DNA from: a virus
Lineage: Duplodnaviria; Caudoviricetes
Reading direction: 5' to 3' (one strand)
IMG/VR virus record: IMGVR_UViG_3300035696_000044
Location: 39-64,038 of that record
Length of the DNA stretch: 64,000 bases
The notes beneath the pieces were generated by a model. It saw only the letters and a program-made list of their open reading frames with translations. It had not been told where the DNA came from and did no database searches. The position numbers were made by a program, and so were the translations under genes. This document shows positions 1-64,000 of this stretch, piece by piece (within the stretch, counting starts at the first letter, position 1; the number at the start of each line of letters is the position of its first letter).

Positions 1-555
1 GTCGTCCGTCGAGGACACCCCACGTCCGATAACTCGGCGGAATCGTTAACGAAACACAAAATTGACTAACCGGATTTTGTCTAACCGTGAGCTAATAGGC
101 CCGAAATCCTGGACTCATAGACATCAGCGAGGGATTGCTAGACAAAGGCAGGGGTAACATGACGCTTAACTAATCATCGGAAGTTAAGCACGATGCATTA
201 TGCCTAATCATTCCAATGGCTTACGGTCAATGGTCTTTTTGTTGTACCTTGGGGCTTCCCGCATATTTGCTTACCCCCCGGTGGCCCTCCCCCTATATAT
301 ATAGACTGTGCACACGGTCCTGGCCCTCCCCTCCCCGTGAAGAGAAAATTAAGGAACCAAGTGGTAACCTTAATGGTAACCAGGACTAAGGGTGGGTAAT
401 CACTAGGAAATCAGCCGTTCATTGATATATATATGTCTGGTTAAACAGTAATCAGTAATTACTCTCAGTAGGCGGTGTCTACTGTATTCCCCTACCCCCC
501 TCGTACACCCTTACCCGTAGCCGAGCCGGAGGGGGTTGACAAAAAGTTAAGCAAT
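1..555. other. Non-coding control / origin-like region
   Basis: No credible ORF. Dense GGTAAC/TAAC/GTTA motifs, TA-repeat tracts (289-303, 427-434) and inverted repeat GCTTAAC-N12-GTTAAGC (163-188). Confidence 0.45.
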
Positions 556-564
556 GGTTATCGT
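536..564 (+). promoter_or_regulatory. sigma70-like promoter
   Basis: TTGACA-17 nt-TATCGT upstream of the 624 and 821 ORFs. Confidence 0.6.
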
Positions 565-623
565 ACGCTCATGGCGCGGCAGATGGACCGTGGCCGACCC
601 CCGACGTAGAAGGAGGACCGACG

Positions 624-824
624 ATGGCAAAGATCTACAAGTTCCCCGAGCTGCCTACAGGCATGACCCCCGGAGAGCCCGCCCCCGGTGCAGAGGCTTT
701 CCAGCGGGGCTGGGAGGCAGGATGCAGGCATGGGGCCTCGCTGCAGCTGAGATGGATGATCGACAGGATGCAGGCGGCGCTGACGGCGATGGAGGAGACG
801 ACCATAGAGGAGGGCGAACGATGA
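624..824 (+). CDS. Hypothetical protein (66 aa)
   Basis: GGAGG RBS; ATGA overlap with the recombinase start. Confidence 0.6.
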   Translation: MAKIYKFPELPTGMTPGEPAPGAEAFQRGWEAGCRHGASLQLRWMIDRMQAALTAMEETTIEEGER

Positions 825-1429
825 CGATGGTACGAGGACAAAACTTCAACCACCCGGTGGCGGGGAGCAGCGTGTTCGTGGAACCGATCAGGGACCCGGC
901 CAAGATCGCCGAGATAAAGGCCCTGCTTCGGTCCTCGCCGCGTAACCTCGCCCTGTTCACCCTCGGCATCAACACCAACCTGCGGGTGAGCGATATACTG
1001 AACATAAGAGTAGGCCAGGTACGCGGCCTGGCAGAGGGGGCGCACCTGACCCTCACCGAGAAGAAGACGGGGAAGAAGAGGCGGATCACCATGAACTCCG
1101 CCTGCATCGAGGCGCTACGGCCCTGGCTCCGTCAGCTCCCCCTCGCCGAGGATAGACATTTCCTATTCGTCAACCTGATGACTGGTCGCCCGCTGTCGGT
1201 CCCGTCAGTGTGCAACCTGGTGAAGGACTGGTGCCGGGCGGTGGGGCTGGAGGGGAACTATTCCTCCCATACCCTGCGCAAGACCTGGGGCTACCACCAG
1301 TACCATACGTTCGGCGTACAGCTGCCGCATCTGATGTGGTGCTTCAACCATAGCTCCCAGCGCCAGACGCTGGACTACCTGGGCATCCAGCCGGATGATA
1401 TTGACCGTGTGTACAGCAACGTGATATAG
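821..1429 (+). CDS. Short tyrosine recombinase (catalytic domain only, about 202 aa)
   Basis: LRVSD (Arg-I), HTLRKTWGY (HxxR) and HSS...TLDY (His/Tyr). Start refined to ATG 821. Confidence 0.9.
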   Translation: MTMVRGQNFNHPVAGSSVFVEPIRDPAKIAEIKALLRSSPRNLALFTLGINTNLRVSDILNIRVGQVRGLAEGAHLTLTEKKTGKKRRITMNSACIEALRPWLRQLPLAEDRHFLFVNLMTGRPLSVPSVCNLVKDWCRAVGLEGNYSSHTLRKTWGYHQYHTFGVQLPHLMWCFNHSSQRQTLDYLGIQPDDIDRVYSNVI

Positions 1430-1458
1430 ACCACAACAGCGGGCACCTGTTCCTCCCT

Positions 1459-1494
1459 GGCCCCCTTGGTACCAACCTCGGGGGCCTTCTTCTT
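1459..1494 (+). terminator. Putative intrinsic terminator
   Basis: GGCCCCC...GGGGGCC stem followed by TTCTTCTT after the recombinase stop. Confidence 0.5.
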
Positions 1495-1548
1495 GCCCTA
1501 TACCATAGGAATCTCCTATCCTCTCCATAGATTTCCCCTATACCACTA

Positions 1549-1578
1549 TTGACACTGCCATTCCACCATCGGTACTTT
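1549..1578 (+). promoter_or_regulatory. sigma70-like promoter (possible late promoter)
   Basis: TTGACA-18 nt-TACTTT. Confidence 0.4.
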
Positions 1579-1643
1579 GTTGCAAAATGCAACATAGCAC
1601 GGTCAGTATTGTTCCAAAATGAAACATCTCGGGGTCAGTCCGG

Positions 1644-2171
1644 GTGTTCATCCCCCGCCCCGAGTTGGCGGAGCAGTCTAACGGATTGGCGCTAAACCGA
1701 CCACATACCTCATTCCCAACGCCCCCCGACCGGAGAAGGAGGCGGTGCACAGCCAGCAAGGATGCACCGCCTCCCTCTCTGCCTCCCAGCTACGATGAAC
1801 TAGAGGCGATACTACGGGCTTCAACACGCCGTGAGGCCGATTTCAAGCTCAACGTACCATCCGACTACGACCCCTATATCCGCCCCCCTGAAGTCCTCCC
1901 ACCGTACAAACGGAGCCGGGAGGATGCGCTGCTGGCGCTGGAGAAGTACCACGGGCTGTACGCGCCGCCACTGAAGGGCTGGAGACAGATCAGCGAGTTC
2001 TTCGGCATGGCTACGGCTACATTCCGCAGACGGCATGGGAAAGAACTCCAGGCGCTGGGGGTGGTGTTCGACGCACAGCAATCGGACAAAGCGGGGGTCA
2101 GGCAGTGGGCGTGGCCTAGCGAGTTGATACTGTGGACCGCATGGAAGGCGAGGCGGGGAGAGTTGATCTAA
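1644..2171 (+). CDS. Putative HTH DNA-binding protein
   Basis: LKGWRQISEFFGMATATFRRRH resembles a helix-turn-helix. Lies just before the lysis cassette; start uncertain. Confidence 0.45.
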   Translation: MFIPRPELAEQSNGLALNRPHTSFPTPPDRRRRRCTASKDAPPPSLPPSYDELEAILRASTRREADFKLNVPSDYDPYIRPPEVLPPYKRSREDALLALEKYHGLYAPPLKGWRQISEFFGMATATFRRRHGKELQALGVVFDAQQSDKAGVRQWAWPSELILWTAWKARRGELI

Positions 2172-2193
2172 GGAGAGGACGAGGGAGGACACC

Positions 2194-2670
2194 GTGGACT
2201 ACGACCAGTTGAAGAAGGACATCATCGAGGATGAGGGCTATGTGAGGACACCGTACCCGGATACCAAGGGGATACTGACCGGGGGCGTCGGTCACAACCT
2301 CGTTGCCCACCATGCCGACCCCTCGGACATAGCCACATGGAAGGCCAACGGCATCCCCGATGTCGTGATAGATAAATGGTACCAAGACGACGTGTTCGAC
2401 GCCATAGAGGTGGTGAAGGCCATCTTCGGCGACGTGGAGGCATTGCCAGACCCCGTGGCCAGGGCGTTGGTCGACATGGCGTTCGACGTTATGTGGGAGC
2501 TGCGTGACTGGCACCATCTGAAGGCGGCGGTAAGCAGCGCAGACTGGCAAGGGGCGGCGGACTCGATCATGAACAGCCAGTGGGCGCACGAAGGCAAAGG
2601 TGGCTACAACCGATGCCGACGCAACGCCGACCGTATGCTGCAGGCATTGGATTCCCCAGCGGCTGCATAG
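2194..2670 (+). CDS. Endolysin, T4-type lysozyme (GH24)
   Basis: EDEGYVRTPYPDTKGILTGGVGHNL (E-x8-D-x5-T-like triad); C-terminal RCRRNADRM. Confidence 0.9.
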   Translation: MDYDQLKKDIIEDEGYVRTPYPDTKGILTGGVGHNLVAHHADPSDIATWKANGIPDVVIDKWYQDDVFDAIEVVKAIFGDVEALPDPVARALVDMAFDVMWELRDWHHLKAAVSSADWQGAADSIMNSQWAHEGKGGYNRCRRNADRMLQALDSPAAA

Positions 2671-2713
2671 GGCAGCTGCATACATAGGTATTAATTGCAA
2701 GGAGGATGCCAAC

Positions 2714-3136
2714 ATGAAGAAGATGTTAGTGGTAGCGATGGTAGTAGCAGCTGTGGCGTTGTCAGGGTGTACTTGGCTCCATACTGAGGAAGCCAAGATC
2801 GTAACCGAGGTCAAGTCCATCGACTGGAGCGCTGCAGCCACCTACTGGCAGAAGTTTGTCGCCGGGGTGAACGAGTACGCCCCAGTCGCTATGGCGATCT
2901 TCAAAAACGACGACACCACGTTCGGTAAGATCGTAACCGGCGTCAACGATGCCAATGCCGTGGTGAGCGACTTCTCCACCACTGCAGCGTCGTACCAGGC
3001 CGGGACTATCGACGAAGCCACGGTTATTGCCGCAGCCAAGGATGTAGAGACTAAGGTGATGGATGTAGCGGGGTTGATGGCCAAGGCCAAGGCCAAGGCA
3101 GCTACGTCTACGGTAAACCCTACCGTATCAAAGTAG
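2714..3136 (+). CDS. Lipoprotein (possibly spanin-like)
   Basis: MKK + hydrophobic core + lipobox LSG-C, next to the lysozyme. Confidence 0.65.
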   Translation: MKKMLVVAMVVAAVALSGCTWLHTEEAKIVTEVKSIDWSAAATYWQKFVAGVNEYAPVAMAIFKNDDTTFGKIVTGVNDANAVVSDFSTTAASYQAGTIDEATVIAAAKDVETKVMDVAGLMAKAKAKAATSTVNPTVSK

Positions 3137-3141
3137 GGGGT

Positions 3142-3303
3142 GTGGGCGAGACGTACCCGGCGTGGCTCCTGAATGTCGACCCGGTGATCTATGGGACCGA
3201 TAGCAACCTGCCCTTCTGGTTCGGGGTTGACGCCGAGGGGGACAGCCTGGTTGGGGCAGCCAAGCCCAGTTGGTACATCGAACTACCCGTCTACAAGTGG
3301 TGA
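3142..3303 (+). CDS. Small hypothetical protein (53 aa, not in ORF track)
   Basis: Open frame MGETYPAWLL...PVYKW fills the gap between neighbouring genes. Confidence 0.4.
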   Translation: MGETYPAWLLNVDPVIYGTDSNLPFWFGVDAEGDSLVGAAKPSWYIELPVYKW

Positions 3304-3313
3304 GGAGGGCAGT

Positions 3314-3523
3314 ATGGGCATCGAACAAACAATCATCGACTCGGTAATCGTCCCCGTTATCATGCGCACCCTCGATGTCGAGGAGCATGAGGCGCTGAGG
3401 ATTGTCGAGTGTATAGACTTGAGGAAGCTGGGCCAGGTGTTGAAGGAAGACGGGATTACCGAAGTGTACGGTATCAACGTCCAGATGTTCCTCGACGCCG
3501 TGGCCGAAGAAGAGGGGGCGTAG
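3314..3523 (+). CDS. Hypothetical protein
   Basis: GAGGAGG RBS; tight packing. Confidence 0.55.
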   Translation: MGIEQTIIDSVIVPVIMRTLDVEEHEALRIVECIDLRKLGQVLKEDGITEVYGINVQMFLDAVAEEEGA

Positions 3524-3524
3524 G

Positions 3525-3713
3525 ATGGAAACGCGTGTTGCCCTCTGCGGCATCATTCTGATCGTTCTGGTGGCCATCGTTGTGGGCGGTTGGGTGAAGA
3601 TCGACTACACCAACATTGCTCTGACCGGTATAGCTGGCCTCGGCGGCTACCTTGGCAACGAGGTGAAACATGCTCTCACTGATAAGGTCCCTGACAAGCC
3701 GACTATCTCGTAA
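3525..3713 (+). CDS. Putative holin
   Basis: 62 aa, two hydrophobic segments and a charged C-terminus, in the lysis cassette. Confidence 0.55.
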   Translation: METRVALCGIILIVLVAIVVGGWVKIDYTNIALTGIAGLGGYLGNEVKHALTDKVPDKPTIS

Positions 3714-3729
3714 GAAGAAAGGAACCACC

Positions 3730-3897
3730 ATGAAAGTCGCAATCCAACCCGGCGTTACCGAAGTGGAAGTATCCGGCCTTCTTCCCGGCCAGACGGTAAG
3801 CGTTACCGAGACCAACGCAGCAGGGGTTAGTCCGTCAGCTAGTTACACGGCCCCTGCACCCTCGGCACCGCCTGCTGAACCAACAGTCACGGACTAG
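3730..3897 (+). CDS. Small protein resembling the C-terminal half of an FN3 domain
   Basis: VSGLLPGQTVSVTETNAAGVSPSAS resembles the FN3 GLxPG...NxAGxS pattern. Confidence 0.4.
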   Translation: MKVAIQPGVTEVEVSGLLPGQTVSVTETNAAGVSPSASYTAPAPSAPPAEPTVTD

Positions 3898-3906
3898 GAC
3901 AGCCCC

Positions 3907-4062
3907 ATGCCCCCTACCAGCGAGAATCAGAAGCGTTTCATGCAAGCGGTGGCGCACAGTAAGAAGTTCGCCAAGAAGGTGGGGGTGAGCCAGGAGGTGG
4001 GGAAAGAGTTCTCCGGGCCTGTTAGGAAGAAGAAGAGGACTAAACGCAAACGCTCAACCTAA
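3907..4062 (+). CDS. Small basic phage protein (51 aa, not in ORF track)
   Basis: MPPTSENQKRFMQAVAHSKKFAKKVGVSQEVGKEF, a pattern I recognise next to phage terminase genes. Confidence 0.65.
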   Translation: MPPTSENQKRFMQAVAHSKKFAKKVGVSQEVGKEFSGPVRKKKRTKRKRST

Positions 4063-4140
4063 ACGTCGAGTGCCCTGGGAACCCCTGGCTGGTGCCGTCC
4101 TCCCACCTTCCAGCCTGGGGCACTCTCGAAAGTAACCACG

Positions 4141-4506
4141 ATGAAAGACAAAGTCGAGATCAACGACGAAGACATACGCGACTGGGAACAGTTCCGTGGG
4201 GAAACCCCCATGCAACGAGCCCTGGCCAAGTACGACCTCACCCCCGACCTCATAGCCCGGCGCTTGGCCGGGGAGCTGGAGGCTACGTTCCAGAAGGCAC
4301 AGGTGGGGAAGAAGACAGAGATTGGTGTCGATGGCCAGATCCGCTCCGTGGAGCATTGGTCCTACAGCGACCCCATGGTGGACTGGGTCATCCAGCAGAA
4401 TGCCCGACGGGATCTGGTGAAGTTGTGGGGGGCAGCGCCGAAGGAATCCCTCGGTGATGATGCTACACCACTGGTGGTGAAGCTCAAGAGCGGAGAGGAC
4501 GAATAG
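4141..4506 (+). CDS. terS: Probable terminase small subunit
   Basis: Position immediately upstream of TerL, and size. No diagnostic motif. Confidence 0.5.
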   Translation: MKDKVEINDEDIRDWEQFRGETPMQRALAKYDLTPDLIARRLAGELEATFQKAQVGKKTEIGVDGQIRSVEHWSYSDPMVDWVIQQNARRDLVKLWGAAPKESLGDDATPLVVKLKSGEDE

Positions 4507-4536
4507 TTTGGACCAAGCATACACGAAGGAGTTGCC

Positions 4537-5894
4537 ATGCCAACGGTGACGCTACCTTATAACTGGACGCCTCGTCCCTACCAGAGACCTCTATGGAGAT
4601 ACCTGCGTAGTGGCGGTTCCCGTGCGGTCGAGGTTGCTCATCGCCGTTGGGGCTGACTGGTAAAGACGAAGTAGCGTTGCACAATGCAGCGGTGGCGGGG
4701 CACGAGAGGATAGGCAACTACTGGCATATGCTGCCTCAGTATGAGCAATGCCGTAAGGCCATCTGGGACGCGGTCAACCCCCACTCGGGTATCCGCCGCA
4801 TCGACGAAGCCTTCCCGCCTGCCATCCGTCGGAGAACGTACAAACAGCGGATGCTCATAGAGTTCCGGTGTGGGTCCACGTGGCAGTTGGTCGGCAGCGA
4901 CAACTACGACAGCTACTTGGGCAGCCCCCCTGTAGGAGTTACGTTCTCCGAATACGCCCTCGGCGATCCCCTTGCCTGGGCCTATATCCGCCCCATCCTT
5001 GTCGAGAACAAGGGCTGGGCGCTGTTCATCTACACCGCTCGTGGTGACAACCACGGTCGACGCCTGTTCGATATGGCAAAGGAAAGCTCCGACATGGGGG
5101 GCGAGTGGTATGCGGGGTTCTCCACCGCCGCCGACACCAACGTCTTCACCCCCGACCAGCTCGATACCGAACTAAAGGAGCTGTGTGCGGAGTTCGGACC
5201 GGACGAAGGCCAGGCGATATTCAATCAGGAATACTTCAACTCCTTCCGTGGAGCTATGCCTGGGGCGTACTACAGCAAGGTTATGGCCGAGGCACGGCTC
5301 GACGGTAGGGTGTCGTTTGTACCGTATAGACCAGGGTATAAGGTCCATACCTTCTGGGACCTTGGCAGTGACGACTCGACCACGATATGGTTCATGCAGC
5401 AGATAGGGCAGGGGTTCTTCTTCATCGACTACTACGAGAACCGCCACCAGGGGTTGGACCATTACGCCCACAAGCTGTTCACCGATCTGCCTTACATCTA
5501 CGGCGACCACTACATGCCCCACGATGCCATGAACACCAACCTGCAGACCAACAAGACAACCAAGGACTACGCCGAGGATCTGGGGATAAAGCCCATCATT
5601 GTCGTCGACAAGCCCAACGATAGCCAGGATGTGATTGCCGGGATCAATCAGGGCAGGCGCATCTTCGGTCAGTGTTGGTTCGATGACAAGAAGTGCGAGA
5701 CGGGGCTGTCGGCGTTGGCCAACTACCGGTCCCAGTATGATCCAAAGAAACGCAAGCCTGGCAACTACCCGGTTAAGGATTGGTCCAGCCACGGGGCGGA
5801 TAGCTTCCGGGTGTTCGCTACGGGGTATTCACCAAGGGCTAAAGTTGAGACTGTCACCGAGACTATGAACCGCCTCGGAATGAGGCTGGGGTAA
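4537..5894 (+). CDS. terL: Terminase large subunit, frame-broken at the Walker A region
   Basis: N-terminal piece 4537-4656 (PRPYQ...AHRRWG*) continues in the -1 frame (GKD, FSEYAL Walker B, TARG, WDLG, SHGADSFR). Confidence 0.9.
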
Positions 5895-5906
5895 GGGGGC
5901 ATTGCT

Positions 5907-6263
5907 ATGAGGTCAATAGGAACATCACAGTTTGGATGGCCGGTGGGGTCGCTCCCCCAGGCCGACTACATCAACTCCATGACGCTGTCGGCCAACACGG
6001 CGGTTACACAGGCGATACCGGCCAACGCCTCGTTCGTCCTCATCTCGGCATCTCAGAACGTCGACGTGATGGTGTGTCTGGGTGGGGTACCCGGTGGGCT
6101 GGCAGCCAACACGGCAGCCACATCCCCGGCATCCATATCGAACCTTGCCAACGGGACCTGTTTGGGCGAGCTGAACCCGCTGCTGCGCCAGCTGGGCGGG
6201 GCGACCACGATCAGTGTATGCGCCGCCAACACCTGTGAAGTGACCCTGGCGTATTACAACTAG
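5907..6263 (+). CDS. Putative virion structural protein
   Basis: Ala/Asn/Thr-rich beta-type composition, in the packaging module. Confidence 0.55.
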   Translation: MRSIGTSQFGWPVGSLPQADYINSMTLSANTAVTQAIPANASFVLISASQNVDVMVCLGGVPGGLAANTAATSPASISNLANGTCLGELNPLLRQLGGATTISVCAANTCEVTLAYYN

Positions 6264-6273
6264 GGAGGGGGCG

Positions 6274-6579
6274 ATGAGTAGTTATTCCGGAGACTTGACG
6301 TGGGAAGCATGGGCGGGGGCGTTGACCAACGCTGGGAATACCGTCTTGGGTGATATCCAGGCAGCATATGAGTGGTATCAGAAATGGTATGCACTGACGT
6401 ATGGCCTAAGCATGGCACAGATACAGGCGCTGCCGCAGTTTGCAGGCAGGAGTACCGCCGACATCCAGGCGATGCAGTACGGCTGGGGGGTGTTCCTGGA
6501 TCTGTACAACGCCTTGAACAATGTGGGGGCACTACCCCAGGCCAACCGGCAGGGGTATTTGGTTCCGTTTCTGAGCTAG
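6274..6579 (+). CDS. Hypothetical protein
   Basis: RBS and tight packing. Confidence 0.55.
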   Translation: MSSYSGDLTWEAWAGALTNAGNTVLGDIQAAYEWYQKWYALTYGLSMAQIQALPQFAGRSTADIQAMQYGWGVFLDLYNALNNVGALPQANRQGYLVPFLS

Positions 6580-6591
6580 GGGTGGGGTGCT

Positions 6592-6908
6592 ATGAGAGAA
6601 CTCTTCCTTGCACTTTGCGTGGTATTTCTGTTTGCTACGTCCACATTTGCTGCAAACTACTACGCCCCAACGTCAGGTGTTGCGAACTGGCAAACAGCTA
6701 CCTGGGCCACCTCCCGGCCAGTCCCACTACCGGTAGCCTCTTCCAATACATCCAGGCGCTCAAGTGGTCCCTGGTCAACCAAGTCAGCATCACCGACGCC
6801 AACGGCTCGGCGGTATTCCTGAAAGACGACAGCCTGACTCAGGCAGCCAACATCACCAACTGGGTCACCGACAACTCCACCACAACCGTACGCCTCAAGG
6901 TGCTATAG
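6592..6908 (+). pseudogene. Signal-peptide-like protein split by a -1 frame break near 6711-6714
   Basis: N-terminus MRELFLALCVVFLF...ATWATS in one frame; plausible C-terminus PASPTTGSLFQYIQ...RLKVL in the -1 frame. Confidence 0.55.
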
Positions 6909-6910
6909 CC

Positions 6911-7399
6911 ATGACTCTACCCGACTTCCACGAACTATTCGCTCCGTACACAACCCACGGGGCAACGCTCGACGGCACCAGGAAATGGCTGGTGAAGAAG
7001 GCAGGGGAGCTTGGCATCCCGGAGAGCACGGTGGACCAAGTCATCGCCGAGACAATGCTGGAGCTGGCGCAAGGCAAGACTTTCCTCCACCCGTGCCCCT
7101 GCTGCAACCTTACCGACATCCACACCACCATCGAACACTACATGCGGGATCGGATGGTGGAGATGCACAACACAGCGCATAGAACGATGCTGGAGGTGTT
7201 GCAGGAGTACCTGAATCAAGCTATTGCCAACCACGTGGAGAGGATGAAGCCGCCTGAACCCGAGCCGGAGCCTGAGCCTCTACCAGAACCCGAGCCTGAG
7301 CCCGTGCCTCCTCCACCGCCCCCTGCTCCCTACCAGCCGCCCCCCACCCGGTGGGACCGCTTCATGACCTGGCTCTACTGGACGCCGGATGAACTTTAA
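6911..7399 (+). CDS. Hypothetical protein with CPCC motif and (PE)n/Pro tract
   Basis: ATG after the preceding stop; PEPEPE repeat at about 7250-7330. Confidence 0.6.
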   Translation: MTLPDFHELFAPYTTHGATLDGTRKWLVKKAGELGIPESTVDQVIAETMLELAQGKTFLHPCPCCNLTDIHTTIEHYMRDRMVEMHNTAHRTMLEVLQEYLNQAIANHVERMKPPEPEPEPEPLPEPEPEPVPPPPPPAPYQPPPTRWDRFMTWLYWTPDEL

Positions 7400-7583
7400 A
7401 GCCATCGCATCGTGGGGGGTGGCACCGTCGTCGGTCACCACCACACTGGGCCACATCCCCTACGCTGCCTCCTGGGGGCTTCTGGGATCGCTCAACCCAC
7501 CAATCATCATCCTCGGGGGCGAGTGTCTCTACTTCACCAACATCACACGGTACACGCATAGACCGAGACAGAGGGGGATGTAG
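7389..7583 (+). CDS. Hypothetical protein
   Basis: Overlapping, tightly packed ORF. Confidence 0.4.
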   Translation: MNFKAIASWGVAPSSVTTTLGHIPYAASWGLLGSLNPPIIILGGECLYFTNITRYTHRPRQRGM

Positions 7584-7916
7584 ATGAGGATAGCAGCGAT
7601 AGCGGCAGTGATAACGGTCCTGTGGGCGACTCCGGTGTTTGCAGCGCCCTTCCTCGTCTGCGACCCTTATCCTGGGGCTGACTACTTCGTTGTAACCGGC
7701 CTTCCGGCAGCGATCAGTGCATCCAACTGCCCACCCGACCCAACGGGCACGTACGGGACTAAGCTCGACCTAGCCACCCTGGCGGTCGGCTCCTACACGG
7801 TAACCATCCAAGCCTGTTCCAACATCTGGGGGTGTACGCCAGCGTCAAGCCCTTTGGTATTTCCGAGGCCGAATCTTGGACCGTCCCCGACCAATGGACG
7901 GTTGGCCATCAAGTAA
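7584..7916 (+). CDS. Signal-peptide protein with FN3/Ig-like beta domain
   Basis: MRIAAIAAVITVLWATPVFA followed by LATLAVGSYTVTIQACSNIWGC. Confidence 0.55.
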   Translation: MRIAAIAAVITVLWATPVFAAPFLVCDPYPGADYFVVTGLPAAISASNCPPDPTGTYGTKLDLATLAVGSYTVTIQACSNIWGCTPASSPLVFPRPNLGPSPTNGRLAIK

Positions 7917-7932
7917 TCTGGGGAGTCAGGCA

Positions 7933-8169
7933 ATGAGAGAAGCATCGGTATACCCGCCCCCGGCATCAGTACCGGTGGTTGACAAAGACGGTCGCCTCAC
8001 CCAGCCATGGCATACGTTCTTCACAGCACTCATGGACGCTCCCACGGTCCAAGGCATGGTGGCGGGCATGGGGTCTACGTATGGTGCCCACGTATCCACC
8101 CTGACATCAATAGCCGACCCTACCGCCGAGGATATCGAGACCCTCCACTGGATGCAACCGGGGGTATAG
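7933..8169 (+). CDS. Small virion-associated protein
   Basis: PPP..PVVDKDGRLTQPWHTFF pattern, typical of podovirus neck/tail proteins. Confidence 0.5.
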   Translation: MREASVYPPPASVPVVDKDGRLTQPWHTFFTALMDAPTVQGMVAGMGSTYGAHVSTLTSIADPTAEDIETLHWMQPGV

Positions 8170-8182
8170 AGAGGACATCACC

Positions 8183-8518
8183 ATGGCATACACGCCAGCA
8201 AGGCCGATCCCAGGTGTGGCGCTGAGCAACGTCGCCACTACCTACTACACCGTCATAGCCCCGTACAACGCCGTCATCATCAAGGAGATCACCGTGTGCA
8301 ACACCGGGGCCAACGCCGCCAACTTCTGCTTCTACGTCGTCCCGGCCAACGGTACCGCCAACGCCGGTAACGCCGAGTTCAACTCCGTCACCCTCCAGCC
8401 CAACGAGACGAAGATATTCCACCGAACATCCATCGTCCCCGTTGGCTACACCATCCAGGCCAACTGTAGCGCCAACGCCAACATCACCCTGTCGGTCAGC
8501 GGGATGTACCAGAGTTAG
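8183..8518 (+). CDS. Putative structural protein
   Basis: Beta-sandwich-like, Ala-Asn-rich (IKEITVCNT motif). Confidence 0.55.
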   Translation: MAYTPARPIPGVALSNVATTYYTVIAPYNAVIIKEITVCNTGANAANFCFYVVPANGTANAGNAEFNSVTLQPNETKIFHRTSIVPVGYTIQANCSANANITLSVSGMYQS

Positions 8519-8527
8519 GAGAAGGAC

Positions 8528-8752
8528 GTGCCGGTACAAAGCACAGCAGCCACGGTTGTAGAAAACTCCTCGATAAGCTCGGTGGGTGCAACAGGCATCA
8601 TCAACGCCACCTTCCCGGTGGGGGCGGTATACTTGGTGTCGAGTAACACCAACCCCGGCACTCTGCTTGGTGCTGGCTCCTGGTCGGCTAACGGTACGCT
8701 TCTTACAACCGGCACCGCCACCACCCTCTACGTGTTCATAAGGACGGCATAA
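8528..8752 (+). CDS. Small structural protein (baseplate gp10-like motif)
   Basis: FPVGAVYLVSSNTNPGTLLGAGSW resembles YPVGSIY...NP..L.G.GTW. Confidence 0.5.
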   Translation: MPVQSTAATVVENSSISSVGATGIINATFPVGAVYLVSSNTNPGTLLGAGSWSANGTLLTTGTATTLYVFIRTA

Positions 8753-11235
8753 TGCAGACGCAGCTAAAGACTGGCGGTGGTCAAGAGACCAAAGAGGAGA
8801 AGTTCCTCCGCCTCGCGCAGAAGCGATTGAAGCGGTGCATCGACTCCGACGACCACAACCGCAGAGGGGCAATAGAGGATCTGAAGTTCCTGAACGGGGA
8901 CATGTGGGATCAGGCGGAGTTGCAGCGTCGGGCGGCATCGGGGAGGCCAGCATTGAAAGTACCGCTGCTTCCCAAATTCGTAGATCAAGTTGTGGGTGAC
9001 CAACGCCACAACCGCCCGCGTATCAAGGTCCAACCCCTCTCCCCCGACTCCTCCCCCCACGTGGCCAAGATATACGAAGGTCTCATGAGGACGGTGGAGT
9101 ACGTGAGCAATGCCGAGACCATCTACGACCAAGCGTTTGAGCAGATGGTCAGTGGCCGCTACGGTGCCTGGCGCTACCTCACACGCTGGTGCGAGGACAA
9201 CCCCTTCGTACAAGAGATATTCATCGAGCGTATCCCCAACCCAATGACGGTATACCTGGACCCGGACGCAAGGGACATTACCGGCCTCGATGCAAAGTAC
9301 GCCTTCATCCTCGACACCGTACCTCGCAAGGAGTTCGAGGAGCGCTACCCCGATGCCAAAGTCCCTGGCCAGATGCTAGAGCGTATGCCTGCAGGATTGG
9401 CGTTCGAGGGGTGGTATGACCAGGACAACGTAACCGTAGCCGAATACTTCCTCCTCGACACCAAGAAGGTCAAACTCTGCCAGATGGAAGACGGCAGCGT
9501 GATGGAGAAGAAGGAAGCGGACAAGCTGATTAAGGAATGGAAGAAGCAGTATGAGGAAGGAGAGGGGATGGGGTTGCCACCAGGACCCCCGCTGCCTCCT
9601 CCCGGACTTCCTCCTCCGGGTGTACCGGGGACTGAGCAGCATATGGCAGGGGCAAGGGGACCTGGACCTATTCCTGGTGCAGGTGGACCACAGCCCACAC
9701 CAGGTGGCGCAGGACCCATGCCCGGTGGCCCTGCACTAGGTGGTCAGCCTCAAGGCCCGCCCAAGCCTCAGCTCCCAGCCATACCCAAGCTCCCTCCTGT
9801 GCGTCCCTGCCCCAAGATCGTAAAGACGCGGCAGAGCGAGCGCACCGAGGTCCGCCACTACCTCATCACCGCCGATGAGATCATCGACACCGGGGCCAAG
9901 CTCGACTCCGACGGGGAACCGGCCAAGATGACGATGGAAGAGAAGCTGGACGGAACCCTGATCCCCGGTCGCTATATACCTATCGTACTTATCAAGGGTC
10001 GTGAGCGCAACATCGAGGGCAAGACCTACATACGCTCCCTCATTACCGATGCCAAGGACCCCCAGAAGTACCTCAACTACTGTATAACCGGCGCTGCCGA
10101 GGTGGTGTTCCTGGCACCAAAGGCTCCGTGGATCGGCACCCCCAAGCAGTTTGAAGGCTTCGAGAACGACTTCGCCTTGGCCAACGTGGAGAACTACCCG
10201 ATCCTCAAGTACAACCCGGACAAGGAAGCCCAAGGCGCTCCACAGCGCAACCACCCAGGCAACCCTCCCACAGCTATCCTCAGCCAGGTAGCCGAGGCCA
10301 AGCAGAACATCACCAACGTCATAGGGATGGGGTTGTACGATACGGGGAACGAGAAGAGTCCCGAGCGTACCGGGGCAGCGGTACAGCTGAAGCAGATGCC
10401 GGGTGATATCAGCACCTATCCCCTCCAGGACAACTTGGTGCGCGGGGTTCTCAAAGGTGGCAGGATCATGGCTGCCATGATACCCGAGGTGGTCGACACA
10501 GCCCGTGATGTACGGCTACGTGGCCTCGATGACAGTGAGACCTTCGCCCCGGTCAACATGATGGTTGGGGATGTGGTGGACAGGGTCCAGGCCAACCCAG
10601 GCCGGTACTCCGGTATCGACCACGACCACATCAGCTACGTGTGGAGGGCCAAGGGACAGAAGGCGATGTTCAACGATCTGTCGGTGGGGCAGTACGATGT
10701 AGCCGTGACTGTAGGCCCGTCCTACGCCACGCAGAGGCAGGAAGCTGCCGAGGCCATGCTGCGGTTGGTCCAGGCCATGCCCCAGCGTATGCAGGTGGCA
10801 GCCGACCTCATCGTTGGCAACATGGTCTTCAAAGACAGCGAGGCATTGGAAGAACGACTGCGCAAGACCCTGCCAGCAGGCATTGCCAAGCCCAAGCCCG
10901 GTGAGGCACCGACACCACCCCCACCTCCGTCTCCACAGGTTGTTCTCCAGATGGAGAAGATCAAGGAATCCCAGCTCAAGCAGCAGGTGGCGATACTCAA
11001 GGCCAAGGAGGAGATGCTCAAGATCCTGGCAGCCCTACGCAGTGAGCAGGCCGATGTGAAGCAGATTGTGCTGAAGACCATCGCTGAACTCCACGCCCCG
11101 GAGCATCCAGCGGATAAGCTGATGCAGCCACAGGGGGGTGGGCAGCCAGGTAGACCCAATGGTGGACTGCTGGGGGGAATGCCCCAGCTTCCAGATATGA
11201 ATGCCGGTATGAACTTTGAACAAGGAGGAGAGTAA
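8752..11235 (+). CDS. Portal protein (P22-like)
   Basis: EDLKFLNGDMW, GRPAL, GRYGAWR, DPDARD, RSLITDAKDPQKYLNY, GQYDVAVTVGPSYATQRQEAAEAM. Confidence 0.9.
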   Translation: MQTQLKTGGGQETKEEKFLRLAQKRLKRCIDSDDHNRRGAIEDLKFLNGDMWDQAELQRRAASGRPALKVPLLPKFVDQVVGDQRHNRPRIKVQPLSPDSSPHVAKIYEGLMRTVEYVSNAETIYDQAFEQMVSGRYGAWRYLTRWCEDNPFVQEIFIERIPNPMTVYLDPDARDITGLDAKYAFILDTVPRKEFEERYPDAKVPGQMLERMPAGLAFEGWYDQDNVTVAEYFLLDTKKVKLCQMEDGSVMEKKEADKLIKEWKKQYEEGEGMGLPPGPPLPPPGLPPPGVPGTEQHMAGARGPGPIPGAGGPQPTPGGAGPMPGGPALGGQPQGPPKPQLPAIPKLPPVRPCPKIVKTRQSERTEVRHYLITADEIIDTGAKLDSDGEPAKMTMEEKLDGTLIPGRYIPIVLIKGRERNIEGKTYIRSLITDAKDPQKYLNYCITGAAEVVFLAPKAPWIGTPKQFEGFENDFALANVENYPILKYNPDKEAQGAPQRNHPGNPPTAILSQVAEAKQNITNVIGMGLYDTGNEKSPERTGAAVQLKQMPGDISTYPLQDNLVRGVLKGGRIMAAMIPEVVDTARDVRLRGLDDSETFAPVNMMVGDVVDRVQANPGRYSGIDHDHISYVWRAKGQKAMFNDLSVGQYDVAVTVGPSYATQRQEAAEAMLRLVQAMPQRMQVAADLIVGNMVFKDSEALEERLRKTLPAGIAKPKPGEAPTPPPPPSPQVVLQMEKIKESQLKQQVAILKAKEEMLKILAALRSEQADVKQIVLKTIAELHAPEHPADKLMQPQGGGQPGRPNGGLLGGMPQLPDMNAGMNFEQGGE

Positions 11236-11237
11236 GT

Positions 11238-12101
11238 ATGGACCCGATACAAGAACCCTTGGTGGTCGGTGCCGACACCAACCAAGACCTTACCCCCGAG
11301 CCTACTCCTGATCCCGCCCCGCCCCCTACCGAGGTAGTGTTGGCCAAGCTCAAGGAGGAAAAGGAGTACTGGAAGGGCGTGGCGGATGGGCGATCCACAG
11401 CAGCCCCAGCGCCCCCGCCTATCCCGCAGGTAGCCCCTGCCCCGGTCGACCCGGAACCCGAGGTGGCGGCGGAGCCAAGGTTCGAGGACTTTTCGGACCC
11501 AGGTAAGTTCTACGCCGCCCAGACCCGCCACCTCCGCTCCCAGCAGCAGCACGACGCTTGGCGGGATCGTCAAACCCGCAGGGAGCAGGAGCGGGTGGAG
11601 AGTGCCCAACGCACCGAACGTGAGAAGCAGCAGCGTGCGATGGAGACCTTCGAGTCAAGGTTGGCCGAGGCTGCCAAGGTCGAACCCGACATCTACACCA
11701 TTCGTGAGTCGTTAGGCACCCGAGTGGCACAGCATACAGCGAGGTTGCTAATCGAATCCGAGTACGCCCCGCGTTTGCTCCGCCACCTATCCGATAACCC
11801 GGCAGTGCTGGCGCGTATCAACTCCATGGACCCCCTGGCAGCGGTAAAAGAGGTTGCCAAGATAGAGCTGGGGTTGAGCAAGGGACTTACCGACGACAGC
11901 GGTAGAGTGAAGGTGGTGTCGGATACCCCGGCCCCCGCACCCTCTGTTCCCGGCAAAGGACCCAACGTCGATGTCAGCGATCCAGGCGACCCCGATGCAG
12001 CCGGTCGCATGGACCCCAATGACTGGGTGTACAAACGCAACATGCAGGTACTGGGGAGGCTTCAGCAAGCCGATGCTGCAAGGGCATCCCAACGTAGGTA
12101 A
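11238..12101 (+). CDS. Scaffolding protein
   Basis: Between portal and coat; FSDPGKFYAA, coiled coil and PAPAPSVPG tail. Confidence 0.8.
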   Translation: MDPIQEPLVVGADTNQDLTPEPTPDPAPPPTEVVLAKLKEEKEYWKGVADGRSTAAPAPPPIPQVAPAPVDPEPEVAAEPRFEDFSDPGKFYAAQTRHLRSQQQHDAWRDRQTRREQERVESAQRTEREKQQRAMETFESRLAEAAKVEPDIYTIRESLGTRVAQHTARLLIESEYAPRLLRHLSDNPAVLARINSMDPLAAVKEVAKIELGLSKGLTDDSGRVKVVSDTPAPAPSVPGKGPNVDVSDPGDPDAAGRMDPNDWVYKRNMQVLGRLQQADAARASQRR

Positions 12102-12182
12102 GGACCACACTATCCACTATATCCCACTGCGTCTTGGGTTGGAGGACCCTGAGAGGGCAGAATCAAGAAGGAGAACTAAACC

Positions 12183-14312
12183 ATGGCGTCTAAGTACATT
12201 ACTCCAACCCAAGTATTAAGAGAGGCACTTCGGATTGAATGCAGTCCCCTTGAGTAGAGATGCTCATTGAAGAACGCTTTGAATTCAGAGGAACTCATGT
12301 TATGGTGAAGCAAACTTACATGGATGGGAGCCACAACATGACAACTTTGAGCGAAGCCTGGAAGTGTTGCAAATGTGATGAGTCGAGAATTGAGGAACGG
12401 TCGGCAGACTACTACCACTGCTACGCTTGCCTCAGAATATACTATGCTGAGTATAGAGCCAAGCACAGGGAAGAACTCAACGCCTACCACCGAATGCTAC
12501 GGAAACGTGATGCAGAGAAGTACAAAGGGTATTCGGCCAAGCGTAGGCAGGAGAAGCTAGGTAGCATGACACCGGAACAGCTAGTAGAATTCCACCAAAT
12601 GGAAGCGGACAAAACCAGACGCCTTAATAGGGTTATTAAGGATGAGGTCTTTGAACGCTATGGTGGGTACATATGTGCCTGTTGCGGAGAGACCGAGGAA
12701 GCCTTCCTCACCATCGACCATATGGACAACAATGGACACCAGCACCGGAAAGAGATGTCGAGCAATGGGCACACAGTAGGGTCCACTCAGACCTACCGGT
12801 GGCTCAAGAGGCATGGTTTCCCTCCTGGTTTCCAGGTCCTGTGCATGAACTGCCAGTTTGGCAGGAAGCACAACAACGGCGTTTGCCCACACCAGGAACG
12901 TGCGACGGCTATCCCCGGAGGGGGAGTAGGGTCAAGCGGCCCGAAGCGGAGCGGGTCCCACCAGGGATCATGACATAGCCTACTCTGCATGGTGACATGC
13001 AGCAGCCCGAAAGGGCGGGCAGGGATTAGCGACCCCTGTTGAATGCCAAGGTCTTCACAATAAATGCATACTGTTGGCTGCAAGCGACAGGCAATATTCA
13101 AAAGAGTTCGCAATTGCTGGTGCAAAAGTAGGAAATAGTATAAATGTCCGTCTGCCCAACCGCTACTATGTGTCCAGGCAGACTGCACTCCAGATGCAGG
13201 ACACCCAGGAAATCATGATCCCGGTGAAGCTCACCACGCCGTATCAAGTAGGCTTGGTGTTCACCGCTCAGGATCTGCTCCTGTCCCTCGATGACTTCTC
13301 CAAGCGCATCATCACACCGGCGATGGCGAGCATGGCCTCTGCAATCGACTACGATGGCTTCTCCATGTTCAAGTCGGTATTCAACATGGTGGGGAACCCA
13401 GGATCAACTCCGGGCGTGGCAGGCGGTGTGGCAGGCAGCTTTACCGATTCCAGCTCCCCCAACATCTACCTCAACGCCGGTGTGCTGCTGAACTACATGG
13501 CAGTGCCCAAAGACAACAACAGATGGGTTATGTACGATCCCTTGGCGGAAGCGCGGTCGGCTGCGGGCTTTGCTGGACTCTTCAACCCCAGTAAAGACAT
13601 CAGCCACATGTTCCTGGAAGGCGACATCCAGCGAGCCCAAGGGTTCAACTTCGCCATGGGGCAGAACATCAACAGGCTGGCGTGTGGCAATAGAGCGGGT
13701 ACCCCGGTGACCTACGGGTCGCAAGCAGCGTCGGGGTCGGTGGTCAGCACCCTGGCAACGTCGGGCTGGACCGCCAACACCGTCATCAACGCCGGTGAGG
13801 TCATAAAGATCGGCACCGCCAACTCGTCCCAGGTCAACTTCGTAAACCCGGAAACCCAGCAGGATACCGGCATCCAGGCGATGTTCGTAGTTCAGCAGAC
13901 TACACAGGCAAGCTCGACCGGGCTGATGAACATCCCGATCTACCCGAGCATCCAGGTAGCCAGTGTACCCCAGGGTGCCAACGCGACCTACAACACCGCT
14001 ACCGGCACCGTGTGGCCCACCGACCTCACCAACCAGATCTCCAACAACCTGACCATCACCTTGTCTTCAGGGTCGGCCAACACCTCGTATCCGCAACACT
14101 TGGCCTTCCACAAAGACTGGTCGACGTTTGCCACCGCCGACTACCTGATGCCGGGCGGTGTGGACTTTGCTGCGAGGGAGACGTACGAGGGTGTTTCGAT
14201 GTTAATAACTCGACAATATGATATAAACAATCTAAATTATCCTTGTAGGCTGGATGTACTCGCAGGATGGAACGTTTTGCGCCCTGAGCTTGCTGTAAGA
14301 ATAACAGGATGA
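12183..14312 (+). CDS. Major capsid protein (P22 gp5-like), two exons 12183-12235 + 13052-14312, 437 aa spliced
   Basis: Splicing gives MASKYITPTQVLREALRILHNK...DRQYSKEFAIAGAKVGNSINVRLPNRY; C-terminal CRLDVLAGWNVLRPELAVRITG. Confidence 0.9.
12236..13051 (+). mobile_element. Group I intron in the capsid gene (816 nt)
   Basis: 5' exon ends in U, intron ends in G. P1 GGAU/GUCC with U.G wobble; P7 GGCUA (12907-12911) pairs with UAGCC (12976-12980); P9 CTGCATG-GTGA-CATGCAG; removal restores the frame. Confidence 0.9.
12260..12973 (+). CDS. Intron-encoded HNH homing endonuclease
   Basis: CACCGE...LTIDH.DNNG...LCMNCQ. Start uncertain. Confidence 0.85.
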   Translation: MLIEERFEFRGTHVMVKQTYMDGSHNMTTLSEAWKCCKCDESRIEERSADYYHCYACLRIYYAEYRAKHREELNAYHRMLRKRDAEKYKGYSAKRRQEKLGSMTPEQLVEFHQMEADKTRRLNRVIKDEVFERYGGYICACCGETEEAFLTIDHMDNNGHQHRKEMSSNGHTVGSTQTYRWLKRHGFPPGFQVLCMNCQFGRKHNNGVCPHQERATAIPGGGVGSSGPKRSGSHQGS

Positions 14313-14346
14313 TATAAACAATCCTATGCTTTGTGCAAAATCACCC

Positions 14347-14375
14347 TTGACACAATCACTAGTACGTGATACCTT
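14347..14375 (+). promoter_or_regulatory. sigma70-like promoter of the free-standing HNH gene
   Basis: TTGACA-17 nt-TACCTT, then AGGAGG RBS. Confidence 0.55.
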
Positions 14376-14406
14376 CCCTGAAACTAAACTTTCAAGGAGG
14401 ACGTTC

Positions 14407-15204
14407 ATGGACGACCATAAGACGTGTTGTATCAAAGGGTGTGACCTCCCGGTAGTTGCTCTAGGGATGTGCAACAAGCATTGGAGACGCAACAAGATGT
14501 ATGGGTCCCCTGTGGCCCTGAAGCAACATGGGGGAATGTACCGGGGTAAGCCCCCCATTGAGAGGTTTGAGATGCAGTTTCGGAAAGCCGGTCCTGATGA
14601 TTGCTGGATATGGCTTACTAGCAAGGACCCAGATGGATACGGTAGGTTCAAGGGTGAGGCTAACGGGGTGATGGAGAAACGAGCACACAGGTTCTCCTAC
14701 AGGTTCTTTGTAGGGGATATTCCTCCTGACAAGTGTGTATGCCACTCCTGTGATAACCCTCCCTGTGTGAACCCAGCTCACTTGTTCCTTGGTAGCAATG
14801 CTGACAATATCCGGGACAAGTTGGCCAAGAACAGGCACATCTCGGCAAGGGGTGTAGATCACTACAAGGCCACCCTCACAGAGGAGCAAGTGAGGGAGAT
14901 CCTGAAGGACCCACGGCCCTATACTGCCATCGCCTCGGACTATGGAGTACGCTCCGGGCTGATCTCAAACATCAAGAACCGCCACATCTGGGCACATGTG
15001 GACCCTGACCTGCCAGTGGTAAAGGGCAGCAAGCGGGGCTCCGGTGCAGGAAGACGTGGAAAGAGTGAGCACATTACCCCAGAGATAGTGCGTGAGATAC
15101 GATCTAGCACCCGCTCTGGGAGAATCCTCGCTGAGAAGTACGGGGTCAGTATCATGACCATCAGCGATATTCGGCGGGGTAAGTCTTGGAAACACGTTAC
15201 GTAA
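14407..15204 (+). CDS. Free-standing HNH endonuclease with C-terminal HTH repeats
   Basis: DDCWIW, RAHRFSY, VCHSCDNPPCVNPAHLFLG. Confidence 0.9.
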   Translation: MDDHKTCCIKGCDLPVVALGMCNKHWRRNKMYGSPVALKQHGGMYRGKPPIERFEMQFRKAGPDDCWIWLTSKDPDGYGRFKGEANGVMEKRAHRFSYRFFVGDIPPDKCVCHSCDNPPCVNPAHLFLGSNADNIRDKLAKNRHISARGVDHYKATLTEEQVREILKDPRPYTAIASDYGVRSGLISNIKNRHIWAHVDPDLPVVKGSKRGSGAGRRGKSEHITPEIVREIRSSTRSGRILAEKYGVSIMTISDIRRGKSWKHVT

Positions 15205-15281
15205 CAATGGTGGAGGACAACACCAATAACCTTTCGCCGAGGCGGGTGATACTTCCCCCGACCCGGTAAAGGATCTTCGTT

Positions 15282-17000
15282 ATGGCTAGAAAGCTCATCA
15301 CTGTACCGCCCGACGGCATGAACGTCGGTGCAAAACCTTCCGACCAGTGGGCAGGCTGGGGTGCTCCCCCGGTTCCGCAGCGCTCCACCAACATGCAGCA
15401 GGTGATCCAGGGTGGACCGATCATGGCCCTCACCTGTTATTCGGCAAACGTCGGGGCCATCGCCAACGCCACGGCCAACTACATCGCCACGGCCAATGCG
15501 GTGTGCAACGGCATCGCCACCACCGACTTCGTGGTAGCGGGCAACTGGCCTGCCGCCGTAGCCAACTGTAGCTACTTCGCCTTCAACGCCAACATTGCAG
15601 CCAGCAACGTGGCGATGGACCAGTTCAGCCCAACCACGGCAGCGGGTGCGAACGGTGCCAACGTGGCGTGGACCTTCGCAGCTCTGCGCGGTGCGCCTTA
15701 CGCCACCCCGACCTGGGTACCGACAGCAGTATCGGCCAACTCCGGTAGCATCCAGACGCTGACGTTAGCGCCGACCGCCAACGCTGTCGCCACCGCCACT
15801 ATCAACGCGTCAGGACAGCTCACCGCCATCACCATGAGCAACGTAGGTGCTGGCTACTGGGTGCCACCCACCGTCGTCATAACCCCGGCAGCTCCGGTCA
15901 CCGACGACCCCATCTCGGCTGGCGGCACGGGTACCGCGAACGGTGCCCCGATTACGGCCAACTACTACGCCCCGACCGGTGGTGGACTTCCGCCTGCAAC
16001 AGGTGGCTCCGGTGCCTCCGCCGTGGCAGTGGTGGCGAACGGCAACGTAACCGGTTGCATCATCACCAACCCCGGTTCCGGCTACACGGCAGCCCCCACC
16101 ATCAGCTTCATCGGCGGGACCTACTGCGCCCCCGGCATGATGGTACAGGTGAACACCCTGGCTGCCCAGGCGAACTGTACCATTACCAACGCCTACGTGA
16201 GCAACAACAATCAGGTGACCCTGAGCTATTTCAACTCCAACACCACCGCCGCCATAACCCCGACTGCCAACAACATCCGGGTGCTGTGCTTCAACGAGTT
16301 CCCGGCTCTCTCCCCGGTGGTCAGTTGTGCGTTCAACTACAAAGACTCGGCCAACGGTACCGCCAACCAAGTGGCAGCCGCTTCAACCGCCACGCTCATC
16401 CAAGGTCTGACCTCCAATGACATCTGTATCGGAGCCACTCCGATTGCGGTTACAGACGTGCATACCTTGGTGAACAGCGGGGTGGTAGGGTCCGGGAACC
16501 TTACCCTGATTGGTACGGGCATTACCGGTGTAGCCAACATCGGTGCCGCCGCCAACTACAATGCCGGTATCTATCGTTCCACCTGCCCCGCACCGTTGAA
16601 CGTCTTCGCCATGTACCTCACGGCGAACGCCAACACCATCCCGGCAAGCAACGTGTCGGAAGTCGTATACAACGTGCCCACCGGTATCACGATCCAGGCG
16701 AATGCTCCAACCTTCGTCAACTTCCTGTCCCCCGTAGCCAACCAGTTCATCGGCGGCGTACGGGCCAACTCGTCGGGCAACATCGCGGTCAACTGGGTAA
16801 ACGCCACCAACACTGCAACCGCCAACCCCGGTGGATGGCTCCTGGTCGGGTCTTTCCAAACCCTCATCCCAACCGTCAACGCCAACCAGCTGTATGGCAA
16901 CTGCACCCAGATGGTCTCCCAGACGATCAACCAGGTGATCGACAACATCAACGACTACCAACACGCCCTGGTCAACTTCGGCATCATCAAGGGCGCGTAA
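15282..17000 (+). CDS. Putative capsid decoration protein with large beta-rich insertion (572 aa)
   Basis: First structural gene after the coat. PDG...GWGAPPVPQ N-terminus and ALVNFGIIKGA C-terminus; internal ITNPGSGYTAAPTI-type repeats. Confidence 0.55.
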   Translation: MARKLITVPPDGMNVGAKPSDQWAGWGAPPVPQRSTNMQQVIQGGPIMALTCYSANVGAIANATANYIATANAVCNGIATTDFVVAGNWPAAVANCSYFAFNANIAASNVAMDQFSPTTAAGANGANVAWTFAALRGAPYATPTWVPTAVSANSGSIQTLTLAPTANAVATATINASGQLTAITMSNVGAGYWVPPTVVITPAAPVTDDPISAGGTGTANGAPITANYYAPTGGGLPPATGGSGASAVAVVANGNVTGCIITNPGSGYTAAPTISFIGGTYCAPGMMVQVNTLAAQANCTITNAYVSNNNQVTLSYFNSNTTAAITPTANNIRVLCFNEFPALSPVVSCAFNYKDSANGTANQVAAASTATLIQGLTSNDICIGATPIAVTDVHTLVNSGVVGSGNLTLIGTGITGVANIGAAANYNAGIYRSTCPAPLNVFAMYLTANANTIPASNVSEVVYNVPTGITIQANAPTFVNFLSPVANQFIGGVRANSSGNIAVNWVNATNTATANPGGWLLVGSFQTLIPTVNANQLYGNCTQMVSQTINQVIDNINDYQHALVNFGIIKGA

Positions 17001-17010
17001 GGAGAAGGCT

Positions 17011-17349
17011 ATGGCAATCTGGAATGGAGTGGCAATGGATCTCCTTACCCAGGTGAATGTCATTGTCGCTGCCGGTGTGGGGTCGAATAGGGCCTTGGCC
17101 GCAAACTACCAGAACACCGGCTCTACCATCCTGGTTGTCGATGTCACGGCTAATGCAGGCACTGGGGGTGCAACCACCCTCAGTATCTCCATGGGCAATA
17201 CATCGAGCAACCTGAGCGTGGTAAAGACAATGGCGATAGCAAACACCACGGTAGGAAGCGTCCACTTCGTAGTCCCTCACGGCTGGTACTATCAGGCCAA
17301 CACCACCGGGGGGTCCCCCACTCTTTGGTACTGGACTGAAACCCAGTAG
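17011..17349 (+). CDS. Structural protein, paralog 1
   Basis: NRALAANYQNT...VPHGWYYQ shared with the next ORF. Confidence 0.65.
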   Translation: MAIWNGVAMDLLTQVNVIVAAGVGSNRALAANYQNTGSTILVVDVTANAGTGGATTLSISMGNTSSNLSVVKTMAIANTTVGSVHFVVPHGWYYQANTTGGSPTLWYWTETQ

Positions 17350-17360
17350 AGGAGGGTGAG

Positions 17361-17684
17361 ATGGCTACGGCTACGTGGACAGGAGTAGGACTGGATATCA
17401 TCACCAACCTCGCCAACCAGACGGCGAACCGGGCACTGGCGACGACCTATCAGAACACGACCAATTCGTTCATGATCGTCGACGTGACCCTGACTGCCGG
17501 TGGTAGCGCGGCACTGGCCAACATTAGCGTCGGGGCCTCGCCTTCAACCCTTACGATCATCTTTCAACAAACCATCTCGGCGAGTAACTCGAACGGATTC
17601 CAGGTCGATGTGCCCCACGGGTGGTACTACCAAGTCACGGCCAACGCCACACCGACCGTGACGTATTGGTATGAGAAGTATTAG
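17361..17684 (+). CDS. Structural protein, paralog 2
   Basis: NRALATTYQNT...VPHGWYYQ. Confidence 0.65.
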   Translation: MATATWTGVGLDIITNLANQTANRALATTYQNTTNSFMIVDVTLTAGGSAALANISVGASPSTLTIIFQQTISASNSNGFQVDVPHGWYYQVTANATPTVTYWYEKY

Positions 17685-17720
17685 TCAGGAGTGAACCTTA
17701 ATCCTTGGAGGAGGACAGCA

Positions 17721-18515
17721 ATGGCGGCTAAGGAAAAGATCGTACTCTATACACTTGCAGTGAACAACTACTGCCCCGAGATGACAGCGATAACCTTTCC
17801 ACTTATGGAATACTATGCTGACAAGATCGGGGCAGAGTTTGTTGTCATCCGTGACCGGAAGTGGCCCGACCTTCCCCCGGTCATGGAGAAGTTCCAAGTC
17901 CACGAGATGGCGCAGAAGAACGGGGCGGATTGGCATATCTACCTAGACGCTGACACCCTGGTCCATCCCGACTTCTTCGACATTACGGCGCTTCTCACCA
18001 AAGACACAACGTGTTCGGGGATCAGCTCCGACTTTACCCCGATGCGCTTCGCCCCGGATGAATACTTCCGTAGGGATGGTAGGTTCATCGGCAAGGGCAA
18101 CTGGTGTGCGGTGTTTAGTAACTGGTGTCTGGACTACTACCAGCCGCCCGACCCCATGACGAAAGACCACATCATGGAGTTGGCGAGGAATATCCGGCTG
18201 ACCACCGCCGAGGGGCTGAGCGGGGTGATGGAGAACCACCATCTCATCGACGACTATCTGGTGAGCAGGAATCTTGCGAGATATGGGCTGAAACACACCC
18301 TCATCGGTGAGCTGGCGATGAAGATCAACCGCCCCGACATCCCAGCCATGTTGTGGCATCAGTACCTCCACGATGCGGAGAAGAAGGTGGAGATGATGAA
18401 GCAGCTGCTTACGACTCCGCCGCTGCCGCCTCCGCAGCAGGGAGGGTGGGGGATAGGGATACCGGCACCGAGGGTGGTGGTAGCAGAGGAGGTGGCCATT
18501 GAGACCCCTGCCTGA
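17721..18515 (+). CDS. Glycosyltransferase-like protein (GT-A)
   Basis: IYLDADTLVHPDFFD DxD motif after a Rossmann-like N-terminus. Confidence 0.7.
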   Translation: MAAKEKIVLYTLAVNNYCPEMTAITFPLMEYYADKIGAEFVVIRDRKWPDLPPVMEKFQVHEMAQKNGADWHIYLDADTLVHPDFFDITALLTKDTTCSGISSDFTPMRFAPDEYFRRDGRFIGKGNWCAVFSNWCLDYYQPPDPMTKDHIMELARNIRLTTAEGLSGVMENHHLIDDYLVSRNLARYGLKHTLIGELAMKINRPDIPAMLWHQYLHDAEKKVEMMKQLLTTPPLPPPQQGGWGIGIPAPRVVVAEEVAIETPA

Positions 18516-19476
18516 CATGTGCCAAGCTGGTATCCAGATTGAGATCACCAACCACTGCCACAACAAGTGCAGCAACTGTACACGGCTGGTTGGCCACCAC
18601 AAGAAGCCGTATTTCATGGAGGTGGCGTATTTCAAGTCCTGTGTGGACTCCATGTACGGGGGCGGTAAAGGCTCCAAGACGTACTGGCCAGGGATAGTCG
18701 GCTTCCTCGGTGGCGAACCCCTGCTGCACCCGGAGTTTACCAAGCTCTGTGAGTATGCCGCAGGGAAATTCCCCAAGGAACAGCTCGGGCTGTGGACGTG
18801 TATGCCCACCGGGTTCGAGCACTACCGCGAGGTAATCTGCAACACGTTCGCCCACATCTTCATCAACGACCACACACGCACCGATGTCCTCCATACGCCG
18901 ATCCTCGTTCACCCTTCGTCCATCGGGCTGGAGCCCTGGCAAGTGTCCTACGTTCAGGACAAGTGCTGGGTGCAGAACAGTTGGTCGGCGACGATGAATA
19001 CACGAGGGGCATTCTTCTGCGAGGTGGCCGGGGCGTTGTGTATGTTGACGGGAGAGGGTCGAGGGTGGAAGGTCGAGCCGGGCTGGTGGCAGAAGTCTCC
19101 TCGCCACTTCACCACCCAGATAGACAAGTTCTGCTCCATGTGCGGGGCGGCGTTCCCCATGATACGCCGTGAGAGCGTGCAGGGGATTGATGATGTATGC
19201 CCGTGGTGGGAGGGGAGGTTGAAGGCGCTGGGTTCTCCCAAATACAAGGCCGGTCGCACGACTGCGGCCAACCTCACCCTCACCCAGGATACCCGCCAAA
19301 CCGCCACGTATAAGGATATGGATTACCGTGAGGGTGTTGCAAGAAGGTACGGTATCTTCCTGCTAACGAACGCTCAGGGTTATTGTCAACCCTATCTACG
19401 AAAAGCGTGGGACAAGGCCAAGGAAGAACAACGCCAGTCGGTCCCGCTGCTGTCCAGGTTGAAAGGAGATTACTGA
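18499..19476 (+). CDS. Radical SAM protein with additional C-terminal Cys motifs
   Basis: EITNHCHNKCSNC (CxxxCxxC), GGEPLLHP, later CWVQNSWS, FFCE and FCSMCG. Confidence 0.85.
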   Translation: MRPLPDMCQAGIQIEITNHCHNKCSNCTRLVGHHKKPYFMEVAYFKSCVDSMYGGGKGSKTYWPGIVGFLGGEPLLHPEFTKLCEYAAGKFPKEQLGLWTCMPTGFEHYREVICNTFAHIFINDHTRTDVLHTPILVHPSSIGLEPWQVSYVQDKCWVQNSWSATMNTRGAFFCEVAGALCMLTGEGRGWKVEPGWWQKSPRHFTTQIDKFCSMCGAAFPMIRRESVQGIDDVCPWWEGRLKALGSPKYKAGRTTAANLTLTQDTRQTATYKDMDYREGVARRYGIFLLTNAQGYCQPYLRKAWDKAKEEQRQSVPLLSRLKGDY

Positions 19477-19625
19477 TGGCGAAGAAGAAAGGTGGACCAG
19501 GCAAAGTTGGAAAGGGCTATGGCAAAGGCCGTGGCAAGAAGAAGTCCAAGACCGGTAGCATTACCGGCAATACCGCATACGGTGGCTACGTCGGGGGGAA
19601 GATCCCCTTGACCAAAGGTAGCTGA
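19476..19625 (+). CDS. Lys/Gly-rich mini-protein (49 aa)
   Basis: TGATG coupling to the radical SAM stop; MAKKKGGPGKVGKGYGKGRGKKK. Confidence 0.6.
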   Translation: MAKKKGGPGKVGKGYGKGRGKKKSKTGSITGNTAYGGYVGGKIPLTKGS

Positions 19626-19635
19626 GGAGGGGGAG

Positions 19636-19770
19636 ATGGCGAACGCTAAGGACAAGAAGACCAAGTCCAAACATGCCAAGAAGAAGAAGACGTCCATGGG
19701 CAAGAATCTCCTTGGCCCTACCCTTAAGATAGCCTCCAGTGGTAAGTCCGGTGGCAAGGGGGCTAAGTAA
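19636..19770 (+). CDS. Lys-rich mini-protein (44 aa, not in ORF track)
   Basis: GAGGAGG RBS; MANAKDKKTKSKHAKKKK... Confidence 0.6.
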   Translation: MANAKDKKTKSKHAKKKKTSMGKNLLGPTLKIASSGKSGGKGAK

Positions 19771-19781
19771 AGGAGGCTGAT

Positions 19782-19982
19782 GTGGACGAGTTCGATCCGG
19801 TAAAAGAGCTTGAGAAGAAGAAGCCACCGAAGATGCCGGGGGTGAAGAAGCCGAAGGTGAGCAAGCCCAAGGTAAAGAAGATCAAGATGCCCAAGGCCAA
19901 AACCCCAAAGGCTAAGAAGCCACGCACCCCCTCGATGGCCAACTTTGTCAAGCAACGCAACAGCCAGCTGTACGATTACTAA
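19782..19982 (+). CDS. Lys/Pro-rich mini-protein (histone H1-like composition)
   Basis: AGGAGG RBS; KKPKVSKPKVKKIKMPKAKTPKAKK. Confidence 0.6.
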   Translation: MDEFDPVKELEKKKPPKMPGVKKPKVSKPKVKKIKMPKAKTPKAKKPRTPSMANFVKQRNSQLYDY

Positions 19983-20003
19983 CCTACCAAGGAGGACAGC
20001 ACG

Positions 20004-20537
20004 ATGCAACCAACAACGGCAGCATCCGGTGTGCAGGAGATAAGTCACTTCCCCTGCTGCCTTTACCACAAGTCCAAGACCCCGGTGGTGGTGAGGACCA
20101 AGAAGGAGATGGACGAAATGTTCAAGCTGGGGTACTCGATGAGCCCGAGCGGTGTGACACAGGAAGAGATCCTGATGGAGCAACGTAAGAAGCTCATAGC
20201 AGAGTTGGCCCAGGTGGACGAGGATCTGGCAGCCATACGCGGGGTGGATGTTGAGGATGGGGTAGAGGAAGAAGCTGCACCCGAGGACGACACCGAAGAC
20301 GAGCCAGTGAATATGCTTAAGGGGTTCGAGGGGGGAGTGCCAGTAGCGGTGACACCAACACCGGCCCCTAAGCCTGCCTCACCCCCTCCCCGCCCCATCG
20401 ACCCCGACTCCACCCCCGTGGGCAAGCTCCCGATAAATCAGAAAGCAGCATGGGCGGTGGCCAGGCGTATGGCCAACGAGAAGGGTGGGAAGGTATCGGA
20501 CCACCTGGCTGCTGCATGGGCCGAGATCAAAGCGTAG
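20004..20537 (+). CDS. Hypothetical phage protein
   Basis: FPCCLYH motif; acidic/Pro-rich linker. Confidence 0.6.
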   Translation: MQPTTAASGVQEISHFPCCLYHKSKTPVVVRTKKEMDEMFKLGYSMSPSGVTQEEILMEQRKKLIAELAQVDEDLAAIRGVDVEDGVEEEAAPEDDTEDEPVNMLKGFEGGVPVAVTPTPAPKPASPPPRPIDPDSTPVGKLPINQKAAWAVARRMANEKGGKVSDHLAAAWAEIKA

Positions 20538-20568
20538 GACTTAGGGGAGGACCCTAGGAGAGCCCAAT

Positions 20569-21315
20569 ATGCAACTGAAAGTACAAGACATCATCTTCCT
20601 TGCTATGAGCGAATGCGGGGCGGTCAGGATAAACGAAGTACCTGCCCCGTACGAACTCATACGAGGGATTCAGATAGCCAACGTAATGTTGGATAGATGG
20701 AGCGGGGAGAGGCTGATGCTGCGGACATCGGTGCAGACAGCCTTCCCCCTCACTGCCGGTGTTGAGAGTTATACCATAGGGACCGGTCAGACGTTCAACA
20801 CAGCCAAACCCCTCTCCATTCAAGGTGCCTTCATCCGTGATAACTACGGCATCGACACCCCGGTCGAGATAGTCAGCCGGGATAGGTTCGACAGCTACCC
20901 GGATAAGTCAATATCCAATGCTCGACCAATATCGCTATTCTACGACCCAGGTGTGGCACAGCAAACATCCCCAGGAGTCGGCACTATCTGGGTCTACTAC
21001 ACCCCCGACTCCTACACCCCCTACGTCCTCTACATGGATCTCGACACCTACCTTACCGAGTTCAACCTCCCTACCGACGTTGTTACCTTTGAACCTGTCT
21101 ACTACGATGCCATCGTCAGCAACCTGGCTGTGAGGATGTTCAGGCATTTCCATAGCCCCAAGGTGCCCATACCGCCCGATATGGTGGACAGGGCCGAGTC
21201 GAGTAAGAGGATGGTGAAGGCGTTGAACAGTAGGCCGATTACGGCGGGGATGGACATACCGGGGAAGGCCATAGGGCTTTATAACATTTATACAGGCCAG
21301 GTCAATGAATACTAG
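20569..21315 (+). CDS. Head-tail connector (P22 gp4-like)
   Basis: ANVMLDRWS, YTIGTG, YYDAIVSNLAVRM; position. Confidence 0.7.
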   Translation: MQLKVQDIIFLAMSECGAVRINEVPAPYELIRGIQIANVMLDRWSGERLMLRTSVQTAFPLTAGVESYTIGTGQTFNTAKPLSIQGAFIRDNYGIDTPVEIVSRDRFDSYPDKSISNARPISLFYDPGVAQQTSPGVGTIWVYYTPDSYTPYVLYMDLDTYLTEFNLPTDVVTFEPVYYDAIVSNLAVRMFRHFHSPKVPIPPDMVDRAESSKRMVKALNSRPITAGMDIPGKAIGLYNIYTGQVNEY

Positions 21316-21324
21316 CATTTAGAC

Positions 21325-21353
21325 TTGACACGCTCATTGGTTTAAGCTATCCT
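21325..21353 (+). promoter_or_regulatory. sigma70-like promoter of an HNH gene
   Basis: TTGACA-17 nt-TATCCT. Confidence 0.55.
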
Positions 21354-21389
21354 GATTTCAACCAAAACCAAACAGGAGGGGGTAAACTT

Positions 21390-21995
21390 ATGAGCAGGCA
21401 GTGGCTAGACCTTACTGGACAAAAATTTGGAAAGTTGAAGGCAATAAGGTTCACAGGGGACTCCAAGTGCAGAAAAAGGGTGTGGTTATGTAGGTGTGAG
21501 TGTGGCAATGAGGTGTTGGTGAAGAGTGATTCTCTACGCAGTGGGAACACAAAAAGTTGTGGGTGCTCCAGGCGTACCCAAGGAGGGATCAGCGCAGGAC
21601 CGGAGTACCGATGTTGGCACTATATGATGGAGCGGTGCGGTGATCCCGATTCCCAATACTACAAGAACTATGGTGGTAGGGGAATAACGGTATGCAACCG
21701 ATGGCACAAGTTTGAGAACTTCTTTGAAGATATGGGCAAGAGACCATCCTCGGACTACAGCATCGAGCGAATCAACAACGACAAAGGTTATAGCCCTGAC
21801 AACTGCAAGTGGGCTACCAGAGTTGAGCAGTGCAACAACAGAAGAAGCAGTGTTCGGATTCAGGATGGGGATGAAGTAACTACCATAGCCCAGTATGCCA
21901 GGAAGCACGACATGTCTCGATCAGCTGTCTACCGCTTAATATGGAGAGACCAGATTCAGTTGGTTAGCAACCCATACAACAGGATCAGGAGGTAA
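21390..21995 (+). CDS. Free-standing HNH-family homing endonuclease
   Basis: DLTGQKFGKL, WLCRCECG, YGGRGITVC, SIERINNDKGYSPDNCKWAT. Confidence 0.85.
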   Translation: MSRQWLDLTGQKFGKLKAIRFTGDSKCRKRVWLCRCECGNEVLVKSDSLRSGNTKSCGCSRRTQGGISAGPEYRCWHYMMERCGDPDSQYYKNYGGRGITVCNRWHKFENFFEDMGKRPSSDYSIERINNDKGYSPDNCKWATRVEQCNNRRSSVRIQDGDEVTTIAQYARKHDMSRSAVYRLIWRDQIQLVSNPYNRIRR

Positions 21996-21999
21996 CCCG

Positions 22000-23472
22000 T
22001 TGCATGTACAATTCCTAGGCCCTACCTACTACGGTCGCAGCAATGCCCTGGACCCCAGCCGATGTATCAACCTCTATCCCGAGATCAACCCCAACCCCGC
22101 TGGTAAGGCCCAGATCAGCCTGGTAGGCACACCGGGGACATCGGTGTTGTTCGACTGTGGGGCGGCACCGGTAAGGGCGTTGTACGTCTTTGGAGGTGTG
22201 TTGTACGCCGTGGCCGGGGACCAGTTCATATCCTGGATAGCGGGCAACGTGACCGTGCTGGGTACCCTTGCCACCACCACCGGTAACGTCTACATCGCCG
22301 ACAACGGGATATCCATTGCTGGTGTGGGTGGCAACCAGATGATGATCGTGGACGGGGTGGAGGGGTACATGTGGAATGTTGGGACCAACACCTTCACCAC
22401 ACTCAGCCTTCCTGCCTCACCCAACAGCCTTGCATACTCCGGTGGGTATTTCATCATATCATGTGGCACCCGCATGTCGGTCTACGTCAGCAATCTGTAT
22501 GATTGTTCCACGTGGAGTGGGCTGGCCGTGGGGAACGCCATCCAGTCCACCAGTGACGTTGTGGCCCTGGCAGCATACGACCAGCTCCTGATGATCTTCA
22601 AGTCGGACAGTGCCGAGCCTTGGTACGATGCAGGGACGCCACCAACGAGCCTAGGCTGCCCGTTCGCCTTCTACTCCGGTATGCCGATCAACTACGGTGT
22701 GGTAGCGGCTGGGTCGGTAGCGCAAGGTGGGGACTATCTGTATGCGCTGGGAGGGGATGGGAGTGGGGTGGATGTCATTGGCTTCTCCGGCTACACCCCG
22801 ACCAAGCTCCTGCCTCCTGCCCTTTCCTACCGCATCAACCAGATGCCTGTGGTCAGCGATGCCATTGGCTTCACCTACTCCGACTCCGGCCATGACTTCT
22901 ACGTGCTGTCCTTCCCCACGGGGAATGCTACGTTTGTGTTCGACTCCACCACCAAGATGTGGCACGAGAGATCGACGTATGCGGCGACGGCGGACAGGAG
23001 GAGCCCGAACCGGCACCTGGCCAACTGCTACACCTACTACAACGGTCAGCATCTTGTGGGGGACTACCGCACCGGGGCCGTGGCCGTGATGAGGAATACT
23101 GTATATACCGACCTGGGGTCTCCGTTGATCCGAACACGTATTGCCCCAATCCTGCCCGATAAGCAAGACCGCCGTGATTTGTTCTTCTACGAGTTCGAGG
23201 TGGAGGCGGAGGTGGGGGTGATGCAGGGGGTGACAGCGACGGACCCAACAACAGGGGGACCGCTGACCCCACAGGCGTCGTTGTCGTGGAGTATTGATGG
23301 GGGAGTGACCTGGAGCAATGAGTATATCGTCAGCATGGGGGCGGTGGGGCAGACGATGACAAGGATTGTGTGGAGGAGGGTGGGGTATAGTTTCAATATG
23401 GTATTCGACCTTACGATATCCGACCCGGTGCCGGTGGTGCTGGTGGATACGTTTGCCGATGTTAGTGAGTAA
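22000..23472 (+). CDS. Tail hub / DNA stabilization protein (P22 gp10-like)
   Basis: RCINLYPE, LVGTPG, GHDFYVLSFP, TFVFDSTTKMWHER, WSIDGGVTWS, WRRVG. Confidence 0.85.
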   Translation: MHVQFLGPTYYGRSNALDPSRCINLYPEINPNPAGKAQISLVGTPGTSVLFDCGAAPVRALYVFGGVLYAVAGDQFISWIAGNVTVLGTLATTTGNVYIADNGISIAGVGGNQMMIVDGVEGYMWNVGTNTFTTLSLPASPNSLAYSGGYFIISCGTRMSVYVSNLYDCSTWSGLAVGNAIQSTSDVVALAAYDQLLMIFKSDSAEPWYDAGTPPTSLGCPFAFYSGMPINYGVVAAGSVAQGGDYLYALGGDGSGVDVIGFSGYTPTKLLPPALSYRINQMPVVSDAIGFTYSDSGHDFYVLSFPTGNATFVFDSTTKMWHERSTYAATADRRSPNRHLANCYTYYNGQHLVGDYRTGAVAVMRNTVYTDLGSPLIRTRIAPILPDKQDRRDLFFYEFEVEAEVGVMQGVTATDPTTGGPLTPQASLSWSIDGGVTWSNEYIVSMGAVGQTMTRIVWRRVGYSFNMVFDLTISDPVPVVLVDTFADVSE

Positions 23473-23503
23473 TGGGCAGCACACCCATCCGTTGGAGGAC
23501 GAG

Positions 23504-23980
23504 ATGATAATGCTGAAAGAGTTCGATAGAGGGGATTGGGGAGGGATGTACAGGATTGCCCGAGCCTACGAGCCCTTTGCCGAATCGGTTACACCGGAGC
23601 AGTTCAACCTGGTAGTGGCAAGGCAGGAGGGGTGGTTGGTGGCAGATGGGGATGAGTTGGCCGGGTATGTGTCGCTGTCCGACTTCCGCCCTCTGCATTC
23701 GGTCATACTCCATGCAACGATACGACCGGAGTACCATAGTCGATGGATCACCAAGTCGGTGCTCGGTACCGTCTTCGGTCATCTATTCCATCCTGACCGG
23801 TTGGACCTGGTAAAGGTCTACTCCTACGCCGTCTACGGTGTGACGTACGCAGCGGCAAAGGCACTGGACCAGATGGGGTTTAAGAGGATCGGGGTCGACC
23901 GTAAAGGGCTGATGGTCGGTGGCCAGTGCTACGACACCATCCGATACGAGATGCTGAGGGAGGAATGCCCATATGTTTGA
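23504..23980 (+). CDS. GNAT-like acetyltransferase
   Basis: LHATIRPEYHSRWI...AAAKALDQMGFKRIG...YEMLREE RimJ-like layout. Confidence 0.7.
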   Translation: MIMLKEFDRGDWGGMYRIARAYEPFAESVTPEQFNLVVARQEGWLVADGDELAGYVSLSDFRPLHSVILHATIRPEYHSRWITKSVLGTVFGHLFHPDRLDLVKVYSYAVYGVTYAAAKALDQMGFKRIGVDRKGLMVGGQCYDTIRYEMLREECPYV

Positions 23981-24983
23981 GCCCACAGCACCGGCGATAA
24001 CCCTTTGCTTCTATCCTGCCCCGGTCCACTGGAACGCAGGGATTGCTCAACTATCTTCCATGCTTAAGTCCTGGGGGATCAACGTACACTTGGCAATGCT
24101 GGACTGGTTCAAGCCAGAGGAGTTCACCCCGACCACAGACATGGTTGGGTTCTCAGCTGTGTGTGAGGGGGACTATATACTAAGCCTGCCTTACATACGC
24201 AGGGCTAAGGCGCTAGGAAAGACCACCATACTCGGGGGCACCTGGGCAGGGCTCAATAGACCAGTGGATCGTTCAGTCGACCTGGTATGCCGTGGTGACG
24301 GAGAGAGTCTACCCCAGTTCATCCTGGGGGGAGATCAAGGGCTGTTCGAGTCGTCCATGGTCGTGCCCGACTTGAACAGTCTCCCCCTGCAGGATTATGA
24401 GGTGTTCAGTGGTGTGGAGTTTGACAGGGCGTTGGGGCCAATGGCGGGGAAGAAGCTGTTGCCGTATGTGAGCAGCAGAGGGTGCAATGCCGGGTGCAGG
24501 TTCTGCCAAGCCCGTCTGCAACCCCCACGCAGGGTGAGGACGAGGGTGGAGGAAGACCTCACCGAGGTGCTGTCCACCTACCGTCCCGATGCCATCTACT
24601 TCGCCGATGCCACCATGCCCTACGATGACGAGGGGTGGAGAGAGTCTTGGGGGGAGTTGAGGGTGCCGTTCTGTGGCTACATACGGGCGGATATCGAACC
24701 GGATACGCTCTTGTGGTTGATTGATCGCGGCCTGACCCTGTGTGCGTTTGGCGTAGAGAGCGGGGATGAGGAGTACCGGAATACCGTTCTTGGCAAACGC
24801 CTCACCGACGATCAGATAATTACCACCACGTCCATACTCAATCGTAACGGCGTTCCCTACATAACTTTTTACATGACAGGTACACCGGGAGAGTCCTGGC
24901 TGGGCCTGACGCGTACCCTCAAAGCTACGAAGAGGTTCGGGGGGATACTGATGGTTTGGCAGTACCAGGATCTCACTAGCTAA
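23973..24983 (+). CDS. B12-binding radical SAM protein (class B-like)
   Basis: N-terminal DMVGFS...ILGG...VCRGDGE cobalamin domain; SSRGCNAGCRFC; FGVESG; MTGTPGE. Confidence 0.85.
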   Translation: MFEPTAPAITLCFYPAPVHWNAGIAQLSSMLKSWGINVHLAMLDWFKPEEFTPTTDMVGFSAVCEGDYILSLPYIRRAKALGKTTILGGTWAGLNRPVDRSVDLVCRGDGESLPQFILGGDQGLFESSMVVPDLNSLPLQDYEVFSGVEFDRALGPMAGKKLLPYVSSRGCNAGCRFCQARLQPPRRVRTRVEEDLTEVLSTYRPDAIYFADATMPYDDEGWRESWGELRVPFCGYIRADIEPDTLLWLIDRGLTLCAFGVESGDEEYRNTVLGKRLTDDQIITTTSILNRNGVPYITFYMTGTPGESWLGLTRTLKATKRFGGILMVWQYQDLTS

Positions 24984-24993
24984 GGAGAGCACC

Positions 24994-25869
24994 ATGGGTG
25001 CATCAACAGCAGCCATAATAGGTGGAGTAGCCGCTGGGGCGGGATCAATGGCAGGGGGGCTGTTTGGAGCATCAGGAGCCGAACAAGCTGCCAGTACAGC
25101 AGCCAGCGCCCAAGAGTACGCCACCAATACCCAGTACAAGATGTTCGAGGAGGCCCTGAATCTCCAGATGCCCCAGATCAAACAGGGGCAGACAGCGATG
25201 GGGTTGCAGGACTACCTGCTGGGGATAGGCAAGATGCCGAGTGGGGTGGATGCAGGAGCGTTGAAGGCGGGGGGATATAGTGAGGGGTCGCTGCTGAAGC
25301 CCTTCACCGCTGAACAGATGTACCAAGACCCAGGTTATCAGTTCCGTCTCAAGACCTCCGAGGATTCTCTGAAGTCGGCAGCGGCGGCGAGTGGAACGTA
25401 TGGGAGCGGTACGATGGCAGCCTCACTACAGAACCTTGCCGGGAACTTGGCATCGTCTGAGTACGGGGCGGCGTACGGAAGGTACATGGAGCCGTTCTCA
25501 CTGCTCGGGGGGATGTCCGGGCTGGGGGCGAATGCTTCGTCCCAGGCAGCCAGCTTGTCCCAGGCGACGGGTGGGCAGATGGCGAGTACGATTATGGAGG
25601 GTGGCCAACTCCAAGCTGGCTATGAGAATCTGGCGATGAACATGCTAGGCAGATCAGTCACTGGGGGCAGCAACCTGCTGGCTGGTGGTCTGGCCAACTA
25701 CGCCGGGGTCACCGGTACGCAGGGGCTACTGGGCAACCTGCTGAGTGGGATGTTTGGTGGCCAGGGCTCTCTTACTACTCTGGGCAACCCCGACGCCTAC
25801 ACCCTTCCGGGTACCACGAACACGATGCCTTTCACCATGCCCAGTGCCGGTAGCATCTTCGACTATTAG
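24994..25869 (+). CDS. Ejection (DNA transfer) protein, gp7-like
   Basis: Gly/Ala-rich; QDPGYQFRL, LASSEYGAAYGRY. Confidence 0.75.
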   Translation: MGASTAAIIGGVAAGAGSMAGGLFGASGAEQAASTAASAQEYATNTQYKMFEEALNLQMPQIKQGQTAMGLQDYLLGIGKMPSGVDAGALKAGGYSEGSLLKPFTAEQMYQDPGYQFRLKTSEDSLKSAAAASGTYGSGTMAASLQNLAGNLASSEYGAAYGRYMEPFSLLGGMSGLGANASSQAASLSQATGGQMASTIMEGGQLQAGYENLAMNMLGRSVTGGSNLLAGGLANYAGVTGTQGLLGNLLSGMFGGQGSLTTLGNPDAYTLPGTTNTMPFTMPSAGSIFDY

Positions 25870-25878
25870 GAGACCCCC

Positions 25879-28506
25879 ATGCCCGACTACAACGACGACA
25901 ATCTGTTGACACAACTCCCAGGCAAACAAGGGCAGGATCAGGGCGGCTGGGACATCATGCCACACGGTGCAGGGATGACCCTGGCCACGATCTTGGGCCT
26001 CTACAACCCGGTCCAGGCTGCCCAGAACGCCTTGTCCCTGGCCACCCAGAAAGACGCCTATGATGAGCAGAGGATAAGGAACAGGGTGGAGTATACCCAG
26101 TTGAAGGAAGCAGGACTGTTGGGAGGAGGTGGGGGTACAGGGATGGGAGCAGGTGGAGCTGCCGGTGGCGGTGCCGGTATGCCTGCCATACCGCAGCTGG
26201 ACATGCCCCCTGAAGCCTCAGCACAGCCTGCCATACCCCAGCTAGGAGGCCAGGCCCCTCGCAACTACGCAGCCAACCCTCTCCATCCCAGCAGCGCCTA
26301 CCCACAGGTCCAAGCCCAAGCAGTACAGGCGGCGACAGCAGCGGGTATAGACCCCGATCTAGGTCTAGCCCTAGCCCAAGTAGAGTCCGACTTCAACCCC
26401 ATGGCAGTGTCACCCAAAGGTGCCAAGGGGGTTATGCAGCTAATGCCAGGGACAGCCCAGGGGCTCCACGTATCCGATCCGTTCAACGTAGCTCAGAACG
26501 TACCTGGTGGGATGCAATACTTTGCCGGGCTACTGAGACAATTCCACAACGATCCTGTAGCAGCCCTGGCAGCGTATAATGCAGGACCCGAGACGGTGAA
26601 GAGGGTGATGAGGCAGTATGGACCCCAGTGGAAGGACGCCCTTCCAGCCGAGACAAAGCTGCACATTGCAAGGGTTATGTCTTTGTACCAACAGCGCAAG
26701 ATTGCGGCGGCAGCGAAGGGTCAGGTGCAGCAACCTGGCCAACTCCAAGCCCCACCCCAGCCCAACCGCCTGGCCCCGGATACTTCCATGATGACGGCAC
26801 AGGCTGCACCGACCACTATGTCCGATGCCCCCATGTTCCCTACTGGTCAGCCTACCCAGGTGGCCCAAGCAGGAGGGATGGGTGGTGGAATGGGCGGTGC
26901 AGTGGGCCAACCTCAACCCCAGCCTCAGCCTGAACCCCCTCCCCCCACTTCCGGCCCTGAGTGGTCTCGCAACATCCCCATGCGCCCCGGTGCCACTGTC
27001 AACCCCACTGCCATGGCTATGGTCCCACAGATCGCAGCCAAGGTGAAGATGGACCAGTACGTCCAAGACTCTTGGGCGTACGATTTCATGAAGCAGCAAG
27101 TCCAGCCCGCTATCGCCCGGTTCAACAAATCCGGCAGCAATGCGGCCAAGAACAAGTGGATCGACACCGTGGCTGCACCGGCACTATTCGACCCACGCAC
27201 CGGCCAACTGAAGGACCCGAGGACGGCCGAGGCAGCGAGGCAGCTGGTGGCGTTGCGTAATGCCGATGTCTCCGGTGACGCCGACGAATACACCATCAAG
27301 GGCCGCATCACCCCATCCTACTTCTCCGCTGCCCAATCCTTCAATCAGCCCAAACCTGTCCTCGACTTCATCCAACAACATATGGGGGAGGAAGCCAAGG
27401 GGGTGAAGTTCAAGGGTGGGAAGCTGGTAGAAATGGACATGAAGTCGGCGGACGAGGCCAAGGCTGAGAAGTTTGGCCCCAACGCCGGACCATGGGGTGT
27501 GACCAGCGAAGGTCACCTGATCGTCCCAGACCCCAAGTCTGGTACACTGATCGACGATGCTACCAAGAAGCCCTGGACCCCGGATATGGGCATGATGTCG
27601 AGACCTGGTGCCACACCACCTATGATGTGGCAGGGTGGGCAGGCCGCAATGGCGGCTAAATCGGGTGAGGTAGCATCCCCCATGGATATCCTGAATGGAA
27701 TGGTCTCGGGACAGACCGCCATGGGTAAGGGCGCTCGTGCTGGCCAGATGCAAGCAGTCGTGGATGTCTTTACACCGATTGCCAAGATCCAGGGCCAGAT
27801 GTTGGTCAACGGAGAACTATCCACCGCCGAAATCCCGAACGCCTTTGGTATTCCCATGAAATCTCTGGCTGTAGGGGAGGCCAAGATGATCGACCCCAAG
27901 TATAATGCTTCTGTGATGGATGCCAAGGTCCACGCCATGGGTAGGACTTTGGACTACTCTGAAAAAACGCTTGTGCAAGCCCTATCCTACGCCGAGATGA
28001 CCGAACGTAACGCTTGGGTAGCCTCCTACCTCAGTGGTAAATCTGATCGTACTACTTCACCATTGGTCAACAAGTGGCTAGTCAACAAGTGGAAATCAGA
28101 GGTAACCGGAGACGAGGATCTACGCGCCTTCAACTCCGCCCTCTACACTTTCGTCAGTGACTACGCACGGGCTACAACCACCCTCACCGGTGCTGGTGGG
28201 GCCACCACTGATTCGGCCCGCAACGACCAGATGGAGAAGCTAAACACCTGTGACAACGAGGCAGCATTCAAGCATGTTATGGACCAAATGCACCAAGACC
28301 TAATGAACAAAGCCATTTCCATGGGCAACGCCGTAGATGCCACGTTGAAGTTCTGGAAAGACCCGGCAGGGATGGCAACTTTGATGGTTGGTAGACTGGG
28401 CGGGCAGGGAGTATCCGAGGCGACAATGCCTGGTGGGCGTAAGATCATATCCATAGATGGTGGGAATAAGTACTACTATGAAGACACCGCCGAGGAGGTT
28501 AGATAA
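25879..28506 (+). CDS. Ejection protein with lytic transglycosylase (SLT) domain
   Basis: ALAQVESDFNPMAVSPKGAKGVMQLMP...ALAAYNAG. Confidence 0.85.
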   Translation: MPDYNDDNLLTQLPGKQGQDQGGWDIMPHGAGMTLATILGLYNPVQAAQNALSLATQKDAYDEQRIRNRVEYTQLKEAGLLGGGGGTGMGAGGAAGGGAGMPAIPQLDMPPEASAQPAIPQLGGQAPRNYAANPLHPSSAYPQVQAQAVQAATAAGIDPDLGLALAQVESDFNPMAVSPKGAKGVMQLMPGTAQGLHVSDPFNVAQNVPGGMQYFAGLLRQFHNDPVAALAAYNAGPETVKRVMRQYGPQWKDALPAETKLHIARVMSLYQQRKIAAAAKGQVQQPGQLQAPPQPNRLAPDTSMMTAQAAPTTMSDAPMFPTGQPTQVAQAGGMGGGMGGAVGQPQPQPQPEPPPPTSGPEWSRNIPMRPGATVNPTAMAMVPQIAAKVKMDQYVQDSWAYDFMKQQVQPAIARFNKSGSNAAKNKWIDTVAAPALFDPRTGQLKDPRTAEAARQLVALRNADVSGDADEYTIKGRITPSYFSAAQSFNQPKPVLDFIQQHMGEEAKGVKFKGGKLVEMDMKSADEAKAEKFGPNAGPWGVTSEGHLIVPDPKSGTLIDDATKKPWTPDMGMMSRPGATPPMMWQGGQAAMAAKSGEVASPMDILNGMVSGQTAMGKGARAGQMQAVVDVFTPIAKIQGQMLVNGELSTAEIPNAFGIPMKSLAVGEAKMIDPKYNASVMDAKVHAMGRTLDYSEKTLVQALSYAEMTERNAWVASYLSGKSDRTTSPLVNKWLVNKWKSEVTGDEDLRAFNSALYTFVSDYARATTTLTGAGGATTDSARNDQMEKLNTCDNEAAFKHVMDQMHQDLMNKAISMGNAVDATLKFWKDPAGMATLMVGRLGGQGVSEATMPGGRKIISIDGGNKYYYEDTAEEVR

Positions 28507-31500
28507 TGCCGTTACCAGAAGGAGCAGTACTGGTAGTTCCAGCATATGACGACCAACAGCCTGGGAAGCTGCCTCCAGGGGCAGTACCCGGAGCTACTAG
28601 CGGTGTAGCACCTCCACCTAACACCCCACGATGGCCCCACGAACAACCCCAGGAAACCCTTCGCCCCCCAACCCCAGAGGAACAGGATCAGACGGAATAC
28701 GATATAAAGCGTGAGTGGGCGGCGGAGAAGCTGGAGCCGTACGCGAGGGGGGCAGCGCAGGCGGTGGGGTATGGAGCAGCGGGACTAGCGGTGGGGGAAG
28801 GACACCCATGGCTGGCCCCGGCTGCCAAGGCCGCAGCCTCGGGGGTGATGAACGCCGGTGCTACGTGGGCGCTTGATGCCATACGTGGACCGCGCAACAT
28901 CGCAGCCAACCGCGTGATGCACAGCCAACCCAGGGAGAGGACGTGGGGGGAGGTGGGGAGTAGGGCTGCCTGGGATGTGGGGGAGGGTGCAGCTGGTGTT
29001 GCCATCCCCGGTGCTCTCCACACCGGCTACAACCTCCTCTCCAAACCCTACATGCCTAGTGATACTCAGCTAGGTGGCAAGTTGTACCAAGATGCTAAGA
29101 ACGCTCTGAAGTACCGACCGGAATATGGACCCAACAGAATACGGTCTACGGAGCTGGAGGTGGAAAACCCCGGTACCAAGTTCCCCATCGGTGATGCCAT
29201 CGACAGTGGCCCCCACCAGAACCTCCTCAACAAGTCTGCTGCTGCCCACCCGGAGGTGGCGGAGCAGTACAGGTGGTTGAAGAGGGATAACGTGGCTGCT
29301 GGGGAGAAGAGGCTGGGGCAGGACTTCACCGAGACACAAGGGGCCGAGGATGTAAAGGGGCCGCTGAGAGCAGAACGAGGAAGGCTGCAGACGGAGGCGC
29401 AGGATAGGTTTGGTGCCCAGAAGGCCGAGGTTGGTGGGCTGCAGAGGGCGGAGAATGCCCAAGTCACAGGTCGTGAGATCGAGACCACCCAAGAACGCTA
29501 CGCCAAGGAAGCATGGAAGAGGGTGGACGAGGAGTACACCAAGCTGGGGTCGGGGGAGATCAATGCACACCCCCTCGTTAAAGCCTACGAGTCGGTGATG
29601 GACGAAATGTCCACGGGTACGGAGAGGATGAGCCCGACCTACGAGCTGAACAAGTTCAAGTCTGCTCTATTCAGGGAAGAGGAAGACCCCATTACCCACC
29701 AAGTAACACTGGTGCCCAGAGACACCATTGACATCCAAGATGTGGTTGCCCTGGACAAGATGATCCACTTCACCCAACGCCAGATCGCCGGTAACCCTGA
29801 GATGGAGCTGGTGAGGAGGCAGCTGGGGATGTTGGAGGCGGCGGTGGAGAAGACCATCGGGCAGTCTCCGTCGTTTGCCAAGCAGTATAAGATTGCCAAG
29901 AATGCTATGACCGGGTGGGCGGAGAGGTATCGTAGTGGGGAGATGCTAAACATCCGCCGTGGTGGGCTGCATGTACATGAGCCTACCGAGGAAGCAATCA
30001 TGGCGGCAGTAGAGGCTGGACAGCCCATACCGTTTGGTCGAAGGTTGGCCATGCCGAGCGATAGAGTAGCAGGCCAGTTCTGGAGTCTACATGGGGCGGA
30101 TGACCTCATCCGTGGAGTAGGCCAAGAAGATGCTGCCAGGATAATGGAAGGCCATGCCGCAATGCTGCTCAAGCAAAACGGGGCAATAAACCCCGTCACC
30201 GGAGCAGTCAACCAGACCAAGTTGCAGAACTTCCTCAATGGCAACAACGGGGAGATACTGAAGAAATACGGCATCTATGACAAGTTCACAAGTGTCGATA
30301 GCGCTGCTGAACAGTTCGCAGTGGCAGAGGGGAAGCTAAAGGAGTTCAACAAAGGAGAGTTCGGTAAGCTACTCAAGACCGACCCCGATAAGATTATGGA
30401 CCAAGTCCTCAGTGGCAAGCAGATGGGGGAGAAGTTCGACCAACTCTATGAGGCGGTGAGGGGTGATCCGAATGCCCTGGCCGGGCTCAAGGTAGCCTAT
30501 AAGGACTGGGTGATACGGTCCATGGGAGGGAGTGGGGGGATTAATGGAGTATTCCTCGACGTCCTCAACAAGCCCGAGCAGATGACTCAGAGGCTGGCCC
30601 AGACCAGGGCCATCGCAGCCAAGCTATACGCCGATGAGCCTGAGAAGCTGGCAGCGTTGGATAGGTTCCGTGATGTAGTCAACACCACCTATCGACAGGA
30701 GTTGGGTAAGGTAAAGGGTAGTGCTGTGGGGGGTATGAACCAGGCCAGTAAGCCACTGGAAGATACGCTTAGGATCAAGATTGCCCAAGGGCTGGCCGAG
30801 TCAATACCGGGGCTGAAGTACCTGATGCGCCCCTGGACCAAGTTCGCCCACAAGTCGGTGGAAGGAGAGTTGCAGCAGAGGATGATGGACGGGTTGAAGC
30901 TAGCCGGACAGGCGCTGCTGGGCGATGCCGACTTGGCACAGACCCTGATGGATACATCGTTAGCCAACCCCTTCGCCGCACGCAATGCCCAACGATGGCT
31001 GTATGTTAAGGCGACGTTGACCGGGGCTATAGGTGGTGTGGAAGGGCATGTGCAAAGGCCGAAGTTGAGGGAGAGTGAGCGCAGGAAGGCGTTGGCTAAG
31101 GAGCAACAGAAGAAGGGCGGTGGCAGTGCCGCTGCAAACCCTAACCAGCCCCTTGGCCAGGGTGTAGGGACCAAGGGGGGTACAGACGACTACGACATGG
31201 AAGCATACAAGGCATCCGGTGCACCCTACCCACTCCCTCCGGGCCAACACTACCCGGATAAGTTCAAGAAGGACAGCCATATAACCAAAGGTGATTGGAG
31301 ATACCTGGACAGAGATGGCAACAGGATGCCGGACCTCAAAGAGGATGGTACTCCGAATCCGGGTGGTGCTTGGCACTTCTACCCATCGGAGACCAATCTG
31401 AAGTACCACACACCGGAGGAGTACGAGAGGTACTTCAAGGAGCAGGAGAAGGACTCGGTGTTGCACCTCCCTGGGGTCGAGGTCAAGGGGGAGAGTGTGG

Positions 31501-32804
31501 CAGATGTGATGCACCCAGGACGAGGCGACGAACCTGATCGCCATATAGCACCAGGGGGGACCCAGATCCAGGACACCCAGCTTGGTGAGATGGTTAAGGA
31601 CTACGGCAAGAACCTCTACCACAAGAATATAGCCCCTTGGACCCAACCCATAGCGGATCATACTGGGGAAGGTATAGTCGCTCCCTACGAGATCACAGAG
31701 GGGATCATAGCGGGCCGAGGTGCCACTGGTTGGGTCGATGCCGAGAAGCAACTCCGAGGTCAGTTCTCCAACCTGTACGACTTTATGGAACGGTTCGAGA
31801 TCCCCGACTTCAAAGCCAGGTTCAAGGGAGGGGCGTTCCATGGAATGACGGTTGAAGGAGTCGAGAGACAACCAGTCCAAATAGGCCCGCTCACTTTCTG
31901 GCAACCAGAAGATGTCAATGCCCGTCCTCTATGGCGCATCCTAGACCACCCCGAACTCTACAAAGCCTACCCGGAGTTGGAGAACTTCCCTGTGGTCCTC
32001 ACCGAATCCAACAAGTTTGCTGGTAGCTTCAATGGCAAAATAATCCGGCTCAACCCCGACTTCGACGAGGTAGACCAACTGAAAACCCTACTGCACGAAA
32101 TCCAGCACTGGGTGCAGAGGAAGGAGGGGTTTGGCGAAGGGTCGACCGGGCTTGGTTCTGGCCCTCTATTTGAAAAATACTTGGAGGAGGAGCTTACCAA
32201 CCGAGGCTACTACAGCCTAGAGTTCAATAGCATACCAGGGATCAAGGAGTTTGGCAGAAATGAGCTGGGGTTGAAGAACTGGCACTCTAGTTCTGTGGAG
32301 AGGAAGTACAGGGCCAAGTATGGGGAACAGATAGACAAGAAGTGGGATATATTCAGCAAGGCAAACAAGGAGGCTAAGAGGAAGGCGTACCACAACAGCC
32401 CTGGTGAGCTGGAAGCCAACGACGTGAAGTTCAGGAAAGACATACCCCCTGACCAGCTACCTCATACCCTGATAGGCAGTGGCAGGACCGTGGATGACCA
32501 GAACTTCAAACCTGGGTTCAACCCATCCGAGAAACAGCTGGGGCTTAGTCTTGCTGATAAGAAGAGTGTGAAGGAAGGGAAGGTGATTGATATAGAGCCG
32601 AGCGGGGCAGCCAGCAGGATAGACCTCAGAGAGCAGGTGCTGGGGTACAATAAGTTTGGTGACCCGGTGTTGCAGAAGGATGTCGATGCAGCACAGGTGG
32701 CGATGATGAAGGGGGAGAAGGTGGACTTGGATAGGGTTACGGCGGTGAGTAAGGAGAAGCCCAAGAAGCGGTGGGGAAGGAAGAAAGTAGACACTGATGA
32801 GTAA
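28506..32804 (+). CDS. Large ejection protein with a zincin-like polyvalent-protein domain
   Basis: 1432 aa helical protein; LDHPELYKAYP...LLHEIQHWVQRKEGF...GELEANDV (LPD23-like by recall). Confidence 0.7.
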   Translation: MPLPEGAVLVVPAYDDQQPGKLPPGAVPGATSGVAPPPNTPRWPHEQPQETLRPPTPEEQDQTEYDIKREWAAEKLEPYARGAAQAVGYGAAGLAVGEGHPWLAPAAKAAASGVMNAGATWALDAIRGPRNIAANRVMHSQPRERTWGEVGSRAAWDVGEGAAGVAIPGALHTGYNLLSKPYMPSDTQLGGKLYQDAKNALKYRPEYGPNRIRSTELEVENPGTKFPIGDAIDSGPHQNLLNKSAAAHPEVAEQYRWLKRDNVAAGEKRLGQDFTETQGAEDVKGPLRAERGRLQTEAQDRFGAQKAEVGGLQRAENAQVTGREIETTQERYAKEAWKRVDEEYTKLGSGEINAHPLVKAYESVMDEMSTGTERMSPTYELNKFKSALFREEEDPITHQVTLVPRDTIDIQDVVALDKMIHFTQRQIAGNPEMELVRRQLGMLEAAVEKTIGQSPSFAKQYKIAKNAMTGWAERYRSGEMLNIRRGGLHVHEPTEEAIMAAVEAGQPIPFGRRLAMPSDRVAGQFWSLHGADDLIRGVGQEDAARIMEGHAAMLLKQNGAINPVTGAVNQTKLQNFLNGNNGEILKKYGIYDKFTSVDSAAEQFAVAEGKLKEFNKGEFGKLLKTDPDKIMDQVLSGKQMGEKFDQLYEAVRGDPNALAGLKVAYKDWVIRSMGGSGGINGVFLDVLNKPEQMTQRLAQTRAIAAKLYADEPEKLAALDRFRDVVNTTYRQELGKVKGSAVGGMNQASKPLEDTLRIKIAQGLAESIPGLKYLMRPWTKFAHKSVEGELQQRMMDGLKLAGQALLGDADLAQTLMDTSLANPFAARNAQRWLYVKATLTGAIGGVEGHVQRPKLRESERRKALAKEQQKKGGGSAAANPNQPLGQGVGTKGGTDDYDMEAYKASGAPYPLPPGQHYPDKFKKDSHITKGDWRYLDRDGNRMPDLKEDGTPNPGGAWHFYPSETNLKYHTPEEYERYFKEQEKDSVLHLPGVEVKGESVADVMHPGRGDEPDRHIAPGGTQIQDTQLGEMVKDYGKNLYHKNIAPWTQPIADHTGEGIVAPYEITEGIIAGRGATGWVDAEKQLRGQFSNLYDFMERFEIPDFKARFKGGAFHGMTVEGVERQPVQIGPLTFWQPEDVNARPLWRILDHPELYKAYPELENFPVVLTESNKFAGSFNGKIIRLNPDFDEVDQLKTLLHEIQHWVQRKEGFGEGSTGLGSGPLFEKYLEEELTNRGYYSLEFNSIPGIKEFGRNELGLKNWHSSSVERKYRAKYGEQIDKKWDIFSKANKEAKRKAYHNSPGELEANDVKFRKDIPPDQLPHTLIGSGRTVDDQNFKPGFNPSEKQLGLSLADKKSVKEGKVIDIEPSGAASRIDLREQVLGYNKFGDPVLQKDVDAAQVAMMKGEKVDLDRVTAVSKEKPKKRWGRKKVDTDE

Positions 32805-34338
32805 ACCCATCCTCGTCCCGGCCATCCGCGTCTCGGTCCACGGTCAGCTGTACGTTGGCAAGCCCGGAGACAGCCACAGTGATATCGAGCACCGATACAA
32901 GGTCAACGCCTATGATGATGCTCAGAACGGATTTGTGCTGGAGGGGGACGATGTCTTCCTTACCCGTACCGAGGCTGCCACGTGGTTGCAGCGGATTGAC
33001 CCAACGCTATGGGCCGATGTCAAGGACCAGGTTGACCCAGCGATTGGCCTCCACAGCCACCACCTATCCCCCAACGTCGACGTTAGCACCAAGGACCTCC
33101 TCTTCGTCGACCGTGGGGGCCTCTACACCTACATGGCCCAAGAGCTGGGCAAACACTATCGCAAGGTCTGGTACCACCTCCTCGACTCTTCCCCCTACAA
33201 GCAGTCCAACCTGTCCGACATCGGCACCGGCCTGCCCGAGATACAGAGGGTAGATGAACTCGAACCCTACCTTGAGAAGGCCGACATCACGTACTTCCCC
33301 GACATCTACGACGGTGGCAGGCAACATTGGCTAAGGACCAAAGGCTATCGGGTGTTCGGCTCCGGTCGCTCGGATCGTATAGAGCTAGATAAGATTTGGT
33401 TCCTCGATGTCTTGGAGGAAGCAGGACTACCGGTGCCTGATACTGAGCTTGTCCATGGCACCGACGAACTCCTGTCCTTCCTTCGCCACAAGAAGCCCGA
33501 GGAGTGGTGGATAAAGTCGCTATGGCGCGGCGACTTCGAGACCAAGAAGTACACCGGCATAAGGCAGCTTACCAACTGGATCGAACAAGACCTCATCCCG
33601 CGCATCGGTAGTCGTGCCAAGACCCTGCCTTTCCTTGTCCAGGCCAAGATCGAATCCGCCTGCGAGGCAGGGTATGATGGGTTCTGTGTCGATGGCAGCT
33701 ATACATCGGCTATATTGGGCTACGAGATCAAGGACCAAGGGCTCGTTGCCAAGGTCAACACCGGGCCAACCCCGGATATTCTGGACCGTGTCAATACCGC
33801 CATGGGGCCGTATTACCGCGACCTTGGCTACCGAGGCCACTACTCCACGGAGATCCGTATCACGGCGAAGGGGGAGCCGTACTTCATCGACCCCACCTGC
33901 AGGATACCCAGCCCACCAGGAGAACTCTTCCCCCGGTTATACAAGAACTACGCCTCGGCGGTGTGGCAGATCGCGTGCGGGCTGGTGCCAACCTTAATCC
34001 CTGCTGCCAAGTACGGTGCCGAGGTAGTGCTAATATCACCGTTTGGTGAGAAGAAGGAAATCTGTGTCGAATACCCATCCTCCATATCTGACAATCTGAT
34101 GTTCAAGTCCCATTGCCGACGCTCCGGCACCACCCACTGCATCCCCGGCACCCCTGGCACATCCGGCTACTTTTGCTGTGTGGTGGTGGTAGGGGATGAT
34201 TGGCATTCGTGTGCGGAGGAGGCAATGGAGGTGGTGAAGGAGGTCCAGACCGAGGACCTGGAGTATGAGGAAAACCTGTTCAAGGAAGCTGAGAAGGCAA
34301 TCGAAGCAGGTGAACGCTTCGGTATATCTTTCAAGTAG
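32797..34338 (+). CDS. ATP-grasp ligase (PurD-like fold)
   Basis: FGS...ELDK...LEEAGLPVP, EAGYDGF, YRGHYSTEIRI, YFIDPTCR. Confidence 0.75.
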   Translation: MSKPILVPAIRVSVHGQLYVGKPGDSHSDIEHRYKVNAYDDAQNGFVLEGDDVFLTRTEAATWLQRIDPTLWADVKDQVDPAIGLHSHHLSPNVDVSTKDLLFVDRGGLYTYMAQELGKHYRKVWYHLLDSSPYKQSNLSDIGTGLPEIQRVDELEPYLEKADITYFPDIYDGGRQHWLRTKGYRVFGSGRSDRIELDKIWFLDVLEEAGLPVPDTELVHGTDELLSFLRHKKPEEWWIKSLWRGDFETKKYTGIRQLTNWIEQDLIPRIGSRAKTLPFLVQAKIESACEAGYDGFCVDGSYTSAILGYEIKDQGLVAKVNTGPTPDILDRVNTAMGPYYRDLGYRGHYSTEIRITAKGEPYFIDPTCRIPSPPGELFPRLYKNYASAVWQIACGLVPTLIPAAKYGAEVVLISPFGEKKEICVEYPSSISDNLMFKSHCRRSGTTHCIPGTPGTSGYFCCVVVVGDDWHSCAEEAMEVVKEVQTEDLEYEENLFKEAEKAIEAGERFGISFK

Positions 34339-34416
34339 AAAGGACCACGGACCATGGTACTACCTTGGAGACGGCCCAAGCCCGGATGTGGCAGTGCGGT
34401 TGGGGAGGACGACCCC

Positions 34417-34812
34417 ATGAAGCCCATCCACATCGAGTTCATCCCGCAATCCGACCAACGCTACGACACAGTGGGCGACTATTTCGAGGATGACGATGCT
34501 ATCCATTTCCATATCACCGCCTTCCCCAACTCCGCCTACTCCTGGGCGATCATGCTCCACGAACTCACCGAGAAGTTCCTTAAAGACCGAGACGGCGTTA
34601 CCGATGCAGAAGTCGATGTTTGGGACTTGGGACCTGGGGCTGAGCTAGACGACCCTGGCCTGTCCCCCGCCGCCCCCTACCACCCCCACCACATGATGGC
34701 CGACAGCATTGAACGTGAGTTTATCCTCTTCGCCGGTGAGGATTGGATTGAGTATGAGGGTGCCATCGAAGCACTATTCCCCGCCGACGAGGAGACCCCC
34801 GATGTCAGCTAG
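34417..34812 (+). CDS. Small putative metal-binding (HExxE) protein
   Basis: QRYDTVGDY, AIMLHELTE, APYHPHH. Confidence 0.55.
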   Translation: MKPIHIEFIPQSDQRYDTVGDYFEDDDAIHFHITAFPNSAYSWAIMLHELTEKFLKDRDGVTDAEVDVWDLGPGAELDDPGLSPAAPYHPHHMMADSIEREFILFAGEDWIEYEGAIEALFPADEETPDVS

Positions 34813-35107
34813 ACCCACCGACCACGATTCCATGTTCTCCTGCCATGACTACCAATGCCCCGCCCACCCACAGTTCGAGAAGAGGCTGGACGAGAGGTTT
34901 GACAAAGCATGGTGCGACCAGAAGAAGTGCAATGCGGAGCTGTTCAGACGGATTGGTCTCGTCGAGAACGAACAGAGTGCCCAGAGGGGAGCATCCGACT
35001 CGAACAGGTTCATCCTGAAAGTCCTCAGCATAGTCCTAGGCGGCGGCATAGTGGCCGAGATCATCCGCCTGCTCCTAACAACGCCCGTAGGAAAGGTTCA
35101 CTCATGA
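34802..35107 (+). CDS. Coiled-coil protein with C-terminal TM helix
   Basis: Charged helix followed by ILKVLSIVLGGGIVAEII. Confidence 0.55.
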   Translation: MSARPTDHDSMFSCHDYQCPAHPQFEKRLDERFDKAWCDQKKCNAELFRRIGLVENEQSAQRGASDSNRFILKVLSIVLGGGIVAEIIRLLLTTPVGKVHS

Positions 35108-37560
35108 GCAATCCACACATACGCCGTCTGTTAGTCGTCATGGCCTTCATCGTTGCTGTCCTGTGGGTGGTGTTGGCCGTGGCTGGTTTATCCTGCGCTG
35201 GGCTTCCCCCGGCCTCAACCATGGTCAACCCCGTCCTCGATGTCTACGCCGATGGTGGGGCGTTGGGGACGCTGTATTTCCTGTCACCGGGCACTACATG
35301 GCCCACCGGGGCCAAGTCGGTGTACTCGAATATGGGAGCGACATCGGCCTTGCCCAACCCGGTCTCCATCAACTCCAGCGGGCAGCCAACCACAGCAGGT
35401 GGGGCTATCACCCAGATCTACGGCACTGGTGCCTACAAGGTCATACTGGTGGCGAACGGGGGCAGTATCAACACCCCCATCTGGACCATGGACAACGTGG
35501 TGTTCCATGGGGATAGCTGGGGTCCGACTGCAATGGGGTATGGGGCCGCTGGCAATGGCGTCACCGACGACACTGCCAACCTCGTCGCTGCCAACTCAAA
35601 CGCTGCCGCCCTTGGCTCCGCCCTGACCATCTCTGCGGGCACCTACGTCATATCCTCTTCCAGCATCACTTTCACCGTCCCCGTTATCGTCCAGCCCGGA
35701 GCTGTCTTCTCCCCTACCTCTGGCAAGTCCATCACCTTCAACAGCACATTCCAAGGGGCGCTGGGGTGCTTCTCCCCGTGTACACCGGGTCAAGTCGTCT
35801 TCTCCTGGGAAGCTGCAAGGAACGGTATCGACCCCGAGTGGTGGACGATCAATACCTCCCCCGGCACCACCGACATGACTACCGCCCTCAAGGCAGCCAT
35901 GGGGTCGTTTACCTCGGCGGGTGGGGTGATGTTATGGAACGGCCTCTATGCTTGGGGCTCACCTTTGATCTGGCCCAACGCGTCCGGCCAGTGCTTCCCC
36001 ATCACCATCAAGGGGCTCAATGGATCGCCCGGTAACGGCGGCACGACCCCTTCCATGGGCTACTACACCGGCGTCACCTCCAGCACCGGGTCGATAGATT
36101 GCATGAACGGGTTCGGCACCGGGGGGCAGGCGAACCTGATATGGACCGGGGCGATACAAGGTGTGACGTTCTGGGGTCCTGGCTCCAACCCGTCCACCAC
36201 CACCACCCCTACCGCCTCCACCCCCCACGGCATCATCATCTACCAAATGGGTGGCAGCCTCGACAACACGGAGTTTATCTGCTTCGGTTACGGCTTGTAT
36301 GTACGTGGCCCTGGGTACTACAGCAACATGCGTCGTTCAAACTTCCTCTACAACTACGTCGGCTTCTACGCCTACAGCTCCAACTTCAACGGCTCCAAGC
36401 CCATCGCGTGCAAGTTCAGCCACAACATGACCTTCGGGGTGCAATCATCGTATAGTGGATCTCCGGGTGGGTTGGACGGGTGTTGGCTGGAGCAAAACGG
36501 CAGCAGTGCAATCAGCCTCTCCAGTCCAGGCCAGTTCACTCTGATCGGATGTGACCTGGATACCAACGGGGCGGATGGCAACGCGGAGATCGTGGTGTCG
36601 TCAAACGGGCAGTACAACGCTGTAATCACCCTGATAGAGGTAAACACGGCACCCGCCACCACCCACAACAGCGTGACCTTCACCGGCCCTGGAACTCTCG
36701 TCGCCCAAGGCTGTTCCCTCCAAGCATACAACACGTCCAACGCCTACGTGATGAGCGTAGCGGGAGGGGTGGCAGGGGCATTGATCGGCAACAAGTGGCC
36801 GCAGGCAGCTGGGTTGACTCCGGTACCATCGGTCCATATGTCGAACTTCTTCATCCAAGACTCCATCTACCCGAATGTCACCCTTGGCTCCATCGACAAC
36901 TATGCAACGAACGTCACCGCTGGGTCCATCATCATCAACACCTCCGGTACCGGCCCGGTGGGATGGCAGTGTACGGTACCGGGAGCGGGTACCCAAGCCA
37001 CGGCATTGTCCATCACAGGCACTACCGTAGCTACCCAGTACAATATAACAAGCCTTAGCGCCCTGACCGGGCTATCCGTAGGGTGTCCGGTCAAAGTTGC
37101 CGGTGTGACGTGGGGGGCGGGGGCAGCGGCCTACACTACCATCGTTGGGTTTGCATCCAACGGCACCACCGCCTATACCGCCGCCTATGCCAACCAGTCC
37201 GTAACCACACAGAACCTTTCCTACAACGCCGTGGTGTATGAGCCTTGGCCCAACGACGGGGTGTACACCAACACATCGGGTACGGGTTGGACCATCAACC
37301 TGCAAAACGGCAACGTGCAAGACCTCACCCTCACGGCAACAGGTCAGACGATCACCCTCCCGTCGGCGGTCGCAGGGTTGCATTATACGTTGAGGATTCA
37401 CTATTCCGGGGCGTATTCGTTCACCTGGGCAGGGGGTGGGACGATCAAGTGGCCAGCGGGGTCGGCACCTACGCAGACCTCCACGAACGGCAAGGTAGAT
37501 ATATTCAGGTTCGAGTCGGATGGTACCAACACATACGGCTACGCCAACCTTAACTTCTAA
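35104..37560 (+). CDS. Tailspike / receptor-binding protein with beta-helix (pectate-lyase-like) domain
   Basis: Head-binding-like LPNPVSIN...YKVILV...IWTMDNV; YGAAGNGVTDDTA; beta-helix repeats. Confidence 0.8.
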   Translation: MSNPHIRRLLVVMAFIVAVLWVVLAVAGLSCAGLPPASTMVNPVLDVYADGGALGTLYFLSPGTTWPTGAKSVYSNMGATSALPNPVSINSSGQPTTAGGAITQIYGTGAYKVILVANGGSINTPIWTMDNVVFHGDSWGPTAMGYGAAGNGVTDDTANLVAANSNAAALGSALTISAGTYVISSSSITFTVPVIVQPGAVFSPTSGKSITFNSTFQGALGCFSPCTPGQVVFSWEAARNGIDPEWWTINTSPGTTDMTTALKAAMGSFTSAGGVMLWNGLYAWGSPLIWPNASGQCFPITIKGLNGSPGNGGTTPSMGYYTGVTSSTGSIDCMNGFGTGGQANLIWTGAIQGVTFWGPGSNPSTTTTPTASTPHGIIIYQMGGSLDNTEFICFGYGLYVRGPGYYSNMRRSNFLYNYVGFYAYSSNFNGSKPIACKFSHNMTFGVQSSYSGSPGGLDGCWLEQNGSSAISLSSPGQFTLIGCDLDTNGADGNAEIVVSSNGQYNAVITLIEVNTAPATTHNSVTFTGPGTLVAQGCSLQAYNTSNAYVMSVAGGVAGALIGNKWPQAAGLTPVPSVHMSNFFIQDSIYPNVTLGSIDNYATNVTAGSIIINTSGTGPVGWQCTVPGAGTQATALSITGTTVATQYNITSLSALTGLSVGCPVKVAGVTWGAGAAAYTTIVGFASNGTTAYTAAYANQSVTTQNLSYNAVVYEPWPNDGVYTNTSGTGWTINLQNGNVQDLTLTATGQTITLPSAVAGLHYTLRIHYSGAYSFTWAGGGTIKWPAGSAPTQTSTNGKVDIFRFESDGTNTYGYANLNF

Positions 37561-37961
37561 CCGGAGGGAGGGGAGGGGGGCGGTTCCACACATACCCCCC
37601 TCACCAGCCTCCACCCCGGCCAGTAGTTCTTAGCAGCCAAGTCCAAACACTTATCATAGTCCTTGCACGCATACCCCGCCTTCAGCGAACACCTGCCTTT
37701 GTACACCCCATAGTCCTTCCGCTTCATCGTCTCGGGAATCTCCTCCGTTTGGCACGGGACTATGGTTTGCCCGCACGGTGCCACCAGCACTGCCGTTAGC
37801 TTGGGCAGCCTGCTGTGTTTGTTTCTCCACCTATCCGCACACAGCTTGCATATCCCAGTATACCCAGGCTTCCTGGCCATGTAGAACGATACATAGCGGG
37901 ATCGTTTGCATTCGGGGCAGACTACCTTGGACTTCTTGGGACCACGTCGGCGTTGGACCAT
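37557..37961 (-). CDS. Cys-rich zinc-finger-like protein
   Basis: CPEC, CKLC, further Cys cluster. Confidence 0.55.
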   Translation of the reverse strand: MVQRRRGPKKSKVVCPECKRSRYVSFYMARKPGYTGICKLCADRWRNKHSRLPKLTAVLVAPCGQTIVPCQTEEIPETMKRKDYGVYKGRCSLKAGYACKDYDKCLDLAAKNYWPGWRLVRGVCVEPPPSPPSG

Positions 37962-37971
37962 GGGTGCCTCC

Positions 37972-38874
37972 TTATCCTTTGATAAGCAGCCGTCGGGAGC
38001 CGGGGCGGGAGAGTAGATACTGAGCGTAGAGGTCCGGGTGGTCCTCGGCGAAGAGTTCCTTATCAAACACCTCGGACGGCCTGCTTGCCTTCCACGTGGC
38101 CAGCGTCACACCCAACGTGGTAGTGACAGTGTCGAGGTCGCCAAGGTAGTTCATCACCACGGCCTTCTTCTTCTTCTCCTCGGTCTCAAGCTCTGCCTTG
38201 ATCTTCTTATACGTCCGAAGCCAGTCACACGCCTCTACCACGGCGTCGTTGGCCACGGTGATGCCAGCGACAGAGCCTCCTCCGTAGCGGGCTAGGGCGT
38301 CTTCAAAGGTCACGGGCTCCGGTGGTCTGCCTTCCTGCACCAGCTCCCAGAACTCCTCTTCAGCACTGACGATCCTCTTCTGAAGCTCCACATCGGCGGG
38401 AACTTCGTATATCTCGGGCATACTCCCGGCAATACTGACCACGATGTCGGCAACGGGGATGGCATAGACGAGCATGTAGTGCTGCACCTGGAGGTTGTAG
38501 TAGACGGGTACTACGTTCGACCCCGGCTCTCCCCAATCCTTCCCACTCCTGCTCGTCTTTATCTCCAGTATTCTCCGATCCCCGGTGAGACCGTCCAGTG
38601 TAGCCAGCATGAACGGGTGATCGGGCGACGTTGCCATCTCCGGCACCACCACCTCCCTCCCCGTCGTCTCACAGTACCAATTCCTCAACGTCCCTTCCAT
38701 CATCTTACCATACGCCTGGGCCTTGGTATCGGGGTGATCCAGCTCGCTCATCCCCATTTTGTCCTTCCACGTATCATAGGCGGTCTTCCATGGAGACAGG
38801 CCCATGATCGGTGCAACATCACTCCCCCCCAAACCCTTCCTACGATCCTCCAACCACTTCTCACGCTCCCCCAT
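37972..38874 (-). CDS. YqaJ-like recombinase/exonuclease
   Basis: WLEDRRKGLGGSD, FMLATLDG, ILEIKTS, YNLQVQHYM. Confidence 0.9.
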   Translation of the reverse strand: MGEREKWLEDRRKGLGGSDVAPIMGLSPWKTAYDTWKDKMGMSELDHPDTKAQAYGKMMEGTLRNWYCETTGREVVVPEMATSPDHPFMLATLDGLTGDRRILEIKTSRSGKDWGEPGSNVVPVYYNLQVQHYMLVYAIPVADIVVSIAGSMPEIYEVPADVELQKRIVSAEEEFWELVQEGRPPEPVTFEDALARYGGGSVAGITVANDAVVEACDWLRTYKKIKAELETEEKKKKAVVMNYLGDLDTVTTTLGVTLATWKASRPSEVFDKELFAEDHPDLYAQYLLSRPGSRRLLIKG

Positions 38875-39175
38875 TAGTCAACTCCTTCATCAACCCTTCC
38901 AAGAGCAACAGATAGTTTATCGTGTCTGTTATCTTCTCCGACCACCTGTCCATGTTTGTTTCCCCAGCCTCTGCAAAGTCGTAGATGGCAACCACGTGCT
39001 TGACCATGATACCGAGTAGCGCATCGGGTGGCCACTGCCCGGTCAGCTTTGCAGCCTTCTTGAAGTTGGATAGTCGGTCGTCCCCTCGTGCATACTCACC
39101 ACCTTTAGCCGACAGGGTGTCCTTGCACACCTGAAGCCTTGCTGCAACAATGTCGTCGAACTCTTCCCGTTTCAT
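38861..39175 (-). CDS. Hypothetical protein (nucleotide-modification-associated domain-like)
   Basis: KGGEYA..DRLSNF...KH...KITDTINY pattern. Confidence 0.5.
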   Translation of the reverse strand: MKREEFDDIVAARLQVCKDTLSAKGGEYARGDDRLSNFKKAAKLTGQWPPDALLGIMVKHVVAIYDFAEAGETNMDRWSEKITDTINYLLLLEGLMKELTNGGA

Positions 39176-41964
39176 GCTGCCTCCTCCATTATCATCTTCT
39201 CCATAGTTCCCCAATTTCTACCCACCTTGGCATCAACGAGCACCGGCACACTAAGCTCCACGGCGCTCGCCATAACGTCTATGATTAGCGGCACCATCCA
39301 CCCCACCGCCTCCTTTGATACCTCAAATAGCAGTGAGTCGTGGACTTGCACAAGGGCGTTCACCACCACCCCTGCCTTCCTCCACGTCATCACCAGATCC
39401 CGTAGCCGCCTCCCCATGGCACGCTTAATAATCCCTTGCGCCCCCGACTGGATGGGGAAGTTCTGCGCTTCCCTCAACGCCGCCTCCCTCAGTCCTTTGT
39501 TCTGACTCCTAGCGTTCGGTATATACCGCCGTCTGCCAAACATATCCAACACATAGCCAAACCGCTTAGCATGATCGTGGGTGGCAGTCATGAACGCCTT
39601 CACACCGGGGAAGGTAGCAAAGTACCTCCCTATAAAGTCCTCACACCGGTTCTCCGTCCATTGTATCCCCATCGTGGCAAGGGCAGCTTGAAGACCCCCA
39701 GCGCTCATTCCATAAGGTATCCCAAAGTTGACCGTCTTAGATGCACGCCTCTGTACGCTGTCGACTTGGTCCAAGGGTATCCCATACGCCGTCGCCGCTG
39801 TCTGGGTGTGCAGGTCGACACCGTCGCGGAAGATCTGGACCATACGCTGGTCCTGGCTGCCGTGGGCGAGGACACGGAGTTCTATCTGGGAGTAGTCGCA
39901 TTCAACAAGGATGCATCCATCGGAGGCTATGAAGCCATCCCGGAGCTTCTTCGCCTCCTCGCCCCGTACTGGTTGGTTCTGGAGGTTGGGGTTGGACGAA
40001 CTGTTGTGCAGGGCCACCTCATTACCGATAAAACAATGTGTATCCTCGACCTCCAAGTCCCACAACTGCATCTCCGGTCCAGGCTCTACTGATATTACAT
40101 AGTGGTTGCTTGGTCCCACCTGGGTGAGGAGCATACGGTGGAGTCTACGCCGGTAGACCTGTAGGGTACTGGCCTTCAGGGGTTCTCCCTTCCTGCTCAC
40201 CCCAGTGCGCAGTGCCTCGGTGTACTCATCCACCGAGTACCTGTGCTCCTTTGCGTGGTCGCTCTGGCTTTTAAGCCATGCTAGATTGCTGGGAGTGTTG
40301 TTAGACTTTCTCCGATCCTTGTGGTGGACAAGGGCCTTCCCCAGGTGTCTACCATCACTGTAAACCTGAGAATAAACAAACCTGTGCTCCTTGTTCCTAC
40401 CACCACTTCCTGTTCCATTACCCCTGTTCTTGCTATGGGGGAAGATACAATAATATCCCTGACCATGTTGAGTGCGTTTAACCATGCACATCAACCTGTC
40501 CCCAGGCTTTAGCCTCCCTGCCGGAATCCAACCACCACTGAGCAGGCGGACAAGGTGGTCGGGGGATAGCTTGAGCTGGAGTTCCGGTCCATCCTTTGCA
40601 GCGTATCGGAGTACTACTGTCTTGGCGGTCTTGGTTGGTCCCACCCACTTCACTTTCTTGACGCATAGTTCTCGTTCCCAGTCAAAGGAGTAGACCCAGT
40701 CTCCAGCCTGTACTTCTCGAAGGGGGACCCCATCCGGGTACTTATCCATATCCCTGGGCATTTCAATGAGGGTGTCAGGGTCTACGCAAAGCCTGCCAGT
40801 GGCAGTACGGGTAGTCTTGAACGTAGTATGGACTCGGTCGTGACTGTCAGCCAACACCGGGATGGCATCGGCGTAGGTGCCCTTGAGCTTGATGTAGCTA
40901 CGATAGTCTTGGATTCCCTTTATTACCGCCTTCTGGTCCTCGCTGATCCTTCCCCCCTCCACCAACGTGGCCAGCGTTGCATTGTCCGTAGTCTCCAGCC
41001 CCTTCGGATGCCGTATCCCCATCCTCGTATACAACACCTCCGCCACCTGCTGCCAGGAGTTGGGATTGAAGTCGGACAGGTCGGTGCCGGATGCACGAAT
41101 AGTGGCGAGGATACCCTGGCGACATTCCTCCGCCTTGTCTGCCAAGTACACCGAGAGTTCGGCGAAGTGGGCGCGGTCAACCCTTACCCCTACCTTCATC
41201 ATCTCCGCTATTATTGGCATCGCCTCCATGTCGGCCCAAAACACATCGGCCAACCCGTCTGCTTCGATCCTCGGCCACAGTGCATGGTACAGGCGCAACG
41301 TGGCATCGGCATCTCGGGCGGCGTAGTGGATGGCGGCGGAGTGGTCGACATCGCTGAGGTCCCCGATGGGCATAGGACCCAGTACTGTTTCCACCATCCC
41401 CCGTCCGGCATCGAGGTCGATATTTCGCCACCGGTCATACGGGTCGGCACCTTTCTCGATGCTATCCTTAACGATCCTCCACACACGTTTGTATATCGCC
41501 TGTGGCTGCTTCGTCCTCCTCTTGTCCTTCTCCCATACCTCTATGGGGGTGATCTTTGGCCACGACCTCGACAGTACCTCGCACAGGTAAGCGAGGGCTT
41601 TGCGTTTGGTTGCGTCACCGACGGTATCCTCGTACGACTCCATGGTCATGCCACAGTTCCGATACGCCAATGGCTTCAAACCTTGTGGTTCCGTCGCCAG
41701 CAGGTACGCCATGACCATCGTGTCCGCCACCCTGCTCGGCCTCACCCCCATCCTGTCCAACACCGAGGCATCGTAGAGCCAGTTGTGGGCGACGGTGAGG
41801 ACGGATGGATCGGACAGGCGGTGGTGGATGGTGGAGAGTTGGTCGTGCTGGTTGGCCATCACCACCCGTGCCTTCCCCGGCTCCACCGACCACGACATGC
41901 ACCATGGACCCCCGGCTACCCACTCGGTATCCACACTGACGATGGTTGCCTCTGCTAGCTCCAA
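39172..41964 (-). CDS. DNA polymerase family A (3'-5' exonuclease + polymerase) with intein
   Basis: DTE, HNWLYD, YAARDA; TATGRL|SSSNPNLQN; DYSQIELR; SKTVNFGIPYG; VHDS. Confidence 0.95.
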   Translation of the reverse strand: MELAEATIVSVDTEWVAGGPWCMSWSVEPGKARVVMANQHDQLSTIHHRLSDPSVLTVAHNWLYDASVLDRMGVRPSRVADTMVMAYLLATEPQGLKPLAYRNCGMTMESYEDTVGDATKRKALAYLCEVLSRSWPKITPIEVWEKDKRRTKQPQAIYKRVWRIVKDSIEKGADPYDRWRNIDLDAGRGMVETVLGPMPIGDLSDVDHSAAIHYAARDADATLRLYHALWPRIEADGLADVFWADMEAMPIIAEMMKVGVRVDRAHFAELSVYLADKAEECRQGILATIRASGTDLSDFNPNSWQQVAEVLYTRMGIRHPKGLETTDNATLATLVEGGRISEDQKAVIKGIQDYRSYIKLKGTYADAIPVLADSHDRVHTTFKTTRTATGRLCVDPDTLIEMPRDMDKYPDGVPLREVQAGDWVYSFDWERELCVKKVKWVGPTKTAKTVVLRYAAKDGPELQLKLSPDHLVRLLSGGWIPAGRLKPGDRLMCMVKRTQHGQGYYCIFPHSKNRGNGTGSGGRNKEHRFVYSQVYSDGRHLGKALVHHKDRRKSNNTPSNLAWLKSQSDHAKEHRYSVDEYTEALRTGVSRKGEPLKASTLQVYRRRLHRMLLTQVGPSNHYVISVEPGPEMQLWDLEVEDTHCFIGNEVALHNSSSNPNLQNQPVRGEEAKKLRDGFIASDGCILVECDYSQIELRVLAHGSQDQRMVQIFRDGVDLHTQTAATAYGIPLDQVDSVQRRASKTVNFGIPYGMSAGGLQAALATMGIQWTENRCEDFIGRYFATFPGVKAFMTATHDHAKRFGYVLDMFGRRRYIPNARSQNKGLREAALREAQNFPIQSGAQGIIKRAMGRRLRDLVMTWRKAGVVVNALVQVHDSLLFEVSKEAVGWMVPLIIDVMASAVELSVPVLVDAKVGRNWGTMEKMIMEEAA
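40003..40788 (-). mobile_element. Intein (262 aa) with HNH endonuclease domain
   Basis: Starts CVDPDT, ends WDLEVEDTHCFIGNEVALHN followed by Ser; internal EHRFV...VHHKDRRKSNN..SNL. Confidence 0.92.
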
Positions 41965-42545
41965 ACCCGGTAGTCCTCCCTCCCCGCATAGCTATCAGTA
42001 ACCTTTACCATCGGTCGCCTCCCCGACAGATAGCCACCAAGCGCCTCGAAGTCGCCATGGACCAGGATCATCTTCTCAGGTTGGTGCAAGCCCCATGCAG
42101 GATGGTACACAGGCACGACTGCTACAGTAGACTCCATCCATGACGATCTGTAGGGCAGTCCGTGTACCATATCCATATCGACATCACCAAGGAACACCCG
42201 CGTGGCGATGCGACCAACAGTAACGACGACTTTCGGCCTCACCATCGCCAGCTCCTTCACCAACCAATGACTACATCCGTCCAGTTCGTCATCCTTGGGG
42301 TCGCGGTTCTTCGGCGGTCGGCACTTGGCCACGTTGGTGATGTAGACATCGTCGCGCAGAACCCCGCCCCTGGATAGCAGATAGGTGAGTTCTGCCCCGG
42401 CCTTGCCCACGAACGGTGTCCCTGCGCGTTCCTCACTCTCCCCCGGAGCCTCGCCCACGAGCATGATGCGTGCAGGATACGGCCCCACACCCCATACTAT
42501 GCGTCCTTGGAGGCCACACCGGGTGCAACTCCTATCCAGCCTCAT
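41955..42545 (-). CDS. udg: Uracil-DNA glycosylase family 4
   Basis: CTRC, MLVGEAPG, PFVGKAG, TNVAKCRPP.NRDP, VYHPA. Confidence 0.9.
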   Translation of the reverse strand: MRLDRSCTRCGLQGRIVWGVGPYPARIMLVGEAPGESEERAGTPFVGKAGAELTYLLSRGGVLRDDVYITNVAKCRPPKNRDPKDDELDGCSHWLVKELAMVRPKVVVTVGRIATRVFLGDVDMDMVHGLPYRSSWMESTVAVVPVYHPAWGLHQPEKMILVHGDFEALGGYLSGRRPMVKVTDSYAGREDYRVWS

Positions 42546-43292
42546 GACCGCCTCTTCCACTCTTCCGGTACCACGTCCCTCGTTAAACTCAGACCTTGGA
42601 ACTGCTCGTTGTTTTCTTCTTCGTCGTCGAGGTACTCCGAGCAAAACGGTACGGGAGATATCGAGGATACCACCCCATCGCCTAGTTTGTGCTCCCATAT
42701 AGAGTAGAACAGAATGGGCTCTACCCATACTACATCATCATCTTTGTCCCAGTAGACCGCCCATGTTGGTACATTTGGTACAACAGTCCCTACCAATCTT
42801 TTCTGCTCCTTGGTCATATCCCCACCACTCCCTTCTCCACCACCTCCACCTCCGCCTCGTCGAACGCCTGTGCAAGTATCGGCAGCCCATCGCTCGTCAT
42901 CTCACGGGGCTGGATACTGATGTAGTCCGGCCCTGTCAGGTGCTGTATACGGGCAATGGCGATGCCGCGGTATCGTGTTACGATATGCCTTACCTCATCC
43001 CCCAACTCCACGCTCATTTCATCTTCTCCTTCTTCCCAACCCTATCCACCATATCCGGGAACATCTCCTCCAGCCTCTTCCTCCCCATATTCGCATTCCA
43101 CCTCTTCACCGATGCGGCCAGCTCCTGCCTCAGCTTGTATATCGTCTGCTCCAGGGAGATGGTAAGCTGAGAGGTGTGTCCACGGTCCCGGCCCCCTAGT
43201 GTCTTGCACCGTACATGGATACTCCCACGGCGCAGTATCGGCTCCCCGCAGACCTCGCAGGTGTAGCGGATGCGCGTACGTTTCCTACCCAC
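42542..43292 (-). CDS. Three small coupled hypothetical ORFs (42542-42817, 42814-43017, 43014-43292)
   Basis: ATGA-type overlaps in the replication operon; the last has a CxxC motif. Confidence 0.55.
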
Positions 43293-44016
43293 GATGCAGC
43301 TCCTTTACTATAGACTGAGCCAGTACAGGGCCGATCCCGTCCACCTCGGCCAACTCCCCCTCCGTCACCCTCATCAACCCATCCACACTCCTCACGACTT
43401 TGGCAATCCTTAGTCCCCTCTCATACCCCACCCCCTTCAGCTCCTTCACTATACGATGCACCAAGGTAGGCGGTGTCAGGTGGACGCGGCCACGAGGAGG
43501 GAGGTTCACGAACTGTCTATGGGAGTTATGCTCTCCCCACTCCTTCTGCCACCAGGAGTAGGTCGAGCGTATCCACTGCCCACTCGCCGCCTTCCCGCTG
43601 GTCAGCCACACCCGGACTCCGCACATTATCGAGAGGGTATTGAGGTAGTTCTCCACCTCCGAGGCCATGAACCTCCTCCTCCCTTTGCTGACCGGATGCC
43701 ATTGTCCATACCGGTGTTGCTCCAGCACCCCATCCGCCGCCCCCCTCCACACCCCCTCGACCAATAGGTAGACCATATAGTATTCATTGAGCAAACCTAT
43801 AAGCTGATGGCCACTAAGCCGACCAGTAACGATGCACCCAACGAGATCAGCTATGGACTTATACTCAACCGCTATAGGCACCGGACCATCTTCCCCGTTC
43901 CCCATCCACATTAGATCACCATACGGTAGGAGGCAGAGGGTGTGGGGGCCGATATACGGTGCCAACTCCTTGCTGCCTGCGCGTTCATCAAGCCACACCA
44001 TCACCCCGGCCCTCAC
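43285..44016 (-). CDS. ERCC4/XPF-family nuclease with C-terminal HhH
   Basis: LDERAGS, LPYGD, VEYKSIADL, LLVEG, VDGIGPVLA. Confidence 0.8.
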   Translation of the reverse strand: MRAGVMVWLDERAGSKELAPYIGPHTLCLLPYGDLMWMGNGEDGPVPIAVEYKSIADLVGCIVTGRLSGHQLIGLLNEYYMVYLLVEGVWRGAADGVLEQHRYGQWHPVSKGRRRFMASEVENYLNTLSIMCGVRVWLTSGKAASGQWIRSTYSWWQKEWGEHNSHRQFVNLPPRGRVHLTPPTLVHRIVKELKGVGYERGLRIAKVVRSVDGLMRVTEGELAEVDGIGPVLAQSIVKELHRG

Positions 44017-44279
44017 CCATTACCGTTGGCATTCTCCACCCGCCACACTCGTATCCCCCCCTCCACATACCGTATCTCAAACCTCTGGGGGTTGTAGGCG
44101 AGGCCGTTCCTATACCTCACTGCCAGCATCGTCTTGTGGTACAGCTTTGAGTCGTACTCCGCCATGGGGATGAAGAACGAATCCCCCACCTCTGTCATCA
44201 AATCCCACGGATACCTCGGCCTCGGCCTCTTGCTTCCGCGTACGGGTACTCCCTTGTCCACTTCTGCTATCTTCCCCAT
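44013..44279 (-). CDS. Small putative DNA-binding phage protein
   Basis: VDKGVP...RYPW..MTEVGDSFF...GIRVWRV. Confidence 0.6.
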   Translation of the reverse strand: MGKIAEVDKGVPVRGSKRPRPRYPWDLMTEVGDSFFIPMAEYDSKLYHKTMLAVRYRNGLAYNPQRFEIRYVEGGIRVWRVENANGNG

Positions 44280-44309
44280 ATCTTCTCTCCTCCTATAGGT
44301 ATTGTCGGT

Positions 44310-44636
44310 CTATCCCTCTTCCCTCTTCTTGATCTCGATATGTGGTACCGCCGAGTCCACTGTCTTGATTGCCTTCCTCAGCATAGGCCCTACAAGGTAT
44401 CGTACGGCCATAACAAACACTGCACCCACTGCTAGGATAGGCCACAAGAGGTAGATTACCAGTGCCACTATGCAATACTCGAATGCCGAATCACAGAAGC
44501 CTCTCTCCCCTGTCTTTATCCAGCGATAGGTCTCCCTCGCCATGTTCCTCAACAACACCGTCCCCACCACCATACCCGCTGCACCATACACCCCCCCCCA
44601 GAACACCAATCCCCCCATCCACTCCAGTAAGAACAT
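44310..44636 (-). CDS. Membrane protein
   Basis: Two hydrophobic segments. Confidence 0.55.
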   Translation of the reverse strand: MFLLEWMGGLVFWGGVYGAAGMVVGTVLLRNMARETYRWIKTGERGFCDSAFEYCIVALVIYLLWPILAVGAVFVMAVRYLVGPMLRKAIKTVDSAVPHIEIKKREEG

Positions 44637-44655
44637 CCTGTCCTCTTCTCTCCAT

Positions 44656-45396
44656 CTACATCCATTCGTTAGGACTCCCCCCCAACACCGCCGCTGCCAG
44701 GAACGGGAACGTCGCCATAGGGCCGATCATAACCTGACCATTAAGCGCCGGGTTATGTCTGGAGTCCAATATCCTCAGTCCAAAGTCCTCCGGGTAGTCG
44801 TCCTCGTCACCGGGACGGAACATCTCCAGCACCACCTCGGCCCATGAACTTGTCTCCGAGAACCCTGCCAGTTCAAACTTACCGGTCCTAGCGTCATTGA
44901 CATACTGTGCCTTGACCTTGTGTATCAACGCCACACTCTTATCCCCGGACAATCCAGCCCTATACAGCCTCCTGAACACTGCATGGACACCACCATAGTT
45001 CCGTGCCCTTACCCCTTCCAGCCTCCCCAATATCCCCATCCTGGCCAGCTCATACAGGTCCGTTGCACTATCTGCCACGATGCTCTTTATTGACGGCGAC
45101 GATAGCACGTCGTTCCAAGCTGTAAGGACCCGGTCGAACTCCTTCTGAGATGGGTCTTGGTCGGGGAATAGATTAACATCCATCAGGTATACCTTCTTAT
45201 CCGGGAACTTGGATATTATCCCCTCTGTTCCCTTGTCGGTGTCGAATAGTGCTATAGGGCCAGGAAACCCCAGAGCCAGATGGGTTTTCCCCCTCTTGGG
45301 CCTCCCCTGTATGGCCACTATAAGTCGGCGTCTAATATACCCGTCGGACTCTTCAAACCCCAGCTTCTTAAGTTCTGGTGGAGTTGCCAATGACAT
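44656..45396 (-). CDS. AAA/RecA-family ATPase (Sak4-like)
   Basis: QGRPKRGKT Walker A; SIVADS Walker B. Confidence 0.8.
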   Translation of the reverse strand: MSLATPPELKKLGFEESDGYIRRRLIVAIQGRPKRGKTHLALGFPGPIALFDTDKGTEGIISKFPDKKVYLMDVNLFPDQDPSQKEFDRVLTAWNDVLSSPSIKSIVADSATDLYELARMGILGRLEGVRARNYGGVHAVFRRLYRAGLSGDKSVALIHKVKAQYVNDARTGKFELAGFSETSSWAEVVLEMFRPGDEDDYPEDFGLRILDSRHNPALNGQVMIGPMATFPFLAAAVLGGSPNEWM

Positions 45397-45931
45397 CCCT
45401 CCTCTCTACCCTTCGTATCCTTTCCAACTCATGTTCAGCCCTACACGGTTTGTGGTAGAACCTTTCAATGTGGCCATCACGTGGAGTTAGTCTTGTCATA
45501 ACCTCTGCGTAGTCCCACTCCCCACAATATCGACACCGCTTTTTGTCTGCATCCCCGGTGGTATGGTATGCCCTCCCCCTCATCTCGATCAACATGTGGT
45601 AGGACTGATCCTGGCACACTACGAGGTTACATGGCTCATCATTGGCCTTGTTTCCGTCCACATGGTGAACTCGTGCTGCAGCTGGAAGATATCTGCCTAG
45701 GGCCACCTCTGCGACCAATATACTGTTTGCTACATACCCAGTGGCGTTTGCCCTAGGATGGCCTACACACCGAACGTATTTCCTGCCACGATGCCAGAAG
45801 TAGCCATGCCCGTATCGGTTTGGGGCATCGAGAGGGTACCCCCTCCAAGATCGGCTGTAGTGGAATCGACACAACCCTCTCCCTACAGTTTCTCCTTGGC
45901 AGCCATCTACCGAGCACTCTCTCAGTGGCAT
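45368..45931 (-). CDS. HNH homing endonuclease
   Basis: CSVDGC..LCRFHY; VAEVALGRYL...VHHVDGNKAND..NL. Confidence 0.8.
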   Translation of the reverse strand: MPLRECSVDGCQGETVGRGLCRFHYSRSWRGYPLDAPNRYGHGYFWHRGRKYVRCVGHPRANATGYVANSILVAEVALGRYLPAAARVHHVDGNKANDEPCNLVVCQDQSYHMLIEMRGRAYHTTGDADKKRCRYCGEWDYAEVMTRLTPRDGHIERFYHKPCRAEHELERIRRVERRDVIGNSTRT

Positions 45932-46230
45932 AGCCCACTCCCCCCATACCCTTCCGCCTTTGCTGCTGCCTTCATCATCCCATACTGCATGACCAACTCC
46001 TCCATCAGCAACTCCGTCATCGACCCCTGCTGGTAGACCAAATACCGTGAGACGTGCGGGCGGTGGGTGCATTCTCCCCCTGCCTCCTCCTTCTCCCCCA
46101 CGTCCTTGGCCAACACCAGTATATACTCATAGTCATCCATGTCGCTGAAGGTGTCGAGGATGTCCGATAGTGCTTGTATCTTCACCATGTCCTTTTTCGG
46201 CCACAGTTTCCTGGCCTCATCGGTGGTCAT
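45922..46230 (-). CDS. Hypothetical protein
   Basis: Operon packing. Confidence 0.45.
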   Translation of the reverse strand: MTTDEARKLWPKKDMVKIQALSDILDTFSDMDDYEYILVLAKDVGEKEEAGGECTHRPHVSRYLVYQQGSMTELLMEELVMQYGMMKAAAKAEGYGGSGLCH

Positions 46231-46322
46231 CTTGCGTTCATCACTCAATACCGCCTCCTTATGCAGCGAGGGGGAGGCTGGTGGACCGTCCTCCTTCTCC
46301 ACCCCCTCCTCCCTTCTAACGT

Positions 46323-47102
46323 TTACGGTATACTCACCACCCCTGCCTCTATCTTGAACATCCCCAGCCCCTCCAACCACTGGGGCTTATGCACCGCCAT
46401 CACCGCCTTTTGCTTCAAAGGGTTGCCGGAGAGTTCGGTAAACACCTGGGCTCCGAGTGCTACCCTTGCCGTCGGACCATTCTTCTCCAACAGCCCCATG
46501 ATCGTCGCCACCACCACCCCTACCAGCTCCCCATCGTCTTCGGGGGCAGCAGATGCCGTGGTGGGTGCCGGTGTGGACTTAGCCTTGCCTTTCCCAGCTT
46601 TCTTTTCCCCCGGCAGTGTCACTACCTTATCCACCACCGGTGTCGTCCTTCCTTCCTTCTGATCCTTCAACCCCTTACGCTCCTTATCCGGTACTTGGAT
46701 AATATGGACTACCGCCCCCTCAAGGGTGCTGATATCATCCCCGGCCAGGAAGTCCGCTGGCAGACCGCTGGTGAACAACGACGCCAACAGTATCATCGCC
46801 TTGCAATCCTTCACCATCCCGCTCTGCTTCCCCGGCGCTCCCAGATTCTTCCCACCATCCACCAGCACAAACCCGCTGGTCTCACTCCCAGCGGACCAAT
46901 ACTGGTCGTACTCCGCCCCGTTCTCCACATCGCGCATCTTCCAATGCAGCGCCGGTGTCGCCTCCTGCCTCGTCCCATTGTAGTCCCACATGGCGAACCG
47001 GCTCTCGGTGATCTCGACAGTAACGTCGTTCAATGCCAGCCCACCTTGTATTGCGTTTTCGGGATTCAAACTTACCAAGCGTATTCCGTTCTTCTCTGCC
47101 AT
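46323..47102 (-). CDS. Putative ssDNA-binding/annealing protein
   Basis: Aromatic-rich beta N-terminal half and linker, next to the AAA ATPase; inferred from context. Confidence 0.45.
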   Translation of the reverse strand: MAEKNGIRLVSLNPENAIQGGLALNDVTVEITESRFAMWDYNGTRQEATPALHWKMRDVENGAEYDQYWSAGSETSGFVLVDGGKNLGAPGKQSGMVKDCKAMILLASLFTSGLPADFLAGDDISTLEGAVVHIIQVPDKERKGLKDQKEGRTTPVVDKVVTLPGEKKAGKGKAKSTPAPTTASAAPEDDGELVGVVVATIMGLLEKNGPTARVALGAQVFTELSGNPLKQKAVMAVHKPQWLEGLGMFKIEAGVVSIP

Positions 47103-47130
47103 GAGAACTATTCCCCTTCGTCGTTAGTAG

Positions 47131-47580
47131 TCAGTCCACAACCTCTACTATTGGTTTTTCCTTCTCCCCCTCAGCAGCCGCTGCCACGCTCGCTGCCATC
47201 TCCTCCCCCCTCTCCTCCATAATCTGCACCAGATAGTCCTTCAACGCCACCACCAGCCCGGTATCCACCAGGAACCTCGCCATCACCTCCAGTATCGCTG
47301 TCATGCTGCCGTTGGTAACTATACCGGGCAGGCACCTTACCTCCCCCTCCTCCGTCTGCTGCAGGTCGGCCATAATGACCAGGAAGGCCCCGAACTCCTC
47401 ACAGGCACCTTTCCAAGTACTCTGGAATACCCCATGCTGGGCATTCGACCACTTCGGGTTCCCCGGCACTTTGGTATCCGCATCCTCCCTCAGCTTCTGC
47501 TTCAGGTCCTCGATGGTCGCAACCACTTCCTGGAAGCTCCCCTCACCTTTTTGCTTCTTCTTCCCTCCCCCACGTTTCAC
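47131..47580 (-). CDS. Hypothetical protein
   Basis: GGAGG RBS with GTG start. Confidence 0.55.
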   Translation of the reverse strand: MKRGGGKKKQKGEGSFQEVVATIEDLKQKLREDADTKVPGNPKWSNAQHGVFQSTWKGACEEFGAFLVIMADLQQTEEGEVRCLPGIVTNGSMTAILEVMARFLVDTGLVVALKDYLVQIMEERGEEMAASVAAAAEGEKEKPIVEVVD

Positions 47581-47706
47581 TCTACCTCCTACTCGTAGTA
47601 AGGTGCAATCCACATGGATGACCGCACGGTCTGCGATCACCTTCTGAATTTCCCCTCTACACTTTGCACTCGTTGTTGATATTTTTTTGTTTGGTTGGAT
47701 GGCGGA

Positions 47707-47735
47707 GATATAGTATTCCCCACGCACGTTGTCAA
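47707..47735 (-). promoter_or_regulatory. sigma70-like promoter for the replication operon
   Basis: TTGACA-17 nt-TATATC on the minus strand. Confidence 0.5.
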
Positions 47736-47749
47736 GTAGATTCCACATT

Positions 47750-48245
47750 GTTTATATACCGTCGAGGCGGTTTTCTACTAAGTTTACAGTATTTACCTAA
47801 TAGATATAGTGGGGGGTTTACCATAGATAGGTTGGTAAATTGTGTACATGGTGTAAAGGTGTGGAACGTGTAACTACGGTAAAGTGTGTAAACTATGTAA
47901 GTGGAGTAAACATCATCAATACTGTAATGTGGGTAAACTGTGTAACTGGCTGGAATGTGTAAACCGGGTAAACACCGTAAAGAAATACGCCCCAAAACCC
48001 CAGATTTTCGTCTTAAACTAGGTTACGTAAACATTTATCCCTATAACCGCCACCAGAGCCACTCTACCCTAGTTTACATGCCTATTTACCTTTAACATTT
48101 ACACACCTTTACACATATTTACACTTTATTTACACCCTCTCTCTCTATACCCCCCCCCCTATATATAGAGAGAGAGTGTGTTTAGAGAGAGAGAGTTTAC
48201 AGAATACCATATATAATACCTACCCCCAAAAGTTAAGCAACTCGG
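47750..48245. repeat. AT-rich iteron-like array, putative replication origin
   Basis: Many GTAAA(C)/TGTAA copies in 47830-47985, opposite-orientation TTTAC(A) copies in 48070-48200, and a C10-TATATATA-(GA)n core. Confidence 0.65.
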
Positions 48246-48260
48246 CCAATATCGGGTTTT

Positions 48261-48998
48261 TCACCCCTCATCGACCTCGAACAACCCACCGCAGGCGGTG
48301 TAGAATTTACTTCGGTCGAAATTGGAATTGAACCTCCTACAGGCCAACGCAACGGCCATCACGTCGGCATCCCACTGCTCCAAAATGCGATCATCGGCGT
48401 CGGGAGTCGGCCTCGTGTCCTTCATACCCTCCGCCAACGCCTTGAAATGTTGCCTCGTCATTTATCCTCACCTACCTTCCTCACCATTGGGTTAGGGTTG
48501 GCTCCGCACTCGGGACACGGGGTGGTAGGGTAGCCGTCCGCCGCGTCCATCGGTCCCATAGGGCAGGGGTCTCCCATCCCCCACATCCCGTACCCATAAC
48601 ACGTAGTACATTCCTTTTTATTTTTCATCATCGTCGGTATCCTCCATATCCCTCTCGTGTTCGTCCCAGAACTCCGGGTCATCATCATACAACACCGCCT
48701 TCAACTCCTTGTACCCAACCTCTATACGCCTGGACCTATACCTCCTGCTGCACCACTGGAACACGGGGTCGTGGATGTAGCAATGAAACACGTCCCCGAA
48801 CCCGGTCTTGAACGCAGGGCCACCCTTGTAACGCACGGTGAACCTATCCTTCCAATCCCTTCCATACACCCTGTCACACACCCAGTCGAACACCACCTCG
48901 ATGCACCTCACGATGCACGGGACCTCGTCCAGCCACACCGATGCCTTACCACGTCCCAGACTATACGACCACGTCCTCATGTCCATCCCCCTTCCCAC
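48261..48998 (-). CDS. Three small hypothetical ORFs (48261-48461, 48458-48631 with CxxC pairs, 48618-48998)
   Basis: Coupled overlaps and RBSs. Confidence 0.55.
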
Positions 48999-48999
48999 C

Positions 49000-49980
49000 T
49001 CACGGCTTCACATACACTCCCTTGCCCCTCCTACACAAACATCCATCCTCCACCATCCTACCCACTAGCCTGCACAGCCCCGACTTCTTCCTCTCGGTAA
49101 GCTCGCACAGGTCCTTCAGCATGTACCCCTCCCCTGGCTCCATCACAGCCAACACCTGATTTCTGATTTCCATAACCCCTACTTCTTCCGAGGTCCCCAG
49201 GTATTCCCATGCCCCTGAATCATGTCGGCGCAGGGCTATATCCGATGCATCGGTGTCCCGGCCCCGTGTGTACATGCAGACCTTGTCCTTGGATGTCTGG
49301 CAGAGGACTATTACAGTATCGAACACCCCGGCAAGGCCAGTGGTGCCGCTGATGACATCGAAGGGGTCGTCCTCCGACGGGGACTTGCGGCTATGGTGGA
49401 TAACTATGACCGACACCCCCATCTGTTCCACCAGCATCTTGAACGGCTCCACGGATCGGTAGTCGATGTCGTAGGCGGATTCATTCTTCGCCACCTTTCT
49501 GCTCTTAACCTTAGCCAGGGTATCGAATATCACCAACCCTACCTTTGGATTATACTCCAACCATTCCACCAACTGCTCCACGCCCCCTCGGTCGAACGTA
49601 GGCCACTCCGTACGGTAGTATAGGTTGGTAGGCAGACAGTCGGAGCTGCGCAATACCGCCAAGCGTTGTTGTAGACGGCGTTCACCATCTTCCAGGCTGA
49701 GGTATAGTACATCCCTCCTGTTGGTAATTCTACCCAGCACCATGCCTCCAGAGGCCACGGCTAGGGCTATGTCCAGCGCCATGAAGCTCTTGCCCACCTT
49801 CGGCTTCGCCACCAGCAGGGTGGCTCCTTCCGGTATGATGCCAGGGATGATCCATTTCGGCTCCACAAACACCTCGGCCATCAGCTCCACGATGCTCCGT
49901 ATACCATAGCCGTCCACAGCGTTGGCCGGGTTCAATGAGATGACCGCGCACGGTGCTCCCCCATCGTTACTGGTACTCAT
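49000..49980 (-). CDS. RepA/DnaB-like (AAA_25) helicase with C-terminal winged helix
   Basis: WIIPGIIPEG, AKPKVGKS, VLYLSLED, LVIFDTL, VIHHSRK, ISGTTG. Confidence 0.85.
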   Translation of the reverse strand: MSTSNDGGAPCAVISLNPANAVDGYGIRSIVELMAEVFVEPKWIIPGIIPEGATLLVAKPKVGKSFMALDIALAVASGGMVLGRITNRRDVLYLSLEDGERRLQQRLAVLRSSDCLPTNLYYRTEWPTFDRGGVEQLVEWLEYNPKVGLVIFDTLAKVKSRKVAKNESAYDIDYRSVEPFKMLVEQMGVSVIVIHHSRKSPSEDDPFDVISGTTGLAGVFDTVIVLCQTSKDKVCMYTRGRDTDASDIALRRHDSGAWEYLGTSEEVGVMEIRNQVLAVMEPGEGYMLKDLCELTERKKSGLCRLVGRMVEDGCLCRRGKGVYVKP

Positions 49981-50008
49981 ACACTCCCCCTCCACCTTCG
50001 GTACGGTT

Positions 50009-51209
50009 TCACCCTAAACGTACGCTTGGTTTTTTTCCCAAATTCCGGGACTTCGCCGCCTGTCTGGACTTTTCCCTGGCCTCGTCGGAGATGTTGGGGT
50101 TGTGCCCCATACGGAAGGGCCACAGAGGACAGGGGGGTACACCTTGGTGGGAGACTCCGTCCGGGCATTCCCTGACGTACTCCATGTCCCCACAGCAGCA
50201 GACTCTGACGCAGAAGTCACGGATTGATTTGATCGCGGTACGGCGAGGCATAGTTCCCCTTTCTATTTGTGTGTGCGTTGCTAGTCCCATAGTGCTTGGT
50301 AATACTTGCCGAATAGCCGCAGCCCGTTGTTCACACGGTCGGCCACAGCTTGGTCATACTCTACGTCGTCCTTCACCACCTCCTCGAATGCGAACACCAT
50401 CTCCCCCATTATCCAGTCCCAACGCTTGTGGATGTTGCTATCGGTACCCCAGTCAGGCTCCCGTGGTGTGGTGCTGCGGAGGTGTTCGGGTGCATCCTCG
50501 TCGTCGGTGTAGGGAGCACCATTTTTGTTGTCCTTGAGCATACGGAGCATCGGGAGGATAATGAGGGCGAGGGTGGAGTCCATGCTATAGACATCATAAG
50601 GGTCGATCCTTACCCTGACCTTCCTCTTTCGGCGCTCCCAGATCCACTCGCACAGACCTCGCAGCCGGGTGGATGCCAACCTTTCCCCAATCACGTTGCA
50701 GCGTTCTTCCGAGACCCCGACGTAGCGCAGTAGGTCTGCAATCTGGTACGGCCCCCACCAGTCGAGGTAAGGGCCAATATACACCTTCATACTACCTCCT
50801 TAACGGTTCATCAGCATTGCCCACCCCAACCCTGCCACGACCAGCCCCACGACCACCATGCCGCCGAACGCAACATAGACGCCTAGGAGAAGGAGTAGTA
50901 CTCCAACGATTGTCATGGATGCTCACCCCCCTTCACCATCCTCTCCATCTCCCCTCTCAACCTCCCCACCGCCTCCACCTCGTCGGCCAGGGAGTTGGAC
51001 AGGGTTTCGATATCGGAGCGGGCTTGGGTCAGCTCCCCCACGGTCACCCCCAACCTCGTCTCCAAGGTGTCGATGTGGTCCAGTAGCGCCCTGACATGGT
51101 TGACATAGAGAGTGGCAACAACGTCGGGGTCGGTGGTGGGGGAGGAGGAGCATCGTTTTTCCATGAATGGCAACGTGCGTTCGATGATCTGTCGGCGCGC
51201 GGGGGTCAT
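50009..51209 (-). CDS. Hypothetical ORFs 50009-50290 (Cys-rich), 50281-50790 (conserved phage protein) and 50913-51209
   Basis: Coupled ORFs; 50281-50790 has the RIDPYD..SMDSTLA...RWDW...GLRLFGKY pattern. Confidence 0.55.
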
Positions 51210-52351
51210 CAGGAATCCTCCTCGATGCCAGCAAGGTCCAAGTGGTCGAGGATCTCACGCAGGGCGATCATGCGGGTGTACTTGGGAAACGCCGTACGCA
51301 GACCGTCGATGCGCGGGGCGAGGTAGGTGATGAGCCAGTCCTCGGTCGGGGACAGGGGGATGGTTTCGGAGTCGGGGGCGGGCTGGGTCGCCGCTGCCAC
51401 CGCTGCTGCTTCCTTGGCCTTGGTCAGCTGCCTTTCCAGCTCCCGGTTTTTGCTAATGAGAGCATTGAGCCGTGTAGTGATCTCCAAGAGATAGGATCTG
51501 TCACATAGTATTCTGCTCTGGTCAGCCGGGGCTGCTACCATTGGAGACGATGGGCGAGGAGGCGATACTGATGGTTCCTCCACCACTACCACCTCGGCAT
51601 CCTCCTCCACCACCACCCCACCTTGCCCGCTAAGCGGCATCGGGACGCCCTTGTCCACCGGGTAGGTAAATACATCGTCCTTACCCCCGTTCGTCGATCC
51701 TGGGCCTTCCTGGGGGGCCTTCCTCCTACCTACCACATTCTCCTCTCTGCTCTTTGTATCATTCAGGCGTTCGAGGTTGGTGACAAGGAGCCGGGCAAGG
51801 CTCTCATCGCCGTCGTCCAGCCGGGTGAACATTACCAACCGGCCATCGCGTTCCTTCCTCACCACCCCTCCGTTGCTCAACATGTTGGAAACGATACTGG
51901 CGAGGCCGGATTTGCTCTTACCGGGCAGCCCCTTGGCCATATCGGACAAGACGAAGCACCGGTCCAGCTTGCGAACGATGTTGAACATGCGAAGGAGCTT
52001 GCCCTTGGTCCTGGGCGGGAGGTAGGACCACTTGGACACCAGGTCCTCTCCCCCTTTGGACAAGAGGTATTCAAAGGTTTGGTCGTCGGTGTAGCGCATA
52101 ACGGGTCCTCCTTTCAGTTTGCACATAGGGTCGTACTTGCTACGTGCAGGTGGGTGGTAAAGGGTATGGTGGGAGGAGGAGGAGGCGAAGAAGTCGGCAG
52201 CGAGGGCGGAGAGGCCCGATAGCTCCTCCGGTGTGCCGACGATGTCTTCCAAGTCCTTTCCCCCCACGGTGATACCGCGAAGGTCGCGGTCATGGCGGTT
52301 GATGGGGTGGTCGAGGGGATTGTCGGTAGGTCGATTGATAGGGTGGTTCAT
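51209..52351 (-). CDS. Protein with winged-HTH and coiled coil
   Basis: FVLSDMAKGLPGKSKSGLASIVSNMLSNGGVVRK resembles a wHTH. Confidence 0.55.
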   Translation of the reverse strand: MNHPINRPTDNPLDHPINRHDRDLRGITVGGKDLEDIVGTPEELSGLSALAADFFASSSSHHTLYHPPARSKYDPMCKLKGGPVMRYTDDQTFEYLLSKGGEDLVSKWSYLPPRTKGKLLRMFNIVRKLDRCFVLSDMAKGLPGKSKSGLASIVSNMLSNGGVVRKERDGRLVMFTRLDDGDESLARLLVTNLERLNDTKSREENVVGRRKAPQEGPGSTNGGKDDVFTYPVDKGVPMPLSGQGGVVVEEDAEVVVVEEPSVSPPRPSSPMVAAPADQSRILCDRSYLLEITTRLNALISKNRELERQLTKAKEAAAVAAATQPAPDSETIPLSPTEDWLITYLAPRIDGLRTAFPKYTRMIALREILDHLDLAGIEEDS

Positions 52352-53154
52352 ACTTCTTCACCTCCTTCGTTGTCGGTGGGGGGCATGGCGGGGGCTGGGC
52401 CAGTACGCACCCACCCAACTTCTGTGCGATACTCCCATCCTGAGTCATTAGGTAATGCGCCCCCGGTGCTGGTGGAGGAACCGGTGTAGTTGAATACGTT
52501 AGGGGAAAGCCCGTCTTGTTGGGTTGGGTAGCGACGGACATTGATGAAACCCCCAGTAGTAGCCGGTTGTGGTGGCATTACCCATCGGGTGCCGTCCTCG
52601 ACAAATTGCACATCCCCAGCGCCTAGAATACATGGGGGATCTGGTGGGGAAGGGCGTGGTGGGGAAGGGCGTGGTGGGGAAGGGCGTGGTGGGGAAGGGC
52701 GTGGTGGTTCCACCTCCAACTCCTCCGGTGCCTCCTCCAACTCCTCCACACTGCCCACTCTGGCGTTGAGGATGCGCTCGAATACATCCCTACTAGCCCT
52801 CGGCGTACTCCCCCCACGCGGGCGTCGGGGCATCGGAGGTGTCAGCAGCTCCTCGTACCTCTCCTCCGTTACCTCCTCCACCTCAGCCAATGCTTTTTTT
52901 TCTCGCTCCTTAACGAGCCCTTCCGGCATCCCCTCGCCTTTTAGATATTCCATTGGTGTTGCCCGGAATGCCTTCCTCCATGCCTCTTCGGCAGCGGCGG
53001 GGGTGATGTGGCGCATGGGGTCGGGGCCGTTGGTAATCAGATCCGCCGCCAACCTCAATGCCCTCACCAGCTCCACCACGGCCCACTCGGTGCTACGCTT
53101 AACTTCCATCATTCTCTTTTTTTCTTTTCTCACGATACGTCCTCCCTCCAGCAC
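52348..53154 (-). CDS. Hypothetical protein with (PPRPS)n repeat
   Basis: Coupled ORF containing a tandem repeat. Confidence 0.55.
   Translation of the reverse strand: MLEGGRIVRKEKKRMMEVKRSTEWAVVELVRALRLAADLITNGPDPMRHITPAAAEEAWRKAFRATPMEYLKGEGMPEGLVKEREKKALAEVEEVTEERYEELLTPPMPRRPRGGSTPRASRDVFERILNARVGSVEELEEAPEELEVEPPRPSPPRPSPPRPSPPRPSPPDPPCILGAGDVQFVEDGTRWVMPPQPATTGGFINVRRYPTQQDGLSPNVFNYTGSSTSTGGALPNDSGWEYRTEVGWVRTGPAPAMPPTDNEGGEEV
52643..52702. repeat. 4 x 15-bp tandem repeat GGTGGGGAAGGGCGT
   Basis: Exact copies; encode PPRPS units on the minus strand. Confidence 0.9.
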
Positions 53155-53173
53155 TTAGTATGCGTGGTGGCCC

Positions 53174-53485
53174 TCAGTACATCGGCCCCCTCGACTCTCC
53201 TTTTTTTTTATCCCGGTCTAGTTCATTTTTCAGCACCCAGAGTATCCAGATCTTGATGCTAACCCCCTGGGCCGCAGCAGCGGTGCGGATGCGCTCCCAC
53301 AATGGCTTGGGTATTGCCTTGAGAGGGTAGGTCACGGTTGGCTTGACCAAGGCATGGAGACGTACCGGGTCTACGGTGGCGAGGTCCATCGGGTCTGGTA
53401 CATCCGGGATGTTACGTATGATGGTGCTCACCGGGGTGGGGCCGGGTTCGCCACACCTTGCTTTTTTTGTTTTTTGTTCCCTCAT
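53174..53485 (-). CDS. Ribbon-helix-helix transcription regulator
   Basis: TVTYPLKAIPKPLWERIRTAAAAQGVSIKIWILWVL (Arc/CopG-like). Confidence 0.65.
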   Translation of the reverse strand: MREQKTKKARCGEPGPTPVSTIIRNIPDVPDPMDLATVDPVRLHALVKPTVTYPLKAIPKPLWERIRTAAAAQGVSIKIWILWVLKNELDRDKKKGESRGPMY

Positions 53486-53577
53486 TCATGTTTCCTCCTT
53501 TCGTTCAAAGTGGTTAGTGAAATGGTAATAACATTGGTTACCAGCAAAGGGCAATACCACCCAAGGTTTTTTTTTTC

Positions 53578-53805
53578 TTACTGTGGGTCTAGTTGGTCCA
53601 GCTCCCTCTAACCTATGGGCTTGAACGACCAGGAGCCGAAGAAAGCGACATCGTGGTGGCTGGTGCCGAGGTAGCAGAGGTTGCGAACGTGGATATGGCG
53701 CAGGGCGTTGTGCACCCACGCCTCATGCCGATCCTTCGGGTCTCTCCTGAACGATCCAGTGACGAACTTTCTTTGTAGCTGTATGGGCTGGGGGGTGGTT
53801 GTCAC
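53578..53805 (-). pseudogene. RELD-family member with in-frame TAG in the motif
   Basis: VTTTPQPIQLQRK...SFKPIG*RELDQLDPQ*; TAG at 53608-53610. Confidence 0.75.
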
Positions 53806-54017
53806 TCTGCACCCCCCTCCAGCTCGTCCAACTCCCTCTCCCCCACCGGCTTGGACCAAGCGAAGGGGAGGTTGTGGGGGATGGAGTTCTCCCAGACCAT
53901 GTTGCGATACTTGCATCTCAGGCCGAAGTCGGAGCCATGGGGGGAGGAGTCCCAATGATTGGGGTATAGTGAATAGTTGCGGCTGATCAACCTTCGACGT
54001 ATCTGGACCACGCTCAT
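53802..54017 (-). CDS. RELD-family small protein
   Basis: VVQIRRRLI...KPVGERELDELE. Confidence 0.8.
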   Translation of the reverse strand: MSVVQIRRRLISRNYSLYPNHWDSSPHGSDFGLRCKYRNMVWENSIPHNLPFAWSKPVGERELDELEGGAE

Positions 54018-54232
54018 GATTGATCCCTCCCTTCCTCCAATGTGTCCAACTCCCTCTCCCCCACCGGTTTGGTGAAATAGTGGGAGGGGGCCTTTCCAGC
54101 ATTATCCCAAACCATATTCCGATACATGCACGTGTAGCCGTACTCTTCCCCGTAATATGGAGCCAGATCCCAGTCGGTGAGTCTACGTTTTTGCGGGGCG
54201 CTAATGGAGCTGCGCTTGACTTGGAGTATCAT
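54014..54232 (-). CDS. RELD-family small protein
   Basis: ILQVKRSSI...KPVGERELDTLE. Confidence 0.8.
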   Translation of the reverse strand: MILQVKRSSISAPQKRRLTDWDLAPYYGEEYGYTCMYRNMVWDNAGKAPSHYFTKPVGERELDTLEEGRDQS

Positions 54233-54480
54233 GGCCGGTCCCCCTCCAGCTCGTCCAACTCCCTCTCCCCTATCCTCTTTGCCCCGGAGCAGGTGCAGGA
54301 ATGGGGTGGGGCAGACGCCGGGTACAGGCTACGGGTTCTGTTAGACTTCCCCCCACCACTTATACATGAGACTCCCAAGGCGACGTGGACCAGGAACTTG
54401 CCTTCCGAACCCCACCGTGCTATCTTCCTCCTTGGGATTTGGAGCAGTGTCCCAGGGGGGAATTTAAGACTTGTTGCCAT
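54229..54480 (-). CDS. RELD-family small protein
   Basis: FPPGTLLQIPRRKI...KRIGERELDELE. Confidence 0.8.
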   Translation of the reverse strand: MATSLKFPPGTLLQIPRRKIARWGSEGKFLVHVALGVSCISGGGKSNRTRSLYPASAPPHSCTCSGAKRIGERELDELEGDRP

Positions 54481-54697
54481 AGGCCGTCTCCTTCCTGCAT
54501 GAGAGTAAGTGGGTGTCGAGTTCACGCTCGCCTACCAGCTTATGCCCGGAGTAGAGGTCGGCATCAACGCCCCTGAATACCTCCATGGCGTAGAGGACGG
54601 GAGTGGTGTCACCACCCAAATAGGTTCTACCCATGGTCATGCACTGCGACCCGAAGTTATCAACCAAACAGGTTCTACTGTATTGGGTCAGATTCAT
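54464..54697 (-). CDS. RELD-family small protein
   Basis: LTQYSRTCL...KLVGERELDTH. Confidence 0.8.
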   Translation of the reverse strand: MNLTQYSRTCLVDNFGSQCMTMGRTYLGGDTTPVLYAMEVFRGVDADLYSGHKLVGERELDTHLLSCRKETAYGNKS

Positions 54698-54894
54698 GAC
54701 TGCTCACTCCTCTCCTCCAGTTTATCCAACTCCCTCTCCCCCACCAGCTTGCCGGTGAAGCGAGAGGGGGAGTACCACACCACCATAGCGACAACAACAG
54801 CCCTACCGTCTACATCATGCCCTATGGCGGTCATCGACTCCCCCTTGAAGTACTCTACCAACACCTTTAGGCTGTATTGAGCTACCCATGCCAT
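54694..54894 (-). CDS. RELD-family small protein
   Basis: VAQYSLKVL...KLVGERELDKLE. Confidence 0.8.
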   Translation of the reverse strand: MAWVAQYSLKVLVEYFKGESMTAIGHDVDGRAVVVAMVVWYSPSRFTGKLVGERELDKLEERSEQS

Positions 54895-54915
54895 CCTAGC
54901 ACCCAACCTCGGACG

Positions 54916-56331
54916 TTACCGCATCCGCCGCCGCGCGTCCTCTTCCTTTGCCTTCCTCTCCAACTCCTCCACCTCCACCTCCGCCGTCAAGCACACCTCC
55001 ATGGCGTTGGATATAACATCCTTGTCGTAGGTGGAACCCCATCCATACTCCCACGTCTTCTCTTTTCGGTCAAACCGCACGGGAAGACCGAACTGGTCGA
55101 ACACCTGACCGCTGGTCTTGCCGTACGCCACCGGCACGATATCCGCATCCTGGTAGTACCAGAATGCCCCGTTCTTGCACCACTCAAGTAGGCGATTGGT
55201 TTCTTTGCAGAAATGCTGCTTGGTTTCGTGGTCGTATGTTTGCTGGATGCCCCGGCCTATGCCGTGGTACTTGAATGTAGGTGGGAGCTTTTGGGAATAG
55301 GTAAGGGGTACCAGCACCCCCCTCTGGCCGTAGACGACAAGGGATTTGTTGCCACCGCCATTGCCGCCAACAGCGTTGGACTCCCCTCCGGTTGCATCGG
55401 CATTCGACTTACCGTTCTCCTTATCCTTGTCCTTATACTTATCCCCCGTGTACACCCACCCCCTGGTATCGTAGTACATCCACCCCTCCAGGCTTCCGTC
55501 TCCGCCTTGGAGTCCGTATCCGTAGTCGTCCAATTCGTCGTGGCCCCTGCCCCTACTACATCCCCCAGAAGGCCCTAAGGAGGCAGACGAAGGGTTTGCC
55601 TCGCCATTGTCACCTCCATTGGCCCTTGTCCAGTTGGCTGGAAAGTGGGTAGCGACGGTTCTGGTGACGGGAAGGGTGTAGCTCTTGTTGCTCCACCACA
55701 CGTCCATGTCCTTGTAGTATTCACCGAAGGTATATACGTTCTCCTCGGCATCGAGTATGGCGAACTTGCTGGTGCCTACAAGGTGTTGGATCAGCCTCGT
55801 CGCCGACTTGCCGCCTATGTTCTTGGACACTATCGGCTCAGCCAGCACCTTCAGTATAAACTCCTGGGTGTCGGACAGCGGTGGTTCCTTGTCCTTGGGG
55901 TCGTCGTCTATCCACTTTAGCAGCTTCCGGTCGTAGTGGCCGCTGGAGTAGCCGGAGCTATACCGGGTTGACCGTCCATAGCCAACGAGAACTCCGTTAT
56001 GCACCACCCCCATCCGGTGCTCCCATTCCGCCGCACGCAGTTGGTTGACATCGCGTGTGACAGGGAACGGATGCGCTGCGGTATAGTCTTTGGCTCCATG
56101 GGTGGCGTAGCGGAAGTGGGTGATGATCGCCTTCGCTATCGGTATCGCCGACACGTACTCCCAGAACTCATCGAAGTTGGCAAAGAGCTTCCGTCCATGG
56201 ACCACTGGACCTTCCTTCCCCTCTCCTACCGCCATCACGCCCATGGCATCTTTGTTGATGCGGTAGCCTTCCTCAAGGTACTTCCTCTCTGGTAGCGCCA
56301 CCCCCTTGGGCTTAATCATTATCAGACACAT
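54916..56331 (-). CDS. Class II (Ntn) glutamine amidotransferase with long C-terminal extension
   Basis: Met-Cys start, HFRYATHG, AHPF, VHNG, SDT. Confidence 0.9.
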   Translation of the reverse strand: MCLIMIKPKGVALPERKYLEEGYRINKDAMGVMAVGEGKEGPVVHGRKLFANFDEFWEYVSAIPIAKAIITHFRYATHGAKDYTAAHPFPVTRDVNQLRAAEWEHRMGVVHNGVLVGYGRSTRYSSGYSSGHYDRKLLKWIDDDPKDKEPPLSDTQEFILKVLAEPIVSKNIGGKSATRLIQHLVGTSKFAILDAEENVYTFGEYYKDMDVWWSNKSYTLPVTRTVATHFPANWTRANGGDNGEANPSSASLGPSGGCSRGRGHDELDDYGYGLQGGDGSLEGWMYYDTRGWVYTGDKYKDKDKENGKSNADATGGESNAVGGNGGGNKSLVVYGQRGVLVPLTYSQKLPPTFKYHGIGRGIQQTYDHETKQHFCKETNRLLEWCKNGAFWYYQDADIVPVAYGKTSGQVFDQFGLPVRFDRKEKTWEYGWGSTYDKDVISNAMEVCLTAEVEVEELERKAKEEDARRRMR

Positions 56332-56393
56332 ATGTGGTACCCCCTTTCTTTGTCAGTAGTCACCACCACTGCCACCATCACCCCCACCCCTGC

Positions 56394-57992
56394 CTACTCC
56401 TCCTCCATATCCTCACCCTTCTTCTTGCTGATCTTCGGGTGGGGCAGGTACTCCATGCAGTTAGTCGCCGTGAGGTAGCTGGTCAGCATCTTGTCACCGG
56501 TGGACTTGGCGTACGTTGCAAACTCCCCCCACAACGCCTCCGGCTTACCCGTCACCAACCTGCTAATCGACACTGCATTCAGTGTCCAGTTGCAAAGGTG
56601 GTGTACGACGGCAAGGTAGCCGTAGATACTCGCCACCTTCAATGTCCCCTTGAACACGCGGAACTCTATGGTGCTGGTGTGGGCAAGGTTAAGCGCACAA
56701 TACTTCTCCTTCACTCCTCCTTGCTCTATCGCCTTGTAGAACAGCTTCTCCTGGTTCTGCGATATCGTGTCCAGCCGCTTCTTCATCACTGCCTTGTCCT
56801 CGTGGTTGGCATACCTTATCGCCTCTTCCAGGTTCATCCTCTCCGTCTCCCCAACCCGCCCCAAGTAGTTCTTGAAGTCGAAGTTGGCGTAGTGGCTGAT
56901 GCGTCTGGCCAAGGTCAGCACCACCGGCTCGAACTTCACCATCGCCACCAGCAGCTTGGACCGCGCCAGTTGGCTAAGGTCGTCGTTGCTACGGTGGATG
57001 TGGATGCCGCAGCTGCCCTTGGGCTGGGATTGGGTAGGGGTATCCCAGCTCCTCCCCCCTTCCGTCCTGACCGCCTTGGTCATCGCCTTCAACGCTTCCG
57101 CCGACTCCTGCCAGCTTTTGTACGTGCGGGGATGGAAGCAGAACTCTATCCCATTCTCCAGGCTCCCGTCACGCTTGGCGTAGAAGAACTTGCCCCCCTC
57201 GCTGAGGGGCCAGATTTTGCCCACGTGGAGGTTGCGGTCGCCTGGGTACTTATCCGTTTCAAGCTCCATGCCGTACATCGGCGTAGAGCATAGATCCAAC
57301 ACCTCACCCTTGCCGATATGGAACACAGGCCGTGGACGATAGTTGTACTCCCTCACCTCTGCTATATTCGACCGGTAACAATCCGGGCAGACCAACCCAC
57401 CGTTGCCGTTGTTCCTCATCTGCTCCCGGTGGAAATAAGCACTGCACAGGCTGCATTGCCTCATGTGCTGCGTACACCACACACACACCGTCTGATGCCC
57501 CATTGCCACCAACGTCGAAGTCTGGTGGTAGACCCTGCACACCGGACAGCGCGAGTACAGCGCCTTGCATGTTCTGCACACCCTCCCCCCATTCGCTATC
57601 TGCAAGCTGTTGGGGTCGTAGTGGCGTTTATGGCACTCCGCGCACTCGAACACTCTGCTACGGTTGCAATCGTTGCAGACGCTTACCTCTACCCCGTTCA
57701 TCCACACCCTGTGCTTCACCGTGGACGACATGTTCCCACACGCTGCGCACCGCTTGCGATTCTTGCAGTCGGGGCACTTGTGGAAGCCGTCTTTGGTCTT
57801 GGTGAACCCTACCTCCAACGGTAGCACCTTGTGGCAGCAAGAGCAGATGTAGATGTCGGGGAGGCAATCCGGGCACAGGTGGTACGGTGTGCCTGGGAAT
57901 ATCTCCCAATCCTCGCTGTAGTTGCCACAACAGAAGCAGCGCTTGGTTCTGGGTGTGATGGTTGGCATTTCGGTTGTTATACGTTCCGGCAT
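56394..57992 (-). CDS. Amidoligase (COOH-NH2 ligase, glutamine synthetase-like) with N-terminal zinc ribbons
   Basis: 12 CxxC pairs, then YGMELE, KRDGSL..GIEF..HP, CGIHIH, KYCALN..TIEFRVFKGTL. Confidence 0.85.
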   Translation of the reverse strand: MPERITTEMPTITPRTKRCFCCGNYSEDWEIFPGTPYHLCPDCLPDIYICSCCHKVLPLEVGFTKTKDGFHKCPDCKNRKRCAACGNMSSTVKHRVWMNGVEVSVCNDCNRSRVFECAECHKRHYDPNSLQIANGGRVCRTCKALYSRCPVCRVYHQTSTLVAMGHQTVCVWCTQHMRQCSLCSAYFHREQMRNNGNGGLVCPDCYRSNIAEVREYNYRPRPVFHIGKGEVLDLCSTPMYGMELETDKYPGDRNLHVGKIWPLSEGGKFFYAKRDGSLENGIEFCFHPRTYKSWQESAEALKAMTKAVRTEGGRSWDTPTQSQPKGSCGIHIHRSNDDLSQLARSKLLVAMVKFEPVVLTLARRISHYANFDFKNYLGRVGETERMNLEEAIRYANHEDKAVMKKRLDTISQNQEKLFYKAIEQGGVKEKYCALNLAHTSTIEFRVFKGTLKVASIYGYLAVVHHLCNWTLNAVSISRLVTGKPEALWGEFATYAKSTGDKMLTSYLTATNCMEYLPHPKISKKKGEDMEEE

Positions 57993-58010
57993 GACTCGTC
58001 CTCCTTCCCT

Positions 58011-58346
58011 CTAAACATCGTCGTAGTAGTATCGGTTGAAGGTTATGGATTCAATATCTACAAGGGTTCCTTCCAGCTTAAGGTACTCGTCATCTCCAGT
58101 CAGATGGACTGTGTCATCATCCTCTGCCATGATGCCGGAAACTTGGAAGGTTAGCCCCATACCACCATCGTGTTTCCTGGCATCGGCTATAAGGTCGCTC
58201 AACCGTACTGCCGCTTGGGCTATGCGTGCAGCCCGAACTCTGTTCCATTCCTTGCCGTCTTTTTCAAACGTGTCCAAGTCGGAAAGAGCCTGCTCAAGGG
58301 ACCGTATCTTCACCATAGCTATTTCTAGTTTCTCCCTTGCTCTCAT
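58011..58346 (-). CDS. Hypothetical protein (lacks the RELD motif)
   Basis: RBS and operon packing. Confidence 0.55.
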   Translation of the reverse strand: MRAREKLEIAMVKIRSLEQALSDLDTFEKDGKEWNRVRAARIAQAAVRLSDLIADARKHDGGMGLTFQVSGIMAEDDDTVHLTGDDEYLKLEGTLVDIESITFNRYYYDDV

Positions 58347-58375
58347 CGTTGTGTCCTCCTTCCTGTTAGTGTTGG

Positions 58376-58636
58376 TTATATGTTAGACCTTTTCCTGGTT
58401 AGTTTCGTCCTCGGTGTATCCAGCTCCCTCTGACCTACCGGCTTCACCGTCTCCATCGTCTCCGCATCGCACCCCCAGCTTTCCCAGTTATCGTCCCCAT
58501 TCCTCATCACATGCAGGTAGGCAGGGTAGTGCTCGTTCACCTCACCATCGTGGGAGTAGTCCGCGCAGAAGGCTTGCCAAGGGTCGGGTCGGCACATGGA
58601 TACGAGTTGCTGTCTGGACAGTTGGTATACGGTCAT
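58376..58636 (-). CDS. RELD-family small protein
   Basis: VYQLSRQQL...KPVGQRELDT. Confidence 0.8.
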   Translation of the reverse strand: MTVYQLSRQQLVSMCRPDPWQAFCADYSHDGEVNEHYPAYLHVMRNGDDNWESWGCDAETMETVKPVGQRELDTPRTKLTRKRSNI

Positions 58637-58887
58637 TCCTCCACCTCCACCCCCTCTAGTGTATCCAACTCCCTGGCACCGATGGGTTTTGCCCTACGGG
58701 GTGGAACAGCACCATTGACACTATCATAATTATCCATGATTACTATATTCACCCTCATCCTATGGTATTTCCTATCCCGTTGGTCAACGGCCTCTCTACT
58801 CATCTGACCCCTGTCTTTCAGCTGCCATAACCAGTTGTTTCGGGCCAAGAAGTCTCTTGTGTATTGTGTAATCTCAGCCATCGTCAT
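58633..58887 (-). CDS. RELD-family small protein
   Basis: ITQYTRDFL...KPIGARELDTLE. Confidence 0.8.
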   Translation of the reverse strand: MTMAEITQYTRDFLARNNWLWQLKDRGQMSREAVDQRDRKYHRMRVNIVIMDNYDSVNGAVPPRRAKPIGARELDTLEGVEVEE

Positions 58888-59137
58888 CCTCCCCTATCAG
58901 CCTGTCCACCTCTCGTTGCCCGATCTGCTTGAAGTCGAATAATGTGCCACCGGATATCTGGATAGGGGAAGTAGGAGGGTCGGCGGACTGGTCCACCCAC
59001 ACCCCTCGGTACTGCTCCCACCCCTCTCCCGGCTCGGTAGTCACCTTGGCAACCCAGAACTGGGCTTCTGTCTCGGAGATCCTTCTCCTGCTTACCTTAA
59101 CCAGCTCTCCTATGTAAAACCCGCTAGTGTTAGCCAT
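58874..59137 (-). CDS. RELD-family small protein
   Basis: FYIGELVKVSRRRI...KQIGQREVDRL. Confidence 0.8.
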   Translation of the reverse strand: MANTSGFYIGELVKVSRRRISETEAQFWVAKVTTEPGEGWEQYRGVWVDQSADPPTSPIQISGGTLFDFKQIGQREVDRLIGEDDDG

Positions 59138-59336
59138 CAGCGTTCACCTCCCGCTCCTTGTCAACCGTGTCCAGCTCCCTCTCCCCCACCGGCTTCCTCA
59201 AGTCGCCGGGCACCCCCATCACGACGTTGGTGCAATGCTGCGCCCAATATGAGCCAAACATCCCATCGCAGTACGCCCTCAACGTCCGGCGTGAGTATTG
59301 GTATGGCATCCCGGTGTTGTCATTCGGCATCGGCAC
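59130..59336 (-). CDS. RELD-family small protein
   Basis: PYQYSRRTL...KPVGERELDTV. Confidence 0.8.
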   Translation of the reverse strand: MPMPNDNTGMPYQYSRRTLRAYCDGMFGSYWAQHCTNVVMGVPGDLRKPVGERELDTVDKEREVNADG

Positions 59337-59538
59337 CCTCCAGTCTGTCCAACTCCCTCTCCCCCACCAGCTTCAGGTTAGAGTCCCACCATTGGGTATT
59401 GGTAGCGTACAGGCTGACCCACACCCGGCCCTGACCACGATGGGCACCATTGGCAATGAGGTGCATCCTTGTCCTCTGTACTACGTCGGTAGACCGGAAG
59501 TCGGTATCCGGTGGATTGAGCCTAGGTTGCCTATTCAT
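59320..59538 (-). CDS. RELD-family small protein
   Basis: VVQRTRMHL...KLVGERELDRLE. Confidence 0.8.
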   Translation of the reverse strand: MNRQPRLNPPDTDFRSTDVVQRTRMHLIANGAHRGQGRVWVSLYATNTQWWDSNLKLVGERELDRLEGADAE

Positions 59539-59728
59539 CCCCCTCCTCCAATCTATCCACCTCTCGTTCCCCTATTTTCTTCCACAGGGGGCGGTCGAGA
59601 TCACGGATGGGGTAGTGGAAGCAGTATGTGGCATATTGGTGCTGCACCCAGGTGTACCCAGACCCTCTTGTATCCATCCTCAGCTCTATGCGTGATAGCT
59701 GTATCGGTATCCCCTTATTGGCCGTCAT
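59531..59728 (-). CDS. RELD-family small protein
   Basis: PIQLSRIEL...KKIGEREVDRLE. Confidence 0.8.
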   Translation of the reverse strand: MTANKGIPIQLSRIELRMDTRGSGYTWVQHQYATYCFHYPIRDLDRPLWKKIGEREVDRLEEGDE

Positions 59729-59957
59729 GTCGCGCCTCCAGGTGGTCCAACTCCCTGGCACCAACGATCTTGGGTTTGGTGCCCACCATGGGGTTCATCC
59801 CATCGTCAACGGCCACAACATTCACCCACAGCACATGGCAGTTGCACTCTCTATGCTCCCTCTCGTCTGCGCTCAGTGCAGACTCCGCCTTCAGCTGCCA
59901 CCGAGCATGCCAACTGGACATCAACTGTGCTCTGCTGTATTGGATAAGGTCAGGCAT
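59715..59957 (-). CDS. RELD-family small protein
   Basis: LIQYSRAQL...KIVGARELDHLE. Confidence 0.8.
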   Translation of the reverse strand: MPDLIQYSRAQLMSSWHARWQLKAESALSADEREHRECNCHVLWVNVVAVDDGMNPMVGTKPKIVGARELDHLEARHDGQ

Positions 59958-59989
59958 TGGTTGGCTCCTTTTCTTCAAGGGTATCCAGC

Positions 59990-60223
59990 TCACCTCGCCA
60001 CCTCCAGATGGTCAATCTCCCTCTCCCCCACCACCTTCAGCCCCAGCTTCACAAAGTCCTTACTAGCTCCCCAGCTGAGCCTATTACCGCCTTCGTTGGG
60101 CATTACAGCCAGGTATGTAGGGTAGCCCCTTGAAGAGTCATGGATGCATGTATCGGCATAGAAGTTCTTGCTGTATCTCCTCAGTATGCGCCTCCTCGAT
60201 ACCTGCAATATGGGTTGGATCAT
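59990..60223 (-). CDS. RELD-family small protein
   Basis: ILQVSRRRI...KVVGEREIDHLE. Confidence 0.8.
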   Translation of the reverse strand: MIQPILQVSRRRILRRYSKNFYADTCIHDSSRGYPTYLAVMPNEGGNRLSWGASKDFVKLGLKVVGEREIDHLEVAR

Positions 60224-60455
60224 TGCTCCCTCCCTAGTTTGTCAACCTCTCTCTTGCCTATGAGCTTGAGGTTGAAGGGGAATAAGGCGTCGGTAGTACC
60301 ATTAGACCTTTTTACATTGTGGGTCTTGAGTGGGGGCAATAGTCGGCTACCTTCACGGGGAGTACGTTCACCCCACTGTCGCGGAACCCACCCTCCAGCG
60401 TCTTGCACCGCTTCCTCGTCACTTGGACAATATCCCCTTCTTTCCACTCCACCAT
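60220..60455 (-). pseudogene. RELD-family member with a -1 frame break
   Basis: N-terminus MVEWKEGDIVQVTRKRC (stops at 60312-60314); KLIGKREVDKL lies in the -1 frame; C5 run at 60332-60336. Confidence 0.6.
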
Positions 60456-60603
60456 CACCCAACCTCCTGTGTTGTATAGCCGCTCCTTAGCTTCATCCCA
60501 TACCAGAAAGGACAGGATCAGTGATTAGCCAACCCTGTCCCTCCGTGGTCTAGACTGAATCTAGGTTGTTAGGTCAACATTCCAACAACGTTCCCCTCAC
60601 CCG

Positions 60604-60951
60604 CTACTCTGCTTTCAGCCGGTCAAAGCTCTCGTTCTCCCAGCTCTCCAGCCCGCGATCCTTGGCGAACTTGAGGTGAAGCAGGTTGACCTGCATGGCC
60701 ATGGTCTCCTTCGGCCCCAGATCACGGCTGGTGTAGTCGGTACCGGCCTGAACGGTGCTCAGCTGGTCCATGTTGGCTTTCTTCAGCCAGGTAGCGGTCC
60801 CGCCGATGACGCTCTTGCCGTCGATGAGCGCTGCGTTGGCGCACTCTATGTTGCCCGCGCTCTGAATGGTCGGCGTACCGATGTAGGTCTTGCCGCCAAG
60901 GGTAACTACCTTCACCGCCGCTGCCAGTTCGCTAATCGCTGCAAAGTCCAT
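60604..60951 (-). CDS. Hypothetical protein
   Basis: AGGAGG RBS; coding-like composition. Confidence 0.6.
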   Translation of the reverse strand: MDFAAISELAAAVKVVTLGGKTYIGTPTIQSAGNIECANAALIDGKSVIGGTATWLKKANMDQLSTVQAGTDYTSRDLGPKETMAMQVNLLHLKFAKDRGLESWENESFDRLKAE

Positions 60952-61102
60952 AATGTCCTCCTTCTGCGATGTGGTGTTAGTGATTGGGTCCGGGTTCGGC
61001 CTATCCTCACCCTGCCTCTGGTTGTCTGTTTGGTCCTTCCGTGCCCTACGCACCATCCTATACCCTCCACCATGTTAAAGGTTGGTTGATTGGTCCCCTT
61101 GC

Positions 61103-61786
61103 CTACGCCCCCTTTGCCACCTCCGCCGTCTCCTTGTCGTGCGGAATACCTGTGAGTGAATCCATATCGTGCAGTGCTACCGCTACTGCTTCGAGCAGTA
61201 TGTTTCTTACCGCGTGAACCGCTGTACTCAGCTCGTCGGCCATTGGTGCTTCCGGCCTGGTCTTGAGCTGGACTACTGCATCGTTGACGTTCTGCAGCAT
61301 GGTGTTGAGCATCTCGGTAGTGGTCTTGGCCGCGTGGTATTCCCTAAAGCTGCCATTGCGCACAGCAAGAAAGATACCACTACCTACCCTCCTCAGCACA
61401 TACGGATCTGATATGAAGTAGCACCATGCCTCGACCTTGCTCCCGTCGGCCAGCATGACCTCGATGGGCTTCCTCGCATACAGGTTGTCCTTCCTCCCTG
61501 GCTTGTAGTTCTCGATGGCATCCACCCTGGTCAGCACACTCTTGGGGGCTGTATACACCTCCCCCACCGCTCTGCACCATCCCGGCTCATCCACCAGCAT
61601 GGGGTAGCCGCCCCCGTACATCGGGTATTGCTCCACGGTCTTAGCTGGACCCAAGAACTCTACATCCTTGTGCCTCAGTACTTCCCAATACCCCATGCCG
61701 CTCATCAGCGTACCATATACGAACAACGTGTGCTTGGGGTCAGGCTCAACGACCGCTGCCACTATGTCCTTTTTTTTCCTCGCCAT
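61103..61786 (-). CDS. Gamma-glutamylcyclotransferase (GGCT/AIG2-like) with C-terminal helical extension
   Basis: LFVYGTLMSG, YPMLV, GEVY, LYAR..IEV, AWCY. Confidence 0.85.
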   Translation of the reverse strand: MARKKKDIVAAVVEPDPKHTLFVYGTLMSGMGYWEVLRHKDVEFLGPAKTVEQYPMYGGGYPMLVDEPGWCRAVGEVYTAPKSVLTRVDAIENYKPGRKDNLYARKPIEVMLADGSKVEAWCYFISDPYVLRRVGSGIFLAVRNGSFREYHAAKTTTEMLNTMLQNVNDAVVQLKTRPEAPMADELSTAVHAVRNILLEAVAVALHDMDSLTGIPHDKETAEVAKGA

Positions 61787-61803
61787 CAGCCACACCCTCC
61801 TTT

Positions 61804-63883
61804 CTACAGGCTCAGTACCTCCACAACTTCCATCTCCGCCGCACGTATCGCCTCGGCATCGGCCTTGGCTATACTCACTGCCATCTGCATCGTAGTACAG
61901 GCCATGGCCTCCCCACCGCACTTCACCACGACCTCCACCCACTTCTCCTTGCCCGATGCAAGGATTTTTTTTCGTTGGACAACGAACGTACCAGCCACGG
62001 GGTCTTTGAGTATGCGGTATGGAAGGCCGCTGGGGTTGGGCTTAGCATCCACCGCGCTTGCTGCCTCGGTATTCGCCAACCCTGCCAGCTTGCGGAATGT
62101 TGCCCAATCACCATTGGCCTTCCTCACAGCACTAATCCTCCGCTTGTCCTGGGGCCTCATCACCGTCCTCCAACGTCTGCAATGCTTCCTGCAGCAGCCT
62201 ACGATATGCTGCCACGACCTTGGCAAACTGCCTAATATCCGTCGAAGTAATGCTCATCATGCTCCATCCTCCACAGCACAATGTCTCTCCAGTTGAGGTA
62301 ATCCACAACGCTCCACATTTTTTTTTCCTGCCCCACTGCACATCCTCCTCTGTCAGTGTTCCCTGCCACCCTTACCTTCGACTAAAACCAATCACTCGGT
62401 ATTGGCCTTGGTCCAAGGTTAGTGGGAAGGGGTTGCATACTCCATGGTAGATCATACCATGTTCCCTTCCCACTCTTGGGTGCAGACTATAGGCCACTCA
62501 CTAACCTACACTCTGCGGAGGGCATCAACAATGCGCTTGTCAATGCCGATGTCGTTGAAGAACTGGATGGCCTCGTCTGCTGCCCTTCCCTTATCCTTGA
62601 ACAGCATGGCATTGCGCCGGAAGACCTTCTTTAGCTTCTCTGGCGCTCTCCGGAACGGTGTGAGTGCTTCCAACATGTCGCCCTGTCCGTCATAGCTCGA
62701 CTGTTTCATTTCCCTGACTCCTTACAGCTAAGGTCCATTGCACACTTGGAGCAAACGTATGTACGACCATTGGTCCAGTACGTCTCTCCGAACTCCACTT
62801 CACAGCCGCAATCCGCCATGAAGTCCTCTACCGTTGCAAACTCATGCCATTGTGCCGCCATGATGCTTACTCCTCGTATTCCGATTCGTGTTCTGCATTG
62901 AGCCTTGCCCATGCTAGTGGCTCCTTACGCTGTGGCTGGAGAACCTTACCTTTGCCGCCAGTGTGTGTATGGCCGTCCTCAGTATCCCCTTGGCATACTT
63001 GGCATCATCTCCGCGCCATGATTGGAGATTGGCTACCACGTCCTCCAGATTGCCAAGGATGACATCATCGCTGCCGTTGGTCTCTATCAGGCACATACCA
63101 TGCCTTGCATGGTCAGCAGCGTAGTCAATCAGTCTACGCTTGCACATGGCATCGGGATTGCCATCGGCCAAGACCATTCTGAGTGCCTTCTGAATACTGC
63201 TTCTTTCCATCTGTTCCATCGCCCTCTTCCTTTTTTTTTCTCTAGCCCCATGACATTCCAGCAACCGCTGCTGTGTGCATGTGGGCTATACTGAGTGAGT
63301 GTTATACTAGCCCATGCAGGCCAGTTCTGGTGAAGGGGAAAGCGGACCAGTCCAGCCCGCTACCCCCTCGATTGACTTACGGTTAGATTGCGCCCTTCGC
63401 TTGAAGCCTGGCAATCAGACTACCACGATTGCCAGATGATGTACTGGCGGATACATCCTCTGGGAAGAACAACATCGGGCCTGCCCCAGTTCGTACCTCC
63501 CGTAATCCTACCTTTGCAGCCTCAGTGCTTACCAACGACCAGACGTGTTTGCGCTGGGCCTCTTGCTCAGCACTGTAGATTTGCACTACCCTAAGCTTGC
63601 CGCTTGGCCTTCCCTCTTTATCGGCCAGTTCTTTACGCTCCGACTTCACTCCGACTGTGGGATACGGTATCCCAAAGAAGTCGGCAAAGTCGCCGTAGCA
63701 GTTCCTCAGTATCAACCCCTTGCTTGTTGTCTCCTTGCCCGTTGTCTTGTCCTTATACGGGCGGTTAGTCTCCTTGGCATCGACCACAGCTAGCTTGAGG
63801 AACTGCCCCATGCCTATCTTTGCCCTTGCCGTTGCCGCTTCATTCGCCTGTACTGCCTTGGGATCTACAAATCTCTTTGCCAT
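61804..63883 (-). CDS. Early hypothetical ORFs (61804-62160, 62132-62260, 62506-62709, 62706-62912, 62914-63264, 63383-63883)
   Basis: Co-oriented ORFs, several with overlaps or RBSs; no recognisable domains. Confidence 0.45.
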
Positions 63884-64000
63884 TGCCCTGCTCCTTGTGA
63901 GTGCTTTGTGCTACCCATGCCTTGGGCTTTGCTTCGGCCCTATGCCTTAGCCCTTGCCCCCTTGCCTTGCCCTTACCTAGCTCCGCCAACTCGGTTACAT

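Follow-up and report, generated by a model that had tools for sequence, protein, structure and literature searches.

The phage DNA analyzed here carries two arrays of small genes whose products have mostly dissimilar cores and share, near their C-termini, a motif (K-x-[VI]-G-x-R-E-[LVI]-D) that is selected as protein, while the DNA encoding it is partly homogenized and acts as a recombination site. The gene family is a single-lineage orphan. Its arrays lie on either side of a zinc-ribbon Amidoligase_2 protein and a class-II-GATase-like Ntn protein, and our preferred, though tentative, reading is that the conserved tail may be a shared handle to which this enzyme module docks or which it modifies.

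The window, by which we mean the whole 64,000-nucleotide stretch that was analyzed, encodes all 15 family members within 6.9 kb. They are arranged on the minus strand in two translationally coupled arrays, array A (nine ORFs, 60458-58376) and array B (six ORFs, 54894-53578). The ORFs are 65-92 aa in length, each has the motif near its end, and neighboring members mostly overlap, either as ATGA or GTGA or by 8-17 nt. Where a member corresponds to a database protein, the identifier is given in parentheses.

A1, 60220..60458, minus strand: broken, first in array A; the N-terminal part is an ORF at 60312-60458 (48 aa) that ends in TAA and has the SH3-like start W-K-E-G-D-I-V-Q-V
A1 tail, 60220-60311, -1 frame: K-L-I-G-K-R-E-V-D; the family HMM matches this tail only (17.6 bits)
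A2, 59990..60223, minus strand: 77 aa, intact; ATG overlaps the A1 stop (ATGA); core like that of A9 (P0006)
A3, 59715..59993, minus strand: 80 aa from ATG 59957 (public gene call) or 92 aa from GTG 59993, which has a GTGA overlap and GGAGG 9 nt upstream; core like that of A8
A4, 59531..59728, minus strand: 65 aa, intact (P0008)
A5, 59320..59538, minus strand: 72 aa, intact (P0015)
A6, 59130..59330, minus strand: 66 aa, intact; V-D after the motif in place of L-E
A7, 58874..59137, minus strand: 87 aa, intact; SH3-like start F-Y-I-G-E-L-V-K-V (P0003)
A8, 58633..58887, minus strand: 82-84 aa, intact; core like that of A3 (P0004)
A9, 58376..58636, minus strand: 86 aa, last in array A; basic tail without L-E; core like that of A2 (P0001)
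B1, 54694..54894, minus strand: 66 aa, first in array B (P0009)
B2, 54464..54697, minus strand: 77 aa, without L-E; most divergent motif codons, GGC GAG CGT GAA CTC GAC
B3, 54229..54480, minus strand: 83 aa; SH3-like start F-P-P-G-T-L-L-Q-I (P0007)
B4, 54014..54232, minus strand: 72 aa; core 52% identical to that of B5 over 25 residues
B5, 53802..54017, minus strand: 71 aa (P0016)
B6, 53578..53805, minus strand: last in array B, truncated; GTG start at 53805; TAG at 53608-53610 in place of the x of G-x-R

When the window was scanned with a degenerate DNA pattern for G-x-R-E-h-D, 16 matches were found on the minus strand and none on the plus strand, and a reversed control pattern had no match on either strand. 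Fifteen of the 16 matches are the array members and the other, at 38754, is a chance occurrence of GMSELD. Two members are broken, A1 by a frameshift and B6 by the TAG within its motif, behind which a remnant (R-E-L-D-Q-L) stays in frame to the TAA at 53578-53580; single recent mutations explain both copies. A preliminary description of this DNA had proposed a 15-member array of diversified paralogs with a constant C-terminal motif. The nature of the family, the 15 motif copies and the ORF layout are as it stated, with the amendment that only 13 of the 15 members are intact.

The K, G, R, E and D of the motif are invariant in 13 of 13 intact members, and the hydrophobic positions exchange V/I and L/V/I. 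The preliminary description had extended the tag by two positions, to K-x-[VI]-G-x-R-E-[LVI]-D-x-L; the part up to the D stands, and the L-E part is largely the ribosome-binding site of the next gene. In several members the L-E-[GE] that follows the motif is encoded by CTGGAGG, which places GGAGG 10-15 nt before the next start, and it is absent where that start is displaced (A6, A7, A9, B2 and B6). L-E-[GE] often doubles as the Shine-Dalgarno site of the next gene, and its constraint is probably in part at the nucleotide level. The very last residues of the members vary (E, S, P, G, Q, R, I). At the other end of the proteins is a weaker motif, h-h-Q-h-[ST]-R, with Q7 and R10 at least 90% conserved, and between the two motifs significant core similarity is confined to the pairs A2 and A9, A3 and A8, and B4 and B5; a weaker N-terminal Q...R-like motif and mostly unalignable cores had both been noted at the outset. 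Since outside these three pairs the cores are unrelated, it is the termini that hold most of the conservation, which is what one expects of a common interaction motif and not of a common fold core; no part of the presumed fold is nearly as conserved as the tail. As to that fold, three members (A1, A7 and B3) have an SH3-like N-terminal strand motif. AlphaFold models of members are of low confidence (pLDDT 61.5 and 52.9), the first having the order E-H-E-E-E-H-E, i.e., five strands and a short helix preceding the last, and fold searches with them gave Z of at most 2.7 and E of at least 0.2. The members are probably small, beta-rich proteins.

Codon entropy for the five invariant residues is zero at position 2, non-zero at position 1 for Arg only, and 0.35-1.34 bits at position 3. 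At K, G, R, E and D every change is silent, with Arg codons (AGG, AGA, CGA, CGT) that switch at two codon positions, and pN/pS is 0.16 over eight conserved motif codons. Such exclusively synonymous variation means that selection acts on the motif as protein, a conclusion that the preliminary description had drawn from synonymous variation and that the codon statistics bear out: conservation is not confined to the DNA. Still, tail codons are biased, AGG being used in 11 of 15 cases vs. 31% genome usage and TTG in 7 of 11 Leu codons vs. 19%, and eight motif copies have a nearly identical purine-rich 18-mer in common despite their unrelated cores, which points also to DNA-level homogenization or recombination. 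The motif DNA forms direct repeats of ~45-50 nt spaced 180-270 bp apart, and a variant that joins the body of B4 to the tail of B5 occurs in two independent public assemblies; this hybrid and the homogenized tail codons support recombination at the tail DNA. It could be argued that the motif is purely a DNA- or RNA-level repeat, serving regulation, recombination or translational coupling and specifying a peptide without function. The repeats with their regular distances would suit such an element, as would the 18-mers with codon choices unlike the genome average, the persistence of the motif behind the B6 stop and in the shifted frame of A1, and the Shine-Dalgarno site in the L-E-G part. However, 15 of 15 copies are on one strand and, except for the B6 remnant and the A1 tail, in the ORF frame; substitutions at the invariant residues preserve the amino acid even from AGG to CGA or CGT; hydrophobic residues replace one another at the hydrophobic positions; and the lesions in the broken copies are of the recent, single-mutation kind. 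An explanation in terms of nucleic acid alone, already disfavored, is therefore highly improbable.

The family has a very narrow distribution. A profile search of 1.84 billion representative proteins recovered only the proteins of this phage and one repeat-driven chance match. There was no consistent Pfam-A match for the 13 intact members (one member matched YneP, at E 0.012), no PHROGs match for family members, and nothing at E<=10 in a profile search of the PDB. DNA-pattern scans and protein searches likewise gave no sign of the family outside this phage, which is present in metagenomes from peat. The initial impression that this is not a described system has thus survived searches in which the family HMM matched no characterized family.

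The array genes are located in a minus-strand arm with replication genes, and the structural genes are far off on the opposite strand. The amidoligase/GATase-like pair sits between arrays A and B, and the neighboring genes are as follows.

61103..61786, minus strand: GGACT / AIG2-like gamma-glutamyl cyclotransferase, upstream of array A (PF06094, 4.6e-22, 79.3 bits vs. a cut-off of 22.8); the gene probably starts at an internal ATG
60604-61056: unknown protein, 150 aa, which separates the GGACT gene from array A
58011..58346, minus strand: protein of unknown family, 111 aa, between array A and the amidoligase, with no Pfam or PHROG match
56394..57992, minus strand: zinc-ribbon Amidoligase_2 protein, 532 aa, with ~12 CxxC motifs at residues 19-205 and an Amidoligase_2 domain
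54916..56331, minus strand: class-II-GATase-like Ntn protein, 471 aa, with an N-terminal domain that starts M-C-L-I and a Gly-rich acidic C-terminal extension

The 532-aa protein scores 20.2 bits against Pfam PF12224, for which the cut-off is 22, and matches phrog_16683 (6e-20) and also phrog_2443, annotated "amidoligase." We have treated it as a divergent Amidoligase_2 member despite the sub-cut-off score, since at least 20 relatives (E 1e-53 to 1e-8) carry PF12224 and its alignment keeps invariant E243, E245, D275, H331, H333 and R364 as well as an E-F-R-x-F-x-G-T-L block. The 471-aa protein has no Pfam match of its own. It is 30-37% identical to the amidoligase partners in three other phage loci (L253, L279 and L223) and shares with these three homologues invariant C2, R74, T77-H78-G79, N112-G113 and D154; two of them have sub-threshold matches, to GATase_6 (24 bits vs. 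27) and GATase_4 (16.9 vs. 23). Together with GGACT, the pair brings three families that all make or break gamma-glutamyl-type amide bonds into one strand-consistent block.

The enzyme pair is widespread, with at least 424 (amidoligase) and at least 399 (GATase-like) IMG/VR loci. In 2009, Iyer, Abhiman, Burroughs and Aravind reportedly described, in Mol Biosyst, phage neighborhoods of Amidoligase_2, class-II-GATase-like and AIG2/GGACT genes. Two later papers cite the Amidoligase_2/GATase-like/AIG2-GGACT phage neighborhoods of that study (PMC10580990, PMC11318856), and cases of the Amidoligase_2/GATase-like pair in the literature include LUZ24-like, OM43, phiEco32 and Marvin phages. The predictions made for the pair include peptide or cell-wall modification and, on the basis of neighborhoods, DNA hypermodification. 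Amidoligase/GATase pairs have been linked to DNA hypermodification clusters (PMC8989533), a connection that would mean a non-protein substrate for the enzymes and so would speak against a handle. Neither a substrate nor a partner family for the pair was described in the literature that we searched. The window contains the same three enzyme families as the known neighborhoods; unlike in those, the enzymes here and in two other phages, L224 and L253, are embedded in arrays whose 15-20 small proteins have a C-terminal tail in common.

In L253, a 109-kb phage, an unrelated family of small proteins, with tails of the K-P-[YF]-G-I-V-x-F-C-K-K-Y-Y type, has 20 of 20 members within a 14.6-kb stretch that also holds two amidoligases, an M-C-L-I GATase-like gene and an ATP-grasp gene. 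In the 140-kb phage L224, at least 17 ORFs end in [IL]-K-I-T-[VI]-x-R-K and flank two amidoligase/GATase-like pairs on both sides, and 16 of 20 matches to the tail pattern are in the 19-kb enzyme-bearing block. In a third lineage, L279/L238, two amidoligases and a GATase-like gene lie interspersed among seven to eight SH3-like paralogs. The L224 and L253 tails vary synonymously as well, have no conserved acidic partner residue, and in one L224 case the tail is attached to an unrelated Pfam domain, DUF7296 (3.8e-27), from which we conclude that the tail is portable in that phage. We rejected the idea that the window family is the same family as those in L253 and L224: hhalign gave probabilities of 0.05 and 0.14, respectively, i.e., no detectable homology, and the L253 and L224 families matched each other at 19% over the N-terminal G-D strand only. 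Similarly, the RELD HMM of the window family had no match in 80 amidoligase loci. What recurs among these three tail families is therefore an architecture and not a conserved partner motif. Such arrays were seen in only three independent lineages among ~150 amidoligase- or GATase-centered loci and were absent from L223, the closest amidoligase relative, which indicates that the enzymes do not need them. Among 114 random IMG/VR loci (1.05 Mb) there was no true array, and enrichment over random loci is weak (one-sided Fisher p ~0.03 for loci in the first sample, ~0.2 for lineages in both samples). None of the other array-bearing phages has GGACT.

We envision a lineage-specific, fast-diversifying family that would be expressed from two translationally coupled operons, each member consisting of an N-terminal strand motif, a member-specific core and a tail under purifying selection. 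The tail could be a common handle through which one partner recognizes all members, with the variable cores supplying different specificities or targets, and near-identical tail DNA would provide a recombination site at which cassettes are deleted, duplicated and shuffled. The likeliest partner would be the surrounding module, i.e., the zinc-ribbon Amidoligase_2 and class-II-GATase-like Ntn proteins, with GGACT nearby. Through the tail, the small proteins might be docked on the ligase as adaptors, or the tail itself might be what the ligase modifies; candidates for acceptor or donor side chains are its invariant Lys, Glu and Asp. We infer the handle role, the enzymes as partner and the chemistry alike. 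The suggestion in the preliminary description of one docking or modification tag remains the most economical reading, supported by analogy with the tail-tagged arrays beside homologous enzymes in unrelated phages.

The enzymes might instead be unrelated cargo of the same plastic early region, and the array genes a stand-alone accessory family of independent small effectors (for host take-over, anti-defense or similar) whose conserved ends either form the outermost structural elements, first and last, of a small beta-barrel or attach to a hub protein of the host. We regard this as quite possible, if somewhat doubtful: it accommodates the SH3/KOW-like starts of three members, the five strands and short helix before the last in a low-confidence AlphaFold model, the two broken members expected of dispensable arms-race genes, the lack of such an array at most amidoligase/GATase loci and the weak enrichment statistics. 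It does not readily account for arrays on both sides of the enzyme pair here, in L224 and in L253, for a tail so much more conserved than the presumed fold, or for the L224 tail on an unrelated domain. It may also be observed that large phages have plastic accessory regions which arrays and enzymes could simply share, a consideration that runs against a handle. A signal for capsid targeting or ejection, directing diverse small proteins into the virion for co-injection in T-even style, would suit the constant ends, variable cores and recombination at constant DNA that the window has in common with T4 internal-protein loci; with genes in the minus-strand replication arm, far from the structural module, no prohead protease seen adjoining the arrays, and a C-terminal tag internal to the tail instead of a cleavable N-terminal leader, it is very unlikely. 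No better are the prospects of RiPP- or graspetide-like precursors, in which the tail would be a motif for recognition or for cross-links (Lys-to-Glu/Asp side-chain amides) made by the ligase, with the GATase-like Ntn protein as a processing peptidase. Microviridin-type cores do have conserved Lys and Asp/Glu residues that are cross-linked, and here a span of nine residues holds the invariant K, E and D, an amide-bond ligase adjoins an Ntn-type hydrolase and the L253 array includes an ATP-grasp enzyme. Against this, members of 65-92 aa look like folded domains and not leader-plus-core peptides, the L224 and L253 tails lack the acidic partner residue, and no transporter or other RiPP hallmark was seen.

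Returning to the handle, it is conceivable, but rather unlikely, that a gamma-glutamyl-type (or related amide) modification directed at proteins exists in some phages, with the amidoligase as the writer, the GATase-like Ntn hydrolase (with GGACT in the window) as the eraser or processor, and the array tails as the recognition or acceptor sites. If so, this enzyme pair, an orphan since 2009, would gain its first candidate substrates or adaptors in the arrays of the window, L224 and L253. The pair is among the commoner unexplained enzyme modules in phage genomes, and three unrelated phages that embed it in 15-20-member tail-sharing arrays offer candidate partners or substrates. Should the link hold, it would represent a new phage protein-modification or adaptor logic; should it fail, there is still a clean single-lineage orphan family that diversifies by cassette shuffling at a dual-use stretch, with a protein motif and a ribosome-binding site in the same DNA.

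Among known systems, the arrays bear comparison with the T-even internal-protein loci, where Repoila et al. are said to have described in 1994, for T4, variable ORFs with nothing in common but a short terminal targeting peptide, their conserved ends being recombination sites. The likeness lies in the variable small ORFs with a short terminal peptide in common, in conserved DNA ends that promote cassette exchange and in an overall plastic, arms-race-like character; the differences are the C-terminal position of the window tag, the company of early and replication genes, and the amide-bond enzymes as neighbors. The T4 capsid targeting sequence is an N-terminal leader of ~10 aa that ends in L/I-x-E, is cleaved by the prohead protease and is encoded near the head genes. 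We rejected membership in this T4 type for the window family, given its C-terminal tag, its replication arm on the strand opposite the structural genes and the lack of an adjoining protease gene. Pupylation, in which a glutamine-synthetase-like carboxylate-amine ligase recognizes a small protein via its C-terminal region and forms a gamma-glutamyl amide that another enzyme reverses, is alike in outline, as its ligase acts on a small protein known by its C-terminal region. Pup, however, is a single disordered protein that ends in G-G-Q/E and whose gene lies next to that of a PafA/Dop-type ligase, whereas the window family comprises 15 members that are divergent, probably folded and different in their last residues. 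A Pup-like modifier was rejected on the grounds of these residues, the fifteen genes and the beta-rich (low-confidence) models, and Pfam and PDB profile searches detected no homology of the family to Pup or PafA. The F-box, BTB and ankyrin families that are expanded in poxviruses and giant viruses, where they are ubiquitin-ligase substrate receptors with a constant docking motif, belong to eukaryotic viruses and have no sequence or fold relation to the window family. The analogy with them is one of logic only: a constant short module on variable domains, tandem expansion and pseudogenized members.

The small proteins of the window are securely described as a single-lineage, fast-diversifying family with a selected C-terminal tail, encoded in coupled arrays, and it is equally secure that these arrays gain, lose and shuffle members through recombination at the tail DNA. 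The window is nearly the whole of a 64,038-bp IMG/VR virus record with an estimated completeness of 69%. Structural genes occupy the plus strand as far as about 37.5 kb, and a minus-strand arm encodes replication functions, including a DNA polymerase A with an intein, UDG, an ERCC4 nuclease, a YqaJ exonuclease and an AAA_25 helicase. The polymerase is a 930-aa family-A protein (39172-41964, minus strand) whose apparent intein with an HNH endonuclease, marked by Intein_splicing and HNH_3 matches at residues 463-654, lies between the exonuclease and polymerase parts. The array region is in the same arm, upstream of the replication genes. A degenerate DNA pattern for the G-x-R-E-h-D part of the tail has 16 matches on the minus strand of the window and none on the plus strand, and its reversed control matches nowhere in the window; 15 of the 16 are located near the 3' ends of small ORFs that follow one another on the minus strand and fall into two arrays.

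60458 down to 58376, minus strand: array A, motif-bearing small ORFs A1-A9
54894 down to 53578, minus strand: array B, motif-bearing small ORFs B1-B6

Overlaps of the ATGA/GTGA type or of 8-17 nt join the majority of adjacent ORFs, which makes it probable that translation is coupled along each array. Greedy longest-ORF gene calling was rejected for this GC-rich region because antisense frames exceed the real genes in length and yield wrong calls. A 302-codon Ser/Pro-rich open frame runs antisense across array A (59158-60066, plus strand), where codon analysis supports the minus strand as the coding strand. A profile of the 13 intact members found no extra copy in any frame of the window. Scans for sigma-70 promoters and intrinsic terminators returned fewer sites than shuffled sequence; a terminator/promoter boundary may lie in the 145 intergenic bp upstream of array A (60459-60603), which hold an inverted repeat (GGGACAGG ... 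CCTGTCC, then TTTCTGG) and a TTGACC hexamer, though the consensus scans make no call there. A 268-aa protein of no known family, encoded at 52348-53154 (minus strand), carries a P-R-P-S-P repeat run.

The preliminary description held that selection acts on the tail as protein, and the codons bear this out. The K, G, R, E and D of the tail are invariant in the 13 intact members, and across the 15 DNA copies their codons show zero variation at position 2, variation at position 1 in Arg only (AGG/AGA vs CGA/CGT) and free variation at position 3 (0.35-1.34 bits), so that these residues change synonymously only; the hydrophobic positions undergo V/I and L/V/I exchanges, and pN/pS over eight conserved tail codons is 0.16. 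Despite degenerate direct repeats of about 45-50 nt in the array region, the variation reads as that of a protein, and conservation of the motif at the DNA level only is contradicted. The tag as originally drawn needs to be shortened, since its K to D core is selected as protein and the trailing L-E-[GE] serves for the most part as a Shine-Dalgarno site: this stretch is encoded by CTGGAGG, containing GGAGG, which stands 10-15 nt ahead of the next start in A3, A4, A5, B3 and B5 and is missing in A6, A7, A9, B2 and B6, which have a displaced next start or none.

The same codons carry a trace of exchange between copies. The motif Arg is AGG in 11/15 (31% genome-wide), the motif Leu is TTG in 7/11 (19% genome-wide), and a nearly identical 18-mer is common to eight tail copies whose cores are unrelated, a combination which implies that gene conversion or recombination has acted at the tail DNA. 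Direct evidence of tail recombination comes from a protein that joins the body of B4 to the tail of B5, present in one JGI and one separate ENA assembly, the ENA copy having an additional Y-to-H change. Fifteen motif copies do lie on ORFs, as had been claimed, and two of the supposed members are broken. In A1 the 48-aa N-terminal ORF closes at TAA and the motif-bearing tail goes on in the -1 frame; in B6 a TAG falls precisely at the variable x of G-x-R, with R-E-L-D-Q-L remaining in frame behind it. Since table 11 leaves the long genes in the rest of the window uninterrupted, we take both defects for inactivating mutations of recent date or for errors of assembly, and not for recoding; the A1 site is covered by one run only, probably the source sample, and the contigs from the peat runs confirm neither the A1 frameshift nor the B6 TAG independently.

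Outside the tail, the weaker N-terminal motif noted earlier is real (h-h-Q-h-[ST]-R-x-x-h, with Q and R at least 90% conserved), and the middles indeed mostly fail to align, core similarity being significant in three pairs only (A2 with A9, A3 with A8, B4 with B5). The SH3/KOW-like starts proposed for three members are recognizable in A1, A7 and B3 as a G-[DE]-h-V type strand preceding the N-terminal motif. Support from structure for that fold did not follow: AlphaFold models from two runs are beta-rich and of low confidence (pLDDT 61.5 and 52.9), fold searches of PDB and BFVD with these models returned nothing above noise, and the ESM Atlas search gave sub-threshold leads only. From the models a small beta-barrel is plausible.

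The family is new, a single-lineage orphan. The initial impression that it belongs to no described system stands, in that its HMM matches nothing in Pfam, PHROGs or PDB sequences. When 1.84 billion cluster representatives were searched with the profile, only proteins of this phage itself and one chance match came up; P0012, a 1469-aa autotransporter-like protein with 8 matches, was rejected as a relative, its S-I-G-E-R-E-L-D being a chance occurrence within a repeat. Among 50,697 phage records Megablast showed no match to the array region, neither a back-translated peptide scan nor a 36-nt degenerate DNA pattern revealed another array in IMG/VR, and in metagenome and genome contigs all the matches listed were one per contig, which we read as chance. 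Near-identical DNA occurs in five peat-metagenome DNA runs, with contigs identical at low depth, and among RNA runs none is listed as carrying the stretch.

Three genes lie between arrays A and B, for proteins of 111 aa (no family assigned), 532 aa and 471 aa. In the 532-aa protein an Amidoligase_2 domain comes after about 12 CxxC motifs; the protein's Pfam score is just under the PF12224 cut-off, PF12224 is present in many of its relatives (E 1e-53 and weaker), and the amidoligase PHROGs match it as well. The 471-aa protein, with an M-C-L-I start, is 30-37% identical to genes following amidoligases in three other phages, and the class-II GATase hallmarks (Cys2, Arg, Asn-Gly and Asp) are invariant in its alignment. 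Upstream of array A, a 150-aa protein without family assignment is encoded together with an unambiguous GGACT/AIG2 cyclotransferase. Contigs of two peat runs (X1 and X2) depart from the window exactly at 56394, the junction of the amidoligase stop and the GATase-like gene, where their shared loose end begins AAATGGAGGCAAGGAA, which points to a variant in the population that has other sequence next to the amidoligase. Carboxylate-amine ligases of the amidoligase class form amide bonds, typically gamma-glutamyl, class-II GATase domains attack gamma-glutamyl amides with an N-terminal Cys, and GGACT enzymes release 5-oxoproline from gamma-glutamyl amines; on this established enzymology, all three neighbours would fit one chemistry. 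The enzyme module was reportedly predicted in 2009 by Iyer et al. In the literature the amidoligase/GATase pair is widespread and of unknown function, with peptide or cell-wall modification predicted. DNA hypermodification is another predicted role (PMC8989533).

Two detectors of within-locus paralog arrays were applied to 80 IMG/VR loci centred on zinc-ribbon amidoligase relatives, of at least 424. The window-family profile matched none of the 80, and the detectors found three further array lineages (L253, L224 and L279/L238). L253 is an AT-rich 109-kb phage with 20 small-protein members, all within 14.6 kb that also contain two amidoligases, an M-C-L-I GATase-like gene and an ATP-grasp gene; the proteins start M-K-F-K-x-G-D-x-V-K-V, have a conserved tail of the K-P-[YF]-G-I-V-x-F-C-K-K-Y-Y type and were found on their own contig only. 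A 111-aa ORF inside this array (6102-6437, M-K-I-L-F-L-D-D ...) looks by eye like a response-regulator receiver. L224, a 140-kb phage that is 92% complete, has at least 17 ORFs with a terminal [IL]-K-I-T-[VI]-x-R-K, flanking two amidoligase/GATase-like pairs on both sides, and of 20 tail matches, 16 fall in the 19 kb surrounding the enzymes. The same tail is borne by one member that is a DUF7296 domain, so that the tail is portable in this phage. Within the same array a 172-aa ORF (13132-13650) with an H-E-L-G-H-H (HExxH-like) metallopeptidase motif and no Pfam match terminates in the tail-like Q-T-I-T-I-K-K-R. L279/L238 has two amidoligases and a GATase-like gene with seven or eight SH3-like paralogs interspersed among them, and just upstream of the L279 amidoligase cluster a DUF7666 domain is fused to G-N-S-G-type pentapeptide repeats (8591-9505). 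Amidoligases of L253 (9536-11218, M-F-K-L-G-E-I-A-R-I-K) and L279 (12422-13948, F-A-E-G-M-E-V-V-V) have by eye an SH3-like strand before the zinc ribbons, which may be an array-type domain fused to the enzyme; no match of the L253 family profile falls in that start region. The L224 and L253 tails vary synonymously too, and the window, L224 and L253 tail families have no detectable homology to one another, the likeness of the arrays across phages being one of architecture. Clusters in L275, L294, L295, L298, L314, L321, L324, L344, L415, L428 and L490-L492 were rejected as low-complexity, antisense or DNA-repeat artefacts. In L490, from an AT-rich 133-kb phage, seven or eight minus-strand open frames between 599 and 9673 share an L-I-I-L-I-L-Y-H-I-I-type stretch, which is probably the translation, in a non-coding frame, of a dispersed DNA repeat.

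We consider it quite possible, if somewhat short of an even chance, that the tail is a common handle for the amidoligase/GATase-like/GGACT module embedded in the arrays; it would either dock variable adaptor proteins to the enzyme or be the site that the enzyme modifies. The main rival, which we rate as a serious though rather doubtful contender, sees the proteins as accessory effectors in their own right, with the enzymes merely sharing the same plastic region. Bearing on that choice, 114 random IMG/VR loci (1.05 Mb) gave no true array by either detector, and the enrichment of arrays around amidoligase loci is suggestive only: by our own arithmetic (one-sided Fisher) p is about 0.03 with loci counted in the first sample and about 0.2 with lineages counted over both samples, the second sample of 80 GATase-centred loci having added no array lineage. 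The closest amidoligase relative, L223, is without an array, and GGACT was not found in the other array-bearing phages. The positional argument is stronger, in that the window arrays were spotted without regard to enzymes and the pair lies inside an array block that makes up about 7-11% of the genome, or about 13-14% in L224 and L253. Opposite charge of the zinc-ribbon region and the tails (+7 vs -2.5 in the window, -22 vs +2.1 in L253) was dropped as an argument because L224 ribbons and tails both look basic by eye. Smaller probabilities go to a packaging signal, to RiPP-like precursors and to a purely nucleotide-level repeat, the last of which runs against the codon data.

That the arrays mark a new phage protein-modification system seems to us unlikely, at a level that still merits mention. 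The literature we searched reports no tail-tagged arrays around an amidoligase/GATase module in several unrelated phages; the enzyme module is the known part, and the small-protein family and its tail-tagged array arrangement around that module are the new part. For tandem small phage ORFs that have only a terminal tag in common, the internal-protein loci of the T-even phages offer a precedent.

Follow-up and report, generated by a model that had tools for sequence, protein, structure and literature searches.

Genes of a known phage amidoligase cassette and of an orphan family of small early proteins share one early block in the window studied here (the whole stretch of phage DNA analysed, 64,000 nucleotides). 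We hold with about even confidence that the locus is best read in this way, with a coupling between the enzymes and the small proteins, termed RELD, being hypothetical.

Layout and enzymes of the early block

The minus-strand genes from 61786 to 53578 form a single tightly packed early block in this 64-kb phage, all of them co-oriented and situated upstream of the phage's primase/helicase and DNA polymerase. In order, the block comprises a GGACT-type cyclotransferase (GGCT), an orphan ORF, nine RELD genes, another orphan ORF, an Amidoligase_2 enzyme, a class II glutamine amidotransferase (GATase), and six RELD genes. Intergenic spacing ranges from -17 to +62 nt with one exception (141 nt before the first RELD copy), no convincing minus-strand terminator was found inside the block, and we infer that its genes are co-transcribed. 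This layout agrees with the preliminary description, which had placed three co-oriented enzymes here, interleaved with the RELD array and accompanied by one unrelated ORF: all three were found there on the minus strand, the amidoligase and the GATase lie between a 9-copy and a 6-copy sub-array, and a 111-aa ORF (58011..58346, minus strand) separates the upstream sub-array from the amidoligase, lying directly upstream of the latter. This ORF has no family match (Pfam, PHROG) and no relative adjoining other amidoligases; the 150-aa ORF between the GGCT gene and the array (60604..61056, minus strand) likewise has no Pfam or PHROG match and no relative among 80 amidoligase loci.

The identities assigned beforehand to the three enzymes were each confirmed. 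The amidoligase ORF (56394..57992, minus strand; 532 aa) contains exactly 12 CxxC motifs within residues 19-205, which make up six zinc-ribbon or LIM-like units (the N-terminus gives LIM-like matches), followed at residues ~215-500 by an Amidoligase_2 (glutamine-synthetase-like carboxylate-amine ligase) domain. Though its match to Pfam PF12224 falls under the cut-off (20.2 bits, cut-off 22), it matches PHROG 2443 'amidoligase enzyme' (2.7e-6), the majority of its 32 homologues at ~31% identity carry PF12224, and the motifs G-x-E-x-E, D-G-S, C-G-x-H-x-H, and E-F-R are invariant. Ligases of this fold use ATP to join a carboxylate to an amine or ammonia; by analogy, the carboxylate here is most likely the gamma-carboxylate of glutamate, and the six zinc ribbons suggest a macromolecular substrate.

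The GATase ORF (54916..56331, minus strand; 471 aa) starts Met-Cys (Cys2) and has the class II GATase / Ntn fold in its N-terminal 225 residues, beyond which a Gly-rich linker leads to a C-terminal orphan region (~335-470). Its profile matches the glutaminase domains of GlmS and PurF (E 2.4e-7), the AF2 model of the N-domain has pLDDT >90, and Foldseek matches it to GlmS, PurF, and EgtC with probability 0.97-1.0. Across 33 homologues, C2, R74, N112-G113, and S153-D154-T155 are invariant, and some of them line up with the R73 and N98-G99 motifs of GlmS; glutamine or a gamma-glutamyl amide is therefore the probable substrate of this class II (Ntn) GATase-like hydrolase.

The GGCT gene (61103..61786, minus strand) encodes a GGACT/AIG2-like gamma-glutamyl(amine) cyclotransferase, as indicated by Pfam PF06094 (4.6e-22, 79 bits, cut-off 22.8), PHROG 2520 (4.9e-21), and the motifs Y-G-T-L and G-E-V-Y; its ORF is open up to a GTG at 61942, with translation likely starting from the ATG at 61786. 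It lies 3.1 kb upstream of the amidoligase-GATase pair, with ten other genes between it and the ligase. GGACT enzymes release the amine from gamma-glutamyl-amines whose alpha-amino acid moiety is free, and to our knowledge they are inactive on Gln or Asn side chains within a protein.

The RELD family and its conserved tail

Scanning the whole 64-kb genome in six frames, we found 15 occurrences of the RELD motif in minus-strand frames from 53596 to 60252 and only two elsewhere, both in unrelated plus-strand frames. Of the 15 copies, all on the minus strand, 13 are intact. Copy 1 (60220..60458; three-frame translation and motif scan) is frameshifted, with its N-terminal part (60312-60458) in one frame and the C-terminal I-G-K-R-E-V-D in another, ending at 60220. 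Copies 2-9 (58376..60223, 60-87 aa each; motif scan and translation) lie at 59990-60223, 59715-59957, 59531-59728, 59320-59538, 59130-59309, 58874-59137, 58633-58887, and 58376-58636, and copies 10-14 (53802..54894) at 54694-54894, 54464-54697, 54229-54480, 54014-54232, and 53802-54017. Copy 15 (53578..53815; motif scan and translation) has an in-frame TAG (53608-53610) in place of a variable residue just before R-E-L-D and would therefore be a truncated protein or pseudogene; no tRNA genes were found in the phage genome. Each protein joins an N-terminal [ILV]-x-Q-[VYL]-[ST]-R to a hypervariable core (45-60 residues, pairwise identity only 8-38%, usual modifiable residues not enriched) and a tail K-x-[VI]-G-x-R-E-[LVI]-D, in which five residues are invariant, including the charged R, E, and D. 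Searching 1.84 billion representative proteins with a profile of the family gave no relatives beyond the phage's own proteins and near-identical variants, and there were no matches in the 80 viral amidoligase loci. Two further matches in that search were repetitive and due to chance. RELD is thus an orphan, lineage-specific 15-member family of small early proteins.

Could the conserved tag be a translated nucleic-acid element, such as a ribosome-binding or coupling site, a promoter, or a repeat, instead of a peptide signal? Some neighbouring features point that way: CTGGAGG-type sequence, 2-12 nt ahead of the following start codon, encodes the trailing L-E-(E/G)-G, which is for that reason read as the next gene's Shine-Dalgarno site; part of the R-K-E tail in another phage (L002, below) is encoded as AGGAGG or AAGGAG; and the L024-L060 lineage has W-E-COOH arrays in which many next genes start M-G-[IVM] and overlap the end of the preceding gene, which fits a shared ATGGGA-type junction (as deduced from codons only). 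The core K-x-[VI]-G-x-R-E-[LVI]-D, however, precedes the next start by 16-71 nt, is always in frame with its own ORF across all three genomic phases, and keeps its amino acids across codon families (Arg AGR/CGN as AGG/AGA/CGA/CGT; Leu TTG/CTN as TTG/CTG/CTC; Gly as GGC/GGG/GGT). Because these codons switch, the constraint acts on the peptide; codon usage largely refutes the nucleic-acid reading of the core motif, to which we give next to no credence, and the tail residues are, on this evidence, under peptide-level selection.

The 5-16 residues between R-E-[LVI]-D and the protein end differ among copies in number and sequence, and their codons are largely taken up by the ribosome-binding site of the next gene; the motif is therefore effectively the functional C-terminus. 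Invariant tail residues on near-random cores imply a shared partner, and we read the tail as a shared signal for docking or handling, with the zinc-ribbon amidoligase as an obvious local candidate for that partner.

Enzyme pairs and small-protein arrays in other phages

We compared amidoligase loci from IMG/VR (L001-L080, viral) and from metagenomes (L169-L248), whose amidoligases are 23-33% identical to that of the window and share its domain architecture. A GATase adjoins the amidoligase in 69 of the 80 viral loci, usually less than 100 nt away, and is present in 58 of the 80 metagenome loci, many of these being short contigs. Amidoligase and GATase are a widespread conserved two-gene unit; no conserved third gene was found beside them, a GGCT is absent from all 160 loci, and L170, at 33% identity the nearest relative with context, consists of the two genes alone, without an array.

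Podoviruses of the LUZ24/Bjorn and phiEco32/7-11 types carry the known phage amidoligase cassette, whose members are amidoligase, a class II GATase-like protein, a RimK-like ATP-grasp, and GGCT. The co-occurrence of amidoligase, Ntn-GATase, and GGCT in phage clusters, which the preliminary description had cited as background, is seen in the cultured Pseudomonas phage Bjorn, where amidoligase, GATase, a small ORF, the RimK-like ATP-grasp, and GGCT lie directly upstream of primase/helicase, with no array. The window's cassette, early in its genome like Bjorn's, shares with the LUZ24/Bjorn and phiEco32/7-11 cassettes the enzyme families, the orientation, and the position upstream of primase/helicase and DNA polymerase, but it has no ATP-grasp, carries six zinc ribbons at the N-terminus of its amidoligase, has its GGCT apart from the ligase, and interleaves 15 orphan small-protein copies; neither Bjorn nor 7-11 has a paralog array. 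The uncultured zinc-ribbon units have the window's tight pairing and differ in being mostly without an array. The phage amidoligase cassette was reportedly predicted from comparative genomics by Iyer et al. 2009 (Mol Biosyst 5:1636).

Among loci with the pair, small-paralog arrays occur only in L002, L031, the L024-L060 group, and L016/L057, each with its own unrelated motif; of the 42 amidoligase lineages, at least 37 lack an array, and the closest relative with context is one of these. In L002 and L031, tail-tagged arrays enclose the pair, with the enzymes mid-cluster: 13 of 20 matches in L002 lie within 116.9-136.0 kb of a 140-kb genome, and 20 of 20 in L031 within 28.6-43.2 kb of 109 kb, a cluster that also contains a second Amidoligase_2 and a RimK-like ATP-grasp. 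Their tails (I-K-I-T-x-x-R-K and K-P-[FY]-G-I-V-x-F, respectively) have no conserved Glu or Asp, and profile comparison found no homology among the array families. The small paralogs near the pair in L016/L057 are conserved at the N-terminus instead.

A small control set of 80 PolA-anchored viral loci without amidoligase or GATase (37 lineages) contains two arrays with conserved C-terminal tails, one of 6 copies (L105) and one of 10 (L131), in a genome 94% complete and without PF12224. Copies in L131 lie on both sides of PolA, a parallel for such arrays in a plastic region. By lineage, tail arrays number 3-4 of 42 with amidoligase and 2 of 37 in the control, and enrichment with the enzymes was not significant (4/42 vs 2/37, p = 0.40; 5/42 vs 2/37, p = 0.27; Fisher). 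Within the amidoligase lineages, the array goes with duplicated enzyme genes (table [[4,1],[2,35]], one-sided p = 0.0006, post hoc), a link that could reflect a duplication-prone region.

Do the enzymes act on RELD proteins?

The preliminary description had proposed a writer/eraser system acting on RELD; its enzyme identities and interleaving stand, whereas the action on RELD does not follow from arrays that are not significantly enriched or from a GGCT absent from related loci. In the specific form put forward, Glu and Asp of the tail would be amidated or gamma-linked by the amidoligase with ammonia from the GATase, and GGCT would reverse the mark, which we consider quite unlikely. Both residues are invariant in 15/15 copies, and a ligase paired with a glutaminase is the classical arrangement for amidating a carboxylate, as in MurT/GatD and asparagine synthetase. 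The analogous tails nevertheless argue against acidic acceptors as a shared principle, and GGCT is no partner of this amidoligase clade; moreover, GGACT cleaves gamma-glutamyl-amines and not in-protein Gln or Asn, so it would not undo an ammonia-fed amidation, and the proposed writer and eraser mismatch.

More broadly, RELD proteins may be working partners of the enzymes, a tentative possibility that we lean against. As substrates, their tails would be recognised by the zinc-ribbon amidoligase, which modifies or ligates them, and the Ntn hydrolase would process or reverse this, as for Pup with PafA/Dop; as adaptors, they would use the variable cores to bind proteins of the host and the constant tail to recruit the enzymes. 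The position of the enzymes between two sub-arrays of a packed block, the recurrence of this arrangement in L002 and L031 (with other peptide tails) and L016/L057, the association of arrays with enzyme-gene duplication, the ATP-grasp and extra amidoligase inside the L031 array, and a tail selected as peptide and effectively C-terminal all favour such a partnership. It is opposed by the many amidoligase lineages without an array, by equivalent arrays in L131 and L105 without the enzymes, by the pair's lack of a conserved third gene, and by L002 and L031 tails that are non-homologous and share no acidic residue with RELD.

Known systems offer partial parallels. In pupylation (Pup/PafA/Dop), too, a small protein bearing a conserved C-terminal motif stands next to a glutamine-synthetase-fold carboxylate-amine ligase and an amidohydrolase, but Pup is encoded by one gene and reacts through its final residue (G-G-Q/E), whereas RELD has 15 members with the motif set back from the end, and Amidoligase_2 is a different family from PafA/Dop. 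Multi-copy RiPP precursors of the prochlorosin type are, like RELD, numerous short paralogs that lie close to modifying enzymes and pair constant recognition segments with hypervariable cores; the RELD cores differ in length and composition, we detected neither a RiPP-class enzyme nor a recognition element, and we know of no Amidoligase_2 acting as a RiPP maturase. T4-type internal proteins carry a short constant terminal signal on fast-evolving, otherwise unrelated small proteins in a plastic region, their hypervariable bodies following an N-terminal capsid-targeting sequence that the prohead protease cleaves, whereas the RELD signal is C-terminal and encoded in an early arm far from structural genes.

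Counted against our preferred reading, a cassette and an orphan family side by side, are the L002 and L031 arrays enclosing the enzymes, the additional L031 enzymes, the duplication association, the invariant tails, and the small control set. Under that preferred reading, the amidoligase, its nearly obligatory GATase partner, and the GGACT would form an amide-bond cassette that, given the established enzymology of these folds, would make and break gamma-glutamyl-type amide bonds. The RELD proteins would combine hypervariable cores with a common docking or handling tail, and the interleaving would most simply mean that both are accessory early genes sharing a plastic region of the phage genome.

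Gene order of the RELD block

The window covers nearly the entire phage record of 64,038 bp, and its right arm (36-64 kb) is transcribed leftward and holds early and replication genes, including a primase/helicase-like gene (49000-49995), a Sak4-like gene (44656-45396), PolA (39172-41964), and a RecE-like exonuclease (37972-38874). The PolA gene contains an HNH-endonuclease-like insert at residues ~496-578, and a separate HNH ORF lies at 45368-46072. The upstream end of this arm is occupied by a minus-strand block that combines three enzyme genes with the RELD genes, which encode 15 small proteins with the C-terminal motif K-x-[VI]-G-x-R-E-[LVI]-D (copies numbered along the minus strand). In block order, a GGACT-type cyclotransferase (61103-61786) is followed by an orphan ORF of 150 aa, nine RELD genes (60458-58376), an orphan ORF of 111 aa, the amidoligase (57992-56394), the GATase (56331-54916), and six further RELD genes (54894-53578). 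This order confirms the preliminary description, which had placed the amidoligase and GATase between two RELD sub-arrays and a GGCT just upstream. Because intergenic spacing is tight (-17 to +62 nt, except 141 nt ahead of RELD copy 1) and a consensus scan found no convincing minus-strand terminator within the block, these genes likely form a single transcription unit.

The same clustering of an early amidoligase, a class II GATase-like protein, and a GGCT upstream of the primase/helicase is found in the cassettes of the LUZ24/Bjorn and phiEco32/7-11 phages. The annotated region of Bjorn, a cultured Pseudomonas phage, served as the comparison for gene order, and its GGCT lies within the cassette. 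Unlike these cassettes, the window has no RimK-like ATP-grasp among the ~30 minus-strand ORFs at 37.5-64 kb searched against Pfam and PHROG. The window enzymes represent the known phage amidoligase cassette, without the ATP-grasp and with a zinc-ribbon-rich ligase. Lee et al. 2021 (PMC8989533) noted a DNA-modification context; it is unsupported here, as scanning of early-arm ORFs revealed no genes for thymidine hypermodification.

An orphan family with a conserved peptide tail

Minus-strand frames between 53.6 and 60.3 kb contain 15 instances of the word R-E-[LVI]-D, and a scan of all six frames found only two elsewhere, both in unrelated plus-strand frames. Of the 15 copies, 13 are intact; the other two are a frameshifted copy and a copy with a TAG just ahead of R-E-L-D. 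The frameshifted copy 1 (60220-60458) is split over two frames, with 48 N-terminal codons running to a stop and the motif-bearing C-terminus in the other frame; the gene may be a pseudogene, contain a sequencing error, or use a programmed shift. In copy 15, the TAG (53608-53610) falls at a variable position and the tail is still readable behind it; the window phage genome contains no tRNA gene. Core identity among the copies is only 8-38%, and what they have in common is an N-terminal [ILV]-x-Q-[VYL]-[ST]-R and the C-terminal tail. Within the motif, Arg is encoded by AGG, AGA, CGA, and CGT, Leu by TTG, CTG, and CTC, and Gly by three codons, and because these codons vary, the motif must be under selection as a peptide. 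The L-E-(E/G)-G that trails it is encoded by CTGGAGG-type sequence 2-12 nt ahead of the next start codon and is the Shine-Dalgarno site of the following gene; only this trailing part of the tail is a DNA element. The functional peptide therefore stops close to the Asp, and the variable residues that follow are for the most part a by-product of gene coupling.

We found no relatives of RELD among 1.84 billion representative proteins, where a profile search returned only this phage's own proteins and two repetitive chance matches, and none in viral contigs scanned with single proteins and the RELD profile. Likewise, a RELD-family HMM had no match in the 80 viral loci carrying relatives of the window amidoligase, no member matched Pfam, and the ESM Atlas search gave nothing above chance. 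An AF2 model from a 13-row alignment reached a pLDDT of 53.5, too low for use. The likeness of copy 1 (E-G-D-I-V-Q-V-T-R-K) to Bjorn gp24 (E-G-D-I-V-V-T-R-K) was lost in BLASTP and hhalign. The RELD genes make up a new orphan family, and its peptide tail is real. One protein returned by the profile search, P0034 from a separate 2,443-bp contig, matches copy 13 as far as R-E-L-D and continues with the tail of copy 14. It shows recombination at the motif, a process that may alter the number of copies in related phages.

Identity of the three enzymes

The amidoligase carries exactly 12 CxxC motifs in residues 19-205, reproducing the count in the preliminary description, and this segment aligns across all homologues as repeated zinc-ribbon/LIM-like units. 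Its Amidoligase_2 (PF12224) score of 20.2 bits is just below the 22-bit cut-off, while the PHROG "amidoligase enzyme" family matches at 2.7e-6, and most of its 32 database homologues (~31% identity, E down to 3.7e-53) contain PF12224. Invariant residues are G241-x-E243-x-E245, D275-G-S277, E283, C328-G-x-H331-x-H333, R364, N435, and E443-F-R445, with the metal- and nucleotide-binding motifs of Amidoligase_2 among the invariant features. These motifs identify the C-terminal domain as a predicted Amidoligase_2, a glutamine-synthetase-like carboxylate-amine ligase. Our literature search found no reported substrate for any phage member of this family.

The GATase begins M-C-L-I-M, with the Cys directly after the initiator Met, and C2 is invariant in 33 homologues. 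No Pfam family matched the window GATase, and its homologues score only sub-threshold hits to GATase_4 or GATase_6. The 33-sequence profile matches the glutaminase domains of GlmS and PurF (E 2.4e-7), with H-x-R74-x-A-T-H-G and H-N112-G113 aligned to H-T-R-W-A-T-H-G and H-N-G of GlmS, such that the GlmS Arg and the Asn-Gly oxyanion pair are conserved; S-D154-T is invariant among the homologues, and D154 is probably equivalent to GlmS Asp123. AF2 modelled residues 1-225 with confidence (pLDDT >90 at 1-120 and 150-225), and Foldseek matches to the model are GlmS, PurF, the PA YafJ-like 1te5, and EgtC (probability 0.96-1.0). The protein is thus a divergent class II (Ntn) branch, recognised through profile and fold. 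Because profile, fold, Met-Cys start, and GlmS residues agree, the enzyme should act on glutamine or a gamma-glutamyl amide. The protein is ~150-200 residues longer than its homologues. Within residues ~235-470 (54916-55920), a low-complexity linker rich in Gly, Asn, and Ser is followed by an orphan C-terminal region, the end of which is predicted to form a long helix.

The third enzyme scores 79.3 bits against GGACT/AIG2-like (PF06094), for which the cut-off is 22.8 bits, an unambiguous identification, and it has the catalytic Glu motif, with Y-G-T-L and G-E-V-Y both present.

Small-protein arrays and the enzyme pair across phages

Since RELD has no relatives, we checked homologous enzyme pairs elsewhere for comparable arrays, using the window amidoligase alignment to retrieve 80 viral and 80 metagenome loci. 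The amidoligase-GATase pair is a tight and widespread unit, with the GATase adjoining the amidoligase in 69 of the 80 viral loci, typically <100 nt apart. A GGCT homologue was present in none of the 160 loci. Arrays were absent from all 52 of the longer metagenome loci, among them L170, the closest relative for which gene context is available. The two nearest PolA relatives, both complete 68-kb genomes, share the replication module alone with the window phage and lack both amidoligase and RELD; they are uninformative on co-inheritance.

Two phages carry tail arrays around the enzymes. In a 140-kb phage (L002, 45% GC), ~17 proteins of 64-172 aa ending I-K-I-T-x-x-R-K surround two amidoligases and two GATases (L002:396-19609), and the small-protein profile has 20 matches, 13 of them within this 19-kb cluster. 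In a 109-kb phage (L031, 28% GC), all 20 small-protein matches fall within a 14.6-kb cluster (L031:4570-19241) that encloses two Amidoligase_2 genes, a GATase, and a RimK-like ATP-grasp; these small SH3-like proteins start M-K-F-K-x-G-D-x-V-K-V and end in K-P-[FY]-G-I-V-x-F-C-K-K. Synonymous codons vary in the tails of both families, and part of the L002 tail doubles as the Shine-Dalgarno site of the next gene. In profile-profile comparison, the two families share only the N-terminal F-K-x-G-D-x-V motif (56% probability), and neither is homologous to RELD. Tails of the L024-L060 lineage are ambiguous: 8-12 otherwise dissimilar proteins per locus end W-E-COOH (L030:885-18661, L060:1495-17078), many of the next genes start M-G-[IVM] overlapping the end of the preceding gene, and, judging from the codons, these tails fit an ATGGGA-type overlapping start in which TGG-GAA-stop is read as ATG-GGA. 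Loci L016 and L057 contain seven N-terminally conserved small paralogs. With lineages defined at 50% identity, arrays are thus present in 4-5 of 42.

A noisy initial k-mer screen for recurring peptide words also returned [LV]-Y-[DE]-N-R-T in four loci (L040, L058, L069, L070), which we rejected as a protein family because it occurs on both strands and in non-coding contexts. Most instances of this DNA repeat, which is found around the amidoligase-GATase pair, fall at gene boundaries, and it probably acts as a regulatory or promoter-like element. In a 190-kb phage, a ~330-bp tandem repeat (L001:11213-11544) separates amidoligase and GATase, and its opposite strand reads P-T-G-I-A-Y-R-H repeats.

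As a control, identical array detectors were applied to 80 PolA-anchored viral loci (1.2 Mb, 37 lineages) without amidoligase or GATase. Two genuine tail arrays were recovered: ten small proteins with an acidic-then-basic helical tail (D/E-E-L-T-x-F-V-R-x-x-R-K-type) on either side of PolA (L131:1072-13735), in a genome that is 94% complete and lacks PF12224, and six small proteins ending in an H-x-V-G-E-C-P-F-R-x-Y-type tail (L105:8309-16416). The other control "families" proved to be GC-rich DNA read in frames rich in Pro, Gly, and Arg. Tail-tagged small-protein arrays therefore recur in phage early and replication regions with or without amidoligase-GATase, and because they also occur in enzyme-free phages, embedding in an array is not special to these enzymes.

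The preliminary description proposed that the amidoligase, GATase, and GGCT write and erase marks on the Glu and Asp of the RELD tail. Its suggested co-occurrence check, run through analogous arrays, does not support such a link and points neither way on Pup-like tagging with RELD proteins as tags or substrates: arrays occur in 3-5 of 42 amidoligase lineages (tail arrays or any small-paralog array) vs 2 of 37 control lineages (Fisher, p = 0.40 for tail arrays and p = 0.27 for any array). Acidic acceptors are not a common principle either, since the analogous tails have no conserved acidic residue. The chemistry is also at odds with the proposal: GGACT cleaves gamma-glutamyl-amines and would not reverse ammonia-dependent amidation, so that writer, ammonia donor, and eraser make no consistent cycle. 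A consistent alternative would have the ligase make a gamma-glutamyl-amine, which an EgtC-like Ntn hydrolase and GGACT could both remove, although nothing connects this cycle to RELD. As for a RiPP-like system, the Pfam and PHROG matches of the block include no RiPP maturase or RiPP recognition element. One observation does speak for a link between arrays and enzymes: duplicated enzyme genes are present in 4 of 5 amidoligase lineages with arrays vs 2 of 37 without (p = 0.0006, post hoc). Behind this association may be a functional tie, or no more than a region prone to duplication. Overall, some functional link in which the enzymes act on or via the RELD proteins is possible but somewhat doubtful. 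We consider it unlikely that, more generally, phage pairs of zinc-ribbon amidoligase and GATase target arrays of hypervariable small proteins via lineage-specific C-terminal tails (RELD, K-I-T-x-x-R-K in L002, and K-P-[FY]-G-I-V-x-F in L031), as a phage protein-tagging or tail-modification system.

The controls indicate that proximity of arrays to enzymes is, by itself, not sufficient evidence of a link, and the tendency of arrays to go with enzyme duplication is one post-hoc statistical signal in its favor. The window phage, L002, and L031 offer three concrete systems for the tail-modification hypothesis, under which one enzyme pair would serve many interchangeable tagged proteins. The amidoligase-GATase(-GGCT) cassette is among the commonest phage enzyme sets without a known substrate, and if the genes next to it encoded a natural substrate or adaptor family, the substrate question could be tested directly.
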